Origin: an uncultured Melioribacter sp.
GTDB lineage: Bacteria; Bacteroidota; Ignavibacteria; Ignavibacteriales; Melioribacteraceae
DNA: 64,000 nucleotides
Reading direction: 5' to 3'
NCBI GenBank assembly: GCA_964575995.1
Contig: CAZNTN010000007.1
Location: 2,515 to 66,514 of the forward strand
In this document: positions 1-64,000 of the stretch, piece after piece
How the letters are laid out: each line of letters starts with the position of its first letter
Numbering within the stretch: the first letter of the stretch is position 1
The notes under the pieces: model-generated
Database searches by the model: none
The model's input: only the letters and a program-made list of their open reading frames with translations
Told to the model about the DNA's origin: nothing
Made by a program: the position numbers and the translations under genes

Positions 1-1
1 T

Positions 2-1402
2 CATAAGCGGGATGATTTTAAGCCCTACTTAATTAAGAGTGAAGACAAAGGTGTTACATGGAAATCTATTGCAGGAAATTTACCGGCTAACGGAGCAGTT
101 AATACAATAGTAGAGGATCCAGAAAACCCCAAACTGCTTTTTGTAGGCACAGAATGGGGCGTTTTCTTTACGGTTGAAGGTGGAGAAGGAACGACTCGGT
201 GGATTCAGCTTAAAGCCGGAATTCCGCTAGTAAAAGTGCCAGATATAGTTATTCAAGAGAGAGAAAAAGATTTAGTTGTTGCTACTTTTGGACGCGGTTT
301 TTACATCTTAGATGATTACTCGTCGTTACGTACCGTTTCTAAAGAATTGCTCGAAAAAGAATCTCATCTTTTTCCAATAAAAGATGCATTGATGTACGTT
401 CCAAGAGGAAGAGGCGGTTCCTTCGGCTCATCATATTACCGCGCTCCTAACCCAGAGTTTGGTGCAACTTTTACTTACTACATTAAAGAAGCGCCAAAAA
501 CATTAAAGGCAGAACGTAAAGAAAAAGAGAAAGCTGCCGCAAAAGAGAACAAACCTATTCCACAACCTACTCTTGAAGCACTTCGAGAGGAATCTTTAGA
601 AATTGCTCCATACTTAGTTTTTACTATAACTAATGAAGAAGGTGAAGTTGTACGTAAGATTAACAAATCTGCTTCAAGCGGATTAAGCAGGGTAACGTGG
701 GATTTACGAAGCGAAGGAACATCGCCAGTAACAGCGGAAAAATTTGAGCCTATTGCTCAAGCGAGCCGTGGAAGATTTGGCGGCGGGAACATTGGTGCTT
801 TAGTTTTACCGGGCAAGTACAAGGTTTCAATTTTGCTTGTTTCAAGATTTCAAGAAAAAGAACTTACGGCATCGGCAGAATTTAATGTAGCTGCTTTGAA
901 TAATACTACTATACCGGCAGGCAGCAGAGAAGAATTAGTCGCGTTTCAAACTGAAGCCGCCGAGTTAGCACGCACTGCTTTAGGTGCACAGCGTTTAGCA
1001 GAGGAGCTTGCTAAAAAAGTTGAAGCAATTAAACAAGCAATTAACAATTCGCCGCAAGGACAAGTATCTTTAATAAGCAGAGCAAACGAAATCAGCCGCG
1101 ATATTGATAAAATTATTGTTGCCTTCCGCGGTTTAGAAAGCAAAGCTGCAAGCGCAGAAGAAATTCCTCCATCTCATGTAACTTTAAGTTCGCGTATTTC
1201 TACAATGCTGCATACTTCTATGCGTACTACAACCAACATAACCAGGAACGAAAAGGTTGCTTATCAAACTCTGTACGAAGAAATTCAGCCTATACTGGAT
1301 CTACTAAAGAAGATAAGAGAAGTAGATATTCCTATGCTTGAAGAAACTTTAGAAAAAATTAATGCACCGTGGACACCCGGAAGAATGCCTAAATTGAAAT
1401 AG
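2..1402 (+). CDS. C-terminal part of a VPS10/BNR-repeat 'glycosyl hydrolase' protein (5' truncated by window edge)
   Basis: Frame is open from position 2 (HKRDDFKPYLIKSEDKGVTW, an Asp-box-like motif). Contains DLVVATFGRGFYILDD, typical of this family. The 236 GTG start is internal. Confidence 0.8.
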   Translation, partial: HKRDDFKPYLIKSEDKGVTWKSIAGNLPANGAVNTIVEDPENPKLLFVGTEWGVFFTVEGGEGTTRWIQLKAGIPLVKVPDIVIQEREKDLVVATFGRGFYILDDYSSLRTVSKELLEKESHLFPIKDALMYVPRGRGGSFGSSYYRAPNPEFGATFTYYIKEAPKTLKAERKEKEKAAAKENKPIPQPTLEALREESLEIAPYLVFTITNEEGEVVRKINKSASSGLSRVTWDLRSEGTSPVTAEKFEPIAQASRGRFGGGNIGALVLPGKYKVSILLVSRFQEKELTASAEFNVAALNNTTIPAGSREELVAFQTEAAELARTALGAQRLAEELAKKVEAIKQAINNSPQGQVSLISRANEISRDIDKIIVAFRGLESKAASAEEIPPSHVTLSSRISTMLHTSMRTTTNITRNEKVAYQTLYEEIQPILDLLKKIREVDIPMLEETLEKINAPWTPGRMPKLK

Positions 1403-1410
1403 CGGCATGG

Positions 1411-1442
1411 AAAAAAAATCCCGCCAAGTGCGGGATTTTTTT
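1411..1442. terminator. Bidirectional intrinsic terminator
   Basis: A-tract-TCCCGC-caagt-GCGGGA-T-tract between convergent genes. Confidence 0.8.
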
Positions 1443-1824
1443 ATTGTGGCAAGTATTTTTTAATTGTTGCTCTCAGCTCTTCTCTTGTAAACGGTTTAGC
1501 AAGGTAATGATCGAAACCGGCTTGCAGAAATTCCTCTTTATCACCTTTCATTGCAAATGCTGTAATTGCAATAATTGGTACTTTGGCATAGTTTGGTCTC
1601 TGTTTCAAGTTTTTTGTTATGTCTATTCCTGTTAGTCCGCGCCCTAAGTTAACATCCATCAACACCAAATCATATTGATTATTATCTGCCTTATCCAAGG
1701 CTGTCTGACCGTTACGCGCTTCATCTATATCAAAAAGATTTTTCAAAAAGAGAATAAGAACATCTCTCGATATTTCATCATCTTCAACTACAAGTATTTT
1801 TTTCTTCACTGTTACTTCGTTCAT
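1441..1824 (-). CDS. Single-domain response regulator (CheY-like)
   Basis: ILVVEDD, LVLMDVNL (phospho-Asp), AITA and YLAKPF motifs. Confidence 0.92.
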   Translation of the reverse strand: MNEVTVKKKILVVEDDEISRDVLILFLKNLFDIDEARNGQTALDKADNNQYDLVLMDVNLGRGLTGIDITKNLKQRPNYAKVPIIAITAFAMKGDKEEFLQAGFDHYLAKPFTREELRATIKKYLPQ

Positions 1825-2033
1825 TTATATACCAAAATGGATTTGTTCAACTCGTTTCTATAAATTTCCCTTTATTTCTGATGTTATTCTAAGATAAATA
1901 AAGGATAAATACTATTTGAATCTTAAATAACCAAATCTTACCGGTTTTATTATCGAGACCTTGCAGATTTATTTTAGGCAATTGTAACTCAACAACTTAA
2001 TATTTGTTAAGTTCAATCCCGCAAATTAATTCC

Positions 2034-2095
2034 TAACTCACCTTACGACAGAGAGACTTAACGTCTTAAAACAGGTTTCTGCGTATTGTGAGTTC
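2034..2095. repeat. Solo copy of a ~62-bp dispersed element (TAACTCAC...GTGAGTT ends)
   Basis: Similar to units at 47307-47368, 47605-47666, 50259-50319 and 50556-50618; shared AAACAGGTTTC core. Confidence 0.7.
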
Positions 2096-2214
2096 TTAAT
2101 TGTTTTTTGAGGTTTAACACAAATTGGTTATTAGAAATTCACTCATGCTATAAAAAAATACTATCGAAATGGCAAAGTGAATTTTCTTGGACAGATTTCC
2201 ATGCTTGGTAAAAA

Positions 2215-2670
2215 TTAATGCGCGTTAATTTTGAAGCGTACACGAAGCATGCCATTATCGAAGCTTGAAGAAACGATCTTAAATGTGCCAATTTCATTAG
2301 TTGATTTAACATGCGTTCCGCTGCAAAGGCACCTATCGTAATTGCCTATTGTAATAACCCGCAAAGTATTGCCGGCTTCATCTGGCAGGTTTGATAAACT
2401 AAATTCTCTTTCTGCTTCGTTTCTATCCAAGAAACTTTCGCTTACGTTCATATCTGCAATTATTACAGTATTTACTTTTTCTTCAATTGCTGCAATTTCT
2501 TCTTCTGTTAGATTACGTGAAAAATGATAATCGCATTTAGATTTTTTCTTTTCGATATGTGCGCTGAATGCCCTTCCACAGCCAAACATTTGGTTTATTG
2601 TTCCATTAAGAATATGCTCGGCGGTATGCATTGGCTCATAATAGAATTTTGGGTTTTCGTTGTATTTCAC
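2215..2670 (-). CDS. Free-standing alanyl-tRNA editing protein (AlaX-like, tRNA_SAD)
   Basis: HTAEH (HxxxH) and CSGTH (CxxxH) zinc motifs; GTG start. Confidence 0.8.
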   Translation of the reverse strand: MKYNENPKFYYEPMHTAEHILNGTINQMFGCGRAFSAHIEKKKSKCDYHFSRNLTEEEIAAIEEKVNTVIIADMNVSESFLDRNEAEREFSLSNLPDEAGNTLRVITIGNYDRCLCSGTHVKSTNEIGTFKIVSSSFDNGMLRVRFKINAH

Positions 2671-2684
2671 TTTGTAACTCGATT

Positions 2685-2789
2685 CTGGATGCTGGATACT
2701 GGATGCTGGATACTGGATGCTGGATGCTGGATGCTGGATACTGGATACTGGATGCTGGATACTGGATACTTGATATTGGATACTGGAAA
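2685..2789. repeat. Heptamer tandem repeat (CTGGATR) x15
   Basis: Directly visible; last three units degenerate. Confidence 0.97.
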
Positions 2790-2904
2790 TTTAGTATTGC
2801 TAATCGAAATGGCGTAGGCAAAAATTAATTCTAATTCATGCTCTAGCTATTAATCTAACTCTTCACTTGTTCATGCATTAACTACAAGCAAGATGTTACG
2901 AAAA

Positions 2905-5106
2905 CTAATCTTTATTTACATCCAATTCTCTTCCAAGTAGATGCTTAAACCAAAATTGATTTTTAATTTTGGTTACATGCGGCAAGCCAATTCCATGCCG
3001 GAAGTTAGGGTAGAACATCATTTCAAAATCTTTGTTGTGCTTTTGCAATTCAGTAACAAGCTGTACAGAATTTTGCAGATGCACATTATCATCGGTAGTT
3101 CCGTGTGTAATAAGAAGTTTGCCTTTGTATTTATCAACATAATTGAGCACAGAACCGGCTTTATAACCATCCGGATTTTCTGCTGGTGTATCCATATATC
3201 TTTCTGTATAAACATTGTCATACAGTTTCCAATCCATTACTCCATACTCTGCAATTCCGTGTGTAAACAGATTGGCAGCTTTAGTTAAAGCCAAAGCAGC
3301 AACATAACCGCCGTAACTTCCGCCAATAATTCCAATTCGTGTTGAATCGATAAATGATTTTGTTTTAAGCCAATTAACTGCGGCAGAATAATCATTGATT
3401 TCCCATTTACCAAGGCAGCGGTGCATGTAAGCCTGCCCTTTTTTGCCAAAGTGTCCGGAGCCACGGTGATCTACAGAAATAAAAATTATTCCCTGCTGTG
3501 CAAAGTAACTTTGGCTCAATCCGGTTGAATAAGAATTTCTTACCGAGCTGCTGTTTGGTCCGCCATAAATGCTAATTATTACAGCATACTTTTTGTTCGA
3601 ATCAAACTCGGCAGGGAGCCACCATACTGCGGGTAATTCAAAACCATCTCCGGTAGGAATTCTGAACAACTCTGGCTTTGCCATTGCGTATTCATCATAT
3701 TGTGTGTTCTTTGCATCGCTAAGTGTTTTTATTAACTTACCATTAATGGAATACAATTCGCTCTTGGCTGGCGTTGATATATTGCTGTAAGAATCAATAT
3801 AATATTTAGCCTTTGGAGAAACCGATACTGTATGCTGACCAGGAGTTGTTGTTATCTGTTTTAAGTTTTTTCCATCTAAATCAACTACGCACAAATATCT
3901 ATCTGTGCTGTTTTTAAGCGGAGTGTGAAAGTAAACTTTCTGGCTGGTTTCATCTACTAATGCAATGTTTGTTACCTGCCAATCACCGTGAGTTACTCTT
4001 TTTATCAGCTTACCGTTCAAATCGTAATAGTAAAGATGATCCCAGCCATCAACATTTGATCTTAACAAGAATCCGGTTTTGTTTTCAAAGAAGTATAAAT
4101 CTTCAAACCATTCAACCCATTCTTTCTGTTTTTCATTGTAGAGTTCGATTTTCTTTCCGGAGTTAGTATCAATCCAATAAATGATGATGTTGTCATGCGC
4201 ACGGTTCATCCACTGAACTGTTAGACGATTGTCTTTAGTCCATGTTGGCCACGCAATGTAGTGGTCTGCCTTTTCATCAAAATCTGCCCAGGTAATATTT
4301 CCATCGGCAGTATTAGCAATTCCAAATTTTACATAAGGATTAGGATCGCCTGCTTTTGGATAGCGCTGGCGTTCAAGCTTTCCGTGTTGTCCATCAGCGT
4401 GATAAATTGGAAACTCTGGAACCGGGCTGTCATCAAACCTCAAGAAGCAGATTTTATCACTTTGTGGAGACCACCAGAAAGCCGAGTGAGCAGTTGCTCT
4501 TCCGAGTATTTCTTCCATATAAACCCAGCTTGCCCAGCCGTTGTAAATTAATTCGGCACCATCTTTTGTCAGTTGAGTTTCCTTTTCAAGCTCAATATCA
4601 AAAACATAAAGATTATTCCCTTTTACATAGGCTGCCTTTTTTCCATCTGGTGATAATTGAGGAACTTTCTCTTCAGCATCATCTTTGGTTAGCTGTTTAA
4701 AGGTGTTATCTGGACGAGAATAGTAGTAAAGATTATTTTTAGAATTGAACAGAAAGTAATTATAATCTTTGGATGCAAAAGTTGGGCGGTCAATCGAAAA
4801 ACCTTCAGGCAGTTCAACTGTGCTGTTATCTGCCAAAGGAACCGAAGAACCATCTTTTACATTTGTTTTCATTGGGGCTGGACGCGAACCTGGTTTGGCG
4901 GGGTCAACTTTCATCTCAATAAAATTTTCATCATCCAACCAGTTTATAGTTCTGCCAAAACCCATCATGCCGCGCATTCCGCCGCTTTCAAAAACTTGTT
5001 TGTAAGTAAGTTTCTTTTTTTGTGCAAATATTTGCTGTATAGATAATACGCATATTAAAAGTATTACAACCCAAAAAGCCTGTTTTTTTATCGAGGACAT
5101 TCTCAC
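2905..5106 (-). CDS. Dipeptidyl peptidase IV (S9B), secreted
   Basis: Signal peptide, WVYMEE, RYPKAG, GGSYGG nucleophile elbow, DDNVH. Confidence 0.93.
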   Translation of the reverse strand: MRMSSIKKQAFWVVILLICVLSIQQIFAQKKKLTYKQVFESGGMRGMMGFGRTINWLDDENFIEMKVDPAKPGSRPAPMKTNVKDGSSVPLADNSTVELPEGFSIDRPTFASKDYNYFLFNSKNNLYYYSRPDNTFKQLTKDDAEEKVPQLSPDGKKAAYVKGNNLYVFDIELEKETQLTKDGAELIYNGWASWVYMEEILGRATAHSAFWWSPQSDKICFLRFDDSPVPEFPIYHADGQHGKLERQRYPKAGDPNPYVKFGIANTADGNITWADFDEKADHYIAWPTWTKDNRLTVQWMNRAHDNIIIYWIDTNSGKKIELYNEKQKEWVEWFEDLYFFENKTGFLLRSNVDGWDHLYYYDLNGKLIKRVTHGDWQVTNIALVDETSQKVYFHTPLKNSTDRYLCVVDLDGKNLKQITTTPGQHTVSVSPKAKYYIDSYSNISTPAKSELYSINGKLIKTLSDAKNTQYDEYAMAKPELFRIPTGDGFELPAVWWLPAEFDSNKKYAVIISIYGGPNSSSVRNSYSTGLSQSYFAQQGIIFISVDHRGSGHFGKKGQAYMHRCLGKWEINDYSAAVNWLKTKSFIDSTRIGIIGGSYGGYVAALALTKAANLFTHGIAEYGVMDWKLYDNVYTERYMDTPAENPDGYKAGSVLNYVDKYKGKLLITHGTTDDNVHLQNSVQLVTELQKHNKDFEMMFYPNFRHGIGLPHVTKIKNQFWFKHLLGRELDVNKD

Positions 5107-5247
5107 TCCACACTTTCTATAAATTGTTTTGAAAAACTAAATAATAGCCATTGAAATGGTGTTTGATTTTGAAAATCTCAAATTTTCTTAAGTTTCTCTT
5201 TCCCAAGACAGTTTCAAAAAAACCGCCATGAACTAAACAAACCTTAG

Positions 5248-5916
5248 TTATTCCACTCTTCTTCCCCCTAACCAAACAGTATCTCCAATTTTGGTTGAAG
5301 AAAGAATAATACGTAGCAGTAAGGCAATCGGTGACTGCTGTTTATGAAATCTTTCACCTAATTTATTTCTAATTGCTTCTTCACCAGCGAAGTAGCCTGA
5401 TGTTAGTTCTCGAATATCATCCCAGACATCTGTAACATAAACACCATTTTCTCTTTCTAATTTATAATGTGCTGGTAACGGCGGTGAAATTCTTAAGCGA
5501 TTAAAAACTCTAGGATTCTTTCCCTTAGTAGCAAATGCAATTATTTGATAATGTTTACCGTAACGATTGGCACCGGGGACTGCTGAAGTTTTCTTTTTCC
5601 AAATGATTAAGTTTTGAAAAGTCCACCCAGCTTGTCTTAAACAGCTTAACACAGATTCTGTATTCTTTTCTCTCTGCATAAAATAAATAGCGCCGCCATC
5701 TGAAGTAAGATTAAAAATATCAGCGCAGACTTTTTGCATAATTTCCCAATATTCAGCTTCAGGAAGTTTATCATCCCATGAACTGTATTCTTTATCTTGA
5801 TTAAAAGGTGGATCTAAAAAGGAAAGGTCTATTTTAGTTGATATTGTCTCTTTAGTTAAATGATTGGTACAATCACCTGCAATTAATTTGTAACAGTAGT
5901 TTCCGTTAGATTTCAT
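5248..5916 (-). pseudogene. Beta-class N4/N6 DNA methyltransferase, 3'-truncated
   Basis: DPPF catalytic motif and HKQQSP are present. The protein ends at GDTV-WLGGRRVE exactly where the SAM-binding DPFxGxG motif should begin. Confidence 0.75.
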
Positions 5917-6079
5917 ATTCCAACAATAGTTTAGATGTTTACTGCCAATAAGTTAATAAAAATTACTCCAATTTTTTATGTGTGGAACAAAACTGTCAAA
6001 TTAATAAAGTTCGGCCAATGCAATACTTGTTTTAATTTAGCTAATGCCTAACGGGTAATGCTTATAGCTTTATTCTACC

Positions 6080-7060
6080 TTACCACGCATAAGCTTCCGG
6101 CGCTTGATTTCCTGGACCGGGCCAAATCTCATTTAACTTTACGAGTGTTTCTGCATCGAGTATCAGCTCTAACGATTTAACATTTTGCTCTAACTGCTCA
6201 GCTGTTCTGGGTCCAATTATTGGCGATGTAACAACTGGATTGCTTAGAATCCAAGCTAATGCTGTATCAGCCGGAGTTTGATGTATCTGCCTGCATAAGT
6301 TTTCGTAAGCCTCAATTTGCGGAAAAAGTTTCTCAACAGATTTTTGAAGAGGCTCCCTATTTCTTCTTCCAACTTTTTGTTTATCGAGAACGCCGCAAAG
6401 AATTCCGCCGCCAAGCGGGCTCCAAGGAATTAAACCCAAGCCAAAATGCTTACAAGCAGGTATAACTTCGAGCTCAACGTTTCTGTTTCTTAAGCTATAA
6501 ATACTTTGCTCAGAAATTAAACCAAGAAAATTTCTTTGCTTGGCAATCATCTGCGCTTCTGCAATATTCCATGCGGCAAAGTTACTGCTGCCAACGTATA
6601 TAACTTTTCCTTCTCTAACCAACTGCTCCATCGCCTGAAAAATTTCTTCCCAAGGAGTTTCTCTATCAATATGGTGCATCTGGTAGAGATCAAGATGGTC
6701 TGTTTTCATTCTTCTCAAACTATCTTCGCATGCTTTGCGTATATGATATGCAGAAAGTTTAGATTGATTTGGCGCTGTTCCCATTCTTCCGTAAACTTTT
6801 GTAGCCAAAACTATTTTATCCCGCCTGCTTTTATCTTCTGTTAGCCAGCTGCCAATAATTTTCTCTGTTTCCCCTAATCCGCTTGGATTATCTAATCCGC
6901 CGTAAACATTTGCTGTATCAAAAAAATTTATGCCGAGCTCCAATGCGCGGTTCATAATGCTAAAACTTTCCCCTTCTGGCGTATAAGTACCAAAGTTCAT
7001 TGTTCCAAGACAAAGACGGCTAACCTTTAACCCGCTTCTGCCAAGATTTACATATTCCAT
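6080..7060 (-). CDS. Aldo/keto reductase
   Basis: LGRSGLKVSRLCLGTMNFG, DTANVY, LATKV, DLYQMH. Confidence 0.93.
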   Translation of the reverse strand: MEYVNLGRSGLKVSRLCLGTMNFGTYTPEGESFSIMNRALELGINFFDTANVYGGLDNPSGLGETEKIIGSWLTEDKSRRDKIVLATKVYGRMGTAPNQSKLSAYHIRKACEDSLRRMKTDHLDLYQMHHIDRETPWEEIFQAMEQLVREGKVIYVGSSNFAAWNIAEAQMIAKQRNFLGLISEQSIYSLRNRNVELEVIPACKHFGLGLIPWSPLGGGILCGVLDKQKVGRRNREPLQKSVEKLFPQIEAYENLCRQIHQTPADTALAWILSNPVVTSPIIGPRTAEQLEQNVKSLELILDAETLVKLNEIWPGPGNQAPEAYAW

Positions 7061-7140
7061 ATTGCTCCTTTATATATGCTATTCCAAATCTATAAAAGAA
7101 TTTATTCTTTTGTAACTTAGAAGTAAGAATTAGGCTTTTT

Positions 7141-7620
7141 ATGAAAACAAATTTTTATCTCCTCTCGTTTATTATTTCTATTGTTTTTTTATTCTCTTGT
7201 TCCGAACAAGCTAATCCAATTCCTACTAAAATTGCCGGCTATCAACTTACAAAGGTAATTAAAGGAGATGAAGCAATAGACTTTGTCAATAGACTTCATA
7301 TTAATTCTGTTACTGCCGAGAAGAACGAAATTGCTTTTTACAGATTTAACAATAAAGAAGCAGTTATATATGTAACTTTTTATAACAACGAACTCGATGC
7401 ATATCAAAACTTAGATAAGATGACGAAAAAGATTTCTCCGCAAAATTCGGTTTTTGAAAAAGGGAGCTTCCTAAACATCAACGGGAAAAGAGTTTATCAG
7501 ACTTTTGGGTTAGGACAAAGCCATTTTGTTTTTACTCATAAGAGTTTACTATTTTGGCTCTCGGCAGAAACAGTTTCTGCAAAAGAATTTTTGAATAGTT
7601 ATTTGGAATATCTTGATTGA
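7141..7620 (+). CDS. Hypothetical lipoprotein
   Basis: Hydrophobic N-terminus with lipobox LFSC. Confidence 0.7.
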   Translation: MKTNFYLLSFIISIVFLFSCSEQANPIPTKIAGYQLTKVIKGDEAIDFVNRLHINSVTAEKNEIAFYRFNNKEAVIYVTFYNNELDAYQNLDKMTKKISPQNSVFEKGSFLNINGKRVYQTFGLGQSHFVFTHKSLLFWLSAETVSAKEFLNSYLEYLD

Positions 7621-7792
7621 TTTTGAATACTTTTTACTTAGAAGCTGCGAATTAGAAGTTTTCTCTTTAACGCAATAGTTGTATGTAAAAACACTTTGAG
7701 CTAAACTCGCAAAGAATTAGGTTAACCCAGAATATCCTAAAGGAAAAAGCTGGGGTTAAGAAAGCGTTAAATTATTTATACACGGAGGTTTC

Positions 7793-8206
7793 ATGGATCA
7801 ATTCGATGAATTAAATATCAGTTCTGAGCCATTGCAAACAATTAAACCGCCAAGCTATTTTCAAATTATCTTTGATAAGATGACAGCAGATATGCGTTTT
7901 GTTGGTCTTTTCACAATTATTTACGGTGTACTTTCTTGTTTAACAATTATAGGCGCAATTGTAGGTGTGCCTACAATAATAATTGGTTTACGCATACGAG
8001 AGGCAGCCGATCAATTTTCGATTTATAAAATGACAAACAACGCTGCTTCGCTTAGACAAGCATTTGAACTGCAAGGCAGGTACTTTCGTTTAATTAAGAT
8101 ACTAATTATCATTGGCTTGGTTCTTACAGCACTTTACATAGTTTTTATTATTTATCTATTTACTTCAGGGTTAGGTGCTTTACTAACATCGCCATCTTAC
8201 AGTTAG
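7793..8206 (+). CDS. DUF5362-like membrane protein
   Basis: GGAGG RBS; MRFVGLFTIIYGVLSCLTIIGAIVGVP pattern; three hydrophobic segments. Confidence 0.7.
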   Translation: MDQFDELNISSEPLQTIKPPSYFQIIFDKMTADMRFVGLFTIIYGVLSCLTIIGAIVGVPTIIIGLRIREAADQFSIYKMTNNAASLRQAFELQGRYFRLIKILIIIGLVLTALYIVFIIYLFTSGLGALLTSPSYS

Positions 8207-8221
8207 AATAGGAAAAATCTA

Positions 8222-8857
8222 TTGAAAAAGAGAGATAAAGAAAGTATGCTCCGCTTGGCGTACATACTTTCTATTATTACAGTTTTCTATAATATAGCAG
8301 AAGGATTAATCTCCGTAACTATCGGTTACGAAGATGAAACTCTTTCTCTTTTCGGCTTCGGTGTAGATTCGTTTGTAGAGGTTTTTTCTGGAATCGGAAT
8401 TTTGCATATGCTTATCCGTATCAAAGCAAACGGAGATGAAAATAGAGATGAATTTGAGAAAACAGCATTAAAAATTACCGGCAGCGGGTTTTATATTCTT
8501 ACTGCAAGTTTAGTTGTAACTTCTCTTTATAATTTTGTTACTAACCACAAACCGGAAACCACGTTTTGGGGAATTGTCATTTCCCTTGTTTCGATAGCAA
8601 CAATGTCTTTGCTTATCAAATATAAAATGATTGCAGGAAAAGCCATCAACTCTGCCGCCATTATTGCCGATGCTAACTGCACAAAAACATGTCTTTATCT
8701 TTCATTAATTCTTTTAGTTTCGAGTGCTGGTTATGAGCTAACAGGTTTTGGAAGAATTGATTCTTTAGGAGCTTTGGCTATTGCTTATTTTTCTTTTAAG
8801 GAAGGAAGAGAGGCTTTTGGAAAAGTAAGATCCGGAAAGAATTGCACCTGCGTTTAA
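8222..8857 (+). CDS. Cation efflux (CDF-like) transporter
   Basis: YNIAEG, FGFGVDSFVEV and AIIADA motifs; ~6 TM; Cys-rich tail; TTG start. Confidence 0.8.
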   Translation: MKKRDKESMLRLAYILSIITVFYNIAEGLISVTIGYEDETLSLFGFGVDSFVEVFSGIGILHMLIRIKANGDENRDEFEKTALKITGSGFYILTASLVVTSLYNFVTNHKPETTFWGIVISLVSIATMSLLIKYKMIAGKAINSAAIIADANCTKTCLYLSLILLVSSAGYELTGFGRIDSLGALAIAYFSFKEGREAFGKVRSGKNCTCV

Positions 8858-9002
8858 CATGCCGTAACTAAAAAGAATAAAGAAACACTGGCTTACCCAA
8901 AAAATTATTAGACTTGCCAACAGCATGCTGGCGAGAAATTTGGGATTATGATTAGTAATCTAGTTCTGTTATATTTTGCTGTGCAAGCAAAGGGCATTTT
9001 TT

Positions 9003-9512
9003 ATGTACAAACTTTTATTAGTCTTTTCAATTTTTCTTTTGGTAATGGCTTTTATTTCTTGCGATAAAGGGATTGAGCCGGTTGATGGAATAAGCGCTTT
9101 TAGCGGGAAAATAATTTTTGATGGCGCTTGGCCTCAAGGAATTAAAAGAACACATTTAGTTGTGTTTAGGGAAGCAATTAAAAGTGTTAACGATTTTTCC
9201 GCATCCAACTTAAGTTTTGTGCTCGATACTATTCCTTACGGAACAAAAGAATTCAATTATAATTCTACGGAAATGCAATACAGTTCAATTTTTTCTATTA
9301 AACCAGGCAGCCACAAATACGTTGTAGTAGCTCAATCTAAAACGCCCGAACTTACTCTTAACCGCTTAGATTGGACGGTAGTTGGTGTTTACTGCGAAAC
9401 AGGCAATCAAGCCAAGCCCAAAACAGTAATAATAAACACAGGAAGAACAACAACAGGCGTAGATATTAAGGTCGATTTTCAGAATCCACCGCCGCAGCCG
9501 CCTATGGAGTAA
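9003..9512 (+). CDS. Hypothetical lipoprotein upstream of TonB receptor
   Basis: ATG at 9003, lipobox FISC, Pro-rich C-terminus. Confidence 0.7.
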   Translation: MYKLLLVFSIFLLVMAFISCDKGIEPVDGISAFSGKIIFDGAWPQGIKRTHLVVFREAIKSVNDFSASNLSFVLDTIPYGTKEFNYNSTEMQYSSIFSIKPGSHKYVVVAQSKTPELTLNRLDWTVVGVYCETGNQAKPKTVIINTGRTTTGVDIKVDFQNPPPQPPME

Positions 9513-9587
9513 TTGAAAATTGATAATGGAGAACTTGTCCGCCGTCAGCTTGGCGGATTTAGAATTAAAAATTGGAATGATGAAATA

Positions 9588-11747
9588 ATGAAAAAATTTT
9601 TCTTAATAATATGTTTGATTCCAGCCTTTGCAGTTTATGCTCAAACTGGAACTCTTTCCGGAAGAGTAATTAATGAAAAAGCAGAACCGGTCTTTGGCGC
9701 AAGTGTTATTATAATTGGAACTTCGCTCGGCGTTTCGGCAGATGAATCGGGTTACTTTCAGATCAAAAATATTCCAGCCGGTGTTTACGCTTTACAAGTA
9801 ACGGCAATAAGTTATGAAATGAAAACTGTGCCCGGCATTCAGATTAATGAACTGACAAAATCTATAACAGTGATATTAAAAGAATCGTTAATCCAGACTC
9901 AACAGATTGTAGTTAGTGCAGGCAAATATGCTCAACGAATTCAAGATTTAACTGTAAGCACTACAGTTTTGCAGCCGGAAGAGATAAGTAAAAAAAACCA
10001 TCTTACTTTTGATGACTATTTAAGGTTTGTTCCCGGAGTTCATGTTAATCTTGAACAAGTAAGCATACGAGGTTCCAGCGGTTACAGCAAAGGTGCCGGA
10101 ACAAGAGTTCTTGTTGCATTAAACGGATTGCCAATGTACTCCGGCGATAACGGAGATATCGTATGGGAAATGATTCCTATTGCAGATATTGAACGAGTGG
10201 AAATTATTAAAGGTCCGGCAAGTTCTCTTTATGGTTCTACTGCTATTGGCGGTGTAATTAATATAATTACAAAACGCTCTGTTAAAAAACCAATTACAAA
10301 TTTTAGAACTTACTATGGCTTGTATGATAAGCCATCTTATGATTTTTGGGACTGGAGCAAATCTTACAGAAGTTTTTACGGAGCAGAACTTACTCACTCA
10401 AATTCTTACAATAATTTAGGCTACACATTCTCTTTTAAAAAATTTGATAATAATAGTTACCGCCAGAATGATTTTACTAAACGTTACCTGGGCTATCTAA
10501 AGCTTAATTATGATTTCAACAACAAGAGCAGTCTTACTTTCTTTACCAATTACTTGGCAATGAACCGTGGTAATTTTCTTTACTGGAAAGACTCTAAAAA
10601 CGCTCTTGTTCCAAAAGATGAAGATAACGGAAACACCGTAAAATCGGGCAGAATATTTACCGGAATAATTTATCAAAATTATTTTAGCAGCAAATTAACA
10701 TCCGAAATAAAAGCCAATTACTACCGCACAAAATTTACCGGCTACGGTTTGGAATTAACCACATCAACAGCAGATTTGCTTAGAGGCGAAGCTATGGCAA
10801 ACTACAGAGCTTCAGAAAACTTCTTTTTAACAGGAGGCGTAGAATTATCTTACGCTAATATTAATTCAAATATTTTTAAGAACCCCGCTTTCTATGGCGG
10901 CGCTGTTTACTCTCAAACAGAATACAAAGGAATAGCCGGATTAATTCTTACAGCAGGGCTTCGTTACGATTATCTTAAAATGGATTCCACACGCGGTAAA
11001 AAGGCAGTTACACCGAGAGCCGGGTTGAATTATAAATTTTCTGATCATTTTATACTCCGCGCTTCAGCTGGAACCGGGTTCCGAGCTCCAACTCCTTCCG
11101 AAGTATTTACAAGTACCGCTGTTGGCGGCGGCGTGAGTGTGATAGAAAATCCTAACCTTACTTACGAAACAAGTTTCTCTTTTGAAGTTGGGATCAACTA
11201 CAGGTTGAATAATATTTCTCTTGATGCCGCATACTATCAGAATGAGTATAAGAATTTTATCGAACCTAATTTTACAGAGACAGGCACAGATATTCAGTTC
11301 GTTAATATTCCTCGAGCAAGAATTCAAGGGTTGGAATTAATTAACCAATGGAACATTATTCCAGCTATGTTGAATTTTTCTATTGGATATAACTATATGT
11401 GGTCGCGTGATATAGAAAAAAACAAATCTATGAAATACCGTCCTCGTAACACTGCTTATGCAAACTTGCTATTTACTCCGGCTTCGTTCGAGTTTGGAGT
11501 TGATTTCCGCTATTTGAGCAGAATTGAAGAAATAGACCCAATGATGCTGATTGTGGTTGTTGACGGTGAAGTTAGGGTACCAACATACATAACTAACTTA
11601 ATGGCTGGCTGCAATTTTTTTGTTATGAATATTCCAGCCAAAATTTTTATAAATGCAAAGAATATTTTCAACTACAATTATGCTGAATTCATTGGCAACT
11701 TAGCGCCAATACGTAATTACGCTCTCAGCTTTGAGCTTTATTTCTAA
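9588..11747 (+). CDS. TonB-dependent receptor (CarboxypepD_reg-like N-terminus, plug, barrel)
   Basis: Signal peptide from MKKFF; IERVEIIKGPASSLYGSTAIGGVINIITK plug motif; C-terminal Phe. Confidence 0.92.
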   Translation: MKKFFLIICLIPAFAVYAQTGTLSGRVINEKAEPVFGASVIIIGTSLGVSADESGYFQIKNIPAGVYALQVTAISYEMKTVPGIQINELTKSITVILKESLIQTQQIVVSAGKYAQRIQDLTVSTTVLQPEEISKKNHLTFDDYLRFVPGVHVNLEQVSIRGSSGYSKGAGTRVLVALNGLPMYSGDNGDIVWEMIPIADIERVEIIKGPASSLYGSTAIGGVINIITKRSVKKPITNFRTYYGLYDKPSYDFWDWSKSYRSFYGAELTHSNSYNNLGYTFSFKKFDNNSYRQNDFTKRYLGYLKLNYDFNNKSSLTFFTNYLAMNRGNFLYWKDSKNALVPKDEDNGNTVKSGRIFTGIIYQNYFSSKLTSEIKANYYRTKFTGYGLELTTSTADLLRGEAMANYRASENFFLTGGVELSYANINSNIFKNPAFYGGAVYSQTEYKGIAGLILTAGLRYDYLKMDSTRGKKAVTPRAGLNYKFSDHFILRASAGTGFRAPTPSEVFTSTAVGGGVSVIENPNLTYETSFSFEVGINYRLNNISLDAAYYQNEYKNFIEPNFTETGTDIQFVNIPRARIQGLELINQWNIIPAMLNFSIGYNYMWSRDIEKNKSMKYRPRNTAYANLLFTPASFEFGVDFRYLSRIEEIDPMMLIVVVDGEVRVPTYITNLMAGCNFFVMNIPAKIFINAKNIFNYNYAEFIGNLAPIRNYALSFELYF

Positions 11748-11751
11748 GCTC

Positions 11752-12096
11752 AAAAGAAACCTATGGTTAGAGCAAAAGAATTGCCCTGCAATTACTATTT
11801 GGGATGCAGGTGGAAAAATTATTTGCCTAAACGAAAAAGCATCTGAAGTTTTTAAAGATGATGGCGGTTACAAACTGCTTGGGCAAAATTTATTTGCCTG
11901 CCTCTCAAACGAATCCAACGAAAAAGATAAATAAGCAGATTATTGCCATGCAAAAACCAAATACTTGCACAATAGAAAAAGCCGGTAAAAAAAATTAATT
12001 CACCAGGCACATTGGTTTGTAAAAGGCGAGTTGAAAGGATTGGCTGAATTCCCAATTGAAATTCCTTTTGAGATGCAGCGCCATATCCGCACATAA
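11752..12096 (+). pseudogene. Frameshifted small PAS-domain protein
   Basis: AITIWDAGGKIICLNEKA...DGGYKLLGQNLFAC, then a frame break, resuming as TIEKAGKKKLIHQAHW...EIPFEM. Confidence 0.6.
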
Positions 12097-12098
12097 AA

Positions 12099-12341
12099 CT
12101 ATTCTTGTTCTTCGCGGCGGATTACCTCTACCGTAAAGTTAGAAGCAAGTGCTGCTATTGCTGCAACTGCCGCCAAAATTGGCACAAGCACAACACCAAT
12201 AACACCAAGCGTTACAGGTATTTCAATGTATGCTCTTCCTTTATCATCCTTTATTATTATTCTTCTTGCATTGCCCTCTTTTATGAGCTCTTCAATTTTT
12301 GCGAGTAGTTCTTTGCCTTTTATTTTAAACTCTGCTGCCAC
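12099..12341 (-). CDS. DUF4342 family protein
   Basis: KIEELIKEGNARRIIIKD...EIPVTLG motif. Confidence 0.8.
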   Translation of the reverse strand: MAAEFKIKGKELLAKIEELIKEGNARRIIIKDDKGRAYIEIPVTLGVIGVVLVPILAAVAAIAALASNFTVEVIRREEQE

Positions 12342-12425
12342 AGCATTTCTCCATTTTCGGTTTTAGATGAATGAAGAGATTTGTTTGTTCCAAGTTGGTT
12401 AGAAAATGTTAGGCGGGAACAGAAA

Positions 12426-13592
12426 TTACACTTTTAGAAAAATTTTCTTCTTGTAGAATATCCACATAATTGCAAGCCAGAACAATACATAAAAAAGCGC
12501 CCAGGCAAGAGAAGCATTAATTGGAGAAAGCAACGGCGTAAAAAAAGTGTTATATAAAAAAGATTTTACCGAAACTTTACTTCCAATATCATTTACCCAG
12601 CTAATTCTTGAAAGCATAATGCTAACAACACCAGACAAAACATAAACAGTAATTGCATTCATTCCATAAACTTCAAACGGTTTTGTCCACCATGTAATTT
12701 GTTTAACATCTGCTAGCCAGTAACACATACCAAAAACATTTAACGCCATACCTGCAGTAAAAAGAACATAAGAACTTGTCCACAATGCCTTGTTCATCGG
12801 CAAATACATATCCCAAATAATGCCCGTCATTAAGCCAATATTTCCAAAGAAAAATATCCAAGCAGCTTTTTGTGTTCTATCCAAACTGTTTTTCAATAGC
12901 GTGCCAAGAAGTATCCCGAGCAAACCCGTTGAAATTGCCGGAAGTGTGCTAAGCAAACCTTCAGGGTCCCAAATTTTAGTTTGTCTCCATAAATGTCCTG
13001 ATAAAAGTTGATTATCAATCCATGCAACAAGATTTGGAGCTATTTCTTTATTTGTAAGTTTATCAATTATTGTAGGCTGGGATAAATCTGGAGCGCCAAT
13101 GCCGGGAACCGGAACTAACGTTATCAAAGCCCAATAAATAAAAAGAAAAGATGAGGCGAGAACAGTTTGCGTTTTCCAGTTTGTTTTTAAGTAAATGAAT
13201 GAAGCAGCAAAATAAACTAAAGCAATTCTTTGCAGCACACCGGGAATACGAATGGCAGAAAAGTTATAAGCTGGGAATCCTGATAAAGCAACACCAATCA
13301 AAAAGATGAAAACGCTTCTCTTAAATATTTGTAAAATTAACTTGTTATGGTTATCACCTCTATCTTTTCTTTTTGAAAGAGAGAGTTTAATTGCAACACC
13401 AACTATAAAAAGGAAAAAAGGGAAAACTAAATCTGTTGGGGTGCAGCCATTCCATTTTGCGTGTTCGAGTGCGGGATAAATTTTTCCCCAATCGCCGGGA
13501 TTGTTAACTAATATCATACCGGCAATTGTTAAACCACGGAAAATATCTAATGATAACAAACGATCGGTTTGTTTTTCCATAAGATCATGCAA
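12426..13592 (-). CDS. HGSNAT/NagX-like membrane acyltransferase
   Basis: RLLSLDIFRGLTIAGMILVN, HAKWNGCTPTDLVFPFF, DPEGLLST. Confidence 0.88.
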   Translation of the reverse strand: MHDLMEKQTDRLLSLDIFRGLTIAGMILVNNPGDWGKIYPALEHAKWNGCTPTDLVFPFFLFIVGVAIKLSLSKRKDRGDNHNKLILQIFKRSVFIFLIGVALSGFPAYNFSAIRIPGVLQRIALVYFAASFIYLKTNWKTQTVLASSFLFIYWALITLVPVPGIGAPDLSQPTIIDKLTNKEIAPNLVAWIDNQLLSGHLWRQTKIWDPEGLLSTLPAISTGLLGILLGTLLKNSLDRTQKAAWIFFFGNIGLMTGIIWDMYLPMNKALWTSSYVLFTAGMALNVFGMCYWLADVKQITWWTKPFEVYGMNAITVYVLSGVVSIMLSRISWVNDIGSKVSVKSFLYNTFFTPLLSPINASLAWALFYVLFWLAIMWIFYKKKIFLKV

Positions 13593-13656
13593 AGTTAGAT
13601 AAAGTGGGTTGATAAATTCAGTTATCGCACAAAGACTTTAAAAAAGCAGTGTCTTG

Positions 13657-13845
13657 TCATTCATACTTTCCATCACCGGAAATGTAACCTTTATCCGGCT
13701 CGGCTCTTTGTGATGTCTCGAAACTGACACGAAGCTCGGTGTAATCACCTTCGCGAACTACCTTTAATTTAAAATCCCAATCGTTGCTTCTTTGCGTTGG
13801 TTGTGAATTTATTTGCCCTTGGGGTTCTAGTGTTATTTGTAACAT
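13657..13845 (-). CDS. Hypothetical small protein (62 aa)
   Basis: Isolated ATG ORF with protein-like composition in an otherwise AT-rich gap. Confidence 0.4.
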   Translation of the reverse strand: MLQITLEPQGQINSQPTQRSNDWDFKLKVVREGDYTELRVSFETSQRAEPDKGYISGDGKYE

Positions 13846-14155
13846 TATTCTCTAATTAAAAGTGTGGTGAGCTTTTAATTTATCTTGATTCAACTTATTA
13901 AAAATGTTTTTTTATTCCTAACAATAAAATGTTTTTTTCATTCAAAATTTTTTTTTGTGATAATAATCAGCAATAAAAAATTATTTATTCAAAACCAATT
14001 TAAAACTTGTGTTTCATTAAAATTTTTTAATTATAATTTCTGCGTGGTATAAAAGATGTAGTATTGTTTTACTGTAAATATCTTTTATAAAAAGCAGAAG
14101 GGTGGAATAGCAAGTTAAGAGTAAGATCAAGGATAAGAGAAATCGGCTTTCAAAT

Positions 14156-14351
14156 TTACGCTTTCATTACTGGTGTTAATGATAAAACAAGGTTCCTTGC
14201 GCCAACAAAAGTTTCTTCACCAATCGGCTGATTTGAAACCCCCGATTTGGCTTCTATTCTGATAACAACAATATCTTCATAATAATATTTAAATGCTTCT
14301 TTCACAGAATTAATTACAACAGGTTTATTTTAAGCCCACAAAGATTATCAT
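14156..14351 (-). pseudogene. Remnant of inosine/xanthosine triphosphatase (YjjX-like)
   Basis: ATG overlaps the upstream TGA. After a frameshift it reads KPVVINSVKEAF...KSGVSNQPIGEETFVGARN, then stops. Confidence 0.65.
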
Positions 14352-15484
14352 TTATTCTTTCCGAAAAAGAATTTCATTGGCAGGCAAACTCTTTTTGCCC
14401 AAGCGGCTTCATTATGCTCTGCTTTAGAATCAATAAAAAATTGCAAATCAATATTTTCAACATATCCTTTATATTTAAGAACTTTTATCATTTCATCAAC
14501 GCCTGGTTGAAGAATAGTTTCTAAGCCAACGCCGCCGTTATCAATATATATTAACAAATCTTTCTTAGGAGATTTATCTTCTTGTACTGCTTTAACATAA
14601 TTAAAATTGGTGAATTTGAACGCCGGCGAAAAGCAAGCAGCTTTTGAAAATACAGTTGGATAATCCCACGCCAACATCATAGAAATTAAACCTCCCATTG
14701 AAGAACCGCCAACCGCAGTATTCTTTGCATCAGCCAGTGTCCTATAATTGGCATCAATGAAAGGTTTAATTATATCAACAACCAATTTTTCGTAGAGCTT
14801 TCCAAGACTTGTATTGTTGTACTCGGTTCCTCTATCATCAGTGTTGTTAATACCTACAATTATAAATGGTTCAACTTCTCCTAAGCGAATTAAACTATCG
14901 GCTGTTTCATCAACTTGCCAATCAATAAAGGTGTTTGAAGTACGCGGATCGACCAGGTTTTGTCCATCGTGCATATAAAAAACCGGAAAGCGTCTTTCTA
15001 TTTGTTCATCATAATTTGGCGGAAGCCAAACAAAAATATCGCGCGGTTTTAAGCCTGCAATTGCAAAATCTTTGTGATAGAAAACTTTTCCGGTTATTTG
15101 CCCATTTACGCTGAAGTCGAAATTATCGCGCCAGTTAAAAATTGTTGCAAGTATGGTGGTGTCTTTGTTTGCAACAAGAACAGAGTTTTGCGGAATAGAT
15201 GAGTTGCTGCCTAAAGCTTCTGTAGCCCAGCTTCCTTTTGTAAACTTATACTCCAGGCGTGTGCCTTTTTCTACTACTATTGAAATGCTCCAGATTTCTT
15301 TACTGGATTTGCTAAGCAGAATTTTATTCGGCTGCCAATTGCCAAGCGCTTTAACATTTCCGGCAACATAAATTTTAGAACTATCCTCTATTTTTGGAGA
15401 AACAACATTTAAAGTAACTTTTACTTTTTCTTGAGAAAATATTACGGCTGAAAGCAGCAGTATAAATATTATAGTGTTCTTCAC
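14348..15484 (-). CDS. CBM20 + alpha/beta-hydrolase (esterase) protein, secreted
   Basis: YVAGNVKALGNW...LEYKFT (CBM20); YMHDGQN, GGSSMGG, HNE. Confidence 0.88.
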   Translation of the reverse strand: MKNTIIFILLLSAVIFSQEKVKVTLNVVSPKIEDSSKIYVAGNVKALGNWQPNKILLSKSSKEIWSISIVVEKGTRLEYKFTKGSWATEALGSNSSIPQNSVLVANKDTTILATIFNWRDNFDFSVNGQITGKVFYHKDFAIAGLKPRDIFVWLPPNYDEQIERRFPVFYMHDGQNLVDPRTSNTFIDWQVDETADSLIRLGEVEPFIIVGINNTDDRGTEYNNTSLGKLYEKLVVDIIKPFIDANYRTLADAKNTAVGGSSMGGLISMMLAWDYPTVFSKAACFSPAFKFTNFNYVKAVQEDKSPKKDLLIYIDNGGVGLETILQPGVDEMIKVLKYKGYVENIDLQFFIDSKAEHNEAAWAKRVCLPMKFFFGKNK

Positions 15485-15512
15485 TTAAACTCCTTGAATG
15501 TGAAAACAATTT

Positions 15513-15941
15513 TTACCATAACTTAGTTTTTCTTTCCATCATTCTTTCTGGTTTTTCTACCGGGCTAAACCCATATTTTGAATAGAGAGAATGAGCGTCT
15601 TTAGTTGCAAGCCGCCAAGATTTAATATTGCTTAACTCCGGATGCGTTAGAAGAAACTCCATTAAATGTTTTGAAAGAGCTTTCCCCCGATATTCTTCTA
15701 AAATAAAAACATCGCCGAGATAAGCGCACATAATGAAATCGGTTACAACTCTGGCAAAGCCAATTTGCATTTGCTCGTAATAAACTCCAACACAAAAAGA
15801 ATTATCTATTGCTTTCTTAACAAATTCAATTGGAATTCCTTCATTCCAATAAGACCTCGTTAAGTATGCGTGTACAACTTCTAATTGAAGCAGCGATTTA
15901 TCATCGCTGATTGTGATGTTTTCCGAAATTATTTTTTTCAT
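15513..15941 (-). CDS. GNAT N-acetyltransferase
   Basis: IGFARVVTD, DVFILEEYRGKALSK, LATKDAHSLYSKYGF. Confidence 0.9.
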   Translation of the reverse strand: MKKIISENITISDDKSLLQLEVVHAYLTRSYWNEGIPIEFVKKAIDNSFCVGVYYEQMQIGFARVVTDFIMCAYLGDVFILEEYRGKALSKHLMEFLLTHPELSNIKSWRLATKDAHSLYSKYGFSPVEKPERMMERKTKLW

Positions 15942-15978
15942 TTTATTACTTCGTTGCTATTAGAAGCATTTCAAAAAT

Positions 15979-17208
15979 TTATTTCTTAGTAAGATATCTC
16001 TTTCCAAGTTTCAAAGTTCCAAACCATTCTATAGCAGCAAAGATTGATGGAAGCGCAGAAGAAACATGTTTGCCACCGGAAATTGTAACCAATTCAACAC
16101 TAATGCCTTGTGTTAAAAAATAATTTTTAGCTTGTACAGAGTTTTCATAGGGAACATACTCATCAGCGTTGCCGTGATAAAGACGCATTGGCGCTATTGG
16201 TCTCCAGTTGAGCAGGCTGTTGGTTGCAAAAGCGGTTGTAAGTGTAGTTTCTGTACCGGCTAAGTAGCTTTTGACAAAGTTTTGATTAATCAGCTTAGTT
16301 AAATCATTTGTTAGCTGAGCATCAATTTCATCTACAGTGTAATTGCCATTAAAAAGAGAAGGAAGTTTTTCCACATAAGGCGAATTAAAAAATGCATTCA
16401 GATTATTCCATCTGTAAATTTCGTTGTAGGCAACCAAAAAGTAAGCCAGGTATGCAGGCTTATTATAAGTTTGACTCTGCAATATTTTTTTAGCGGTCAT
16501 GTTTAAATCATACGCACCCGCCATTGGTGCAACTGCCGTAAGATTAAATTCACTTTTGTAGTTAAATTCAATTTCTCTTTGCGCTGCCATTGTAACATAG
16601 CCGCCTTCGGAATATCCGGCTAAAAATATTTGTCCGTTTAACGTGATATTATTTTTGCTTGCAAATACTTTTCCAGCGCGGATTATATCAATCACCGGAT
16701 CAGCAGAAGATTTTGCTATGTGATAAGGATGCGTTTGGGTCGATTCGCCAAGACCGATATAATCTGGTGCAAGCGCAAAATAGCCTAGTGCAGCAGCAAT
16801 TAATCCTTCAGGTGCATTTAGCGCATTAACCGAGCCTACATTTGTCCGCTTTGTTTGAGTTCCGTGTTGTACGCTAATTATTGGAAGATTACTCTTTCCT
16901 TTTGGCAGAAACAAAGCGCCTGAAACTATAATAACATTTCCTTTTGAATCAACTGTTCTGTACATAAGTTTATAGTAATCAACATCATAAATAACTTTGT
17001 TTTTAATCTGCTCTCCGCCGGAAATACTTCCAATCATTACCTGAAGCAAAGGAGCAGTAAAAGATCCGCCATTTGTAAAGCTAACTATTTGTCCACGTGC
17101 AGGTGTAATTTGAGGTTCAACCGGAACATCGCTTTTACATGTAGTAAGTAAGAGCGTAAAAGGAACAAATAGTATCAAGATAAATTTCAGCTTTTTCTTG
17201 TAAATCAT
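15979..17208 (-). CDS. Lipase-family alpha/beta hydrolase lipoprotein
   Basis: QHGT, PDYIGLG, GYSEGG; likely start MIYKKK after AGGAG; lipobox LTTC. Confidence 0.85.
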   Translation of the reverse strand: MIYKKKLKFILILFVPFTLLLTTCKSDVPVEPQITPARGQIVSFTNGGSFTAPLLQVMIGSISGGEQIKNKVIYDVDYYKLMYRTVDSKGNVIIVSGALFLPKGKSNLPIISVQHGTQTKRTNVGSVNALNAPEGLIAAALGYFALAPDYIGLGESTQTHPYHIAKSSADPVIDIIRAGKVFASKNNITLNGQIFLAGYSEGGYVTMAAQREIEFNYKSEFNLTAVAPMAGAYDLNMTAKKILQSQTYNKPAYLAYFLVAYNEIYRWNNLNAFFNSPYVEKLPSLFNGNYTVDEIDAQLTNDLTKLINQNFVKSYLAGTETTLTTAFATNSLLNWRPIAPMRLYHGNADEYVPYENSVQAKNYFLTQGISVELVTISGGKHVSSALPSIFAAIEWFGTLKLGKRYLTKK

Positions 17209-17465
17209 TTTTGCTTTTTCTCCTCTTAACAAAATAAATGTATTCGGAAAAGTAAGAATTGTAATTACTACGCTATAACAATGAATCGGAATAAGCAAAT
17301 TCATTAGTTATATCGAACGGCTTGTCTTTGTAACCAACTATTAGCAAAGCTAAAGTGAACAGCTTCAATTTGTGTATTTCTGAAAGAACCTGTTGCTTTC
17401 CAAAACTGTTATATATAAAATTATAAAAAAGAATAACTACATTACAAAACCAAAAAGGAGTTAAT

Positions 17466-18374
17466 ATGAAGTTAACACGGAAGGATTTTTTGAAAACAGG
17501 CGCACTATTAAGCGGCGGATTATTCTTAGGCACAAACAAACTATTGGCAGATGTTCAGGCACAGACTTACTCAATTAAGGTACTAAGAAACAATATCGGG
17601 ATATTTACCGAGCGAGGTGGAACAATTGGCTGGTATGCAACAAGTGACGGCGTTGTTGTAGTTGATTCTCAATATCCCGAAACGGCAAAAAATTTAATTG
17701 AAGCATTGCAGCAAAAAACATCTCGTAAAATCGATATTCTGTTCAACACACATCATCACGGAGATCATACTTCGGGTAACATTTTCTTGAAAGACTATGC
17801 AGACAGTTTAGTTGCTCACGAAAACTGTAAAATGCTTCAAGAGAAAAACGATAAAAAAGACCCGGCTAAGCCACAGGCTTATGCCACTACAACTTTTAAG
17901 GAAACTTGGAGCGAAGAAATAGGAAAAGAAAAAGTTACGGCAAAATATTTTGGTCCGGCGCACACAAGCGGAGATTCTGTAATTCATTTTGAAGAAGCAA
18001 ACATTGCTCACGTGGGCGATTTAGTATTCAACCAAACGTTTCCATTTATAGATTCTAATGGAGGCGGCTCAATCAAACTATGGTTCAAAACTCTCGGAGA
18101 GATTATCAATTATTACTCAAAAGATACACTATTCATATTCGGTCATTCAATTACAAATGATCTATTAACCGGAAATGTTAACGACATAATTACAATGCAA
18201 AAATATCTTGGCGCACTTACCGAGCATGTTGAATCTGAAATACAAAAAGGAAAATCTAAAGAAGAAATTGCAGCTGCTTCAGAAATACCAGGATTTGCTA
18301 ACCTTAAAGAACGCTGGCAAGGCGCCCGCAAAATGAATCTTGAAAAAGCTTACGATGAATTAGAAAGGAAATAA
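17466..18374 (+). CDS. MBL-fold metallo-hydrolase (cyclase-like) with Tat-like signal
   Basis: TRKDFLK; NTHHHGDH, HTSGD, GDL, FGH; AAGGAG RBS. Confidence 0.88.
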   Translation: MKLTRKDFLKTGALLSGGLFLGTNKLLADVQAQTYSIKVLRNNIGIFTERGGTIGWYATSDGVVVVDSQYPETAKNLIEALQQKTSRKIDILFNTHHHGDHTSGNIFLKDYADSLVAHENCKMLQEKNDKKDPAKPQAYATTTFKETWSEEIGKEKVTAKYFGPAHTSGDSVIHFEEANIAHVGDLVFNQTFPFIDSNGGGSIKLWFKTLGEIINYYSKDTLFIFGHSITNDLLTGNVNDIITMQKYLGALTEHVESEIQKGKSKEEIAAASEIPGFANLKERWQGARKMNLEKAYDELERK

Positions 18375-18610
18375 TTCAACTCTTTTGGTCATTTTATTCC
18401 GCCTAAAGCGGGAACATCCTTGAAAGAACAAGTACCAAAAGAACTACAATCTTTTCGCTTTTAGATAAATCAGTTAAAACTGAAGGGCATGAGCCAAAGA
18501 TTAGATACTCATTTAACTTTTTTTTTAACTCGAAAAAATTAGCTGCACTCATTTCTATTGAGTTTCGAACTCTGTTTTTTTAATGAATTACTGCAGAGTT
18601 AGTAATTAAT

Positions 18611-18705
18611 GGGTAGTTCTAAAAACCTCAATACCCTTTGCGAACTTTGGTTTTTCTTTGCGTTCTCAGCGATAAAAATTAAAAAGATAGTTTTTAGAAG
18701 TACCC
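18611..18705. mobile_element. MITE-like element (GGGTA..TCTAAAAA TIR family)
   Basis: TIRs GGGTAGTTCTAAAAAC / GTTTTTAGAAGTACCC, with TAA nearby on both flanks. Confidence 0.7.
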
Positions 18706-18712
18706 TAAAATG

Positions 18713-18847
18713 CTATTCCAAATCCATCTTTTTGTTTTGACTTCTTTTATAAATCTTATCCGAAGTTTTCACCTTAGGAGTTTGTTTCGGTAAAGGAATA
18801 CGAACTTTCTTTTTCTTAACCGTTATTTTTGCTTTCAGCTTGTTCAT
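18713..18847 (-). CDS. Small, highly basic hypothetical protein (44 aa)
   Basis: MNKLKAKITVKKKKVRIPLPKQTPKVKTSDKIYKRSQNKKMDLE; AGGGA upstream; below the ORF-track cutoff. Confidence 0.5.
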   Translation of the reverse strand: MNKLKAKITVKKKKVRIPLPKQTPKVKTSDKIYKRSQNKKMDLE

Positions 18848-19082
18848 TTTTTCCCTTTGTTTCCAAATTCCGAAAAGTGAAGTAGAATTTTTATTGGTTT
18901 GATATTATTACTTTGCTGCTCAACTTTAACAGATTGTTCCTACTGCAGATGGTAAACGCGGCTGAAAAATAATGTGTAAAAACATTTTAGCAGCAGCAAG
19001 TTCTCGTCTCAGTTATCATACATTACCAAGATTATTAGCGGTCCGGTTTTCTTAGCATCCAATTATAACTTAAATGCCCTCT

Positions 19083-19694
19083 CTATTGCAGCAATTTAAT
19101 ATCGCTTACAATTTCATCTATGTTTATATCGCTTCCAGTGTAGTTCTTTCTAATTCTCCCTTCTTCATCCATCAGTTGAATTCTGTCTGTATGAGTGAAG
19201 TAATAAATCTTTCTTCCATCCTTAAAGACGGTTGAATCGCTAACAACTGCAAGAATGCCAATTCGTTTTGTTAATGAATCTATCACAATTTTATCTCCTG
19301 TAAGAAATTTCCAATTGCTTAAATCAAGATTGCGTACTTCTGCAAACTTGCTAAGCGTTTCTGGGTTATCTTGCATCGGGTCGAAACTGATTGAAACAAA
19401 TTCTACATTATTTACTTTGTCAGAATTGAGTTTTTCTTGAATTATTCTCATGTTGTTTGTGGTCAATGGGCAAATATCTGGACAGTTTGTAAATATGTAG
19501 CCAACTACGGTTAGTTTTCCTTTTGTCATTGCCGGAAAGTTTTGCTTTGTGCCTGTTTGATCAACAAGAGAAAATCCGCTACTGCTTAAATCATCAACTA
19601 CATCTAATTTGTCTTGGCAGGAAACAGCGGCAGCTATTAAAAGAATTAATACAAGAATCTTTTTCAAATTTAATTTGGTAATTTTGACTGGCAT
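19083..19694 (-). CDS. SCO1/SenC family lipoprotein
   Basis: FTNCPDICP (CxxxC), SFDP, conserved His in THTD. Confidence 0.92.
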   Translation of the reverse strand: MPVKITKLNLKKILVLILLIAAAVSCQDKLDVVDDLSSSGFSLVDQTGTKQNFPAMTKGKLTVVGYIFTNCPDICPLTTNNMRIIQEKLNSDKVNNVEFVSISFDPMQDNPETLSKFAEVRNLDLSNWKFLTGDKIVIDSLTKRIGILAVVSDSTVFKDGRKIYYFTHTDRIQLMDEEGRIRKNYTGSDINIDEIVSDIKLLQ

Positions 19695-19751
19695 ATAATT
19701 GACCTCTTTAACAGTACTAAATTACTAATTGTTTTATAAAATGGATATTGG

Positions 19752-20999
19752 ATGAAAAAAGTACTTACAACATTTTTGATTTTTCTCTTTTCTTTTTCCC
19801 TGTGCGCACAAGAGCAAATCCGCTTGATGAGTTATAATTTGTTGAATTATCCCAACAGCAGAAGCGGTACAAACATAACCGCAATTGAACCCTTTTATAA
19901 AAAAATTATAAACGAAATTAAACCAGACGCACTTGTAGTTGTTGAAATGGTTCGGCAAACCGGCGTTAATCAGTTTTTAACAAATGTTCTGGGAAATGAA
20001 TTTTCGGCAGCCTCTGTTACAATTAAAGGCACTAACAGTTCTGGATACGACGGAAACAATTGTGCGTTTTATTATAAGCCTTCCAAACTGACCCTGATTG
20101 AAAGCAAAGAAATTCCGGCAAGAACACGTGTTATAAGCTCATTTAAAGTTGTGCATAATACTACAAAGGACACTCTCGTTATTCTTGGTGTACACTTAAA
20201 AGCAAACGATTTCACTTCGGATAACGTGTTAAATCAAGAAAAAAGAACAGATGCTGTAATCTCTCTTAGAAATGAAACTGTAAAGTATAAACCGAATTCA
20301 AACTTTCTTGTTTGTGGAGATTTCAACATTTTTTCTTCTTACGAAGCCGCATTTCAGAAGTTGACAGATAAATCTGCCTCAGGCTATGTAATAGATATGA
20401 TGAATGTAACGGGAAATTGGAGCGATAATCCCGCATTTAATTCTGTCTGTACTTATTCTACTAATGATTTAGACACCCGGTTAGATATGATTTTGATCTC
20501 GCAAGGTTTGCAAGACAAAGGCGGCGTTGATTATATAAATGATTCGTACAAAATTTTTGGCAACGACGGCAGCCATTTTGATAAGGCAGTTAACCAAGGA
20601 GCCAATACTTGGTTTTTAAATGATGTTTCAATGGGTACAGCGTTAGTTATAGCGTCCGATCACCTTCCTATTTACGCAGATTTTTCTTTTGGCGTCTCAA
20701 CTAATGTGGATAGATATAATACACTGCCGGAAAAATTTGAACTAGAACAGAATTATCCTAATCCATTCAACCCAAGCACTGTAATAAGTTACAAGTTACA
20801 AGCAGCAAGCCGCGTAACTCTAAAAGTTTATGATGTTTTAGGAAGAGAAGTTGCAGCGTTAGTTGATGAATTCAAACAACCCGGCATTTATAATTCTCAA
20901 TTCTCAATTCTCAATTCTCAATTAAGCTCCGGTGTTTACTTCTACCGCTTAACAACGCCAACAAATACAACAACTAAGAAAATGGTTTTGACAAAATAA
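19752..20999 (+). CDS. Endonuclease/exonuclease/phosphatase-domain protein with T9SS C-terminal domain
   Basis: SYNLL, VHLKA, GDFN, SDH; QNYPNPFNPST...GVYFYRL C-terminal domain. Confidence 0.88.
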   Translation: MKKVLTTFLIFLFSFSLCAQEQIRLMSYNLLNYPNSRSGTNITAIEPFYKKIINEIKPDALVVVEMVRQTGVNQFLTNVLGNEFSAASVTIKGTNSSGYDGNNCAFYYKPSKLTLIESKEIPARTRVISSFKVVHNTTKDTLVILGVHLKANDFTSDNVLNQEKRTDAVISLRNETVKYKPNSNFLVCGDFNIFSSYEAAFQKLTDKSASGYVIDMMNVTGNWSDNPAFNSVCTYSTNDLDTRLDMILISQGLQDKGGVDYINDSYKIFGNDGSHFDKAVNQGANTWFLNDVSMGTALVIASDHLPIYADFSFGVSTNVDRYNTLPEKFELEQNYPNPFNPSTVISYKLQAASRVTLKVYDVLGREVAALVDEFKQPGIYNSQFSILNSQLSSGVYFYRLTTPTNTTTKKMVLTK

Positions 21000-21000
21000 A

Positions 21001-21705
21001 ATGAGCATTTTTCTACCTGGACAAAAACGACAATATAATTTTCTTCTTAAGAATTATAACGAAAAGCCAAGTTCTATTCTTGTTATTGGTTCGGCGAGCG
21101 AGCAGCTTGCTGTTTTGTTAAATACAAAATACAAAGCTACAGTTGATTTGATTGTAGAAGATTACGATTCGCTGATGAACTCGAAACTTGTTTTAAGCGG
21201 TGAAGAATCTATAACAGTTAGAATGATGAACTTTGATATTACAGACTTTTCTAACGAGCAATTTGATTTGGTTTACGCGCAGGCCTCAATTTCGCTAATC
21301 AACAGAAACAAAATTGTTAAAGAAATTAAAAGAATTCTTAAGTCGGACGGTTATTTTTCTGTGGGAGAAACAACTGCTTTAAAAAAAGAATTTCCGGAGT
21401 TCGTTAAAAATCTGTTTGATGAAGCGAACATACTTCCTCTTTGCTCGCATGAAATAGAAAAATATTACACAGAAAGAAAGTTTAAGATTATTGCCAAAGC
21501 AAATCTTACCGATACTCTTGTTTCTTTTTATGCAGAAAGCGCGAAACAATTAAAACAAGCCGAAGCCGGTTTAAATGACAAAGAAAAAAGTTATTACAAA
21601 AAGTTGGTAAACAGAATTAGCCACGAGTCTAATGCTTACTTAAAACTTGGCGGCGATAAATACATCGGTTTCGAAACTCTTTTACTACAGAAGGAACTCT
21701 CTTGA
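21001..21705 (+). CDS. Class I SAM-dependent methyltransferase-like protein
   Basis: ILVIGS, FDLVYAQ, RILKSDG. Confidence 0.65.
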   Translation: MSIFLPGQKRQYNFLLKNYNEKPSSILVIGSASEQLAVLLNTKYKATVDLIVEDYDSLMNSKLVLSGEESITVRMMNFDITDFSNEQFDLVYAQASISLINRNKIVKEIKRILKSDGYFSVGETTALKKEFPEFVKNLFDEANILPLCSHEIEKYYTERKFKIIAKANLTDTLVSFYAESAKQLKQAEAGLNDKEKSYYKKLVNRISHESNAYLKLGGDKYIGFETLLLQKELS

Positions 21706-23156
21706 AAAAAGGTGATATACTAGATTTAGAAATCTCCGGCTGCGCTTTTGAAGGAAAGGGAATTGCGAAGATTATAAAAGAGATACACGCCGCTAATGAA
21801 GAACCAAAGAAGTTTGTTGTGTTTGTTGATGGCGCTTATCCCGGAGATGTTGTAAGCGCTCAAGTTGGAAAGATTAGAAAATCTTACGCTGAAGCCAGAA
21901 TTAAAACTTTGCACAAGGAATCTCCTTTAAGAACAATTGCGCATTGCAAACACTTTGGAACTTGCGGCGGATGTAAATCGCAAAACCTTTTATACCAACA
22001 TCAAGCAAAGTTTAAGGAAGAACAAGTAAAAGATATTTTTGAACGATTGGGCGGATTAAAAGATTTCGAAAACTTTCCAATCGTCAAATCAGAAAAAATT
22101 TACTTCTACAGAAATAAACTCGAATATTCCTTTGCAGATCGGCGCTGGCTTTCTGAAAACGAAATTAACTCGATGCAGGAAATTCCGGATAGAAACTTTG
22201 CACTCGGATTTCACATTCCAGGTATGTATGACAAAGTATTAAACATTGAAGAATGTCATCTTCAGTCCGAAACAAGCAACAAGATCTTAAATCTTACCAG
22301 AAAGTTTTTCAAAGAGAGAAAAATTTCGATCTATTCCACAAAAGTTCACGAAGGCTTTCTAAGAAATTTAGTAATTAAACAAGCTTCCAACACAAACGAT
22401 TTGATGGTTAATCTTGTAGTAAACGAAGAGAATGAAGAACTGCTCGGCGATTACAAAGAAATACTGCTTAAAGAAATTCCTTCAATTACTACAATAATTT
22501 TCAACATCAGCAAGAAAAAGGCAACTGTTGCAATTGGTGATTATGAAATTGTTGCGCACGGCTGCGGATTTATAATTGATAAAATTGGCAAGAGCAAATA
22601 CATAATAAGCGCCAACTCATTTTTCCAGACAAATACATTGCAGGCAGAAAATCTATACAACACAGCATTAGAGTTTGCATGTTTTACCGGTAATGAAATT
22701 GTTTACGATCTTTATTCCGGCGCAGGAACAATTCCAATTTTTATTTCCGATAAAGTAAAACATATTTATGGCTTTGAAAGTGTTGAACCGGCAATTAAAG
22801 ATGCTTATGCAAACAAAAAATTAAACTCTGTTAACAATTATGAACCGATACTTGCAGATCTCAATAAATCATTTTTGCCAATTGTTATGGAAAAAAATCT
22901 TCCTAAACCTGATGTGATAATCACCGATCCGCCAAGAAGCGGAATGCACACGAAAACCGTTGATGACATTCTAAAACTTAACCCGGCAAAAATTGTTTAT
23001 GTTAGCTGCAATCCGGCAACCCAAGCCCGCGATGTAAAACTTCTTTGCAACGGCGGTTATAAGCTCGTAAAAAATCGACCTGTAGATATGTTTCCTCATA
23101 CTTTCCACATCGAAAACGTAGCACTCCTCGAATATGACAATTCTACCAAAATTTAG
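21702..23156 (+). CDS. rlmD: 23S rRNA (uracil1939-C5)-methyltransferase
   Basis: TRAM domain, CKHFGTCGGC, SFFQTN, DPPRSG, YVSCNP, DMFPHTFHIE. Confidence 0.92.
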   Translation: MKKGDILDLEISGCAFEGKGIAKIIKEIHAANEEPKKFVVFVDGAYPGDVVSAQVGKIRKSYAEARIKTLHKESPLRTIAHCKHFGTCGGCKSQNLLYQHQAKFKEEQVKDIFERLGGLKDFENFPIVKSEKIYFYRNKLEYSFADRRWLSENEINSMQEIPDRNFALGFHIPGMYDKVLNIEECHLQSETSNKILNLTRKFFKERKISIYSTKVHEGFLRNLVIKQASNTNDLMVNLVVNEENEELLGDYKEILLKEIPSITTIIFNISKKKATVAIGDYEIVAHGCGFIIDKIGKSKYIISANSFFQTNTLQAENLYNTALEFACFTGNEIVYDLYSGAGTIPIFISDKVKHIYGFESVEPAIKDAYANKKLNSVNNYEPILADLNKSFLPIVMEKNLPKPDVIITDPPRSGMHTKTVDDILKLNPAKIVYVSCNPATQARDVKLLCNGGYKLVKNRPVDMFPHTFHIENVALLEYDNSTKI

Positions 23157-23203
23157 TTGTTAACTTACCTTTTCTGAGATGGGTATTAAGAGTGTTTACT
23201 AAA

Positions 23204-23347
23204 GGGTACTTCTAAAAATTGCTTATTTTAAAAATAACACACTAATAAACCTGCTGCAGGCATGTTAAACAGCTCCGCCTGCCATACATTATAAATAGCT
23301 ATGCGGACAGGTTTTCACAGATTAGTATTGAATTTTTAGAGGTACCA
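23204..23347. mobile_element. MITE-like element, homologous to 42407-42540
   Basis: TIRs GGGTACTTCTAAAAA / TTTTTAGAGGTACC; shared internal CTTATTTTAAAAATA..CACACT..TAAACCTGC..GCCTGCCATAC. Confidence 0.8.
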
Positions 23348-23358
23348 TAAACTTCTTT

Positions 23359-23435
23359 AAAAAGAAGAAGGCGAAGGACCTTGTTAAACTTTTTACCCTT
23401 CGCCAATCTTAAGGACGGAGTCCGTATGTGTGTGT
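23359..23435 (-). ncRNA. Candidate sigma54-dependent small RNA (~77 nt)
   Basis: Predicted +1 lies 12 nt past the -12 GC. Ends in a GGCGAAGG/CCTTCGCC stem followed by TTCTTCTTTTT. No ATG inside. Confidence 0.55.
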
Positions 23436-23445
23436 GCTATATTAT

Positions 23446-23461
23446 AGCAATGTACGTGCCA
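23446..23461 (-). promoter_or_regulatory. Sigma54 -24/-12 promoter
   Basis: TGGCACGTACATTGCT matches TGGCAC-N5-TTGCW with exact GG-N10-GC spacing. Confidence 0.8.
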
Positions 23462-23533
23462 GAGTAGTATATCTACTAATACTTCAAAAACGAAGTGTTT
23501 TGATGTATTTAGAGTAAGAATAGCAAAATTGAT

Positions 23534-23568
23534 GTGAATATTTTTCGCTCGGAGTGAATATTATACAC
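23534..23568. promoter_or_regulatory. Tandem candidate upstream activator sites
   Basis: GTGAATATTTTTCGC (23534) and GTGAATATTATACAC (23554): pseudo-palindromes 20 bp apart, ~100-135 bp upstream of the predicted +1. Confidence 0.55.
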
Positions 23569-24374
23569 TAATCGATTGGAATCGAAATAGCGATACTTAC
23601 CTCGTTTTCATTTATGAAATTATATGCCGCCTCATTTAAACGTGCCTCGGGTAAAGTACTGTTAAAGAAGTGTAAATCTATTTGAGAGTAAACCCACAAA
23701 GCAGCATAAGAAAGAATTAACGTGTTCCTAAATTTATAAGCCGAGTTATATGAAGAGTATCTGCTTTCCACAAACAGCTTATTTGTCTCTTTGAGATACG
23801 CATTTTGTTTATTGTTAGTTTCAAAAATGAAGTAAAGCATAGCGGCTAAATTAACAGTGGAAAGACCGCCCAATATCAATCCTTTAGTTGTTGAACCTTG
23901 TGAAAAATGACCCCAGCCCGGAATAAATACATTTTTGACAGCAGATTTCTTGATTTTGCTTTCACGCTCTGCTGCTAAACTGATAATCTTTGCAATATCT
24001 TCTGGCGTTGTTGCCTGCATTGGGTTTTGACGAATGAACTCAGCTTTTACTTCATTAAAAATCAATAGGATTTTGGGAGAGACCTTTCTTACATCCGGCG
24101 TGTATGTTTTTTTAATTTTTAAAATATTTTCAAAATTAGTGCGGGCTAAATTTTCGTTGCCAATTGCATATAATGAAACGCCGCGCATGAAGTACAAATC
24201 GATGCGTGTTGAGTCATCAAGCTCGTTATTACTTATTAATTCGTTCGATAGTTGTATAACTTTTTCATAATCATATTCTTCGTAGCAGAGTTTTTTAATT
24301 CGTTCAATTGCGCTTTCTTGAGCAAATAGAACTGTCGACAAGGCAAAAAGAGCTAATAACAATTGCTTCATCAT
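23568..24374 (-). CDS. Secreted TPR-like protein with C-terminal membrane (DUF5683-like) region
   Basis: Signal peptide, TPR-like helices, FIPGWGHF...KG motif. Confidence 0.7.
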   Translation of the reverse strand: MMKQLLLALFALSTVLFAQESAIERIKKLCYEEYDYEKVIQLSNELISNNELDDSTRIDLYFMRGVSLYAIGNENLARTNFENILKIKKTYTPDVRKVSPKILLIFNEVKAEFIRQNPMQATTPEDIAKIISLAAERESKIKKSAVKNVFIPGWGHFSQGSTTKGLILGGLSTVNLAAMLYFIFETNNKQNAYLKETNKLFVESRYSSYNSAYKFRNTLILSYAALWVYSQIDLHFFNSTLPEARLNEAAYNFINENEVSIAISIPID

Positions 24375-25639
24375 TTCACCAGCATCATTTTTTTTGTAAT
24401 TGCAGCTGTTGGTGTAGTTAAGCGGTAGAAGTAAACACCGGAGCTTAATTGAGAATTGAGAATTGAGAATTGAGAATTATAATTACCAGGTTGCTGGAAT
24501 TCATTAACAAGTGTTGCAGCTTCTCTTCCTAAAACATCATAAACTTTTAGAGTTACGCGGCTTGCTGCTGGTAACTTGTAGCTTATAATTGTACTTGGGT
24601 TAAATGGATTTGGATAGTTCTGATAAAGTACAAAATTGTGAGGCATATCGTCTTCTTTAATATCTGTTTGTACGCTTAAAAGCGTTTCTACGTAAGGAAC
24701 TACTTTACTAACAGAATCTCTGCCCCCGAAGACTGCTATAATGCCTTTGTAATCAACTGCCATAGGATTGTATCTTGCATATTGTAGAGAGGGCATTTTA
24801 GTAATTTTCAACGAGCCATCTCCATAAACAATAATTTCTTCAACTGTTCTTAGCGCCCGGCTAGATTCGTTATAACCGGCAATTAAAAACCCTTTTCTAT
24901 GAATAGTACTATATACAGCCGAGCCGCCTGCACGTTTTTCCAATAATTTATAATTAAGAAATTCTCCTTTTTGAGGTGGGATATCAAACCTCTGAATTTT
25001 GTCAATTACACCGTTAAAAGCTCCGCCAAAAACATAAATATTATTATTAACTAAAAAAGTCATTTGTTCGCGGGGCTTTTCTTCGGAGACAAAATCAAAA
25101 TTCCAAGATATCTTTTTGGCTACAAGGTTATAAGATGCTATGTAAGAAATTTTTCCGCCGGCAGATGGCGAACCGCCGAACATATACAAATTATCTCCAA
25201 CAACATAGCCGGTTGCAAAGGATCGTCCAAAATCAACATTAACATCGTAAATACTTGGAGAGGACTTAGAACTTATATTCCAAATTTCGAGAGTTGTTTT
25301 TGCGGTAGAAGTCTCGAGAGCGCCTCCAAAGTAAACCACATTTCCACTCCATATTCCTGCTACAAATTGTTTACGAGGCTGTAACATTCGCCCCACCATT
25401 CTCCAGCTATCTGCTTCGGCATCATACTCTTGAATCCAATCCACTGTTTGCTGAAGCGAATCGGAATATCCGCCTAACACATAAACTTTTGTGCCGCCTG
25501 AAGTTAAATCATAAACGGCTTGACCGCCAGATACAGGAAACGGCATTTTACGAGGTGCTAGTTTCCAATATGGGGTTTGGCTATGCAAAGCACTCGCACA
25601 GAAAATTGCACACAATGTTAAAACAAATAATTTTTTCAT
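24371..25639 (-). CDS. Kelch-repeat protein with T9SS C-terminal domain
   Basis: Repeated YVLGG/YFGG/YMFGG/YVFGG/VFGG blades; QNYPNPFNPST C-terminal domain. Confidence 0.88.
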   Translation of the reverse strand: MKKLFVLTLCAIFCASALHSQTPYWKLAPRKMPFPVSGGQAVYDLTSGGTKVYVLGGYSDSLQQTVDWIQEYDAEADSWRMVGRMLQPRKQFVAGIWSGNVVYFGGALETSTAKTTLEIWNISSKSSPSIYDVNVDFGRSFATGYVVGDNLYMFGGSPSAGGKISYIASYNLVAKKISWNFDFVSEEKPREQMTFLVNNNIYVFGGAFNGVIDKIQRFDIPPQKGEFLNYKLLEKRAGGSAVYSTIHRKGFLIAGYNESSRALRTVEEIIVYGDGSLKITKMPSLQYARYNPMAVDYKGIIAVFGGRDSVSKVVPYVETLLSVQTDIKEDDMPHNFVLYQNYPNPFNPSTIISYKLPAASRVTLKVYDVLGREAATLVNEFQQPGNYNSQFSILNSQLSSGVYFYRLTTPTAAITKKMMLVK

Positions 25640-25682
25640 TATTACTGCGCTCTTTTAAATAGAAGGACAATTATCATACCAT

Positions 25683-27269
25683 CTATTTCTTAAATTTATA
25701 ACTAAATATCAGTGTATCCCCTTTATTTACATTAATTGTGGTATCTACATCTTTACTGTTAGAATTTCTTAGTGTTATTCTTCTAACGCCAGGTTTAAGT
25801 GGTATCATTCTTAAAACAGGCGGGCATTCACCTCTTTTACTTCCATCAATATAGATTTGAGCTTCGGGGCGGACATCAAAAGTTACAAATGCAACAAGAT
25901 TGTTAAAATCTGCTCTTAATAGAGTTTCTTGCTTAGCATCAATTTTTACTTTTTCTGTGTAAGAAGGAAAATCGTCGTTCTCAAATTTTACAGTGTATTC
26001 ACCTTCTGGAAGATATATAATTTTAGAAAGCGCTTCGGGGTAGCTTTCTCCATCAATAATTACTCTTGTACCAACCACTGCACGCACTCTTAGCCATCCA
26101 TTTGCAGCAGTTTTTCCGGGTTGAGGTTCTTGCATGTTAGGCTTCTGTTCAGTTTGAACTGCATTCTCATTAATCGTTTTCTGATCATCTATCATCGGTC
26201 TATTCAAGTTTGCTGTATCAGTCTTTTCTTTGTTGTTATGCAACTCTACAGCAGTTGGTTTTGTGTTTTGCTGCGTTGTAGTATCTCTAAAAGCAGTGTT
26301 TTGGGTTGCATCGTGAGCAGTTGAATCGAATATCTTTAGTAATAAAAAAGTAATTACAATTAGAGCAAGAGAGGCAATTGCTGCCATTGGCTTCAGGCGT
26401 GTCTTTGCTGATAGACGCTCATCGGATTTAATTACTAAAGTTGGCTGTTCTATCGAAACGCCAAGATCGTTAAGCGCTTCGAGCGCGGTTGAATATCTGT
26501 CCTTAACGCTTTTTCTAATTAGATGAAATATTACATCCTTAATTTCTTGTTCTTGTTCATTTAGTCCTTTTGAAATTATATCTTCATCAAAAGCCATAAT
26601 TTCATTTAAGGTAAGACTAACATTTTCTTTTAAGAGCGGGTTTTTTCCGGCATACATTTCATACAAAACAACGCCTGCAGAAAACAAATCGCTTTGAGCA
26701 TTTAGTTTTGAGCCGCGTACTTGTTCGGGGCTCATATAGCTTGGCGTACCAACAATAGAATAAGGATTAGTAACAAAATTATCTTCTTGAGAAAGAGCTA
26801 AACCAAAATCGCCAATTTTTAGATTAAGGCTGTTATCAACAAAAATATTTTCCGGTTTAATATCGCGGTGAATTATTTGGCTTTGATGCGCATAGTATAA
26901 CCCTTTTAGCAGCTGTACCATCAAATGTCTTTTTTGCTCGTTGTTTAACTGCTCTTTCTTCAGCAGATTACGCAGAGAAAGTCCTTCGATGTATTCAAAA
27001 GAAATGTAGAAGTACTCTTTAAACATTCCGAAATCGAGAACTTTAATAACATAAGGATTATCAAGTTTAGCTAAAATTTTTGCTTCGCGCTTAAACCGTT
27101 CTACAAGCACTTGATCAGAAATTTTTTCTGTGTTAAGAACTTTAAGAATTATTTTTTTGCTTAAGTATATGTGATTAGCAAGAAAAACGGCGGCGTGTTC
27201 ATCTTTCTTAAGAACTTCTATAATCTGAAATTTTTCGAAAAGTATTTCTGCGCTTAAGCCTGTCATCAT
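25683..27269 (-). CDS. Hanks-type Ser/Thr kinase with TM helix and PEGA-like domains
   Basis: ILKVL, HRDIKPEN, DFG, GTPSYMSPE; TM segment; C-terminal PEAQIYIDG. Confidence 0.92.
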   Translation of the reverse strand: MMTGLSAEILFEKFQIIEVLKKDEHAAVFLANHIYLSKKIILKVLNTEKISDQVLVERFKREAKILAKLDNPYVIKVLDFGMFKEYFYISFEYIEGLSLRNLLKKEQLNNEQKRHLMVQLLKGLYYAHQSQIIHRDIKPENIFVDNSLNLKIGDFGLALSQEDNFVTNPYSIVGTPSYMSPEQVRGSKLNAQSDLFSAGVVLYEMYAGKNPLLKENVSLTLNEIMAFDEDIISKGLNEQEQEIKDVIFHLIRKSVKDRYSTALEALNDLGVSIEQPTLVIKSDERLSAKTRLKPMAAIASLALIVITFLLLKIFDSTAHDATQNTAFRDTTTQQNTKPTAVELHNNKEKTDTANLNRPMIDDQKTINENAVQTEQKPNMQEPQPGKTAANGWLRVRAVVGTRVIIDGESYPEALSKIIYLPEGEYTVKFENDDFPSYTEKVKIDAKQETLLRADFNNLVAFVTFDVRPEAQIYIDGSKRGECPPVLRMIPLKPGVRRITLRNSNSKDVDTTINVNKGDTLIFSYKFKK

Positions 27270-28756
27270 TGAATGCCAAGCTCCTTCAACTTAAGTTGAA
27301 TCCAGCGTACAGAAACATCGAGCGATTTTGCAGTTAAGGTTCTGTTGCCGTTAAACTGTTCTAATCTTTTTTTCAAAAGCAAAATCTCAAACTCGCCAAG
27401 AGTGCCGTTAAAGTTTTCTAAACTTTTTTCTTCTTCTAATGTTACATTATCGGTAAGTAGTTTATCAGATTCATTCAAAATTATTGCCCGCTGAATAACA
27501 TTAATAAGCTGCCGAATATTACCCGGCCAATAATAGCTTTCGAGTTTTTTTAAGAAAGCCGAGTCTATAGGCATAGCTTTGTTAGTAAGTTTTTTTATAA
27601 AGAAGTGCGCCAATATTGGAATATCTTCTCGGCGTTCGCGGAGAGGTGGCATTTTAATTGGAAAAACATTTAAGCGGTAAAATAAATCTTCTCTAAATGC
27701 GCCTTCTTTAACCAACTGTTGTAAATCTTTATTTGTTGCTGCAAGAATTCTTACATCAACTTTTTTAACTTTAACATCGCCAAGCCTAATAATTTCTCTA
27801 TTCTCTAAAACACGTAATAGTTTTGCTTGTAACGCCGGAGAGATATCGGCAATCTCATCAAGAAAAAACGTTCCACCATCGGCAGCTTCTAACAAACCTT
27901 GTTTATCTGTGTTAGCGCCGGTAAACGCACCTTTTTTATAACCAAACAATTCACTTTCAAGAAGGCTATCTGGTATTGAGCCGCAAAACTGAGCTAAAAA
28001 AGGTTTCTCTTTTCTTTTGCTTAATTGATGAATTGCTTTTGCTGCAACTTCTTTTCCAGTTCCGCTTTCTCCGGTAATTAAAACAGTTGCATCTGTTTGC
28101 GCAACTTTGTGAATTAAGATAGCAAGGTTTCTCATTGTTTGGCTTTCCCCAATCATCTCAGGTACGGTTTCTGTTGATTGAAGCCGGTTAATCAATATTT
28201 GATTCTCTTTTTCGAGCTCTTCTAATTTTATTATTCTGTCTAAAGCAAGTGAAACTAAGTTTGAAAAGAAACTTAAGAAGAGAAGATTTTCTTCTGTAAA
28301 CTCTCTTCTATCAAGCTGGCTGTCTGCAATTATTATTCCCCAAACTTTTTCTTCGCGGATAATAGGAACGCCTATTACAGATTTTATTCTGTGTATCTGC
28401 ACGCTTTCAAATTGAGATAAATTAGGGTCGCTCATTACATCGTGGTAAAGCAAAGGTTTTTTTTCTTTAATTACTTTTTGCAAAATGCCGGATGAGAACT
28501 GGTGAAGGTCAGTTATGCTTTCGTTAGAAATTTTTCTCGCTGTAATTATTGAAAATGAATCAGTAGAATCAAAGTAACGGACAAAAAGCCCGCGCTCGGC
28601 GTTAATCACTTTAATTACGACATCTATTGTATCTTCAATTAAACTATCCTGCCGTGTAGCACTATTTAAAATTTCGGTAAACTCGTAAAGAGATTCGAAT
28701 TCGCTCTTGGTTAAGTTTTTAATATGATTAATATTTTCTGCTATAAAATTATTCAT
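27266..28756 (-). CDS. GAF-domain sigma54-dependent activator (bEBP, Fis-type HTH)
   Basis: GESGTGKE, ESELFGY, GAFTGA, FLDEI, FREDLFYRL, WPGNIRQL, HTH; likely start MNNF. Confidence 0.93.
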   Translation of the reverse strand: MNNFIAENINHIKNLTKSEFESLYEFTEILNSATRQDSLIEDTIDVVIKVINAERGLFVRYFDSTDSFSIITARKISNESITDLHQFSSGILQKVIKEKKPLLYHDVMSDPNLSQFESVQIHRIKSVIGVPIIREEKVWGIIIADSQLDRREFTEENLLFLSFFSNLVSLALDRIIKLEELEKENQILINRLQSTETVPEMIGESQTMRNLAILIHKVAQTDATVLITGESGTGKEVAAKAIHQLSKRKEKPFLAQFCGSIPDSLLESELFGYKKGAFTGANTDKQGLLEAADGGTFFLDEIADISPALQAKLLRVLENREIIRLGDVKVKKVDVRILAATNKDLQQLVKEGAFREDLFYRLNVFPIKMPPLRERREDIPILAHFFIKKLTNKAMPIDSAFLKKLESYYWPGNIRQLINVIQRAIILNESDKLLTDNVTLEEEKSLENFNGTLGEFEILLLKKRLEQFNGNRTLTAKSLDVSVRWIQLKLKELGIQ

Positions 28757-28766
28757 AGTTTCTGCC

Positions 28767-30740
28767 TTATTGCACTGTAAAGGTTGCTGGTCTTGAAGAA
28801 GCGCGGTTTCTAAAATCATCTTCGCTCCAAATAATCCAGAAATAATCTCCTTTAGGTAAATTAGTATTTACAGTAAACGAAATTATATCTTTAGAGAAGC
28901 GGCTGCTCGTCCAAATTAATGTAGCTGGAATTTCATCTGTATAAACTTCTATGTAGTACCTAAAATTAAACTCAAGGTTAATGTTTTGCCAAGTAAATAT
29001 AGGCTGTGAGCCTACTTTAGCGCCGTCTTGCGGTGAAAAAACACGAAACTGCTGCGAGATTACTCTTTTTAGTTGCGATGGTCCAAGAGTAAATTTTTTG
29101 CCGGCAGCGTCTTTAACAACTACATCAAAATTTTTCCCGATAACCTCGTCTAAGTAATTCACATTCAGTTCGGCTGTATTAAGCTCTCTCTGAAAACTTT
29201 TAGTTGATATGTTGTAAGCAAGCGGTCTTAAAACATTAAGCGGTTTGCATTGAATGTAAACACTGTCTATATCATTTTCTTCATCAGATACTTTAGCTTC
29301 AACATTCATCCTTTTGGTTTTAAATTCATCCGGAAACTTATTTGTAACCACCGAATAAATATCGATATTATCTAATACGGGAATTGCATTTAGCCGAACA
29401 TCTCTAACAGCAATTGTGTTCTGAATACCCCACTGAACAAATACTGAATCTGGAGAATAACCTGCTTTCTCAAAGAATAAAAAACCATCGTTCATTGGAA
29501 TATCAGGTATAGTGTACTCGCCGTTAGTATTTGTTATTTTTACAATGTTTTGGTTTTTCCAATAAACTTTAACTCCGCTCAAAAATATTGGCGAAGACCT
29601 GTCTTTTCTTACTACGCCGGTTAAGGTTCCGGTTCTATATTTTATATAACCGAACACTTGTCTAATTCTTCCACTTTCCCACTGAACTTGAATAGTGTCT
29701 TTTTTAAAGCCTTCTTTTTCGAATACCAAAGCACCACTTGTTATTGGAATGTTAGAAAATTTAAAATTGCCTTCTGCATTAGTTTGAGCTACTGTTGATG
29801 TACCAGACCAATGAACAAATACATTTGGAACGCCAATATTTGGTTTATCTAAATAGTAAATCTTTCCTTCTAAATCGCCATGAGTATCGCGCATTTTATA
29901 ATCAGCAACTACTTTCACTTTAATATCTTTCCATTGAACATCAAGTGTATCTGTTTTGTAACTATCTTTTTCAAAAAAGAGCTTACCATTTTGAATAGGA
30001 ACATTAGAGAATTTGTATCTGCCATTACTTTCTGTAATATAAGTTGTTGTCGGAACTCCGCTCCATTTGACGGCAACTTTTTCTAAAGGCTGTGAGTTTG
30101 AATTTAGAACTCTCCCCTCAATATCACCTATGTTGTATTCGAGTATTTTTCTTTCGAGGCGAATTAATTTTTGATCTTTCCACTCGATAAAAAGCGAATC
30201 AGCTTTATATCCTTCTTTTTCAAAAAAGATCCATCCTTTATCTAAAGGAACTGCGTCAATTAAAAAGTAGCCAACGGCATCTGTTTTAGTTGTTACCTTT
30301 TGATTTTTCCAAAAGACTTTTGCGTTTGCTATTGGCGTTTGGTCGGTAGTGTATAGGTATCCATCAATATTTCCGATAGTTGAAGAAAGTTCTACAACTC
30401 CAACTTTAACATAATTTCTATTCTGCCAATCAATTAAGATTGTAAATTTTGATAATCCTGGTTTCTCGAAGTGAAGATTTCCGTTTACTCTTGGTATATC
30501 AGTAATTCTGTAATTTCCGTTAGAATCTGTTTTGACTGTAACATTTTGGTTTTCCCAAGTAACCACAACATCCGGAATTGCTCTTTTTGGCAGTTCCGCT
30601 GTGTAAACTGTTCCGTCAAGCTCGGCAAACTTATAATCTTGTCCAAGTGGGTCTAACGGATTAATGCGCGGTGCATCGCATGAAAGGAGAACGTTTAGAA
30701 TAAAAAGCAAAAACACACCACGAAAATTTTTCATACACAC
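28767..30740 (-). CDS. Lipoprotein with ~5 tandem carboxypeptidase-regulatory-like repeats
   Basis: Lipobox LLSC, APRINPLDP; repeated V.W..Q...T...G.Y....P...G.L.FEK.GY. Confidence 0.8.
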   Translation of the reverse strand: MCMKNFRGVFLLFILNVLLSCDAPRINPLDPLGQDYKFAELDGTVYTAELPKRAIPDVVVTWENQNVTVKTDSNGNYRITDIPRVNGNLHFEKPGLSKFTILIDWQNRNYVKVGVVELSSTIGNIDGYLYTTDQTPIANAKVFWKNQKVTTKTDAVGYFLIDAVPLDKGWIFFEKEGYKADSLFIEWKDQKLIRLERKILEYNIGDIEGRVLNSNSQPLEKVAVKWSGVPTTTYITESNGRYKFSNVPIQNGKLFFEKDSYKTDTLDVQWKDIKVKVVADYKMRDTHGDLEGKIYYLDKPNIGVPNVFVHWSGTSTVAQTNAEGNFKFSNIPITSGALVFEKEGFKKDTIQVQWESGRIRQVFGYIKYRTGTLTGVVRKDRSSPIFLSGVKVYWKNQNIVKITNTNGEYTIPDIPMNDGFLFFEKAGYSPDSVFVQWGIQNTIAVRDVRLNAIPVLDNIDIYSVVTNKFPDEFKTKRMNVEAKVSDEENDIDSVYIQCKPLNVLRPLAYNISTKSFQRELNTAELNVNYLDEVIGKNFDVVVKDAAGKKFTLGPSQLKRVISQQFRVFSPQDGAKVGSQPIFTWQNINLEFNFRYYIEVYTDEIPATLIWTSSRFSKDIISFTVNTNLPKGDYFWIIWSEDDFRNRASSRPATFTVQ

Positions 30741-30828
30741 TCAGTTTTTGAAAAAACACAAGTAATATTTTTAGAAAAAGCACTAAATGCCGAAATACTT
30801 AAAACTAATATGCAGAGATTTTTCCTAA

Positions 30829-31608
30829 TTATAAACCCAAAAATAACTTTCCGGCAGCATAAAGCAGAGCATTGCCGCTAATTTTAACTCGGCTTCCTAA
30901 ATCTTCGCAAAACAGCTCTCCAACTCTTTTGGAAACCTGAAGCGCACGAAAATTTTTCTTACCAAGTTTTTCTGCCCAGTAAGGAATCAAAACCGTGTGA
31001 GCAGAACCTGTAACCGGGTCCTCGTTTATACCAAGGTTTGGCGCAAACATTCGGGAGACAAAATCTACACTGCTTCCCTTTGCAGAAATAATTACCCCGT
31101 GCGGATGAATCTCTTTTACTAAATCAAAATTGGGATTTATGTTTCTTACATAGTTTTCATCTTCGAAAACTAATAGTGTATAGTTACCTCCTTCTAAAAC
31201 TTCAAGAGGATTATCAAAAACAGAGTTTATCAAATTTGTAGTTTCAATCTTATTAGGTTTGTTAGAAGGGAAATTAAGAGAAAGCATTTCTCCTTCCCTA
31301 TCTACAATTAACTCACCGCTCATAGACATAAATTTAATTTGTGCAGCATCCTTCTCGATAAAATTAAATATCACAAACGCCGAAGCCAAAGTTGCATGCC
31401 CGCATAAACTTACTTCGGCAACAGGGGTCATCCAACGAATGTGATAATGAGTTCCTTCTTTAACAAAGTATGCTGTTTCAGAAAGGTTGTTCTCCATTGC
31501 AATGTTTTGCATTGTCTCATCATCTAACCATTTTTCCAAAGGAACAACTGCAGCCGGGTTACCGCCAAATAATTTGCTTGTAAATGCATCAACTATATAA
31601 TAATTCAT
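30829..31608 (-). CDS. PhzF family protein
   Basis: VDAF, GGNPAAV, NLSETA, EVSLCGHATLAS, EDPVTGSAH. Confidence 0.92.
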   Translation of the reverse strand: MNYYIVDAFTSKLFGGNPAAVVPLEKWLDDETMQNIAMENNLSETAYFVKEGTHYHIRWMTPVAEVSLCGHATLASAFVIFNFIEKDAAQIKFMSMSGELIVDREGEMLSLNFPSNKPNKIETTNLINSVFDNPLEVLEGGNYTLLVFEDENYVRNINPNFDLVKEIHPHGVIISAKGSSVDFVSRMFAPNLGINEDPVTGSAHTVLIPYWAEKLGKKNFRALQVSKRVGELFCEDLGSRVKISGNALLYAAGKLFLGL

Positions 31609-31917
31609 ATTTTCTCCAAGAACAGTTTTAAGTTGATAAAAGCTGAGTTGTTCTTCTATTAAACTTGCTCAGCTTTATTCTCGAAATTCACCTTTAGTAA
31701 AATTTTTTTTCTGAGAAAATAAATTTTATTTGGGAGATTATACAACTAAAAGATAATGGAATTTCTTTTATGGTTTAAGACTGTGAAGGTGCTGCACCTT
31801 TGAGACTTAGAACAAGATTACTAAAAAATTATAACTATGGACTCGTCATATCAAAAGAGTCTGCTGCGTTAATGCAATGAGTAACTAATTCCACGGGAAT
31901 AAGGAAAGGTATTACAT

Positions 31918-32448
31918 TTATTCGCTGCAATCCTGTTTGGTCATAACAACTTTATTTACATCAAATCCATTAGCTTTAGATTTTTCTAATATCGAACTGT
32001 AGAGCGATTCCTCCATCATAGGAGTTCTGCTAAGTATCCACATGTATTTTCTGCTTGGTGTTCCAACTACTGCATACGAGTAATTATTTTTATCGAGGTC
32101 AATAATCCAGTAATCTCCTCTGAAGGGCCAAAAGAACTGAACTTTTAGTTTTGAGTTGCCGGAGCCTTCAACAACAAATGCTTTACCATTAACATCATCT
32201 AATTTGCCCTCTTTAAAACACTTGTTTACAACACGAATTGTGGTCGAATCAATCATACTGTACTCAGCAGAAGAACAAGAGCAGCCTTTCTGAAAATTAT
32301 TTGGCAGGCTAGCAATTTCGTACCATTTGCCTAAGTAGCGCTGTACATCTACATTATCTACAGTATCAAGCGGCGGATAGTTAGTTAATGAGCAGCCGGA
32401 GATAAATAATGCTAAGGCTGCTAATAAAGCCGAAATCAAGTTTTTCAT
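31918..32448 (-). CDS. Outer-membrane lipoprotein lipocalin (Blc-like)
   Basis: RYLGKWYEIA, FFWPFRGDYWII, WILSR; lipobox ISGC. Confidence 0.92.
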   Translation of the reverse strand: MKNLISALLAALALFISGCSLTNYPPLDTVDNVDVQRYLGKWYEIASLPNNFQKGCSCSSAEYSMIDSTTIRVVNKCFKEGKLDDVNGKAFVVEGSGNSKLKVQFFWPFRGDYWIIDLDKNNYSYAVVGTPSRKYMWILSRTPMMEESLYSSILEKSKANGFDVNKVVMTKQDCSE

Positions 32449-32509
32449 AAAAATCCTTTTTGATAACTAAGAAGTAATAGCGAAGAACTATAAAATACTC
32501 TCTGTTCAC

Positions 32510-32645
32510 CACATAACGGTTTCGGGTAATCCAGGCTGGTAATGCAGAACTTCAAATTTACCGCCCGACACTAAATACTGCAGCGTAAACTGAATTTACC
32601 TTTAGTCCAAAACCCCGACTGGATTATGCCCGATGCTGTGGGCTG
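32510..32645 (-). repeat. attC-like site 5 (distal, degenerate)
   Basis: + strand CATAACGGTTTCGGGTAATCCAG...CTGGATTATGCCCGATGCTGTG; 3 bp from the GNAT stop. Confidence 0.7.
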
Positions 32646-32648
32646 GAG

Positions 32649-33191
32649 TTATTTTTTCATGTTTTTAATCATTACAACATTGTCATTATAATCCTTTTCT
32701 GATTCACTCAATTCAATATCTGTCATTACAAATCCCGCCTTTTCATATGATTTAATAGCATTCTTGTTTCTTTTAGATGGGGACATTATAATTTGTTCGC
32801 AATCAAATCGCTCATTAAGATATTCGCATAGTAATAATATAACTTTTGTTCCAAATCCTCGACCAGTATATTTAACATCACTCAACCAAATATCCAAATC
32901 AGTACATTTTTTAACTTTATCAATTGCGTTATAATTTATTTGCCCTACCTCGTTTTCTACTTCCAAAATTATGAAACATCGTCCCTTTAAGGGAGTGCTT
33001 CCATCGAAATAGAAATCAAGATAATCTTTATCGAATACTTCCCATGTTGGAATTATTGCATCTGGAAAATACGGAAGCCCCATCATTTCTTTTGTCAAGT
33101 TTGAATTCGTCAACCATTCAAAAACTTTTCTTTTGTCATTTATGGCTGCTGGTCTAATTTTTATCTTCTCACCAATTATCAATTCTTCCAT
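32649..33191 (-). CDS. GNAT (RimJ/AAC(6')-like) acetyltransferase, cassette cargo
   Basis: VGQINY, DLDIW, TGRGFGT, NKNAIKSYEKAGF. Confidence 0.85.
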   Translation of the reverse strand: MEELIIGEKIKIRPAAINDKRKVFEWLTNSNLTKEMMGLPYFPDAIIPTWEVFDKDYLDFYFDGSTPLKGRCFIILEVENEVGQINYNAIDKVKKCTDLDIWLSDVKYTGRGFGTKVILLLCEYLNERFDCEQIIMSPSKRNKNAIKSYEKAGFVMTDIELSESEKDYNDNVVMIKNMKK

Positions 33192-33226
33192 ATTCGATAT
33201 CCTTGTTTAAGTACGGTTTTCTACAC

Positions 33227-33367
33227 TTGCAGCTAACGGGTTGGGACTTAACGAAGGCGGGACATTTAAGCGCTACACTTGATACGAAAACCCGCACTTC
33301 AGTTATACGGAAAAACTTCAGCCGAAGCACTGCACTCCGGCTTATACAAAACCGCTGTTGGTGGCTG
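33227..33367 (-). repeat. attC-like site 4
   Basis: GCAGCTAACGGGTTGGG...AAAACCGCTGTTGGTGGCTG; 8 bp from the upstream stop. Confidence 0.75.
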
Positions 33368-33375
33368 GACTTCTT

Positions 33376-33978
33376 TCATATCAGTCGTCTTACACGCTGT
33401 TTATAGTCCAAATATTTTTGTCCGTGTTGTTCGGTTAAAAACTCTTCTTCAAGTCGGATTTGTATTTGAATGAGTATATAACCAACAATTAAAAACAATG
33501 CAGTCAATGCGTTTGGTGTTGTCAAAAAAAGTCCGACTAAACTCAAAATCATTCCAAAAAATATCGGATTGCGTGAAACGGAAAAAAGTCCGCTTGTTAT
33601 CAACTCTGTTTTAGTATCGTTGTCAATACCGATACGCCACGAGTTTTTCATATGTCCTTGTGCAATAACTGTCCACAGTAATGAAATGAATAACAAAGAC
33701 AGCCCGATATATTTCATTGTTGAACTATCAAGCTGTTTGATTGGTAAAAAGCAGTCGTGTAGAGTAGGGAAGAAGGAAAATGCCAAAACATAAATAAACA
33801 TTGCTAACAAAGTCAGTTTGAAATAAAGTCCGATAAGTCCATAAGCACTATCGTCTTTTGGCAATACAAGCGGATTTTTACCAATTCTCTTAGCAACTAT
33901 CAATGATTTTAAAACGAATGCAGCTCCGAAGTAAATCACGAAGTAGGTCGGCAAAAAATAGTTTAAAAAGTCAGTCAT
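33376..33978 (-). CDS. Isoprenylcysteine carboxylmethyltransferase-family membrane protein
   Basis: SWRIGID, LITSGLFSVSRNPIF, EEEFL...Y.DY...VRR; ATG follows a TATATTTG element at 33991-33998. Confidence 0.88.
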   Translation of the reverse strand: MTDFLNYFLPTYFVIYFGAAFVLKSLIVAKRIGKNPLVLPKDDSAYGLIGLYFKLTLLAMFIYVLAFSFFPTLHDCFLPIKQLDSSTMKYIGLSLLFISLLWTVIAQGHMKNSWRIGIDNDTKTELITSGLFSVSRNPIFFGMILSLVGLFLTTPNALTALFLIVGYILIQIQIRLEEEFLTEQHGQKYLDYKQRVRRLI

Positions 33979-34001
33979 TTTAGTTGAAGTCAAATATAGT
34001 T

Positions 34002-34508
34002 TCAAATAGTTGGTTGTAATGCAGTCGGATAATTGTCATCCGTCAACAATGTCCTTTTAGACAGACATTCAATGTCTTTCCCTAATTCTACCTTCTGCCC
34101 GCCTGCATAAAGATTCGATAACATTCTTGTAATCGCACGAAAAACTATATCCTTCCCATCCTGAACGTTGAACTTCAATCCTGGCTGCGCTGTGCCGTCT
34201 ATAAATACTGCCACAGTGCTTTGCGTGCTATTTTTCGCTGCAACTGCATAATAGTAACGTGTTCCGTTCTCTACTTCAGTATCTACAAAAGCATTGTACT
34301 TTGTTTGTAACGTTACCGCTATTTGAACGTTGCTCGGTAAACTGCTCGGATTGGCTAAGTAATCTGAAACAACAACAGGGCTAATTACCGAAGTGGATTT
34401 AAACACTGTTATTGTCTCACCTTCTGCTTGTCTCGGCTTCCAATATATTTCAATTTCACCGCCGAATGGAGTAGCGTATAATCCTAAATGTTCAATCGGT
34501 TTAATCAT
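34002..34508 (-). pseudogene. Truncated FN3-like, probably phage-derived protein
   Basis: FVDTEVENGTRYYYAVAAKN FN3-like motif. The last ~20 aa appear to read through the leader of the next gene. Confidence 0.5.
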
Positions 34509-34647
34509 TTTTCAGTCCACTTTAACAATGCAATTATAGTTTTTTATGAACCGTTTCTGATGTTATTTTGACAAAATTTGACAATACTTAGGTATATTGT
34601 AGCAAACTCTTCCTAATAAACAAAGCCTAATCTTTATTCAGCATCAT

Positions 34648-34818
34648 TTACTTGTAGCCCTGCGCCATAAAATAAACAACAGCCAAAATGCTTAACATAA
34701 CAGCCATAAATGTTACAAATTTCTCCATTTCGCTTTTTTTAAGAGCAGCGCCGCAATGAGGGCAATTTACAGCTTTGTCGCTTACTTCTTTTCCGCATTC
34801 TTTACAAGGATTCAACAT
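34648..34818 (-). CDS. Zinc-ribbon + TM small protein (56 aa)
   Basis: MLNPCKECGKEVSDKAVNCPHCGAALKK followed by a hydrophobic helix; GGAGA upstream. Confidence 0.7.
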   Translation of the reverse strand: MLNPCKECGKEVSDKAVNCPHCGAALKKSEMEKFVTFMAVMLSILAVVYFMAQGYK

Positions 34819-34851
34819 ACATCATTCTCCGTTTTTGTTAAATATACAGCT

Positions 34852-35481
34852 TTATGCTCTAAAACCAAGTTCTGCTAAGTCTTTCCGAACTCCATCTTTT
34901 AACATATTCATAATAGGCGCCTCAATCCTTTCTCTTGTTTCCTTCAAAATGTTCTTAGCACTAATTCCGCCGTGTTGCCACCCGATTGAGCTTTCCTTCA
35001 TTACTCTAAAAGTTAAATAATGAGAGTATGCAGCATTGTTTTCTGTCTTGTTCACCATTTTAGAAACCGTAAATTTTCCCAAAGGCGTGTTAGTAGTTAT
35101 GTTCTCTCTTGCTACATTAACATTTTTTTGAAACCGATACATTCCCTCGAACTCTCCGCCTGCTTCACCTTGTCCACAAACTACGCATCGGTAACCGTCT
35201 CGTTTTAGAATTTCTGCTTTTTGTGCAGCAGTAAAATCTTCTAACTCACGATTGACAACAAAGTCCGGGTCATAACGATAAACTCCCTTTGAGATTTTTT
35301 GCAGTAAACCTTTTTGCGAAAGCTGCCTAATCTGTCTGTCAGGGTCTCTGAGAACGACACCGGTTCTCTTTTTCCATTCCTCGGCTACCCAATCAACAAT
35401 TTCAGGATGCTTAATATTCCGCTTTGGATTTTTTGTGAAGAACTCCATTATGAGAGCTGCTTGTGATATTTGTTTCTTCAT
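34852..35481 (-). pseudogene. Chimera: N-terminal half of an HNH endonuclease fused in frame to a phage-like C-terminus
   Basis: EILKRDGYRCVVCG is present but no following DH..H/N residues. Continues with YLTFRVMKESSIGWQHGGISAKNIL. Confidence 0.6.
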
Positions 35482-36340
35482 TTGAAAAATCTATTGTTCC
35501 GGTTTCTTTAATAATTCTTTGCATGGCAATTTCACAATAATGCTTGTCAATCTCAAGTCCGATACCGATGCGGTTATTGTTTGCTGCTGCGATGAGTGTC
35601 GTTCCACTTCCGGCAAAGGGGTCAAACACAACATCACGAACAAAACTGAAAAGTTTAATTCCTCTGTGTGGAAGTTGAATTGGAAATGGTGCTGGATGTC
35701 CAATACGTTTTTTGCTTTCTCCATTGAATGTCCAAAGCCCGTTTGTCCAGTCCATAAAATCTGCCTTGCTTATGTCTGACTGTTTTGTTCCACCGGTTTT
35801 TTTCCAGTCGCCTTTGTATAGCACAACAATAAGTTCAACAGGAGCAATTACAAAAGGTGCAGAAGCAGATAGCCAAGAACCCCAAGCAGTTCTTCTTGAA
35901 ATGTTGCCCTCGTTCCAAATAATTGTTGAGTGATAATTCCAACCAATTTTCTGTGCAATTTTTGTCAAGTCAGCTCCAACACTTTTTTGTCCGCCTTTGT
36001 TTTTATCAAGCGGAATGTTGAGCAAAAATCTTCCTTGCGGTTTGCTCCATTTAAAGCAATTCGTCATCCACTTTTCAGAAAATTCTAAATACTGCTCGTA
36101 AGTCAAATCGTCTTTGTTAGAGTTGTATTGTATGTCAACATTGTATGGCGGTGATGTTACAATGAGGTCAATAAATTCTTTTTCAAAAGTGTTTGAATTC
36201 AGAACATCGCCTTGAAATAAAATTGTGCCTTTGTGTCTGAAATACTCTTTACGCCAAGGAACTGTCGGCTCATTTAAGATGCAGTATTTCTCCTCTGGAA
36301 TTTCGTATTCCTTAATTTTTTTTGTCCGCTTTTTCGTCAT
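35411..36340 (-). CDS. Beta-class N4-cytosine-type DNA methyltransferase (M2.HpyAII/M2.MboII-like)
   Basis: TSPPYN, NISRRTAWGSWLSASAP, HPAPFP, DPFAGSGTT; TACCTTTG element at 36365-36372. Confidence 0.88.
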   Translation of the reverse strand: MTKKRTKKIKEYEIPEEKYCILNEPTVPWRKEYFRHKGTILFQGDVLNSNTFEKEFIDLIVTSPPYNVDIQYNSNKDDLTYEQYLEFSEKWMTNCFKWSKPQGRFLLNIPLDKNKGGQKSVGADLTKIAQKIGWNYHSTIIWNEGNISRRTAWGSWLSASAPFVIAPVELIVVLYKGDWKKTGGTKQSDISKADFMDWTNGLWTFNGESKKRIGHPAPFPIQLPHRGIKLFSFVRDVVFDPFAGSGTTLIAAANNNRIGIGLEIDKHYCEIAMQRIIKETGTIDFSNEETNITSSSHNGVLHKKSKAEY

Positions 36341-36413
36341 TGTATTTGTCAAACTGTTTATTTTCAAAGGTAGTTAATCCGGTCAATATCCGGCAGAAAA
36401 GTTGAATGCCTCA

Positions 36414-36551
36414 CTGCCGCCAACGGTCATCGGCTTTGCGTTGGTGGCTTTTGAAACGTAAACTGTCTACCGGCACCAAAGTTCAATAATTACACTAATG
36501 TTTACTTTTAGCAATGCATGCCCACTAACGCAAAATCCGTGTTAGTGGAAG
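36414..36551 (-). repeat. attC-like site 3
   Basis: GCCGCCAACGGTCATCGGCTTTGCGTTGGTGG...CCACTAACGCAAAATCCGTGTTAGTGG; abuts the stop at 36552. Confidence 0.8.
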
Positions 36552-37466
36552 TTAAAATTTTATTCTGTATTCTAAACTCGCAATAAAACTTCTTGTCAAA
36601 CCATCTGGTCTAGCATCTCTCACAATAAACGGCATACCAACATTAAGTTGAATGATACTTTTACTAGTTACTTCATAGTCTAAATAAAAATTACCATTTA
36701 GAGTAAGTCCTTGCGAGCCTATAATTTCTTTTTCAACATTAAATTCATTTGTGTACTTGTCATTTGTCAAGTGATAGATTGGCAAAAGACTTGGTGTCAA
36801 TTTAAATTTAGGGGCAATATTTAAGGAGTAAGAAACTCGTAATAAAATATCTCCAGCTCGTTGAAATTTATTGGTTGAATGAAATGTTCTCAGTTTAGAA
36901 TTAACTGGATAATTCGTCGCAATAAATTGATTGTCATTTTGTGTCAATGGTTGTTGAATGGCAGCTACGAATTGAATTTTCTTAATCTCATATCCAATTC
37001 CGAATATTAGGTCAAATGTTCCCAAACTTGTCTGATAGTCCATTGGAAGAGGAAGATTGTCTTTAGTTTTATTTGCTTTTGACAGAGGTATTTTTGCCCC
37101 TAAAGTAAATTTTACTCTTTCACTTGCTTTATAGTTGGAGTTTACAAAAATGTCTGAAAGCCCAAATACAGATATTCCATTTCCGCTTTGAGCAATTGTT
37201 GTCAATTTAGCATCAAGTCCAAATTTCTCACTTAAGTGTCGGTTATACTCTAAATAACTACCGTAAACTGAAATTGAGTTATCAGCATTCCCATAGAAAG
37301 CACCAATTTTGAGTTGATTATTCAAGACTTCTGTACTGTCTGTACTGTTAGGCTTAAAACTGCTGATAGTACAAAAACCAGCGTCACTACATCCTTGACC
37401 ATACGAAATGTTTGTACACAAAACGTATAAGGCTGTTACCATTAAAAAAAAAATCAATTTTGTCAT
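36552..37466 (-). CDS. Putative outer-membrane beta-barrel protein
   Basis: Signal peptide, QGCSDAGFC, amphipathic strands, C-terminal YRIKF. Confidence 0.75.
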   Translation of the reverse strand: MTKLIFFLMVTALYVLCTNISYGQGCSDAGFCTISSFKPNSTDSTEVLNNQLKIGAFYGNADNSISVYGSYLEYNRHLSEKFGLDAKLTTIAQSGNGISVFGLSDIFVNSNYKASERVKFTLGAKIPLSKANKTKDNLPLPMDYQTSLGTFDLIFGIGYEIKKIQFVAAIQQPLTQNDNQFIATNYPVNSKLRTFHSTNKFQRAGDILLRVSYSLNIAPKFKLTPSLLPIYHLTNDKYTNEFNVEKEIIGSQGLTLNGNFYLDYEVTSKSIIQLNVGMPFIVRDARPDGLTRSFIASLEYRIKF

Positions 37467-37497
37467 ATATAGCTCTTATTGTTAAGTTTGTCATTAA

Positions 37498-37638
37498 TTG
37501 CCGCCAACGGTTTTCGTGCTTTGCGAAATGCAGATTTCGAATCACTAAACTGTCTGCCAGCACTGAATTTGAATAGAAGCAGAAAGTTTCAAGTTTGCAC
37601 GTTACCCCGCCATTACGCCAAACCGCTGTTAGCCGTTC
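37498..37638 (-). repeat. attC-like site 2
   Basis: GCCGCCAACGGTTTTCGTGCTTTGCG...CGCCAAACCGCTGTTAGCC; core nearly identical to 40618-40756. Confidence 0.85.
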
Positions 37639-37643
37639 GCCCT

Positions 37644-39323
37644 TCATTCTGTCAGCCAATTTAGTGCCTCTTGTGTTATTCCGTTATACCAGTCCACTTC
37701 ATTGTCTGTCGAGTTTGCTAATTCATTTGAACGCTCGAAAAATCGTTGAACGTATCTTGGTTCGTGAACATAATTTGCGTTATAAGAATCTTGAAACATT
37801 TTAATGAAAACAAATAACGGCAATGGAACTATTGTCGAAGTTCCACCATAATATTGAATGTTCATTTTGTGCAATGCGTAAAAATGAGCTTTACAAGCGT
37901 CATTTATATTCGGTGCAATGAATAAACAATAAGCTGGTTTTTCAGTTTCTCTTTTGAATTTAGCAAGGTGTCTTGTTACTGGTTCTCCTTCTGTTTCATA
38001 TTGCCTTTGCCCGCTCTGCATAGTTACTTCAACTGTTAAACCGAAGTCGCCATAATCGCAAACAATGTCAGCCATATTGCCCTGTGCTGTTGACATTGGA
38101 TTACCAAAGTCATCAAATTTTAGATTGGGCTTAATTTGTCCACCGTCTAACATTGTCATTGCTCGCCAAGTATTCCACTCCAACATAAGTGGTGTGTCAT
38201 AAAGCGAATTATCAAGTATTTGGTCGAATGTTGTAGATATATCTTCAAAAAGTCGGTAGTCTTTGATAGCTGCAACTTGCTCTGTTAATATGTATTCTTT
38301 TCTGTTTTCTAATTCGTCAGCAAATAAGTTTTTGAGGTCTTGTAATGTTGCTGTTTCAGAAATTTCAAGTTGTGGAAAATCTGCTCTGATTTTTTCTTCT
38401 AATAATGCTCTGTTGTCTGTTAGTAGTGTCGGAGCAAGCCGATCACCAAGATATGCAACATATTGACCTTCGTTATCAATAAAGCAAGGTTCTCTGTCTG
38501 TGTGTTGTAAGAAATAATCAACTTCTTGAATTTTTTCAGGAATTATTGAGATTGATTTTCCTAATTGCGAAATGTTTACCAAACCTGTTGCTCTCAAATA
38601 TCGGAAGCAAGCATCAGCATAATCTCGCATATTGCTTGCTTTGGTGTTTAGGAATTTTGCAACAGAGGCATTATTAGTTTCTCTTGTTTTTGTATTTCCC
38701 GAAATAAGGTCTGCACTGTATATTTCTCTTAACTCTCTGTTAGAATATTCCGCTCGAAAACGCTTGTAGTTCCCTTCATTCTGAGCTTTTGCTATTCTGA
38801 ATTGATTGATTTTCTCAACAATAGTATCAAACTCACGGTAATCAACCAATTGAAGACCGAACATCATTAACTCATCAAATTTCAATGAGGCGAAATGCCT
38901 TATGAGCCTGAAAAGTTCAAGATATGGTTTAACCCAAAATTCTGCTGAATTTTCTGTCGGTTCGTGAAATGGTGAAGGAACTTGAAATTTAAGTAACTGT
39001 CGTAAAAATATTTCGTCTTTTCTTCTTGAAGTTACAAGTTCTTCTCCTGCCGGAGTTAATTGTATTGTTGGGGAAAGAATAACAAAGCCAAGCGCTTTGG
39101 GTGCTCTGTTTATTCTGTCTCTTGCACTGAATGCCGGGTCTTTAGCACCTTCGCCATTGAAAAAGTTTTCCTGTCTCAATAGCTCCATAAATGCTCCTTG
39201 GGTTTCGTTATTCCATTTTTGACCAGCGAAGTGGGTGTGTAATAACCCAATTTCAGGAATCATCTTCGCTGGTGTCCGTGGGGAAGTTGTTACAAAAATT
39301 ACTTTACTGTCAATTCTAGCCAT
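37644..39323 (-). CDS. AlwI-family Type IIS restriction endonuclease (PleI/MlyI/Nt.BstNBI-like)
   Basis: TTSPRTP, SARDRINRAPKALGF, LRQLLKFQ, MADI...VEVT...EGEPVTRH. Confidence 0.88.
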   Translation of the reverse strand: MARIDSKVIFVTTSPRTPAKMIPEIGLLHTHFAGQKWNNETQGAFMELLRQENFFNGEGAKDPAFSARDRINRAPKALGFVILSPTIQLTPAGEELVTSRRKDEIFLRQLLKFQVPSPFHEPTENSAEFWVKPYLELFRLIRHFASLKFDELMMFGLQLVDYREFDTIVEKINQFRIAKAQNEGNYKRFRAEYSNRELREIYSADLISGNTKTRETNNASVAKFLNTKASNMRDYADACFRYLRATGLVNISQLGKSISIIPEKIQEVDYFLQHTDREPCFIDNEGQYVAYLGDRLAPTLLTDNRALLEEKIRADFPQLEISETATLQDLKNLFADELENRKEYILTEQVAAIKDYRLFEDISTTFDQILDNSLYDTPLMLEWNTWRAMTMLDGGQIKPNLKFDDFGNPMSTAQGNMADIVCDYGDFGLTVEVTMQSGQRQYETEGEPVTRHLAKFKRETEKPAYCLFIAPNINDACKAHFYALHKMNIQYYGGTSTIVPLPLFVFIKMFQDSYNANYVHEPRYVQRFFERSNELANSTDNEVDWYNGITQEALNWLTE

Positions 39324-40230
39324 AGGAAACAGATTCTTCTTCAAGTATTAATTTGGGCTCTCGTTTTAATGCCTCATTGCCATAGTTAGAAATAAGTATG
39401 TGGCTTGCTTCAGACTTAAATCTATTTCTAATATTTACTGCATATGATTTTCCATATTCATCTACAATGTAGTTTCCATATAATTTTTCTGTTAGCGGAG
39501 TTCTTCCAATAACCATAAGTGCCTTACACTTTAGGTTTTTGTATTGGTTGGCTAATTCAATGTGGTTCATTTCATTAAATCCGTCTTTATGTTCAGCGTT
39601 GCCATAATCGGAAAAAACACAATCATAAGGCGGGTCTAAAAACATAAAGTCGTCTTCGGTTGCCATTTTAAAGATCTCGGAATAGTCGAGATTGTTAATT
39701 TCTGTATTAGCAAGCAATTTGCTGTGTGATTTTGTAACCAATGAAGTGTTTAGGTTCGCATAACGACCATAAGGCACATTAAATTCTCCTTTTGCATTGT
39801 AGCGTATCATTCCAGAATACGCTGTTTTATTTATGAAGAAGTAAAGTAAAGCATCAGAGTATTTTTTTTCGGTCAACTCGTTGTACATATCTCTGATTTG
39901 ATAATAGAGGGGTTCGTTATAGTCATCGACTCTTTTATCAGGTGTTTTGCTCTTTAATTCTTCAAACTTCCTACGGTTAATGGTATAAACTCTTTCAATC
40001 TCTGTAAGTTCTTTTTTGAGAGCTTCAAAGTCATTTTTTACACCCAAGTAAAATGAAATAAGTTTTGAATTAATGTCATTTATGATAGCTCTTTTTGGTT
40101 CTAAATGAAAAAACAAAGCACCACCACCAAAAAACGGCTCAATATATCGTCCGTCAGTTTGTGGGATATGTTTTATCAAATGAGGGATTTCTTTTGATTT
40201 TCCTCCTCTGTATTTTACTAATGGCTTCAT
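39316..40230 (-). CDS. Dam-family (alpha-class) N6-adenine methyltransferase, M.PleI/M.BstNBI-like
   Basis: KYRGGK, EPFFGGGA, NKTAYSGMIRYN..G.FNVPYG, FLDPPY. Confidence 0.92.
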   Translation of the reverse strand: MKPLVKYRGGKSKEIPHLIKHIPQTDGRYIEPFFGGGALFFHLEPKRAIINDINSKLISFYLGVKNDFEALKKELTEIERVYTINRRKFEELKSKTPDKRVDDYNEPLYYQIRDMYNELTEKKYSDALLYFFINKTAYSGMIRYNAKGEFNVPYGRYANLNTSLVTKSHSKLLANTEINNLDYSEIFKMATEDDFMFLDPPYDCVFSDYGNAEHKDGFNEMNHIELANQYKNLKCKALMVIGRTPLTEKLYGNYIVDEYGKSYAVNIRNRFKSEASHILISNYGNEALKREPKLILEEESVSYG

Positions 40231-40535
40231 GCTTTGGCTGTTTTACGTTTATATTGGACAATGCTTTCAGCAACCACACTCAAAATTTGTGTTGCTTCTT
40301 CTTCGGCAATAATGTCGCAAACCTTGTCTGCCGTCCAAAAACGTACTAACACTTTAGAGTCAACCTCAAGCAATTCCGCAAGAACTATTACTTGTTCTCG
40401 TTTTGCTCGTCTGTCGCCTTTTTCAATCTTGCAGTATGTCGCTGTGTAAATTTCTAACGCAACAGCTAACTGTCTTTGAGGAATTTGTTTCTCCTCTAGA
40501 AGTGTCCTGATTTTATTACCAAAGATTGTTGACAT
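40227..40535 (-). CDS. XRE HTH regulator (controller-like) heading the R-M operon
   Basis: FGNKIR..IPQRQLA..LEI..ATYCKIEKG; ATGA overlap with the methyltransferase. Confidence 0.85.
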   Translation of the reverse strand: MSTIFGNKIRTLLEEKQIPQRQLAVALEIYTATYCKIEKGDRRAKREQVIVLAELLEVDSKVLVRFWTADKVCDIIAEEEATQILSVVAESIVQYKRKTAKA

Positions 40536-40617
40536 AAGTTTGTCTTGACATTATTTGGCAAATATAGTTCTTTTTCTTTAGATCGTCATTTTTTTGCACT
40601 GTCTGTCTTTTTAGGGT

Positions 40618-40756
40618 GAAGGCTGACGGTTTCGGGCTTTGCGAAATGCGGATATCGAAGCACTAAACTGTCTGCCAGCACTGAATTTGAATAGAAGCAC
40701 AATGCTTCAAGTTTGCACTTTACCCCGCCATTACGCCAAACCGCTGTTAGTGTCTG
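40618..40756 (-). repeat. attC-like site 1
   Basis: GGCTGACGGTTTCGGGCTTTGCG...CGCCAAACCGCTGTTAGTG; 6 bp from the stop at 40763. Confidence 0.85.
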
Positions 40757-40762
40757 TAGTTC

Positions 40763-41260
40763 TCATCTTGTCTTGAATGAAATGTCTTTACCTTCCGCTC
40801 GTGCTTGTCTCACTGCTTGTTGATAATGTTCAGGCAATGTTTCCAGTGAAACAATGAGTCCATCAACCATTACAAAATTTGCGAACGGGTTACTGCTTTG
40901 CATTTTCTTGGTTGAAAATTCATTGTCCCAAAGGTCAAGTTTTAGCAAATCCCGAATTTGTTTTGACTTATTTCCAGTCGTTGACTTACTTGTCTCGAAA
41001 AAATTGTTAATGTCATCTATTGAAATGTATGGCTCAAAGGATTTATCAAACAAAAAATTGATTGTCCCCAATGTGTGAATAATTGCAGCTGCCCAAATTT
41101 TTGGCTGTCCAGTTATGAAAGGAACATTTCGTTTGCGTCCGAGTTTTTGTGTCAGCCGTTCTGCAAGCTCAAAATATTCTTCGTCAAGTTTTTTTGCACA
41201 AAATTCTCTCAAAAGGTCAAGAATTTTTTGTTTTTGTTCTTCAATTTTTTGTTTATCCAT
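40763..41260 (-). CDS. DUF6398-like protein, first cassette
   Basis: FC...LDEEY...KLGRKR..P...G...IWAAAII..LG.INFLFD pattern. Confidence 0.75.
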   Translation of the reverse strand: MDKQKIEEQKQKILDLLREFCAKKLDEEYFELAERLTQKLGRKRNVPFITGQPKIWAAAIIHTLGTINFLFDKSFEPYISIDDINNFFETSKSTTGNKSKQIRDLLKLDLWDNEFSTKKMQSSNPFANFVMVDGLIVSLETLPEHYQQAVRQARAEGKDISFKTR

Positions 41261-41297
41261 ACTTTACTGTCGTTTGAGTTTGTAATGCCGTCAACGC

Positions 41298-41342
41298 TTG
41301 CAACCAACAATTTGTTTATCGTAAGTATAGTAAAAACAAATT
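41298..41342 (-). other. attI-like junction
   Basis: Lone GTTGGTTGCAA core (- strand) without attC arms; adjacent inverted repeat AATTTGTTT...AAACAAATT. Confidence 0.55.
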
Positions 41343-41392
41343 ATATTGGTAACTTTACTACGGGTAAACCACCTAATTAGGAGGTAAATAGA

Positions 41393-42214
41393 TTGGTTCC
41401 AAATAAAATTGATTTGTTGCGGGAAGTCCTTTCTTTAAGAAACTATGCGCCTCAAACAATAAAAATTTACTTAAAGGCAGTTATTCAATACAATAGTTTT
41501 TCCGGTTTGCTAATACCAACTCAAGATTCTTTATCTAATTTTGCTGTTCATCTTAAAGAAAAAAAACTTTCGTTTAGCCATATAAAAAATTCTGTAATGG
41601 CAGTTAAACTTTATTCCGAAGTAATCTTTAAGCAAAATTTAGCAAGTGATTTTTTACGAGATTATAGAAAAGAAAGAAAGCTGCCCGATGTTTTAAGCAT
41701 TGAAGAGATAAAATCTATTATTGAAAAGATAGACAATCTTAAACATAAAACTATCATCTCACTCATTTATTCATGCGGTTTGCGCCTAAGTGAATGTGTA
41801 AATGTTAAAATAAGTGATATGGATTTTAAACAGATGCTGATTAAAGTTGTGCAGTCAAAGGGTAATAAAGACCGCTTTCTGCCTCTTTCAAATAAAATGC
41901 TTCTTTTGTTAAGAGAATACTATAAAGAGTATAAACCGAAAGAATTTTTGTTCGAGGGACAAATTCAAAAATATTATTCAGCCCGTAGTATCCAGGTAAT
42001 ACTAAAAACAGCACTGGCAAAGTCAAATATAAAAAAGAGTATATCAGTGCATTCTTTGCGTCATTCTTACGCAACACATTTACTTGAACAGGGTACAGAT
42101 ATTTCAATAATTCAAAAATTGCTCGGGCATAAGGATATTAAAACTACTCTGCTTTACACTCAGATTAGTAAAACACAGCTTACAAAAATTAATAATCCAT
42201 TCGATTCATTTTAA
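41393..42214 (+). CDS. Tyrosine recombinase (IntI-related, lacking the IntI insertion)
   Basis: AGGAGG RBS with TTG start; LRNYAPQTIKIY, GLRLSE, KGNKDR, HSLRHSYATH, LLGH and catalytic Tyr all intact. Confidence 0.93.
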   Translation: MVPNKIDLLREVLSLRNYAPQTIKIYLKAVIQYNSFSGLLIPTQDSLSNFAVHLKEKKLSFSHIKNSVMAVKLYSEVIFKQNLASDFLRDYRKERKLPDVLSIEEIKSIIEKIDNLKHKTIISLIYSCGLRLSECVNVKISDMDFKQMLIKVVQSKGNKDRFLPLSNKMLLLLREYYKEYKPKEFLFEGQIQKYYSARSIQVILKTALAKSNIKKSISVHSLRHSYATHLLEQGTDISIIQKLLGHKDIKTTLLYTQISKTQLTKINNPFDSF

Positions 42215-42245
42215 TTGTATTATTGTTTTATGTACAGCACAAGAC

Positions 42246-42665
42246 TTATATATTTCCCATCTTAACAATTACATCAAACTCAGCTTTTTCAACAGGCATA
42301 ACCGAAAGTTTGCTGCCCGGCTGGACAAGTCTAATCTTCTGCAACTTCTTGTTGGCTTTAATCTCATCAAGTTGAACAAACTTGGAGATTTTTTTTACAA
42401 ATTTAAGGGTACCTCTAAAATTTACTTATTTTAAAAATAGCACACTGATAAACCTGCAGCAAGCAGGCTAAACAGACCAGCCTGCCATACTTTAGAAACA
42501 ACTAAGTGTGAGATTATTATTGAGTTTTTAGAGGTACCACTAATATCAAACGTCACCCAAATCGGTGAACCATTTTTACTTTACCGATCCTAATGCGTGT
42601 CCCCCGGAACAAAAGCTATGAAATAGGGATAGCCATTTTCACGCCGCCTATTAATTCTTGGTCGA
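42246..42665 (-). pseudogene. EVE-domain pseudogene interrupted by a MITE
   Basis: GYPYFIAFVPGDTH*DR*SKNGSPIWVTFDI | KFVKK...LDEIKAN...GSKLSVMPVEKAEFD. Confidence 0.7.
42407..42540. mobile_element. MITE with TAA target-site duplication
   Basis: GGGTACCTCTAAAA / TTTTAGAGGTACC TIRs. Removing the element plus one TAA restores the EVE frame. Confidence 0.85.
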
Positions 42666-42836
42666 GTGGCTCTGACCAAATCAATTTCAATTAATTCTCA
42701 CTGTTCGTAAGCGATTTTGAACTTTCGGAAGCCACTATGTACCAAGCGGGTCTCGGTCATGCATACAACTAAATTCTCGTGTGTCTGATATAATTCCAAT
42801 ACTGTTGTAGTTAATCGTAAGAAGAATTAATAATTA

Positions 42837-42972
42837 GGCATCTCTAAAAACAAAAAATGTTTGTCATTCTGAAGAGTGGAGCGGCGAAGAATCTCAGCTC
42901 TCTTTCAAATAAACAAAGCTGAGCTTCCGATCCCGCTTTGTCGGGTTCGGAAAGACAATTATTAGAGATGCC
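42837..42972. mobile_element. MITE with TTA duplication and an internal REP-like module
   Basis: tta|GGCATCTCTAA...TTAGAGATGCC|tta; internal GTCATTCTGAAG...GAAGAATCT. Confidence 0.8.
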
Positions 42973-43029
42973 TTAAAGCCATTTAAAGTAGTAAGAACTA
43001 AGATTAAATTTTCGGTCTACGTTCTACAC

Positions 43030-43368
43030 TCAATCGTAGTATGGAATAATTTCGCTGCCCATAAATTTTAACACAGCGGCAATAACGCCAAGGTCATCCA
43101 GATAGCCGATAAGCGGTGCTAAATCTGGTATTGTATCGATAGGGCTTATGAAATAAATAAGTGCTCCAATTACAATTGATTTTCTGTGCCAAGAAATATG
43201 CCTGTCCCGCATATAACGGTAAAGCGCTTTTACATCTTTGGCAAAGCGGATTTTGCTTCCGGCTTTTTCTACTTTAGACCAAAGATTGTCTTGAACGTAA
43301 GCGCTTCCACTATCAACTTTTTCTTTGCTGTTGTACTGCTCGTCTAACTCGTTAATATTGTAATTCAT
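43030..43368 (-). CDS. YkvA/DUF1232 family protein
   Basis: ALIYFISPIDTIPDLAPLIGYLDD. Confidence 0.92.
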   Translation of the reverse strand: MNYNINELDEQYNSKEKVDSGSAYVQDNLWSKVEKAGSKIRFAKDVKALYRYMRDRHISWHRKSIVIGALIYFISPIDTIPDLAPLIGYLDDLGVIAAVLKFMGSEIIPYYD

Positions 43369-43379
43369 GTTAAGCCCAT

Positions 43380-45419
43380 TTATTTTTTGAATTGTTCAAT
43401 CCAATCGAAAAATGTGTTATACCACAACCGCGAGTTCTGCGGTTTCAAAACAAAGTGAGTTTCATCAGGAAAGTAAAGCAGCTTGCTCGGAACACCTCTT
43501 CTCTGTAAATAAGTAAAATGCTGAAAAGCTTGTTCTTCAGAAACTCTAAAATCCATTGCGCCATGAATTACTAAAACCGGTGTTTTTACTTTATCTGTAT
43601 GTTTATGAGGAGAAAATTTATCATACAATGCTTTGTTGGTCCAAGGAGTTCCTTTATTATCCCACTCGGGAAACCAAAGTTGTTCAGTAGTGCCGTACAT
43701 ACTTTCGAGATTGAAAACACCTGCGTGGCAAATCAAAGCATTAAAGCGGTCTGTTTGAGTAGAAATCCAAGCTGTCATATAACCGCCGTAAGAACCGCCG
43801 GCAGCAAAAAGATTTTTAGCATCAATAAATTTGTATTGCTTAATTGCGTTATCAACACAGCTCATAATATCTGTATAAGGTTTGCCGCCCCAATCGCCGC
43901 TAATTGCATCTGTAAATTTCTGTCCAAATCCGGTAGAGCCGCGGAAATTTGGTGCAACAACAACATATCCTCTCGAAGCGAACAATTGTAAATTCCATCG
44001 GTAATGGAATTGATCCGCTGTTATTCCCTGCGGTCCGCCATGAATTACAACAAGCATAGGATACTTTTTATCCTTGTCGAAGAAAGGCGGCTTAACTAAT
44101 AATGATTGAACCTGCACGCCATCTTTCGCTTTTGTCCAGAAAGATTCAGCCGCATTCATTTCAAGCTGGGCAAGTAATTCTTTGTTGAGAGTTGTAAGCT
44201 GTTTTATTTCTCCGGTTGCAAGGTTTAAAGCACAAAGTTCAATTGGCATGCTGCTTTTTTGATGTTTGTAATAAAGCGTATTTCCATCAGGCGAAATTTC
44301 TATATCGCTGCTGTATGCATCTTTTACAAGTAACGTGAGCTCGCTGGTTGCTACATTCAACTTAAAAATTGAATGGAAAGATTCACGGTCTGCATCAAAG
44401 AAAATGTATTTTGAATCGGGCGAAAAAACAACTTTGCCAACAGAAAAATCAATTTTGCTGGTTAAGTCTTTTGTCTTCTTAGATGTTCTATCATACAGCA
44501 TTAGTCGAAGTTTATCGGCTTCAAAACCGGCACGCTCCATCGAAAGAAATGCCAAGAACTTTCCATCGGGTGAATAAACCGGCTGATTGTCGTTCCCTTT
44601 GCTTGTAGAAATAGTATTGAATGAAGCGGAGTTCAAAGTGGGATTAATTAAAACCACATCGTTGTTAGTGCTTGTTGCAAGTTTAGTACCAGTGCCTTTC
44701 TTATAATTATCCCAATTAATTGTAAAAGCAATTTCATCATCGTTTGGCGCAAAAGCATAATCTCCATGTCCGCCTAAAGCAATTGGCGGTACGTCTGCAT
44801 AGCTGCCTTTTGTTAGGTCTTGAACAATTCCGGTTTCCATATTCAACAAGAAAAGATGGCTTACTTTATCACCACGCCAATCATTAAAGTTGCGGTAGTA
44901 AAGTTCATCAAAAATTTTTGCTTTTACTTTGCTTGCTTCGGCGGCTTTGTCTTTTTGTTCGTTGCATTCTTGAGTATCGCAATCGGGATAAACAGAAGAA
45001 ACAAAAAGAGCCAGCTTGCCGTTCTTGTTCCATACTAAGCCGGAGGAGCCAGTATAAAATTTTGTAAGCTGTTCATCATTTTTTCCATCCAAATCGCAAA
45101 GCCAGATTTGCCCTTTCATTTCGTAGGCAACTTTTTTTCCATCTGGCGAAAATTTAGGAGCGCTTTCGCCGGCTTCACTATTTTTTAATGGACGCAGATT
45201 TGTTCCATCCGAATTCATAAGCCATATATCGCTGTTACCTTTATTGGTTTCCATGTTAAAAGATGTAACGGCAAATGCGATAAGCTTTCCATCGGTCGAT
45301 AAACTGTAATCGCCCATTCTTTTCATATTCCATAAATCTTCGATTGTTATAGCACGCTTTTGAGCGGCAACAAAGTTTAATGATACTATAAGCAGTAAAA
45401 AGCGGAGAAGGTTTTTCAT
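43380..45419 (-). CDS. S9C prolyl oligopeptidase-family peptidase
   Basis: PD40-like repeats, IHGGPQ, GGSYGG, DFRV, DETH. Confidence 0.92.
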   Translation of the reverse strand: MKNLLRFLLLIVSLNFVAAQKRAITIEDLWNMKRMGDYSLSTDGKLIAFAVTSFNMETNKGNSDIWLMNSDGTNLRPLKNSEAGESAPKFSPDGKKVAYEMKGQIWLCDLDGKNDEQLTKFYTGSSGLVWNKNGKLALFVSSVYPDCDTQECNEQKDKAAEASKVKAKIFDELYYRNFNDWRGDKVSHLFLLNMETGIVQDLTKGSYADVPPIALGGHGDYAFAPNDDEIAFTINWDNYKKGTGTKLATSTNNDVVLINPTLNSASFNTISTSKGNDNQPVYSPDGKFLAFLSMERAGFEADKLRLMLYDRTSKKTKDLTSKIDFSVGKVVFSPDSKYIFFDADRESFHSIFKLNVATSELTLLVKDAYSSDIEISPDGNTLYYKHQKSSMPIELCALNLATGEIKQLTTLNKELLAQLEMNAAESFWTKAKDGVQVQSLLVKPPFFDKDKKYPMLVVIHGGPQGITADQFHYRWNLQLFASRGYVVVAPNFRGSTGFGQKFTDAISGDWGGKPYTDIMSCVDNAIKQYKFIDAKNLFAAGGSYGGYMTAWISTQTDRFNALICHAGVFNLESMYGTTEQLWFPEWDNKGTPWTNKALYDKFSPHKHTDKVKTPVLVIHGAMDFRVSEEQAFQHFTYLQRRGVPSKLLYFPDETHFVLKPQNSRLWYNTFFDWIEQFKK

Positions 45420-45781
45420 TGTATCCTCTAATAGTTTTAGCGGGCGTAAATTATGAAAAGTGAAGTGGAAATTAAAGCCAATTAATTAACCCAAATTTCC
45501 TTATGAATGCGGCAGATAAGTTTATTTAATTTTAGAGTATAATCCATTTTTTGGATTAAGAATCAACTTAAGCTGTAAAGACACTTTTTGAAACCGATAC
45601 TTTAAATTTCTTAGTATGTTTTTACTGTAACTTTTTAAAAAAGAATGTAAAGACTTACTACGTATAAAACGGGCAAGCCGCTACTAAAACAAAATTGAAT
45701 AAGCCAAATTTGGAATGCAGAACCGTTTCTCTTTAAGTTCCTTTTAGTTAAGTTGGCTCAGCATTTATAACAATATTTAAA

Positions 45782-45979
45782 ATGAGCTCTTTTTCTTGTC
45801 CACATATTGACTTGAACAGTTGCTGCCAATTGCTAAAAGATGAGTGCATTCCCGGCAGAAAAGGATGCGTACTTGGCAGCAAAGTATCTTTTGCTTTTGC
45901 GGCAGAAAAAAGAAAACTACAGATTGAACATGAAAAGCAAAAGGACCCATTTAAAGATTACAGAAGAAAGAAAAAATAA
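45782..45979 (+). CDS. Small Cys-rich hypothetical protein
   Basis: FSCPH...C.L....CIPGRKGCVL; co-oriented just upstream of the SMP-30 gene. Confidence 0.55.
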   Translation: MSSFSCPHIDLNSCCQLLKDECIPGRKGCVLGSKVSFAFAAEKRKLQIEHEKQKDPFKDYRRKKK

Positions 45980-45990
45980 CGGAGATTATT

Positions 45991-46860
45991 TTGAAAAAGA
46001 TATTAGCAGTTTTGCTTTTGTTTTCAGGTGTTGGGGCTGCACAATCGCCGGTTCCAAAAGAAGCAAAGTTAGAAAAAATTTCCACCGGACATATATTTGT
46101 TGAAGGACCTGTTTGGAAAGATGGAGTTGGGTTGCTCTTTTCGGATATGGGTTCAAACTGCATTAACAAATGGAATCAGGAAAGCGGAACAACTGTATTT
46201 CTTAAGCCGTCTTTCGTTTCCAACGGCTTAACTTTTGATAACGATGGCAGATTAATATTGATGCAGACCGGGAAACGCCGCGTAGCTAGATTAGAAGAAG
46301 ATGGAACAACACAAATATCGTTGGCAGATAAATTTGAAGGAAAAAAATTCAACAGCCCCAACGACCTTGCCGTAAAATCAAGCGGCTCCATTTTCTTTAC
46401 GGATCCTGATTTTAACACACCTCAAGGCGAAATAGCGGAATTAAGCATCAAAGGAATTTACCGGCTTGCTAAAAACGGTTCGCTTAAATTACTAGATGAC
46501 ACCTTTGATAAACCAAATGGAATATGTTTTTCTCCTGATGAAAAAAAACTTTATGTGTGCGAATCTCCCAAAGCAATTGTTTACGTTTGGGATGTTGTTG
46601 ATGACTCTACCATAGCTAACAAAAAACTTTTTTACTCAATTCCGGAAAAAGGTTATGCTGATGGTATGAAATGCGATGCAGATGGAAATTTGTTTTGTAC
46701 CGGTCCCGGCGGAGTTTGGGTAATTTCTCCAAAAGGAATACTGCTCGATAAAATTGTAACACCGGAAACTCCTACTAACTGCAATTGGGGAGATGCCGAC
46801 AGAAAAACTTTGTACGTAACCGCACAGACTTCTGTATATAGAATTAGATTAACAAAGTAA
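45991..46860 (+). CDS. SMP-30/gluconolactonase/LRE family protein
   Basis: EGPVW, FNSPND, FTDP, PNGICFSPD, DGMKCD; GGAG RBS with TTG start. Confidence 0.92.
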   Translation: MKKILAVLLLFSGVGAAQSPVPKEAKLEKISTGHIFVEGPVWKDGVGLLFSDMGSNCINKWNQESGTTVFLKPSFVSNGLTFDNDGRLILMQTGKRRVARLEEDGTTQISLADKFEGKKFNSPNDLAVKSSGSIFFTDPDFNTPQGEIAELSIKGIYRLAKNGSLKLLDDTFDKPNGICFSPDEKKLYVCESPKAIVYVWDVVDDSTIANKKLFYSIPEKGYADGMKCDADGNLFCTGPGGVWVISPKGILLDKIVTPETPTNCNWGDADRKTLYVTAQTSVYRIRLTK

Positions 46861-46874
46861 ATGCAGAGATTTTA

Positions 46875-47301
46875 ATGAATCACTTTTCAAAATTTTTAGC
46901 ATACTGTTTTTGATAACTGTATCATTAGCTTTTCACAAGAATTAGTAGTTGAACCAAAGGTAATTGTCCCGAGCGATGTTAAATGGAATGCAGCTGCAAA
47001 CGGAATTAGAACATCTGTGCTTTACGGTGATACGGCAAACCAGGCTATTATGTAATGTTTTATGTTATTCCGGATGGAATAAAGCAGCCAGCCGGCAGTT
47101 GTTGTTGTATCCGGAAAATTCTATTACGGCTGCGGTTCAACATTCGATGAAAGCAAGATGTATGAAATGCCGCAAGGAACTTATTTTACAAAGCCAAGCA
47201 ATCATCACAATTATGCTTACGTAAAAACCGGAGAAGTATTATTGTATGTAAGCTGCCTTGGACAAAGTGAAACAACTTTGGCTGTACAGAGAGAAAAATA
47301 A
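46875..47301 (+). pseudogene. Frameshifted secreted cupin-domain protein
   Basis: Fragments SDVKW...VLYGD, PGYYVM, VVVSGKFYYG.G..FDE....MPQGTYF..P...HNYAY across frames. Confidence 0.65.
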
Positions 47302-47306
47302 TTTTA

Positions 47307-47666
47307 TAACTCAACTAACGAGAAACCTGTTTTGATGAAGTTAAATCTTTCCTACGTATCGTAAGTTAGTAAGTTCTTGATCTTTTTAAAATCTCCCATC
47401 AAAAAAATGAACACAAATAACTGCAAATCGAAATGGCAGCAGTGCTATAAACGAAGAGCCGGGCATTTATTTATAAAAATTTCCGATTAATTTTTACGCA
47501 GCGTTAATTAAAGATGCTGCAGCGAGGGTAGTTAACAACTTTACTTGCGTCTTTGCGTCTTAGCTAGAAACCTCTTTCTTTCTCGCAAAGACGCAAAAAT
47601 TATTGAAGTTACGCTCTGTAGAAACTTGTTTTAAGGCGTTAGGTCTTTCTTACGTAAGGTGAGTTA
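47307..47666 (-). repeat. ~360-bp composite repeat, copy 1
   Basis: Bounded by two ~62-bp units; reverse complement aligns along 50259-50618. Confidence 0.8.
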
Positions 47667-47943
47667 GTAAGTATAAATACACTGAGAATTATTGGCTGAG
47701 CATCCTTTATATTTGAAAGTGGAATTCAAGGAAGCGAAGCATGGGCTTCAGTTACAACTACTAATAGATGAAACAGAAATTGTTAAAAGTGAAGGTAGGA
47801 TTATTTTTCCACACACAAGCTGTTTCCACATTGGTTGAAGTAAAGCTAAAAGAATAATTTGAGATACCAAATACTCAACACGCTGCGCTATTAGATGAAC
47901 ATACTCGTAACATATAAATACACTTAACAAAAGGAGAAGCATA

Positions 47944-48444
47944 ATGGCAACAACAAAAGAAAATTTGAAGGAAGCGTTTGCAGGCGAAAGTCAGGCAAAT
48001 CAAAAGTACCGCGCATTTGCAAAGAAAGCCGAAAAAGAAGGATTTCCGAACATTGCAAAACTATTTGCAACCGCAGCCGAAGCAGAAAGAATTCACGCAG
48101 AAGGTCATCTCGGTTCGCTTGATGGAATAGGTTCAACAGTGGAAAATCTTAAAGCTGCTATCGAAGGTGAAACTTACGAGTACGCAGAAATGTATCCGCC
48201 TATGCACGAAAAAGCCGTTGCAGATGAGCACAAAGCTCAGCGTATGTTTAAATATGCTCTCGATGCAGAGAAAGTTCATGCCGATTTATATAAAATTGCA
48301 TTAACTGCTGCTGAGCAAGGAAGTGATTTAGAAGTAAGTGAAATTTACTTATGCCCGGTTTGCGGACACATTGAATTTGGTGAACCGAAAGATAAGTGTC
48401 CGGTTTGCGGCGCTCTTCCAACAAAATATGTTAAAGTTCAGTAA
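47944..48444 (+). CDS. rbr: Rubrerythrin
   Basis: AFAGESQA, EAERIHA, EKVH, CPVCG..CPVCG; AAGGAG RBS. Confidence 0.93.
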   Translation: MATTKENLKEAFAGESQANQKYRAFAKKAEKEGFPNIAKLFATAAEAERIHAEGHLGSLDGIGSTVENLKAAIEGETYEYAEMYPPMHEKAVADEHKAQRMFKYALDAEKVHADLYKIALTAAEQGSDLEVSEIYLCPVCGHIEFGEPKDKCPVCGALPTKYVKVQ

Positions 48445-48453
48445 GGAGTAATT

Positions 48454-48771
48454 ATGTCGGATTTTTCAAATGTAACTATTGTTAAGAAGGCTAACGTTTA
48501 TTTCAATGGAAATGTAACAAGCAGAACGGTTTTGTTTGCAGATGGTACTAAGAAAACTTTAGGCATTATGATGCCGGGTGAATATGAGTTTGGCGCTGCC
48601 GAAAAGGAATTGATAGAAATACTTGCCGGCGATATGGATGTTCTTCTGCCAAACGAAACGGAATGGAAGAAATTTGTATGCGGCGATTCATTCTACGTAC
48701 CAGCAAATTCAAAATTTTCTTTAAAGGTAAATTCTGTTTCGGATTATTGCTGCTCTTACGTTAAAGAATAA
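48454..48771 (+). CDS. ppnP: Pyrimidine/purine nucleoside phosphorylase
   Basis: [40 protein letters not shown]. Confidence 0.9.
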
Positions 48772-48777
48772 TACTAT

Positions 48778-48893
48778 TGTTATTCTGAACGAAGTGAGGA
48801 ATCTCTTTGTTTTAACTGGAGATTCTTCAGTCGTCCCGTGTCTTCGATTCCTCCCACGCTTTGCTCATCGAAACCTTCGTTCAGAGTGATACA
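48778..48893. repeat. REP/REPIN-like palindromic element between convergent genes
   Basis: TATTCTGAACGAAG...GAATCTC / GAGATTC...CTTCGTTCAGAGTG nested inverted repeats. Confidence 0.7.
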
Positions 48894-48901
48894 AATGCTT
48901 A

Positions 48902-50047
48902 TCACTTTTTTGGTTGAATATCAAAATCGAAACCGTAAGAAATTTGTAAAGTTTTGCCCGGAGCTGTAATCAAATTTTTCACTTCGTAAACAGCAGTAAT
49001 TATTTCTTTAACTGCTTGATCTTCTTTAGCGGCACGAACGCTGACTTTTAAGGTTCTGTTTGCCATCAGCTTCATCTCTTTTGGAAATTGAATTTTTGAA
49101 TTGCCGCTGACGAGCTTTAATTCATAATCAACATCGCTGTTGTTTGTTATTAACAAAGGTCTGCTTTCTCTTCCAATGGCGCTGATTTTATCTTTATCAA
49201 TAGAAATACTCATGCTGAAAATTTCTTTGAGATATTTTTCATCGCCAATTAATTTGTGATCGTACCAAATTGCTGTTCTTCTATCCAGCAAAGCTTCGCG
49301 CACAGATTCCTGCGATCTGTCTTTAGCAAAGACAAGAGTAATTGGTCTATGAGCAACATTTTCTGCTTCCCATTCAAAATGAAGCGGATCGTGCACATCT
49401 GAATTTCCGAGCACAGCAAGTTTTTTATCTATACACCATTGGTGTGTTTCCGGCGAGTAAACATTTGCGTTGTAAACTTCTAATCCAAAAAGGATCCCTG
49501 TTTCTAAAAGCCAATCATGTTCGGCGTACCATTTTGCAATTCCATCAGGCTGCTGTGCAACCCACGCTGGATGATTCCAAAACAAAAGCGCACCCTGCCT
49601 TTTTGCTTCGAGTACTACTTCTTTCCAATCATCTTTAACCAATGCGTTTCCATCTTTAACAAAAATAGCGTTCAAATGTCCGGGTGGCATATTGCGTGTT
49701 ATCTCTGCACCTTGAATAAGCGTAATGCCTAATTCGTTTGCAAAATTTTTTGCTATTTGAACTGGGGCGTTATGATTTGAGGGAATATAATCTTTGTGAG
49801 GCTGGTATTCTATGTGATCGGTTAAAGCAATTACATCGAGACCATCGCGCCAGGCTTCTTCAACACGGTAAGTTGGCCAAACATTGCCGTCGGAAAAAAC
49901 AGTATGTGTGTGAAAATCGCATTTGAGAGATTTGTAGCCGAGAATATCCGGAAAGTTAATTTTGTTTCTGAACTGAGGCTGAGCGTAAAGTGTTAAGGTA
50001 AACAAGCTAAGCAAAACTACAAGTTGAATTTTCCTAATCGCATTCAT
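48902..50047 (-). CDS. PHP-domain phosphoesterase (Sb-PDE-like), secreted
   Basis: DFHTHTVFSDG, LTDH, GAEIT, WNHP, NSDVH. Confidence 0.88.
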   Translation of the reverse strand: MNAIRKIQLVVLLSLFTLTLYAQPQFRNKINFPDILGYKSLKCDFHTHTVFSDGNVWPTYRVEEAWRDGLDVIALTDHIEYQPHKDYIPSNHNAPVQIAKNFANELGITLIQGAEITRNMPPGHLNAIFVKDGNALVKDDWKEVVLEAKRQGALLFWNHPAWVAQQPDGIAKWYAEHDWLLETGILFGLEVYNANVYSPETHQWCIDKKLAVLGNSDVHDPLHFEWEAENVAHRPITLVFAKDRSQESVREALLDRRTAIWYDHKLIGDEKYLKEIFSMSISIDKDKISAIGRESRPLLITNNSDVDYELKLVSGNSKIQFPKEMKLMANRTLKVSVRAAKEDQAVKEIITAVYEVKNLITAPGKTLQISYGFDFDIQPKK

Positions 50048-50258
50048 ATTAGTCCATAAGTTTTTTAAGAATTGATTCTAAAATAGTTTATCTAACTTAA
50101 AAGTAAATTAATTTTTTGTTAAGTATTGAGTTAAAAGAATGTTAACTATTTCAGTATCACGGCGGGCATGTTTGAATGCAAGAAAAGACAATTTGCACAA
50201 CTGAATTCCGGTTGATGAAGTTGCGTGGAGAGAGTACTGCCATTCAAAAATTATATAT

Positions 50259-50618
50259 TAGCTCGCCTTATGCCAGAGAGACTTATCGACTTAAACAGGT
50301 TTCCGCAGAACGTAACTTCAATAATTTTGAGGCTTAGCGGCTCTTCGGGAAAAACAGAGGTTTCTGCCAAGCCGCATGTTAAAGTTGTTAGCTATCCTCG
50401 TTATTGCTTCTTTAATTAACGCTGCGTAATAATTAACCCGAAATTTTATAAATAAATGCCATGCTCTCCATCTTAGGCACTGCCGATGTTTCGATTTGCG
50501 ATTTTCTGTTCAAATTTTTTGGGGGATTCTAAAATGATCAAGATCAAGAACTTACTAACTTACGTTACGTAAGAAAGGTTTAACGTTATCAGAACAGGTT
50601 TCCGGGTAATGTGAGTTA
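50259..50618 (+). repeat. ~360-bp composite repeat, copy 2 (inverted)
   Basis: Shares GTAACTTCAATAATTTT, TTTAATTAACGCTGCGTAA, ATAAATAAATGCC and GATCAAGAACTTACTAACTTACG with copy 1. Confidence 0.8.
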
Positions 50619-50839
50619 TTAATATCTTTTCTCAAATCTACATCAGTTATTGTAACAACTATTTCTACTGTCTGATGTTTAAACTGAGAATTAATTCTTA
50701 TTGAATCGGTTGAACATTTCACTTTTGTATCCGTTCTTTCTCTACGAATGTAAACAGGGCGTCATATTCAATTTCGCAAAGAAAAGGCTTTATAGTTTTT
50801 CTTATATTTGCGTCAATTTTATAAAGTAAAGAGTTAAAA

Positions 50840-53461
50840 ATGCACTCTAAGAATCTCGAAAATATTCCGAAAGCTTACAAACCAAAAGATGCCGAAGATA
50901 AATGGTACAAGTACTGGGAGGAACACAAACTTTATCACTCAGAAATAGATGAGAGCAAAAAATCTTATACAATAGTAATACCGCCGCCAAACATTACCGG
51001 CATATTGCACATCGGGCACATACTAAACAACACACTTCAGGATATTTACATTCGCTACAAAAGAATGATGGGTTTCAACGCTTGCTGGGTTCCGGGCATT
51101 GACCATGCGTCAATTGCTACCGAAGCTAAAGTAGTTGCGCTTCTAAAAGGGCAGCACATAACAAAAGACAAAATTTCGCGCGAAGAATTTTTGAAACATT
51201 GCTACGCTTGGAAAGAAAAGTATGGGGGAATAATTTTTCAGCAGCTTCGTAAACTTGGCGTTAGCTGCGATTGGCAGCGCGAACGCTTTACAATGGATGA
51301 CCATTACTACAAAAAAGTAATTGAATCATTTGTAAAACTTTACAAAGAAGGGTTAATCTACCGTGGTTACAGAATGGTTAATTGGGATCCAGCTTCAAAA
51401 TCTGCCATCAGCGATGAAGAAGTTTTCTACAAAGAAATACAGGGGAATCTCTGGTATTTCAAATACCCGGTTAAAGACACAAACGAATTTGTAATTGTTG
51501 CTACAACGCGCCCTGAAACAATGCTTGGTGATACAGGCGTTGCGGTTAATCCAGATGATGAGCGCTTCAAACATTTGATTGGAAAGACAATCATACTACC
51601 AATTGTTGGAAGGGAAATTCCATTGTTCGCAGATTCTTATGTTGATAAAGAATTTGGCACCGGAGCTGTTAAAGTTACTCCAGCTCACGATGTAAACGAT
51701 TACGATATGGCGCAGCGCAACAATCTTGAAATGATTAATATCTTTAACGAAAATGCAACAACAAACGGAAACGTTCCTTTCGAGTTTCAGGAACTTGACC
51801 GCTTTGTAGTGCGTGAAAAAGTAGTTACAAGAATGAAAGAGCTTGGTTTCTTAGAAAAAATTGAAAGCTACACAAACAAAGTCGGCTACTCTCAGCGGGG
51901 CAATGTACCAATAGAGCCTTATTTGAGCGAACAATGGTTTATGAAAATGGATGTGCTATGTAAACCAGCGCTTCAAGTTGTGCAGGAAGGAAAAGTTAAG
52001 TTTCATCCAGAGCATTGGGTAAAAACTTATGAACACTGGATGACAAATATTCGCGATTGGTGTATTTCACGTCAGCTCTGGTGGGGGCACCGTATTCCGG
52101 TTTGGTACAACAACACAACAAAAGAAATTTACTGCGAAGTAAACCCGCCTGCAGATCTTGAAAACTGGCATCAAGATAACGATGTACTAGATACTTGGGC
52201 ATCGAGCTGGCTTTGGGCGCAAGATGTTTTTACTAACGAACAAGATCAGAAATATTACTATCCAACAGATTTATTAGTTACTGCACCGGATATAATTTTC
52301 TTTTGGGTAGCAAGAATGATTATTGCCGGAACGCATTTTATGGGAGAAATTCCTTTTAAGGATGTTTACTTTACAAGTTTAGTACGAGATGAAAAAGGAA
52401 GGAAGATGAGCAAATCGCTCGGCAACTCGCCGGATCCGCTCGATTTGATTGAAGAATATGGCGCTGATGCTTTGCGTTTTACAATGACATACATTGCTCC
52501 GCTTGGGCAGGATGTTCTTTTTAGCAACGAAATGGTTGAGATTGGAAGAAACTTTGCCAACAAAATGTGGAACGCCGGCAGATTTTTATTGATGAACGCA
52601 CAGAACATAAAACTTGATTTGCGCCTGAAACATAAACACATAGATTTTACAGATAAATGGATTATTTCCCGATTCAATAAAACAATTAAAGAAGTAAACG
52701 AAGCGCTCGGTAAATTTGAGGTCAATGCAGCTTCAAAAATTATTTACAGCTATGTATGGAATGATTTCTGCGATTGGTATGTAGAGCTTGCAAAGAGCCG
52801 CTTGTATCATGGCGACGAAGAAGTTAAATCTGCCCTGCTTTCCCGCGCAATTTCACTTTATGAAGATATGCTCAAACTTGTTCACCCGTTTATGCCTTTT
52901 ATTACAGAAGAAATTTGGCAATTGCTTGCCGAAAGAAAAGCTGGAGAAAGTATTTCTATTTCAGAGTTTCCAAAATTCAATGGAGATTATGTTGACGAAA
53001 AAGCGGAAAGGGAAATAGCATTTGTGCAAGAAGTTGTTACTGCAATAAGAAATATCCGCGGCGAAATAAATATTTCTCCTGCAAAGCAAATTAATGTGTT
53101 TATGAAAAGTACCACTGTAACAATTGCTCAAGAGAGATACATAAAATCACTTGTTAAGATAGACACATTAACAGTTGATGAAAACATAGATAAACCCAAA
53201 TCTTGTGCCTCTGCCGTTGTTAAAGGATGCGATATTTTTATTCCTCTCGAAGGATTGATAGATTTTGGTGTAGAGCGCGCAAGAATTGAAAAAGAAATTA
53301 CGAGAATTCTGGGCAGCTTTAACGCCGTTCGTAAAAAACTAGAGAACGAAAACTTTGTTGCCAAAGCCCCGGCAGAAGTAATTGAACGCGAACGTATGAA
53401 AATGAACGACTGGCAGAAGTCTTTGGAAAAATTGCAAACTATCCTTGAAGATTTAGATTAG
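50840..53461 (+). CDS. valS: Valine--tRNA ligase
   Basis: PPPNITG, HIGH, DWCISRQLWWGH, KMSKS, C-terminal coiled coil. Confidence 0.97.
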   Translation: MHSKNLENIPKAYKPKDAEDKWYKYWEEHKLYHSEIDESKKSYTIVIPPPNITGILHIGHILNNTLQDIYIRYKRMMGFNACWVPGIDHASIATEAKVVALLKGQHITKDKISREEFLKHCYAWKEKYGGIIFQQLRKLGVSCDWQRERFTMDDHYYKKVIESFVKLYKEGLIYRGYRMVNWDPASKSAISDEEVFYKEIQGNLWYFKYPVKDTNEFVIVATTRPETMLGDTGVAVNPDDERFKHLIGKTIILPIVGREIPLFADSYVDKEFGTGAVKVTPAHDVNDYDMAQRNNLEMINIFNENATTNGNVPFEFQELDRFVVREKVVTRMKELGFLEKIESYTNKVGYSQRGNVPIEPYLSEQWFMKMDVLCKPALQVVQEGKVKFHPEHWVKTYEHWMTNIRDWCISRQLWWGHRIPVWYNNTTKEIYCEVNPPADLENWHQDNDVLDTWASSWLWAQDVFTNEQDQKYYYPTDLLVTAPDIIFFWVARMIIAGTHFMGEIPFKDVYFTSLVRDEKGRKMSKSLGNSPDPLDLIEEYGADALRFTMTYIAPLGQDVLFSNEMVEIGRNFANKMWNAGRFLLMNAQNIKLDLRLKHKHIDFTDKWIISRFNKTIKEVNEALGKFEVNAASKIIYSYVWNDFCDWYVELAKSRLYHGDEEVKSALLSRAISLYEDMLKLVHPFMPFITEEIWQLLAERKAGESISISEFPKFNGDYVDEKAEREIAFVQEVVTAIRNIRGEINISPAKQINVFMKSTTVTIAQERYIKSLVKIDTLTVDENIDKPKSCASAVVKGCDIFIPLEGLIDFGVERARIEKEITRILGSFNAVRKKLENENFVAKAPAEVIERERMKMNDWQKSLEKLQTILEDLD

Positions 53462-53472
53462 AAGGGAATGCT

Positions 53473-54438
53473 ATGTTTTTACAAACCGAGCCAACAAAGC
53501 AGAATATTGTAGAAGCACACGAACGAATTAAGAAACATATTCATCATACGCCAATTTTATCTTCTTCGCTAATTAATAAAATTACCAGCTGCAAAGTGTA
53601 TTTTAAGTGTGAGAACTTTCAGAAAGCCGGCGCCTTTAAATTTCGCGGGGCTAGCAACGCGGTTCTTTCTTTAGAAAAAGAAGAACTTCAAAAAGGTGTT
53701 GCCACACACTCATCTGGTAATCATGCAGCGGCTCTTTCGTTTATCGCACAAATGAAAAATATTCCGGCTTATATAGTAATGCCGCACACCGCGCCGCAGA
53801 TAAAAAAAACTGCAGTTGAAGGCTACGGCGCTAAAATTATCTTTTGCGAACCCACTCAACAAGCGCGAGAAGAAGCGCTGAACAAAGTAGTTAAAGAAAC
53901 CGGAGCTGTATTCGTTCATCCTTACAATAATTATTCTGTCGTTGCAGGGCATGCTACTTGCGCAAAAGAAATATTGGTTAAACTCTCCGATATAGATTAT
54001 ATAATCCCTCCTGTTGGCGGCGGCGGACTTGCGAGCGGGACATGTTTAAGCGCAAAATATTTTTCTAATAAAACAAAAGTGATAGGCGCTGAACCTATTG
54101 GTGCCGATGATGCTTTCCGTTCTTTACGAGATAAAACTATTTACCCTTCTGTAAATCCTAAAACTATTTGCGATGGTTTACTAACAAGCTTAGGCGATAA
54201 AACATATTCCATCCTGAGCGAGAACCTGGATGAGATTTTAAACGCTTCAGAAGAAGCAATAATTGAAGCAATGAAATTAATTTGGGAAAGAATGAAAATT
54301 ATTGTAGAGCCATCAAGCGCCGTAACATTAGCCGTTGTTTTAGAGAATAAAGAAAAGTTTGCCGGAAAGAAAATTGTGCTGATACTTTCCGGCGGCAATG
54401 TGGAGTTAACAAAACTTCCTTTTAAAAATTCTGATTAA
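53473..54438 (+). CDS. PLP-dependent serine/threonine dehydratase (serine racemase-like)
   Basis: KCENFQKAGAFKFRGA, HSSGNH, VGGGGL, SGGN. Confidence 0.9.
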   Translation: MFLQTEPTKQNIVEAHERIKKHIHHTPILSSSLINKITSCKVYFKCENFQKAGAFKFRGASNAVLSLEKEELQKGVATHSSGNHAAALSFIAQMKNIPAYIVMPHTAPQIKKTAVEGYGAKIIFCEPTQQAREEALNKVVKETGAVFVHPYNNYSVVAGHATCAKEILVKLSDIDYIIPPVGGGGLASGTCLSAKYFSNKTKVIGAEPIGADDAFRSLRDKTIYPSVNPKTICDGLLTSLGDKTYSILSENLDEILNASEEAIIEAMKLIWERMKIIVEPSSAVTLAVVLENKEKFAGKKIVLILSGGNVELTKLPFKNSD

Positions 54439-55324
54439 TAAACACCTCAAGCGCTTTCTGCTTACATTCTATTTCAATTGGCGTTGATTCCATTAGCTGT
54501 CCATCCGGCGTAAGCATTTTATTTGGCGTTGTCTCAATTCTTATATGCTTACTCTTGAAACATTCTACTTCTTTCATCTTTACATGATCGCCTGTAAAAA
54601 TTTTTGGAAGTGCTTGTAAAATTCTAACCCGAGATAATTTGTTGAGCAACGTGATATCTAAAAGTCCGTCATCAATAACAGCCGTTGGTGCCATTAAAAA
54701 ATCTTTCCCTGTGTAACGCGTGTTCGAAATTTCTGCAAACACATTGTCTCTTTCGTAAATCTTTGAATCAATCTCAATTTTCAGGCTGTAGCTCTTAAAC
54801 GAAATTGTTCTGAAAAGAACACCGAGAATGTAAGATAAATGTCCTAAAGCCCGAAAAGTGAAAGCCGTTTTTGCTACATCAGTGACAAAACCAAAACCGA
54901 GAATATTTGCAAAATAAAATTGATTAGATTTTGTTTTGAATAGCCCTACATCAACCAGCTTGGTTTTACCTGAGATAATAGCTGCTATGGCATCTTTCCA
55001 TCTTTCGGGATAAAGATTTATATCGCGGGCAAAAGCATTTCCTCTTCCAATAGGTATAACTCCAATAGGAATTTTCTTTTCCGATTTGTTTTTGAAGTAA
55101 CCATTTATTGTCTCAAAAAGAGTTCCGTCTCCGCCAGCAACAGCCAGAGCATCATAATCTTCTAGTTTTAGATTGGCAATTATTTCAGTAGCGTGTCCGG
55201 GATATTCTGTTTGTACAGCTTCGCAAACTAACTTATGCTTTTTAAACTCTGCCTTGATTAATGAAAAATATTTTGCTCCTTTCCCGCCGTGAGCAGCCGG
55301 ATTGTTCAAATAGAAAACCTTCAC
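54422..55324 (-). CDS. Diacylglycerol kinase-family (YegS-like) lipid kinase
   Basis: NPAAH, AGGDGT, IPIGRGNAFA, DDGLLD; GTG start. Confidence 0.9.
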   Translation of the reverse strand: MKVFYLNNPAAHGGKGAKYFSLIKAEFKKHKLVCEAVQTEYPGHATEIIANLKLEDYDALAVAGGDGTLFETINGYFKNKSEKKIPIGVIPIGRGNAFARDINLYPERWKDAIAAIISGKTKLVDVGLFKTKSNQFYFANILGFGFVTDVAKTAFTFRALGHLSYILGVLFRTISFKSYSLKIEIDSKIYERDNVFAEISNTRYTGKDFLMAPTAVIDDGLLDITLLNKLSRVRILQALPKIFTGDHVKMKEVECFKSKHIRIETTPNKMLTPDGQLMESTPIEIECKQKALEVFINQNF

Positions 55325-55332
55325 GCAGTTCC

Positions 55333-56805
55333 TTATTCCGAAAAATGATTGATTACTTTAACTAAGTGCTCTTCACAAACTTTGCAAAATGGCTTGGTGC
55401 CTTTGCTAAACATTAAGCAATCTATCATTGAGCGGTACATACCTTTTGATGAATAACCGGCGCCTTCAAAAACCCCAACCGTGTTTTTATACTTACTATT
55501 TGTTAAGTACTGATCTACTTTGGCGCTGTGTAATTTATCTTTTTCATTGTACACGTTTTGTAAATCATCAATTTCATTTTGAGCGGCGCGGTTTCTTTTC
55601 ATCTCTGCAATTTTTTTGTTCAACTCTCTTCTCTCTTTTTGCCAGACTAAATCCATCTTATCGTAATCTTCTTTTTCCCATTTAGTAGGCACATCAATTC
55701 CTGTTGATAGATATTCTTTCCACTTTATATTGTACGTATCAAGCGCACGTGAGATGTTGGGTTCAACAGGCTCAAGACCAGTTGTGTAAAATTCATTATA
55801 AGCAACATCGCTTGTGTAGTATTCATCTGCCAAACCGCCGAATGAATGACCAAACTCGTGCAGAAACACATAAGGAGAAAATTGATTATCGGAAACAAAG
55901 GTGCTGTAAAAATTATAAATCCCGCCTCCGCCATAACGAGCCGAGTTGCACATTATATAGATTGCATCGTAAGGAACATGAGAGGCAAGATTACGCATTG
56001 CTTTGTTGTCTTCTGTCAAAATGTAGCGCTCTGAACCTAACGAATAAAATGTAGTGCTTAGGGCTGTGTTCTTATAAATATCTGCGCCGGGCTCGTCAAT
56101 TCCGCTTTCTTCGGATGCTTTAAACACACCGTAAACATTGAACTTATCTTTATATTTTTTTAATGGCTCTTGGCTAATCAAAAGTTTTGTGTAGCGCTTT
56201 AAATCCAGTTCAAACTTTTTTTGGTCTTTATCTGAATAGCCGTCTCCTAAAATTACAACATCCACTTTTTGATGAGGATCTCCGCTAAAGTGAGATTTAT
56301 AAACTTTCACAGTTTTATCTTTTATGTTATTCTTAATGATGTACAAATCCGCAGGATCAATTTCTGTTGAGAAAACTTCGTTTAGTTTATTCTTTTTATC
56401 CCGCTTTTCCAGAACAAACTTAATTTTGTTTTTGGGAAAAGGAACAATTGCGCTTTCGTGAAACGTACGCTTAATTCCTTTTGCCGCCTCATTACTTGTT
56501 TGATATTCTTTGAAGTAGCTGTCGAATCCGATTGAATAAATCAGCTTACCAGAGGCGGAATCGTAAATTTTGTAGTAGTATGCGCCATTGTTAAAATTAT
56601 CAATTAGATTTTTCAAACTGCCAGCCCAAATTCCGTACTGATAAATATGGTCTATAGTTACAATTTCAGAAGATGAATCTCCGATATGAAAATAATCTAT
56701 GCGCATTGTTTTGTCTATAAAGTAGTGGTCAAAATTAAGTACTTGAGTCTTTCCAGAAGTAAATAAAGCGAATAAACAAAAAAGCATTGTTTTTACTAGT
56801 TTCAT
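55333..56805 (-). CDS. Peptidase M64 (IgA peptidase family)
   Basis: YGGGGIYN, HEFGHSFGGLADEY, FEGAGY, FCKVC. Confidence 0.92.
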   Translation of the reverse strand: MKLVKTMLFCLFALFTSGKTQVLNFDHYFIDKTMRIDYFHIGDSSSEIVTIDHIYQYGIWAGSLKNLIDNFNNGAYYYKIYDSASGKLIYSIGFDSYFKEYQTSNEAAKGIKRTFHESAIVPFPKNKIKFVLEKRDKKNKLNEVFSTEIDPADLYIIKNNIKDKTVKVYKSHFSGDPHQKVDVVILGDGYSDKDQKKFELDLKRYTKLLISQEPLKKYKDKFNVYGVFKASEESGIDEPGADIYKNTALSTTFYSLGSERYILTEDNKAMRNLASHVPYDAIYIMCNSARYGGGGIYNFYSTFVSDNQFSPYVFLHEFGHSFGGLADEYYTSDVAYNEFYTTGLEPVEPNISRALDTYNIKWKEYLSTGIDVPTKWEKEDYDKMDLVWQKERRELNKKIAEMKRNRAAQNEIDDLQNVYNEKDKLHSAKVDQYLTNSKYKNTVGVFEGAGYSSKGMYRSMIDCLMFSKGTKPFCKVCEEHLVKVINHFSE

Positions 56806-56930
56806 TTAGTTTCCTTTTATTTTAATCAAAGTTAAGGAAAGACAACAACTAAATACAAAAACCGTTAAAAGATTTAACCAAGAATGCGGTTTTAGAAATG
56901 TTTATTTTATAAATGTACAAAATGCGATAA

Positions 56931-57590
56931 ATGATAAAACTCATACTAACATATTTTCTGCTTGCGTTTCCTATTCTTCTATTAGCACAAGAGGATGGAA
57001 GATTTACAATTGCGCGCTTAAAGTATAATGGCGGAGGCGATTGGTATAACGACCCTTCTGCAGAAATTAATCTACTCAAGTTTGTAGCGCAGAATACTAA
57101 CATCAAAACTAAGCCAAAGTATGAGTTTGTTGATTTATCAACCGGAAACATTTTTGCTTATCCATTTTTATTTATGACCGGACACGGAAATATTGTCTTT
57201 TCCGATTCTGACGCAAAGAAATTACGAACCTATCTTGAAAGCGGCGGATTTTTGTACGTTGATGATGATTACGGGTTGGACAAAGCATTTCGAAGAGAAA
57301 TGAAAAAAGTATTTCCGGATACAGATTTGATTGAACTACCTTTTAGTTATGGACTTTATAACTGCATGTTTGATTTTAAAAGCGGTCCGCCAAAAACACA
57401 TGAGCATGATAAAAACACACCGCGCGGTTATGGCTTGTTTGTTGGCAAGCGGCTTTGCGTTTATTATACTTTTGAAAGCAATCCAAGCGATGGCTGGGCT
57501 GATCCTGAAGTTCACAAGAATCCGCCGGAAAAGAGAGAAGAAGCTCTACGCTTTGGAACAAACATAGTTGTTTGGGCGTTGATGAACTGA
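56931..57590 (+). CDS. DUF4159 protein
   Basis: LKYNGGGDWY, PFLFMTGHG, GGFLYVDD. Confidence 0.88.
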   Translation: MIKLILTYFLLAFPILLLAQEDGRFTIARLKYNGGGDWYNDPSAEINLLKFVAQNTNIKTKPKYEFVDLSTGNIFAYPFLFMTGHGNIVFSDSDAKKLRTYLESGGFLYVDDDYGLDKAFRREMKKVFPDTDLIELPFSYGLYNCMFDFKSGPPKTHEHDKNTPRGYGLFVGKRLCVYYTFESNPSDGWADPEVHKNPPEKREEALRFGTNIVVWALMN

Positions 57591-57680
57591 ATAACACTTA
57601 ACCAAAATGAAAACAAATTATTATTTGTTAATACCTTTGGCTCTTTCTGAATAACAAAGAGCCTCTATGGTTAAACGAAA

Positions 57681-60600
57681 ATGAACTCTTACTTATCTGA
57701 AATACAAAATAAACTGCGTGCAGTTATAGAGCGAGAAAAACGAAGAGACGGCTTAAATAATCTGCTCGCCTTGGTCTTTGTAGGTTTTGTTGGATTGTTT
57801 TTCTCTGTACTTATTGAGTTGCTTTCACACTATAACAGTTCTGATAGAACCACTTTATTCTTTGCATGGATTTCTACACTGTTTATAATATTTCTTGTGC
57901 TTGTTGTATATCCTTTTATAAAAGATTTTTATTCATTTCTCAAACCAAATTATGTTGAAACTGCTAAAAAGATTGGTGCTGAGTTCCCGGAAATAAAGGA
58001 GGAGCTTTCTAACGCACTACAATTGATAGATGAAAAAAGCTCATTTCATTCTAAACAATTGGTTGAAGCTGCCTTTAAGCGTGTGTATGAAAAAACTTTT
58101 TTATTAAACTTTACATCCATTGTCGATTTCTCCCGGACAAAGCAGATGTTTCGCATAACTTTAATAACCGCCTTAACTACAACTATTTGTCTTCTGTTAA
58201 TTCCAGGATTAAACTCCGCTGCATTCCGTTTATTTAATTACGAAAAGGATTTTTCTGTTCCACCCGCTTTTGTTTTTAAGATAAAGCCCGGAAACAAGGA
58301 GATTGCCAAAGGCGAATCGGTCTTAATTACTATTCAAACAGTTGGTAAAAAGGTTGAAGAGGTAACTATTTACACTAAAACAGCGGAACAAACAGAAACA
58401 AGCGAACTTAAACTTTTGACCGATTCTTTAGGCAGTTTTAAGCACGAAGCGGTTTCGTTAAAAAGCACAACAGAATATTTTGTATATGCTGAGGGTATCA
58501 CAAGTGAGATTTATAAAATATCTGTTATCAACAGACCTATTATAACTTCGCTGGACGTAACAGTAATTCCGCCGGCATACTCTAAGTTACCGTCTGCTAT
58601 TCAAAAGGATAATGGCAACATAACAGCTTTGCCAGGAAGCAAAATCCGTTTAAACGCAACGGCTTCTAGAGAACTATACAGAGCGAAAATTGTTTTTGGT
58701 GATAACACGGACAAACATTTGTTGGTTAATTACCAAAAAGCTTCAACCGAAATAACAGCCAACAGCGATATTAATTATCATCTTATAATTACAGATAAAC
58801 AAGGTTTTGAAAATGCTAATCCTATTACTTACTCAATTAAAACTATGCCGGATTATCCGCCGGTAATAGAATTTATTTCGCCAACAGCAAATGTTACTTT
58901 GGGAAACGAAACAAAAATTTCGCTGATAACAAAAATTAGAGACGATTATGGCTTCTCATCGCTTAATCTTAATTACAAATTATCTCAATCAAAATATAGA
59001 GAGCCAGAAGAGAACTTTACCCAAAAGCCGGTAACTATATCGAAAGAGAAAAAAGAAGATGATGTTTATTATGTGTGGGATTTATCCCCGCTGTATCTAG
59101 CCGAAGGAGAAGCGCTTACTTTTTATTTGGAAGTTTTCGATAACGATAACATTAACGGTCCAAAATCTGCCAGAACAGAAAGTTTAACAATTCTTGTTCC
59201 TTCGCTTGAGCAGATACTTGCCAGCTCAGAAAAGACACAGGAAACCAGCATTAATGAGTTAAACGAAACATTAAAAGAAGCCGGGCGTTTGCAGCAAGAA
59301 ATGAAGAAAATAAGCGATGATATGAAGTTGAATAACAACGAAATTTCCTGGCAGGAAAAGGAACGTATTGAAAACGCAATTGAAAAATTCAAACAACTCG
59401 GTGATAAGGTTGAAGATATTTCTCAAAAACTTTCTGAGATGCAGAAAGACTTGATGAAGAACAATCTTCTTTCAGAAGAAACTTTACAGAAATACAACGA
59501 ACTTCAGGAATTGATGAATCAGTTCGACAGCAAAGAATTAAGAGATGCACTGAGCAGAATGAACGAGGCTCTAAAAAACATGATGCGTGACAATGTGCAA
59601 ATGTCTATGGAAGAATTGAAGGCGAACGAAGAGTATTTTAAGAAAAGTATAGAGCGGACTCTAAATTTGCTGAAACGAATTCAAGCAGAACAAAAAGTTG
59701 ATGAGATGATTAAGCGGACAGAAGACATTTCAGAAAAAATTGAGGAGCTGCAAAAGCAAACGGAGCGAAGTAATTTGAACGATACGCAGAAAAGAAATGA
59801 GCTTTCTAAAAAACAAAGTGAAATTTCAGATAGATTGCAAAAACTAAATGAAGCTATGAAAGATGCTCAAGATAAAATGAACGAGCTTAAAGATATGCCT
59901 AAGGAAGAAATGCAAAAACTTGCCGAAGAGTTTGAAAAACAAAATAACGATGAGCTTTCTGAAGAAGCGATGAAACATTTACAGCAAATGCTGAAACAAC
60001 AGGCGATGCAAAATCAGCAGATGATTGCAGGCAACATTAAAAATATGAAGCAGATGATTAAGAATGTGCAATCCGCAATGCAGCAGTTGAACCAGACAAA
60101 GACTTTTTTAGATATGGCGAAAATTCTAAATGATTTGATAGAGCTTTCCAAACAGCAAGAAAATCTTAAAAACAAAACAGAGCAGATGAGTCCTTACTCG
60201 CAAGAGTTTGGCAAGAATGCCCGCGAGCAGAATGAGGTTAGAAGCAGCCTGAATAAAGTTCTTCAGAATATGAGCGAACTTTCTCAAAAGACTTTTGCTA
60301 TTACTCCGGAAATGGGAAAAGCCTTAGGACAAGCTCTTTCAGAAATGCAGCAAGCGGTTACAGTTATGCAAACACCTGGCGCATCGCAGCCTGCTTTTAG
60401 AAATCAAACAAATGCAATGTCGCAATTGAATGAAGCGGCGAGTATGCTTAAGGGCGGAATGGACCAAATGATGCAGGGCGGTCAAGGCGGCGGTATGATG
60501 AGTATGATGCAGCAGCTTCAACAGATGGCACAGCAGCAGATGAGTTTAAACCAGCTTACGCAAATGATGAATCAAGGAAAGATGTCACAAGAAATGATGA

Positions 60601-61046
60601 GCCAGATGCAGCGGCTTGCACAACAGCAGGAGCAAATTAGAAAGTCCTTGGAACAGCTAAATCAAGAAGCAAAGCAATCGGGACAATCAAAACGTCTTGC
60701 TTCCAATCTTGAAAAAATTCTGAATGAAATGAAAGAAGTTGTAACAAATCTTCAATCGGAAAAAGTTGATGACGAATTAATAAAGCAGCAAGAAAAGATT
60801 TTGTCGAAACTTGTTGATGCTCAGCGCTCTATTAATGAAAGGGATTTTGAAAAAGACCGCAAATCCAACACAGGAGAAAATGCTGCGAGAAACACTCCGC
60901 CTGAGTTAATCCTTTCTACCGAAGAAGGAAAAAACAAACTGCGAGATGAACTTCAAAAAGCAATTCGTGAAGGTTACAAGAAGGATTATGAGGATTTAAT
61001 CAGAAAGTATTTTGAAGCGCTGCAAAAGGTGAAAATTGAAAAGTGA
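57681..61046 (+). CDS. DUF4175-like membrane-anchored coiled-coil protein
   Basis: N-terminal TMs, PPAYS, DDYG, DND...GP, Q/M/E-rich coiled coil, Y..LIRKYF end. Confidence 0.8.
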   Translation: MNSYLSEIQNKLRAVIEREKRRDGLNNLLALVFVGFVGLFFSVLIELLSHYNSSDRTTLFFAWISTLFIIFLVLVVYPFIKDFYSFLKPNYVETAKKIGAEFPEIKEELSNALQLIDEKSSFHSKQLVEAAFKRVYEKTFLLNFTSIVDFSRTKQMFRITLITALTTTICLLLIPGLNSAAFRLFNYEKDFSVPPAFVFKIKPGNKEIAKGESVLITIQTVGKKVEEVTIYTKTAEQTETSELKLLTDSLGSFKHEAVSLKSTTEYFVYAEGITSEIYKISVINRPIITSLDVTVIPPAYSKLPSAIQKDNGNITALPGSKIRLNATASRELYRAKIVFGDNTDKHLLVNYQKASTEITANSDINYHLIITDKQGFENANPITYSIKTMPDYPPVIEFISPTANVTLGNETKISLITKIRDDYGFSSLNLNYKLSQSKYREPEENFTQKPVTISKEKKEDDVYYVWDLSPLYLAEGEALTFYLEVFDNDNINGPKSARTESLTILVPSLEQILASSEKTQETSINELNETLKEAGRLQQEMKKISDDMKLNNNEISWQEKERIENAIEKFKQLGDKVEDISQKLSEMQKDLMKNNLLSEETLQKYNELQELMNQFDSKELRDALSRMNEALKNMMRDNVQMSMEELKANEEYFKKSIERTLNLLKRIQAEQKVDEMIKRTEDISEKIEELQKQTERSNLNDTQKRNELSKKQSEISDRLQKLNEAMKDAQDKMNELKDMPKEEMQKLAEEFEKQNNDELSEEAMKHLQQMLKQQAMQNQQMIAGNIKNMKQMIKNVQSAMQQLNQTKTFLDMAKILNDLIELSKQQENLKNKTEQMSPYSQEFGKNAREQNEVRSSLNKVLQNMSELSQKTFAITPEMGKALGQALSEMQQAVTVMQTPGASQPAFRNQTNAMSQLNEAASMLKGGMDQMMQGGQGGGMMSMMQQLQQMAQQQMSLNQLTQMMNQGKMSQEMMSQMQRLAQQQEQIRKSLEQLNQEAKQSGQSKRLASNLEKILNEMKEVVTNLQSEKVDDELIKQQEKILSKLVDAQRSINERDFEKDRKSNTGENAARNTPPELILSTEEGKNKLRDELQKAIREGYKKDYEDLIRKYFEALQKVKIEK

Positions 61047-61226
61047 AAAGTCACAAATAAGTAATATGCACTATTCAAATCACCTAACAATTCTTGAATT
61101 CTGCGCTGAACAATTTTATCTTTTCCCGCTTGCTAACGGCAGTGTCAGCTTAGTATTTTCATTTAGTTCTCTTTCCCGGTTTGTGTTCAAAAGTAATGAT
61201 TCTCAAATGTTACTCCGCGAGGCAGC

Positions 61227-62666
61227 ATGAAATATTTATTACTAGTTCTTTTTCTTTGCACAACTATTGAAGCACAAACTATTCTGCCGACACTAATAGA
61301 CAAGCAGATAATCGGCTTCACCTTCAACGAAGATTTTTCTCAAGCAGTAAAACTTTCTCAAGAACAAATTAACAAGAACCCAAATTCGCCCAAATATTAT
61401 TACTATCTGATTAATGCCAAGATTTTAGAGTATTATGAAAAAACAGCAGAGCTTGCGCCCGAAAAAAGAGAGGAAGGGAGAAAAAAGCTGAATGGAGAAA
61501 TAATCAAGTACTGCGAGAGCGTTGTTAAAAAGTTTGAAGATGCTTCACTAAACACAGAACAGAAATTTTACTTTTCAACAATCTATGGTTACTTAGCAAG
61601 GGTATATGGCGTTGATGGTTCTTGGTGGAGCGCATTTAGAACTGGATTAAAAGCCAAAAATTTGGCAGAGGAGGTAATCAAAGCAAACCCAAATTTTTAT
61701 GATGCTTATTTAGTTGTAGGAATGTTGAATTATTATTCCGATAGACTTAGCGGCGTTGCAGGTTTTATTGCAGGTGCTTTAGGTTTTTCCGGCGATCGGG
61801 AGAAAGGATTAGCTCAACTTCGTTTAGCTTACGAAAAAGGAAGCTTAACTTTTGGTCAATCCGCTCAAACTCTTATAGAAGTTTACTCAAATCTCGAAGA
61901 CAATGAAACCGCAGCAATTCCGGTTTACGAAAATTTTTTGAAGAGCTTTCCAGAAAATAAAAGAACACTAAACGCATACTGTTTGGAGCTTATGAGTATT
62001 TGGGAGTTTAAAAGAGTAGAAAATATTATCAAAGCCGATAAGCAAAATATGATTAGCGAGTTTGTAAAAGCGCGTTTTTACGATATGCAAGGGGAAAGCG
62101 ACTATGCAATAAAATTTGGCGAAGCTGCAGTTGATAATGAAAAAGCACAGCCGCGAGGCGGAGTTTCGGCTTCGCGCTACATTGTGGTCTATAATGCATG
62201 GTTAACCGTTGATAAAGCCCGAATAAAAAAACACTCCGGCGAACTGAACGAAAGGTTTTTAGAAAATTTTAACCTTGCCATAAGATATGAACCTGAAAGT
62301 AGGTGGCTGCGTGATCTAACAATCTTAATTACAAAAAATAAAAGCCCGCAAGAATTTGAAGCGTTTGCTAAAACTGCACCCGATTTCAAAAATGCAAGTG
62401 TATTGGCGGACCAACACAATTACCTAATGGGTTCCTTTTATTACAAGAATAATCTGCTTGATAAAGCTGAAACTTGGTTTAAGAAATCCGTTACTTCTAA
62501 AAATGAGCGGTTAAGAAATACCGCAGTCAAATATCTACTAGAAATTTACCTTAAGGAAACAGTTGATAAATCGAAAGCAAAGTATCTTGCAGATGTTATT
62601 GAAGATATTGATAACGACAGATTGAGCTACCGAGCAAGAGATTTAGAAAAGAAGTACAATTTGTAG
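61227..62666 (+). CDS. Secreted TPR-like protein
   Basis: Signal peptide; NPNFYDAYLVVG and other TPR-like helices. Confidence 0.7.
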   Translation: MKYLLLVLFLCTTIEAQTILPTLIDKQIIGFTFNEDFSQAVKLSQEQINKNPNSPKYYYYLINAKILEYYEKTAELAPEKREEGRKKLNGEIIKYCESVVKKFEDASLNTEQKFYFSTIYGYLARVYGVDGSWWSAFRTGLKAKNLAEEVIKANPNFYDAYLVVGMLNYYSDRLSGVAGFIAGALGFSGDREKGLAQLRLAYEKGSLTFGQSAQTLIEVYSNLEDNETAAIPVYENFLKSFPENKRTLNAYCLELMSIWEFKRVENIIKADKQNMISEFVKARFYDMQGESDYAIKFGEAAVDNEKAQPRGGVSASRYIVVYNAWLTVDKARIKKHSGELNERFLENFNLAIRYEPESRWLRDLTILITKNKSPQEFEAFAKTAPDFKNASVLADQHNYLMGSFYYKNNLLDKAETWFKKSVTSKNERLRNTAVKYLLEIYLKETVDKSKAKYLADVIEDIDNDRLSYRARDLEKKYNL

Positions 62667-62743
62667 TATAAAATAAAAGCGCAGAGAATTACCTTAATGT
62701 TATTAAAAGATTTTTCGCTGCGCTAAGAATGATAAGGTTATAC

Positions 62744-63115
62744 TTATTTGCTAGAATGAAAAGCCACTCTGTTTCCTTCGCTGTCTATAATAATTGCCAT
62801 GTAACCAATTTCTTCTGTAATTAATTTTTTTGGCAGAATAACTTTACCGCCGGCGGCTTCAACTTTTGAAAGGGGAATTTCTAAATCCGGGTTAGCATTT
62901 AAATAAATAATGAGACCATCGGTAGTTGGCTTGTACCACTCACCTTTACAAAGTGAACCGCTTACACTTTCTCCTTCCATTGGAAAGAAAGCCATATCAA
63001 TTCCCTCCATATTTGTTTGGTACATAGATTCATACCCCATCACTTCTGAATAAAACTTTACTGCGCGGTCCATGTCTGTTACCGGTATTTCAAACCAATT
63101 TAAAACATTTGCCAT
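62744..63115 (-). CDS. VOC/glyoxalase family protein
   Basis: WFEIPVTDMDRAVKFY, VEAAGG, DSEGNRVAFHS. Confidence 0.92.
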   Translation of the reverse strand: MANVLNWFEIPVTDMDRAVKFYSEVMGYESMYQTNMEGIDMAFFPMEGESVSGSLCKGEWYKPTTDGLIIYLNANPDLEIPLSKVEAAGGKVILPKKLITEEIGYMAIIIDSEGNRVAFHSSK

Positions 63116-63174
63116 AACATTTCCTTTCTATTATTGATTGTGTTTTACTTTCGAGAGTAAATATAAATAATAGT

Positions 63175-63801
63175 TCAACCATTACTAAAGCCGCTTTTAT
63201 TTCTTTTAAAGATTACGTAACGGTTCCCATATTTAAGCGGCTGTGTATATTCATCAACAGCAAGCCTTTTTAGAATGCGGTTGATTGATTCTGGATAAAG
63301 CAGCACATCCTTTTTGCCCAAGAAACCATTTGTGTATTTGGATGAATCGCTCGAATATTTTTTTGCAAGCGCTCCAAAATCGTCTCCTTTATTAAGCTTA
63401 GACAAAACAACCAAAACCGAATCGTAAGAATCACATAGAATTTGAGAAAGAGTAATAAAATGCGGCTCTTCGTATTGAATCTTAACTTTTTGCACGAGCC
63501 AAATATTAACCGGCTTGTTATCAATTCTAGCCGGCTCATATTTCCATTTCTTAATAGATGAACAGGCGAGCGAATCCCAATGCGGGTCGCTGCTTCCATT
63601 AAGAAGTTCAGCTCTTGCTACTTTTCCTTTTTCATCTATCAGCATTTTAACAACAAGCCGAAACTCAGGGTTGATAAATCTTCTGGGAATATGAGGAAGC
63701 TCTGTGTGTTCTAAAAGCATTGGCAGGTTAGAATATTTTTGGCTGATTTGATTAGTTGTGCATCCAAATACTAAACAGCAGCAAACTATTAACTTTTTCA
63801 T
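63175..63801 (-). CDS. TonB C-terminal domain + parvulin-like domain lipoprotein
   Basis: IDEKGKV...W.YEPA..DNKPV; G.DFGALAKKYSSD....GFLG...PL. Confidence 0.75.
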   Translation of the reverse strand: MKKLIVCCCLVFGCTTNQISQKYSNLPMLLEHTELPHIPRRFINPEFRLVVKMLIDEKGKVARAELLNGSSDPHWDSLACSSIKKWKYEPARIDNKPVNIWLVQKVKIQYEEPHFITLSQILCDSYDSVLVVLSKLNKGDDFGALAKKYSSDSSKYTNGFLGKKDVLLYPESINRILKRLAVDEYTQPLKYGNRYVIFKRNKSGFSNG

Positions 63802-63899
63802 GGCTCACTCCGCCTTCTTTTGAGTGAATAGAAAAAATTTGTTTAAGAGCTATGTTCAACAAAAAATTATTTACGTCTGTAATGTAATCTGATTTTACA

Positions 63900-64000
63900 T
63901 TAAAAGCGATTCATTTTACACTTCTCTAATGCAGCAATAAGATGCCTTCCTCTGGCTTTAACCGCCGGCGTTCCATTAATCATTTGTTTTTCGATCTCTT
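63900..64000 (-). CDS. 3' end of a gene running in from beyond the window
   Basis: ...EIEKQMINGTPAVKARGRHLIAALEKCKMNRF*. Confidence 0.5.
   Translation of the reverse strand, partial: EIEKQMINGTPAVKARGRHLIAALEKCKMNRF

Follow-up and report, generated by a model that had tools for sequence, protein, structure and literature searches.

The sedentary chromosomal integrons, including those of the "inverted integrase" type, are the closest described relatives of the locus analyzed here. In these systems, as at our locus, a tyrosine recombinase (VchIntIA, PDB 2a3v) heads a one-directional array in which each promoterless-looking gene or small operon is followed by a single structured imperfect palindrome. 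The shared features extend to invariant AAC/GTT cores, complementarity between the R'' of one site and the R' of the site that precedes it, the occurrence of both divergent and co-directional layouts, and a cargo made up mainly of genes of unknown function plus defense genes. PMC9024848, PMC4889954, and the archaeal integron preprint define integron integrases by an additional domain and hold that domain to be necessary for attC recombination. Cury et al. 2016, who considered recombinases without intI_Cterm near attC sites, judged them not to be IntI (PMC4889954). The IntegronFinder rule, as published there, makes an IntI call only with the intI_Cterm profile, so the short recombinase described below would not be called IntI (PMC4889954).

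A tool demanding an IntI-specific profile would presumably class such an array as a CALIN, if it saw the sites at all, and some arrays of the same site type are truly without a nearby recombinase. Unlike a CALIN, the array here is headed by a conserved, intact recombinase of one family with fixed polarity, as are most well-flanked loci of this kind. The enzyme also resembles XerC and XerD in size (~270-300 aa) and in its two-domain build, all of them being short, "simple" tyrosine recombinases. Sites of the dif type are double-stranded cores of ~28 bp; unlike XerC/XerD-dif and plasmid dif modules, the present locus carries ~140-nt structured palindromes in arrays.

The array occupies positions 32508-40757 on the minus strand of the window, by which we mean the whole 64,000-nt stretch of DNA analyzed. 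It is a real integron-like gene-capture platform, and its recombinase is a close kin of the integron integrases minus the IntI-specific insertion. That missing domain, which does not figure in the first-pass annotation of this DNA, is the main point of the case. We consider it likely that this is an integron-like cassette array whose recombinase, lacking the insertion, excises and inserts cassettes at the G/TT core. The features, from the recombinase outward, are as follows (bit scores of sites are from our covariance model, R1).

41393-42214, plus strand: tyrosine recombinase, IntI-like, 273 aa (PF00589, 137 bits)
41261-41392, minus strand: candidate attI and putative outward promoter region
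40758-41292, minus strand: cassette 1, DUF6398 protein (ORF 40763-41260; PF19935, 135.7 bits)
40618-40757, minus strand: site 1 (122.6 bits; R' core GTC)
37640-40617, minus strand: cassette 2, complete type II restriction-modification system (Pfam, NCBIfam, PADLOC)
40227-40535, minus strand: cassette 2, HTH control protein
39316-40230, minus strand: cassette 2, Dam-family methyltransferase
37644-39344, minus strand: cassette 2, AlwI-family endonuclease
37499-37639, minus strand: site 2 (113 bits; repeat D1)
36553-37498, minus strand: cassette 3, 304-aa protein (ORF 36552-37466)
36415-36552, minus strand: site 3 (101.2 bits)
33369-36414, minus strand: cassette 4, several genes (Pfam, NCBIfam, and PADLOC searched)
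35411-36367, minus strand: cassette 4, N6/N4 type II methyltransferase
34852-35481, minus strand: cassette 4, 209-aa ORF
34002-34508, minus strand: cassette 4, 168-aa ORF
33376-34005, minus strand: cassette 4, PEMT/ICMT-like membrane methyltransferase
33228-33368, minus strand: site 4 (80.9 bits)
32647-33227, minus strand: cassette 5, GNAT acetyltransferase (ORF 32649-33191; PF13302, 48.6 bits)
32508-32646, minus strand: site 5, terminal and most degenerate (70.5 bits; R'' core AGC)

The first-pass annotation had proposed an integron architecture, and its description of the layout holds. The array runs one way, with all cargo on the minus strand and the recombinase gene divergent on the plus strand at its head, and structured AAC/GTT sites follow the genes. 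Both nhmmer and the covariance model recover the five inverted repeats it had put at ~135-140 bp, and in each case the stop codon of a minus-strand ORF lies 0-7 nt ahead of the repeat. The cores of sites 2-4 read AAC...GTT, and the two sites said to carry one core mismatch are site 1, which ends in GTC, and site 5, which begins with AGC. The core pairs it had quoted are present as given (GTTAGCC at 37628-37634 with GGCTGAC at 40621-40627, and GTTGGTGGC at 33357-33365 with GCCGCCAAC at 36416-36424), and two cassettes of ~3 kb do contain several genes each. Site 2 is 93% identical to site 1 across 121 nt. An unfiltered covariance scan of positions 28000-46000 found no sixth site and no site remnant in the interior of cassette 4. 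The runner-up was the opposite strand of site 3, which scores 10.7 bits versus 101.2 on the site strand, and the remaining matches in this interval all have E > 1. Across the 3.1-Mb genome, the same model gives nine matches at E <= 0.01: the five of the array in the window, three solitary copies, and one next to an incomplete second recombinase where a contig ends.

The recombinase gene starts with TTG, 8 nt past a GGAGG. Its product matches the IntI family model TIGR02249 in two pieces at 172 bits, below the cut-off of 265, and aligns with VchIntIA over residues 9-177 (VchIntIA 9-181) and 200-261 (VchIntIA 247-308). In the IntI-specific region, 23 of its residues stand opposite 66 of VchIntIA, and it lacks 4, 26, and 11 residues found in the genome's canonical IntI; these ~41 residues correspond to the IntI-specific insertion (I2 region). 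The catalytic motifs GLR, KGxKDR, HSLRHS, LGH, and Y align with those of VchIntIA and are invariant or almost so across 21 members of the short recombinase family. The best PDB match is 2a3v both by sequence and, with an AF2 model (pLDDT 82.8), by fold. In a tree with 12 Xer proteins as the outgroup, the short family and IntI are separated together from Xer with an SH-aLRT of 99. Sequence, fold, and tree agree in making the short enzyme the nearest relative of IntI; it lacks the I2-region insertion and falls under the IntI family cut-off. A XerC/XerD identity was rejected: the 12 Xer rows lie across the SH-aLRT 99 branch, as do the genome's own XerC/D-like genes (L002 and L003), and TIGR02225 scores 173 bits versus a cut-off of 330.

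An alignment of 78 sites from 29 loci reveals a strongly conserved fold. In this alignment, which was fitted to the covariance model structure and is therefore biased toward it, 90.1% of stem cells pair, compared to 30-36% with partners slid; compensatory changes occur in 20 of 23 stem pairs, a score matched by none of 500 shuffles. A hand-set structure for 19 sites gives 77% paired versus 35-43% slid. The AAC/GTT cores are present in 77, 75, and 78 of the 78 sites, site length is near-constant (median core-to-core distance, 124 nt), and the center is fixed at ~72 nt, with GTG motifs spaced ~18.5 nt apart. Arm sequences are free to vary while pairing is maintained, which fits recognition of the fold and not of the sequence. 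Adjoining the core is a conserved 1-versus-5-nt loop, and the spacer between core and arm is 2-4 nt longer on the GTT side than on the AAC side in every site. The first-pass annotation had regarded its 2-versus-5-nt spacing as the mark that sets these repeats apart from canonical attC. The spacing itself is real, but it does not distinguish the two, as attC sites of a canonical IntI in a related complete genome show 3 versus 7 nt, together with a bulged base. The true distinguishing marks relative to sedentary integrons are the bulge-free stem (any bulge column is filled in at most 5 of the 78 sites), a conserved A.C mismatch (A in 77 and C in 75 of 78 sites), and the fixed ~72-nt center.

We propose that the neighboring short recombinase, and no other enzyme, would carry out the chemistry, reading the site as a folded single strand in the manner of attC. 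The G/TT core of the folded site is the predicted point of cassette excision and insertion. The 1-versus-5-nt loop, the A.C mismatch, and the fixed center would mark strand and site, replacing the extrahelical bases and the I2 helix of canonical integrons. Alternatively, the platform and its recombinase may be the same but act on duplex DNA or on cruciforms, by two ordinary strand exchanges of the Xer type and with neither a folded single strand nor replicative resolution. The stem has no conserved bulges, and PMC7790495 and PMC9024848 tie the insertion missing from this enzyme to single-strand attC recombination, both of which speak for such use. Against it, however, pairing persists while arm sequence varies, the ~72 nt between the arms have no counterpart in any double-stranded core site, and the strand asymmetry (101 versus 10.7 bits) together with the conserved loop would mark one folded strand. 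Double-stranded use is, on balance, unlikely.

Another contig of the genome, C9, encodes a canonical IntI at its edge (326 aa; 432 bits with TIGR02249), so cross-use with the array is conceivable. The array might accordingly be a CALIN served in trans by this enzyme, with the short recombinase a bystander. Canonical IntI is frequent in the clade (18 of 41 genomes exceed the TIGR02249 cut-off), and arrays without a nearby family member exist: two clusters in the complete genome G040 comprise 14 sites, and this genome has no member of the short recombinase family. The clade's canonical intI genes, however, head a different site of ~215 nt with a bulged base, and the R1 model has no match in 13 loci around these genes, in agreement with nhmmer. 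Of five genomes with short-recombinase loci that were checked, four lack a canonical IntI (TIGR02249 over the cut-off), and each of these four has model matches beside the recombinase gene; 9 of 21 site-positive relatives likewise lack one. Moreover, the sites keep a fixed polarity relative to the short recombinase gene in all 75 matches. Service in trans is therefore quite improbable, and the earlier view of the system as distinct from canonical integrons stands on two grounds, a recombinase without the IntI insertion and a site family of its own that is not found at the clade's canonical intI genes.

The polarity count comes from a covariance-model search of 80 loci with recombinase homologs at 39-57% identity, a type of search the first-pass annotation had suggested. 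All 75 matches at E <= 1e-3 point away from the recombinase gene (30 upstream on the minus strand and 45 downstream on the plus strand), and the other two arrangements account for none; ~9 of the 75 come from loci L067 and L126, whose sites equal those of model-building loci. Of the 27 loci whose flanks each extend for 3 kb or more, 19 have sites and 8 have no site match. Sites occur in 8 of 10 recombinase-bearing genomes among 41 relatives, and the same site type adjoins homologous short recombinases in several phyla. In the phylum sample, 34 of 74 site-positive genomes have no recombinase match at E <= 1e-40 (hand count). Because the pairing of recombinase and site recurs across the phylum, this is likely an overlooked gene-capture system.

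Recombination at G/TT has left a footprint in the complementarity of R'' and R'. When each site is compared with the one before it, the 6-7 nt preceding its AAC exactly complement the 6-7 nt following the GTT of that previous site in 41 of 55 consecutive pairs, and no complementary run is longer; a perfect 6-nt complement is found in 37 of the 55. The mean complement is 4.87 of 6 nt with the previous site; the same measure gives 2.74 within a single site, 2.31 with the following site, and 2.37 when sites are paired at random. In Flavobacterium difficile, a chain of perfect complementarity extends over 12 sites. In the array of a relative (L029), a 1141-nt cassette bounded at GTT cores is present at two non-adjacent positions in copies that are 99.9% identical, an indirect sign of cassette mobility. 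That the repeats are instead gene-end structures (terminators, RNA stabilizers, or REP-like elements) lying by chance near a Xer-like recombinase is highly improbable: they do stand at the 3' ends of genes in gene orientation, solitary copies occur behind ordinary genes, and single-site folds are of modest stability (z-scores of only -0.5 to -2.3), but the R''(n)/R'(n-1) complementarity halts sharply after 6-7 nt, which follows from recombination at the core and has no explanation in an RNA role, a cassette has been duplicated precisely core to core, the sites keep strictly to their polarity with respect to the recombinase gene, and no Rfam family matches the sites.

The footprint in the window is imperfect (7/9, 5/9, and 8/9, with site 5 poor). 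Mutations in two cores and this incomplete footprint make the array look old, and its activity may have been lost. In one metagenome contig, from run X11, position 37542 is joined to 40661, skipping cassette 2 exactly; 39 nt are common to both sides, and in our judgment an assembler may therefore produce this join from the full array.

Cassettes would enter at the attI-like region adjoining the recombinase gene and be read from a promoter within it. The predicted crossover GTT of the candidate attI appears on the plus strand as AAC at 41293-41295. A sigma-70-like sequence, TTTACC-17-TATAAT (10/12 match), reads outward from 41368 to 41340. Nucleotide similarity to a 90%-identical relative (G012) spans the recombinase gene and its upstream region and breaks off at 41297, within 1-2 nt of the AAC.

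Taken as a single proposition, the widest reading of these data is about evenly balanced. It holds that integron-type capture operates here without the IntI insertion, through a sister or ancestral integrase lineage with its own folded, bulge-free 140-nt sites, in which the conserved asymmetry of the loop, the A.C mismatch, and the phasing of the center serve as marks; that it extends to a third to half of the sampled Bacteroidota/Ignavibacteria genomes and several other phyla; and that it constitutes a second kind of integron, invisible to tools that define integrons by the insertion. We found no published description of such a platform. If the reading is true, the definition of the integron would widen to include domain-less integrase kin, and the origin of single-strand site recognition would gain a natural test case. 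Integron surveys would then under-count in the phyla carrying short-recombinase arrays, and Bacteroidota and their relatives would hold a large unseen pool of mobile cassettes, to which the window adds two restriction-modification systems.

These systems make up two of the five cassettes in the window. The DUF6398 protein of cassette 1 has no PADLOC match, and the 304-aa protein of cassette 3 is without a Pfam, NCBIfam, or PADLOC match. The GNAT acetyltransferase of cassette 5 bears a faint resemblance to AAC(6') families (best NCBIfam score, 41.5 bits versus a cut-off of 400). Past site 5, and hence outside the array, lies a lipocalin gene at 31918-32448.

The segment between 32508 and 42214 carries a plus-strand gene for a 273-aa IntI-like tyrosine recombinase, which diverges from a minus-strand block of eleven ORFs that five repeats of ~140 nt split into five blocks. 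Each repeat begins 0-7 nt after a stop codon. The first-pass annotation had described an integron-like array on these grounds (five sites each following a stop codon, cargo on a single strand, and a divergent recombinase), and our analysis confirms the observation; the cores and complementary outer boxes it quoted are present where it placed them. Numbered outward from the recombinase, all five sites are found both by a repeat profile built from the window’s five copies and by R1, a covariance model trained on 19 copies from the source and related genomes.

Recombinase gene and sites of the array
41393-42214, plus strand: 273-aa tyrosine recombinase
40618-40757, minus strand: site 1 (repeat profile and R1)
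37499-37639, minus strand: site 2 (repeat profile and R1)
36415-36552, minus strand: site 3 (repeat profile and R1)
33228-33368, minus strand: site 4 (repeat profile and R1)
32508-32646, minus strand: site 5 (repeat profile and R1)

With all filters off, R1 gives no match above 10.7 bits between 28000 and 46000 beyond these five sites. The best extra match, at 10.7 bits, comes from the reverse complement of site 3, which scores 101.2 bits on its forward strand, indicating that the sites are strongly one-sided. Core variants occur at site 1, which ends in GTC, and at site 5, which starts with AGC. Across the whole 3.1-Mb genome, R1 yields nine matches at E ≤ 0.01, five of which constitute the window array. 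Three more are solitary, each right behind a same-strand ORF (C9:24276-24413, C24:45258-45397, and C4:37332-37467), and a weak one (C35:19735-19823) adjoins an incomplete second recombinase gene at the end of a contig.

The top relative of the recombinase by sequence in the PDB is the Vibrio cholerae integron integrase VchIntIA (2a3v, E 1.6e-33), with the archaeal XerA-type structure 4a8e a close second. An AlphaFold model (pLDDT 82.8) again finds 2a3v as the best structural match (E 5e-16). The window recombinase aligns to 2a3v in two segments (residues 9-177 with 9-181 and 200-261 with 247-308) that are separated by 23 residues in the window recombinase versus 66 in 2a3v. Relative to the canonical IntI (326 aa) encoded on contig C9 of this genome, 4+26+11 residues are absent, all in the region housing the IntI-specific domain. 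Alignments to 2a3v and to family members show that the catalytic motifs are retained, and a C-terminal (K/N)SP(F/L)D motif is common to the window recombinase and IntI. Against the IntI family model TIGR02249 (cut-off 265 bits), the window recombinase scores 172 bits and the canonical IntI of C9 432 bits. Members of this insertion-less “short” family, ~270 aa in length, are frequent in public data, where their names, if any, are XerD, integrase, or “tyrosine recombinase/integron integrase”; the closest named homologs come from Ignavibacteria.

With 12 Xer proteins of the same genomes as the outgroup, phylogenetic analysis separates Xer from the short family plus IntI with a support of 99 and recovers IntI as monophyletic (99). 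The unconstrained tree places IntI inside the short family; a tree in which the short family is constrained to be monophyletic is not rejected and scores 8.95 log units higher (p-AU 0.72). IntI may thus branch from within the short family or form its sister group. A 289-aa recombinase at locus L019 (G031:C18:152411-156136) has a short and only partial insertion in the IntI-specific position and is sister to canonical IntI (SH-aLRT 97). No ~140-nt site of the window type was found in the 19-kb locus around it.

An Rfam search of the sites at E ≤ 1 returned a chance match only. Free folding of single sites produced discordant structures with weak z-scores, and RNAalifold over plain MAFFT alignments proposed zero or 10 pairs. 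When the AAC and GTT cores are forced to pair, the single sites adopt one common shape. On its AAC side, (Y)AAC and an invariant A precede a ~13-pair stem, which an A.C mismatch separates from a GC-rich 6-pair stem leading to the centre; on the other side, the returning strands of the stems run into a 5-nt loop (R-A-A-M-C) and then GTT. The fold is clear only under the forced pair and was tested afterwards through pair counts. A 23-pair structure set by hand on the 19-site alignment pairs 77% of cells, compared to 35-43% with slid partners, and compensatory changes occur in 17 of the 23 pairs. Extended to 78 sites from 29 loci, in an alignment fitted to R1 that includes six sites from a locus repeating training DNA, the paired fraction is 90.1% (30-36% when slid), with compensatory changes in 20 of 23 pairs and a pairing score that none of 500 shuffles reached.

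Other features recur throughout the 78-site set. Core letters are retained in 77, 75, and 78 of the sites, the mismatch position holds A in 77 and C in 75, and the bulge columns carry a letter in at most five sites each. The GTT-side spacer exceeds the AAC-side spacer by 2-4 nt in every site. The centre is fixed at ~72 nt (70-74 nt in 68 sites), and GTG motifs within it cluster near positions 6, 24-25, 43, and 61-62 (132 observed versus 71.6 ± 8.6 in shuffled centres). These GTG(C) motifs are spaced roughly 18.5 nt apart as direct rather than inverted repeats, for example at 40650-40725.

In the proposed mechanism, cassettes would be cut and joined at G/TT of the distal core. A cut at this position predicts that the nucleotides preceding AAC complement those following the GTT of the previous site, not those of their own site. 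Counted over 55 consecutive site pairs in all arrays analysed, complementarity to the previous site averages 4.87 of 6 positions and is perfect in 37 pairs. The corresponding averages are 2.74 with the own site, 2.31 with the following site, and 2.37 in random pairings. In 41 of the 55 pairs the complementary stretch measures 6 or 7 nt, and none exceeds this length. The chain is perfect across all 12 sites of Flavobacterium difficile. In the window it reaches 7/9, 5/9, and 8/9 and is poor at the last site, and this imperfect footprint, together with the mutated cores, makes the array look older than most.

Duplicated cassettes are present in two other arrays. A related Melioribacteraceae MAG (L029) contains a 1141-nt core-to-core unit twice, at 12292-13432 and 14392-15532, with 99.9% identity and a different cassette between the copies; an Empedobacter stercoris array (L114) has tandem cassette copies at 3323-3841 and 4445-4963. 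Twenty public runs contain the window or part of it, solely as assembled contigs. Cassette order was sought in the low-depth assembled contigs of eight public runs, which gave no usable evidence, and gaps in their coverage were uninformative. One metagenome run, X11, includes a 4735-nt contig that joins 37542 to 40661, omitting the 3118 nt of cassette 2, along with another contig of similar depth that covers this cassette. The two sides of the joint share 39 nt, a stretch that may let an assembler create the joint from the full array, so we regard it as a weak hint only.

Homologs of the recombinase and sites of this type occur together in other genomes. A homolog (E ≤ 1e-40) is encoded by 10 of 41 related genomes, with sites adjoining it in the fetched loci. 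Scanning one genome per species identified 80 loci whose homologs share 39-57% identity and which span Ignavibacteriota, Bacteroidota, Calditrichota, Bacillota, Spirochaetota, Nitrospirota, and Pseudomonadota. R1 finds 75 matches (E ≤ 1e-3) in 26 of these loci, including nine in two loci (L067 and L126) that repeat DNA used to build the model. Relative to the gene, 30 matches are upstream and on the opposite strand, 45 are downstream and share its strand, and none shows either of the other two arrangements, meaning that the arrays always point away from the recombinase gene. By hand count, 30 of the 80 loci stop no more than ~310 nt away from the gene, a pattern that assembly breaks at repeats would produce. 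Where at least 3 kb is available on both sides, 19 of 27 loci have matches and eight have none. In F. difficile, 12 sites follow the gene, each 0-9 nt past an ORF, with cargo that mostly lacks a known family. Homologs heading co-directional arrays (L077, L080, L093, L097, L138, L139, and others, mostly from Bacteroidota) have N-terminal extensions of 100-280 residues in which a ~45-aa module ending in W(S)KxxxxWxIP occurs one to three times; a Pfam scan of the F. difficile extension, the single one scanned, gave no match.

An even phylum sample contains a homolog (E ≤ 1e-40) in 134 of 401 genomes and a site (E ≤ 1e-8) in 74 of 151, of which 40 also have the homolog (hand count). Arrays lacking the gene are exemplified by G040, a complete genome of the same order, in which 14 sites form two clusters, L176 and L177 (C1:1072000-1084500 and 1820500-1830000). 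A search of G040 for the short family found no member, the best matches being Xer-like at 28-35% identity, and no recombinase gene heads either cluster. These clusters are CALIN-like arrays of the window site type, comparable to attC clusters without an integron integrase. Two further relatives, G021 and G023, have 4-6 sites and no homolog. Taken together with the eight loci devoid of matches, these cases suggest that arrays can outlive the recombinase or that other site types and enzymes exist.

Canonical IntI proteins above the TIGR02249 cut-off are encoded in 18 of the 41 related genomes. In the complete genome G021, canonical intI heads co-directional arrays (L050 and L052) of a different site, ~215 nt in length, whose spacers measure 3 versus 7 nt and which has a bulged base, in contrast to the ~140-nt window site. 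The retrieved loci surrounding canonical intI genes contain no match to R1 or to the repeat profile. The source genome’s own canonical intI (L005, C9:197-1177) lies 196 nt short of a contig end, and its counterparts in relatives are often located at contig starts. Four of five genomes with short-recombinase loci lack a TIGR02249 match above the cut-off, namely F. difficile, a Desulfitobacterium, Halanaerobacter jeridensis, and a Calditrichales genome, and all four have R1 matches beside the gene. Canonical IntI is likewise absent from nine of 21 site-positive relatives, including G030 (7 sites), G036 (4), and G040 (14).

In its cores, fold, footprint, and layout, the element corresponds to an integron, which supports the initial integron-like reading. 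It differs in having neither the additional domain nor the extrahelical bases, by which the literature defines IntI-attC recognition. Integron-type cassette capture, in which an insertion-less IntI relative acts on folded sites of its own class, is the most likely mechanism. Anatomy and footprint are demonstrated by the data above; the short recombinase is inferred to act on these sites, presumably as single strands. Cury et al. 2016 (PMC4889954) judged tyrosine recombinases that lack the IntI profile and lie beside attC sites not to be IntI, and Smyshlyaev et al. 2021 (PMC8138268) call the insertion “not fully conserved” in an integron-like subgroup and do not describe arrays. Our literature search returned no description of arrays headed by an insertion-less IntI-like recombinase in the papers it covered; others may exist.

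Synteny with the closest relative, G012, is limited to the recombinase gene, its upstream region, and one site. Nucleotide similarity to this 90%-identical relative spans the gene and upstream region and ends at 41297, 1-2 nt from an AAC at 41293-41295 (GTT on the cassette strand). Past this point the two genomes carry different first cassettes, and their chromosomal flanks show no relationship either. The head region also contains a sigma-70-like promoter match that reads into the array; both this promoter and an attI site here are putative. Between the recombinase gene and a DUF1232 gene lie two ~135-140-nt elements (42403-42538 and 42837-42977) with terminal inverted repeats of ~12-14 nt. 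R1 does not match either one. Contigs from eight public runs diverge exactly at the element ends and have variant centres, and the elements fit a MITE-like repeat family.

Cargo was assigned by protein-family and defence-system profile searches.

Cargo of the five cassettes
Cassette 1: DUF6398 protein
Cassette 2: complete type II restriction-modification system (HTH control protein, Dam-family methyltransferase, AlwI-family endonuclease)
Cassette 3: 304-aa protein without a family match
Cassette 4: type II N6/N4 methyltransferase, two unknown ORFs, PEMT/ICMT-like membrane methyltransferase
Cassette 5: GNAT acetyltransferase, scoring far under aminoglycoside acetyltransferase family cut-offs

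R1 with filters off found no site remnant inside the 3-kb cassette 4. Within this cassette, run X11 has half-depth contigs at 34079-35154 and a joint omitting 1074 nt, a pattern that suggests strain polymorphism away from any site. An all-against-all tblastx comparison of 58 cassette interiors identified seven related pairs, two of which are duplicates within one array, and revealed homologous cassette genes in arrays of different phyla.
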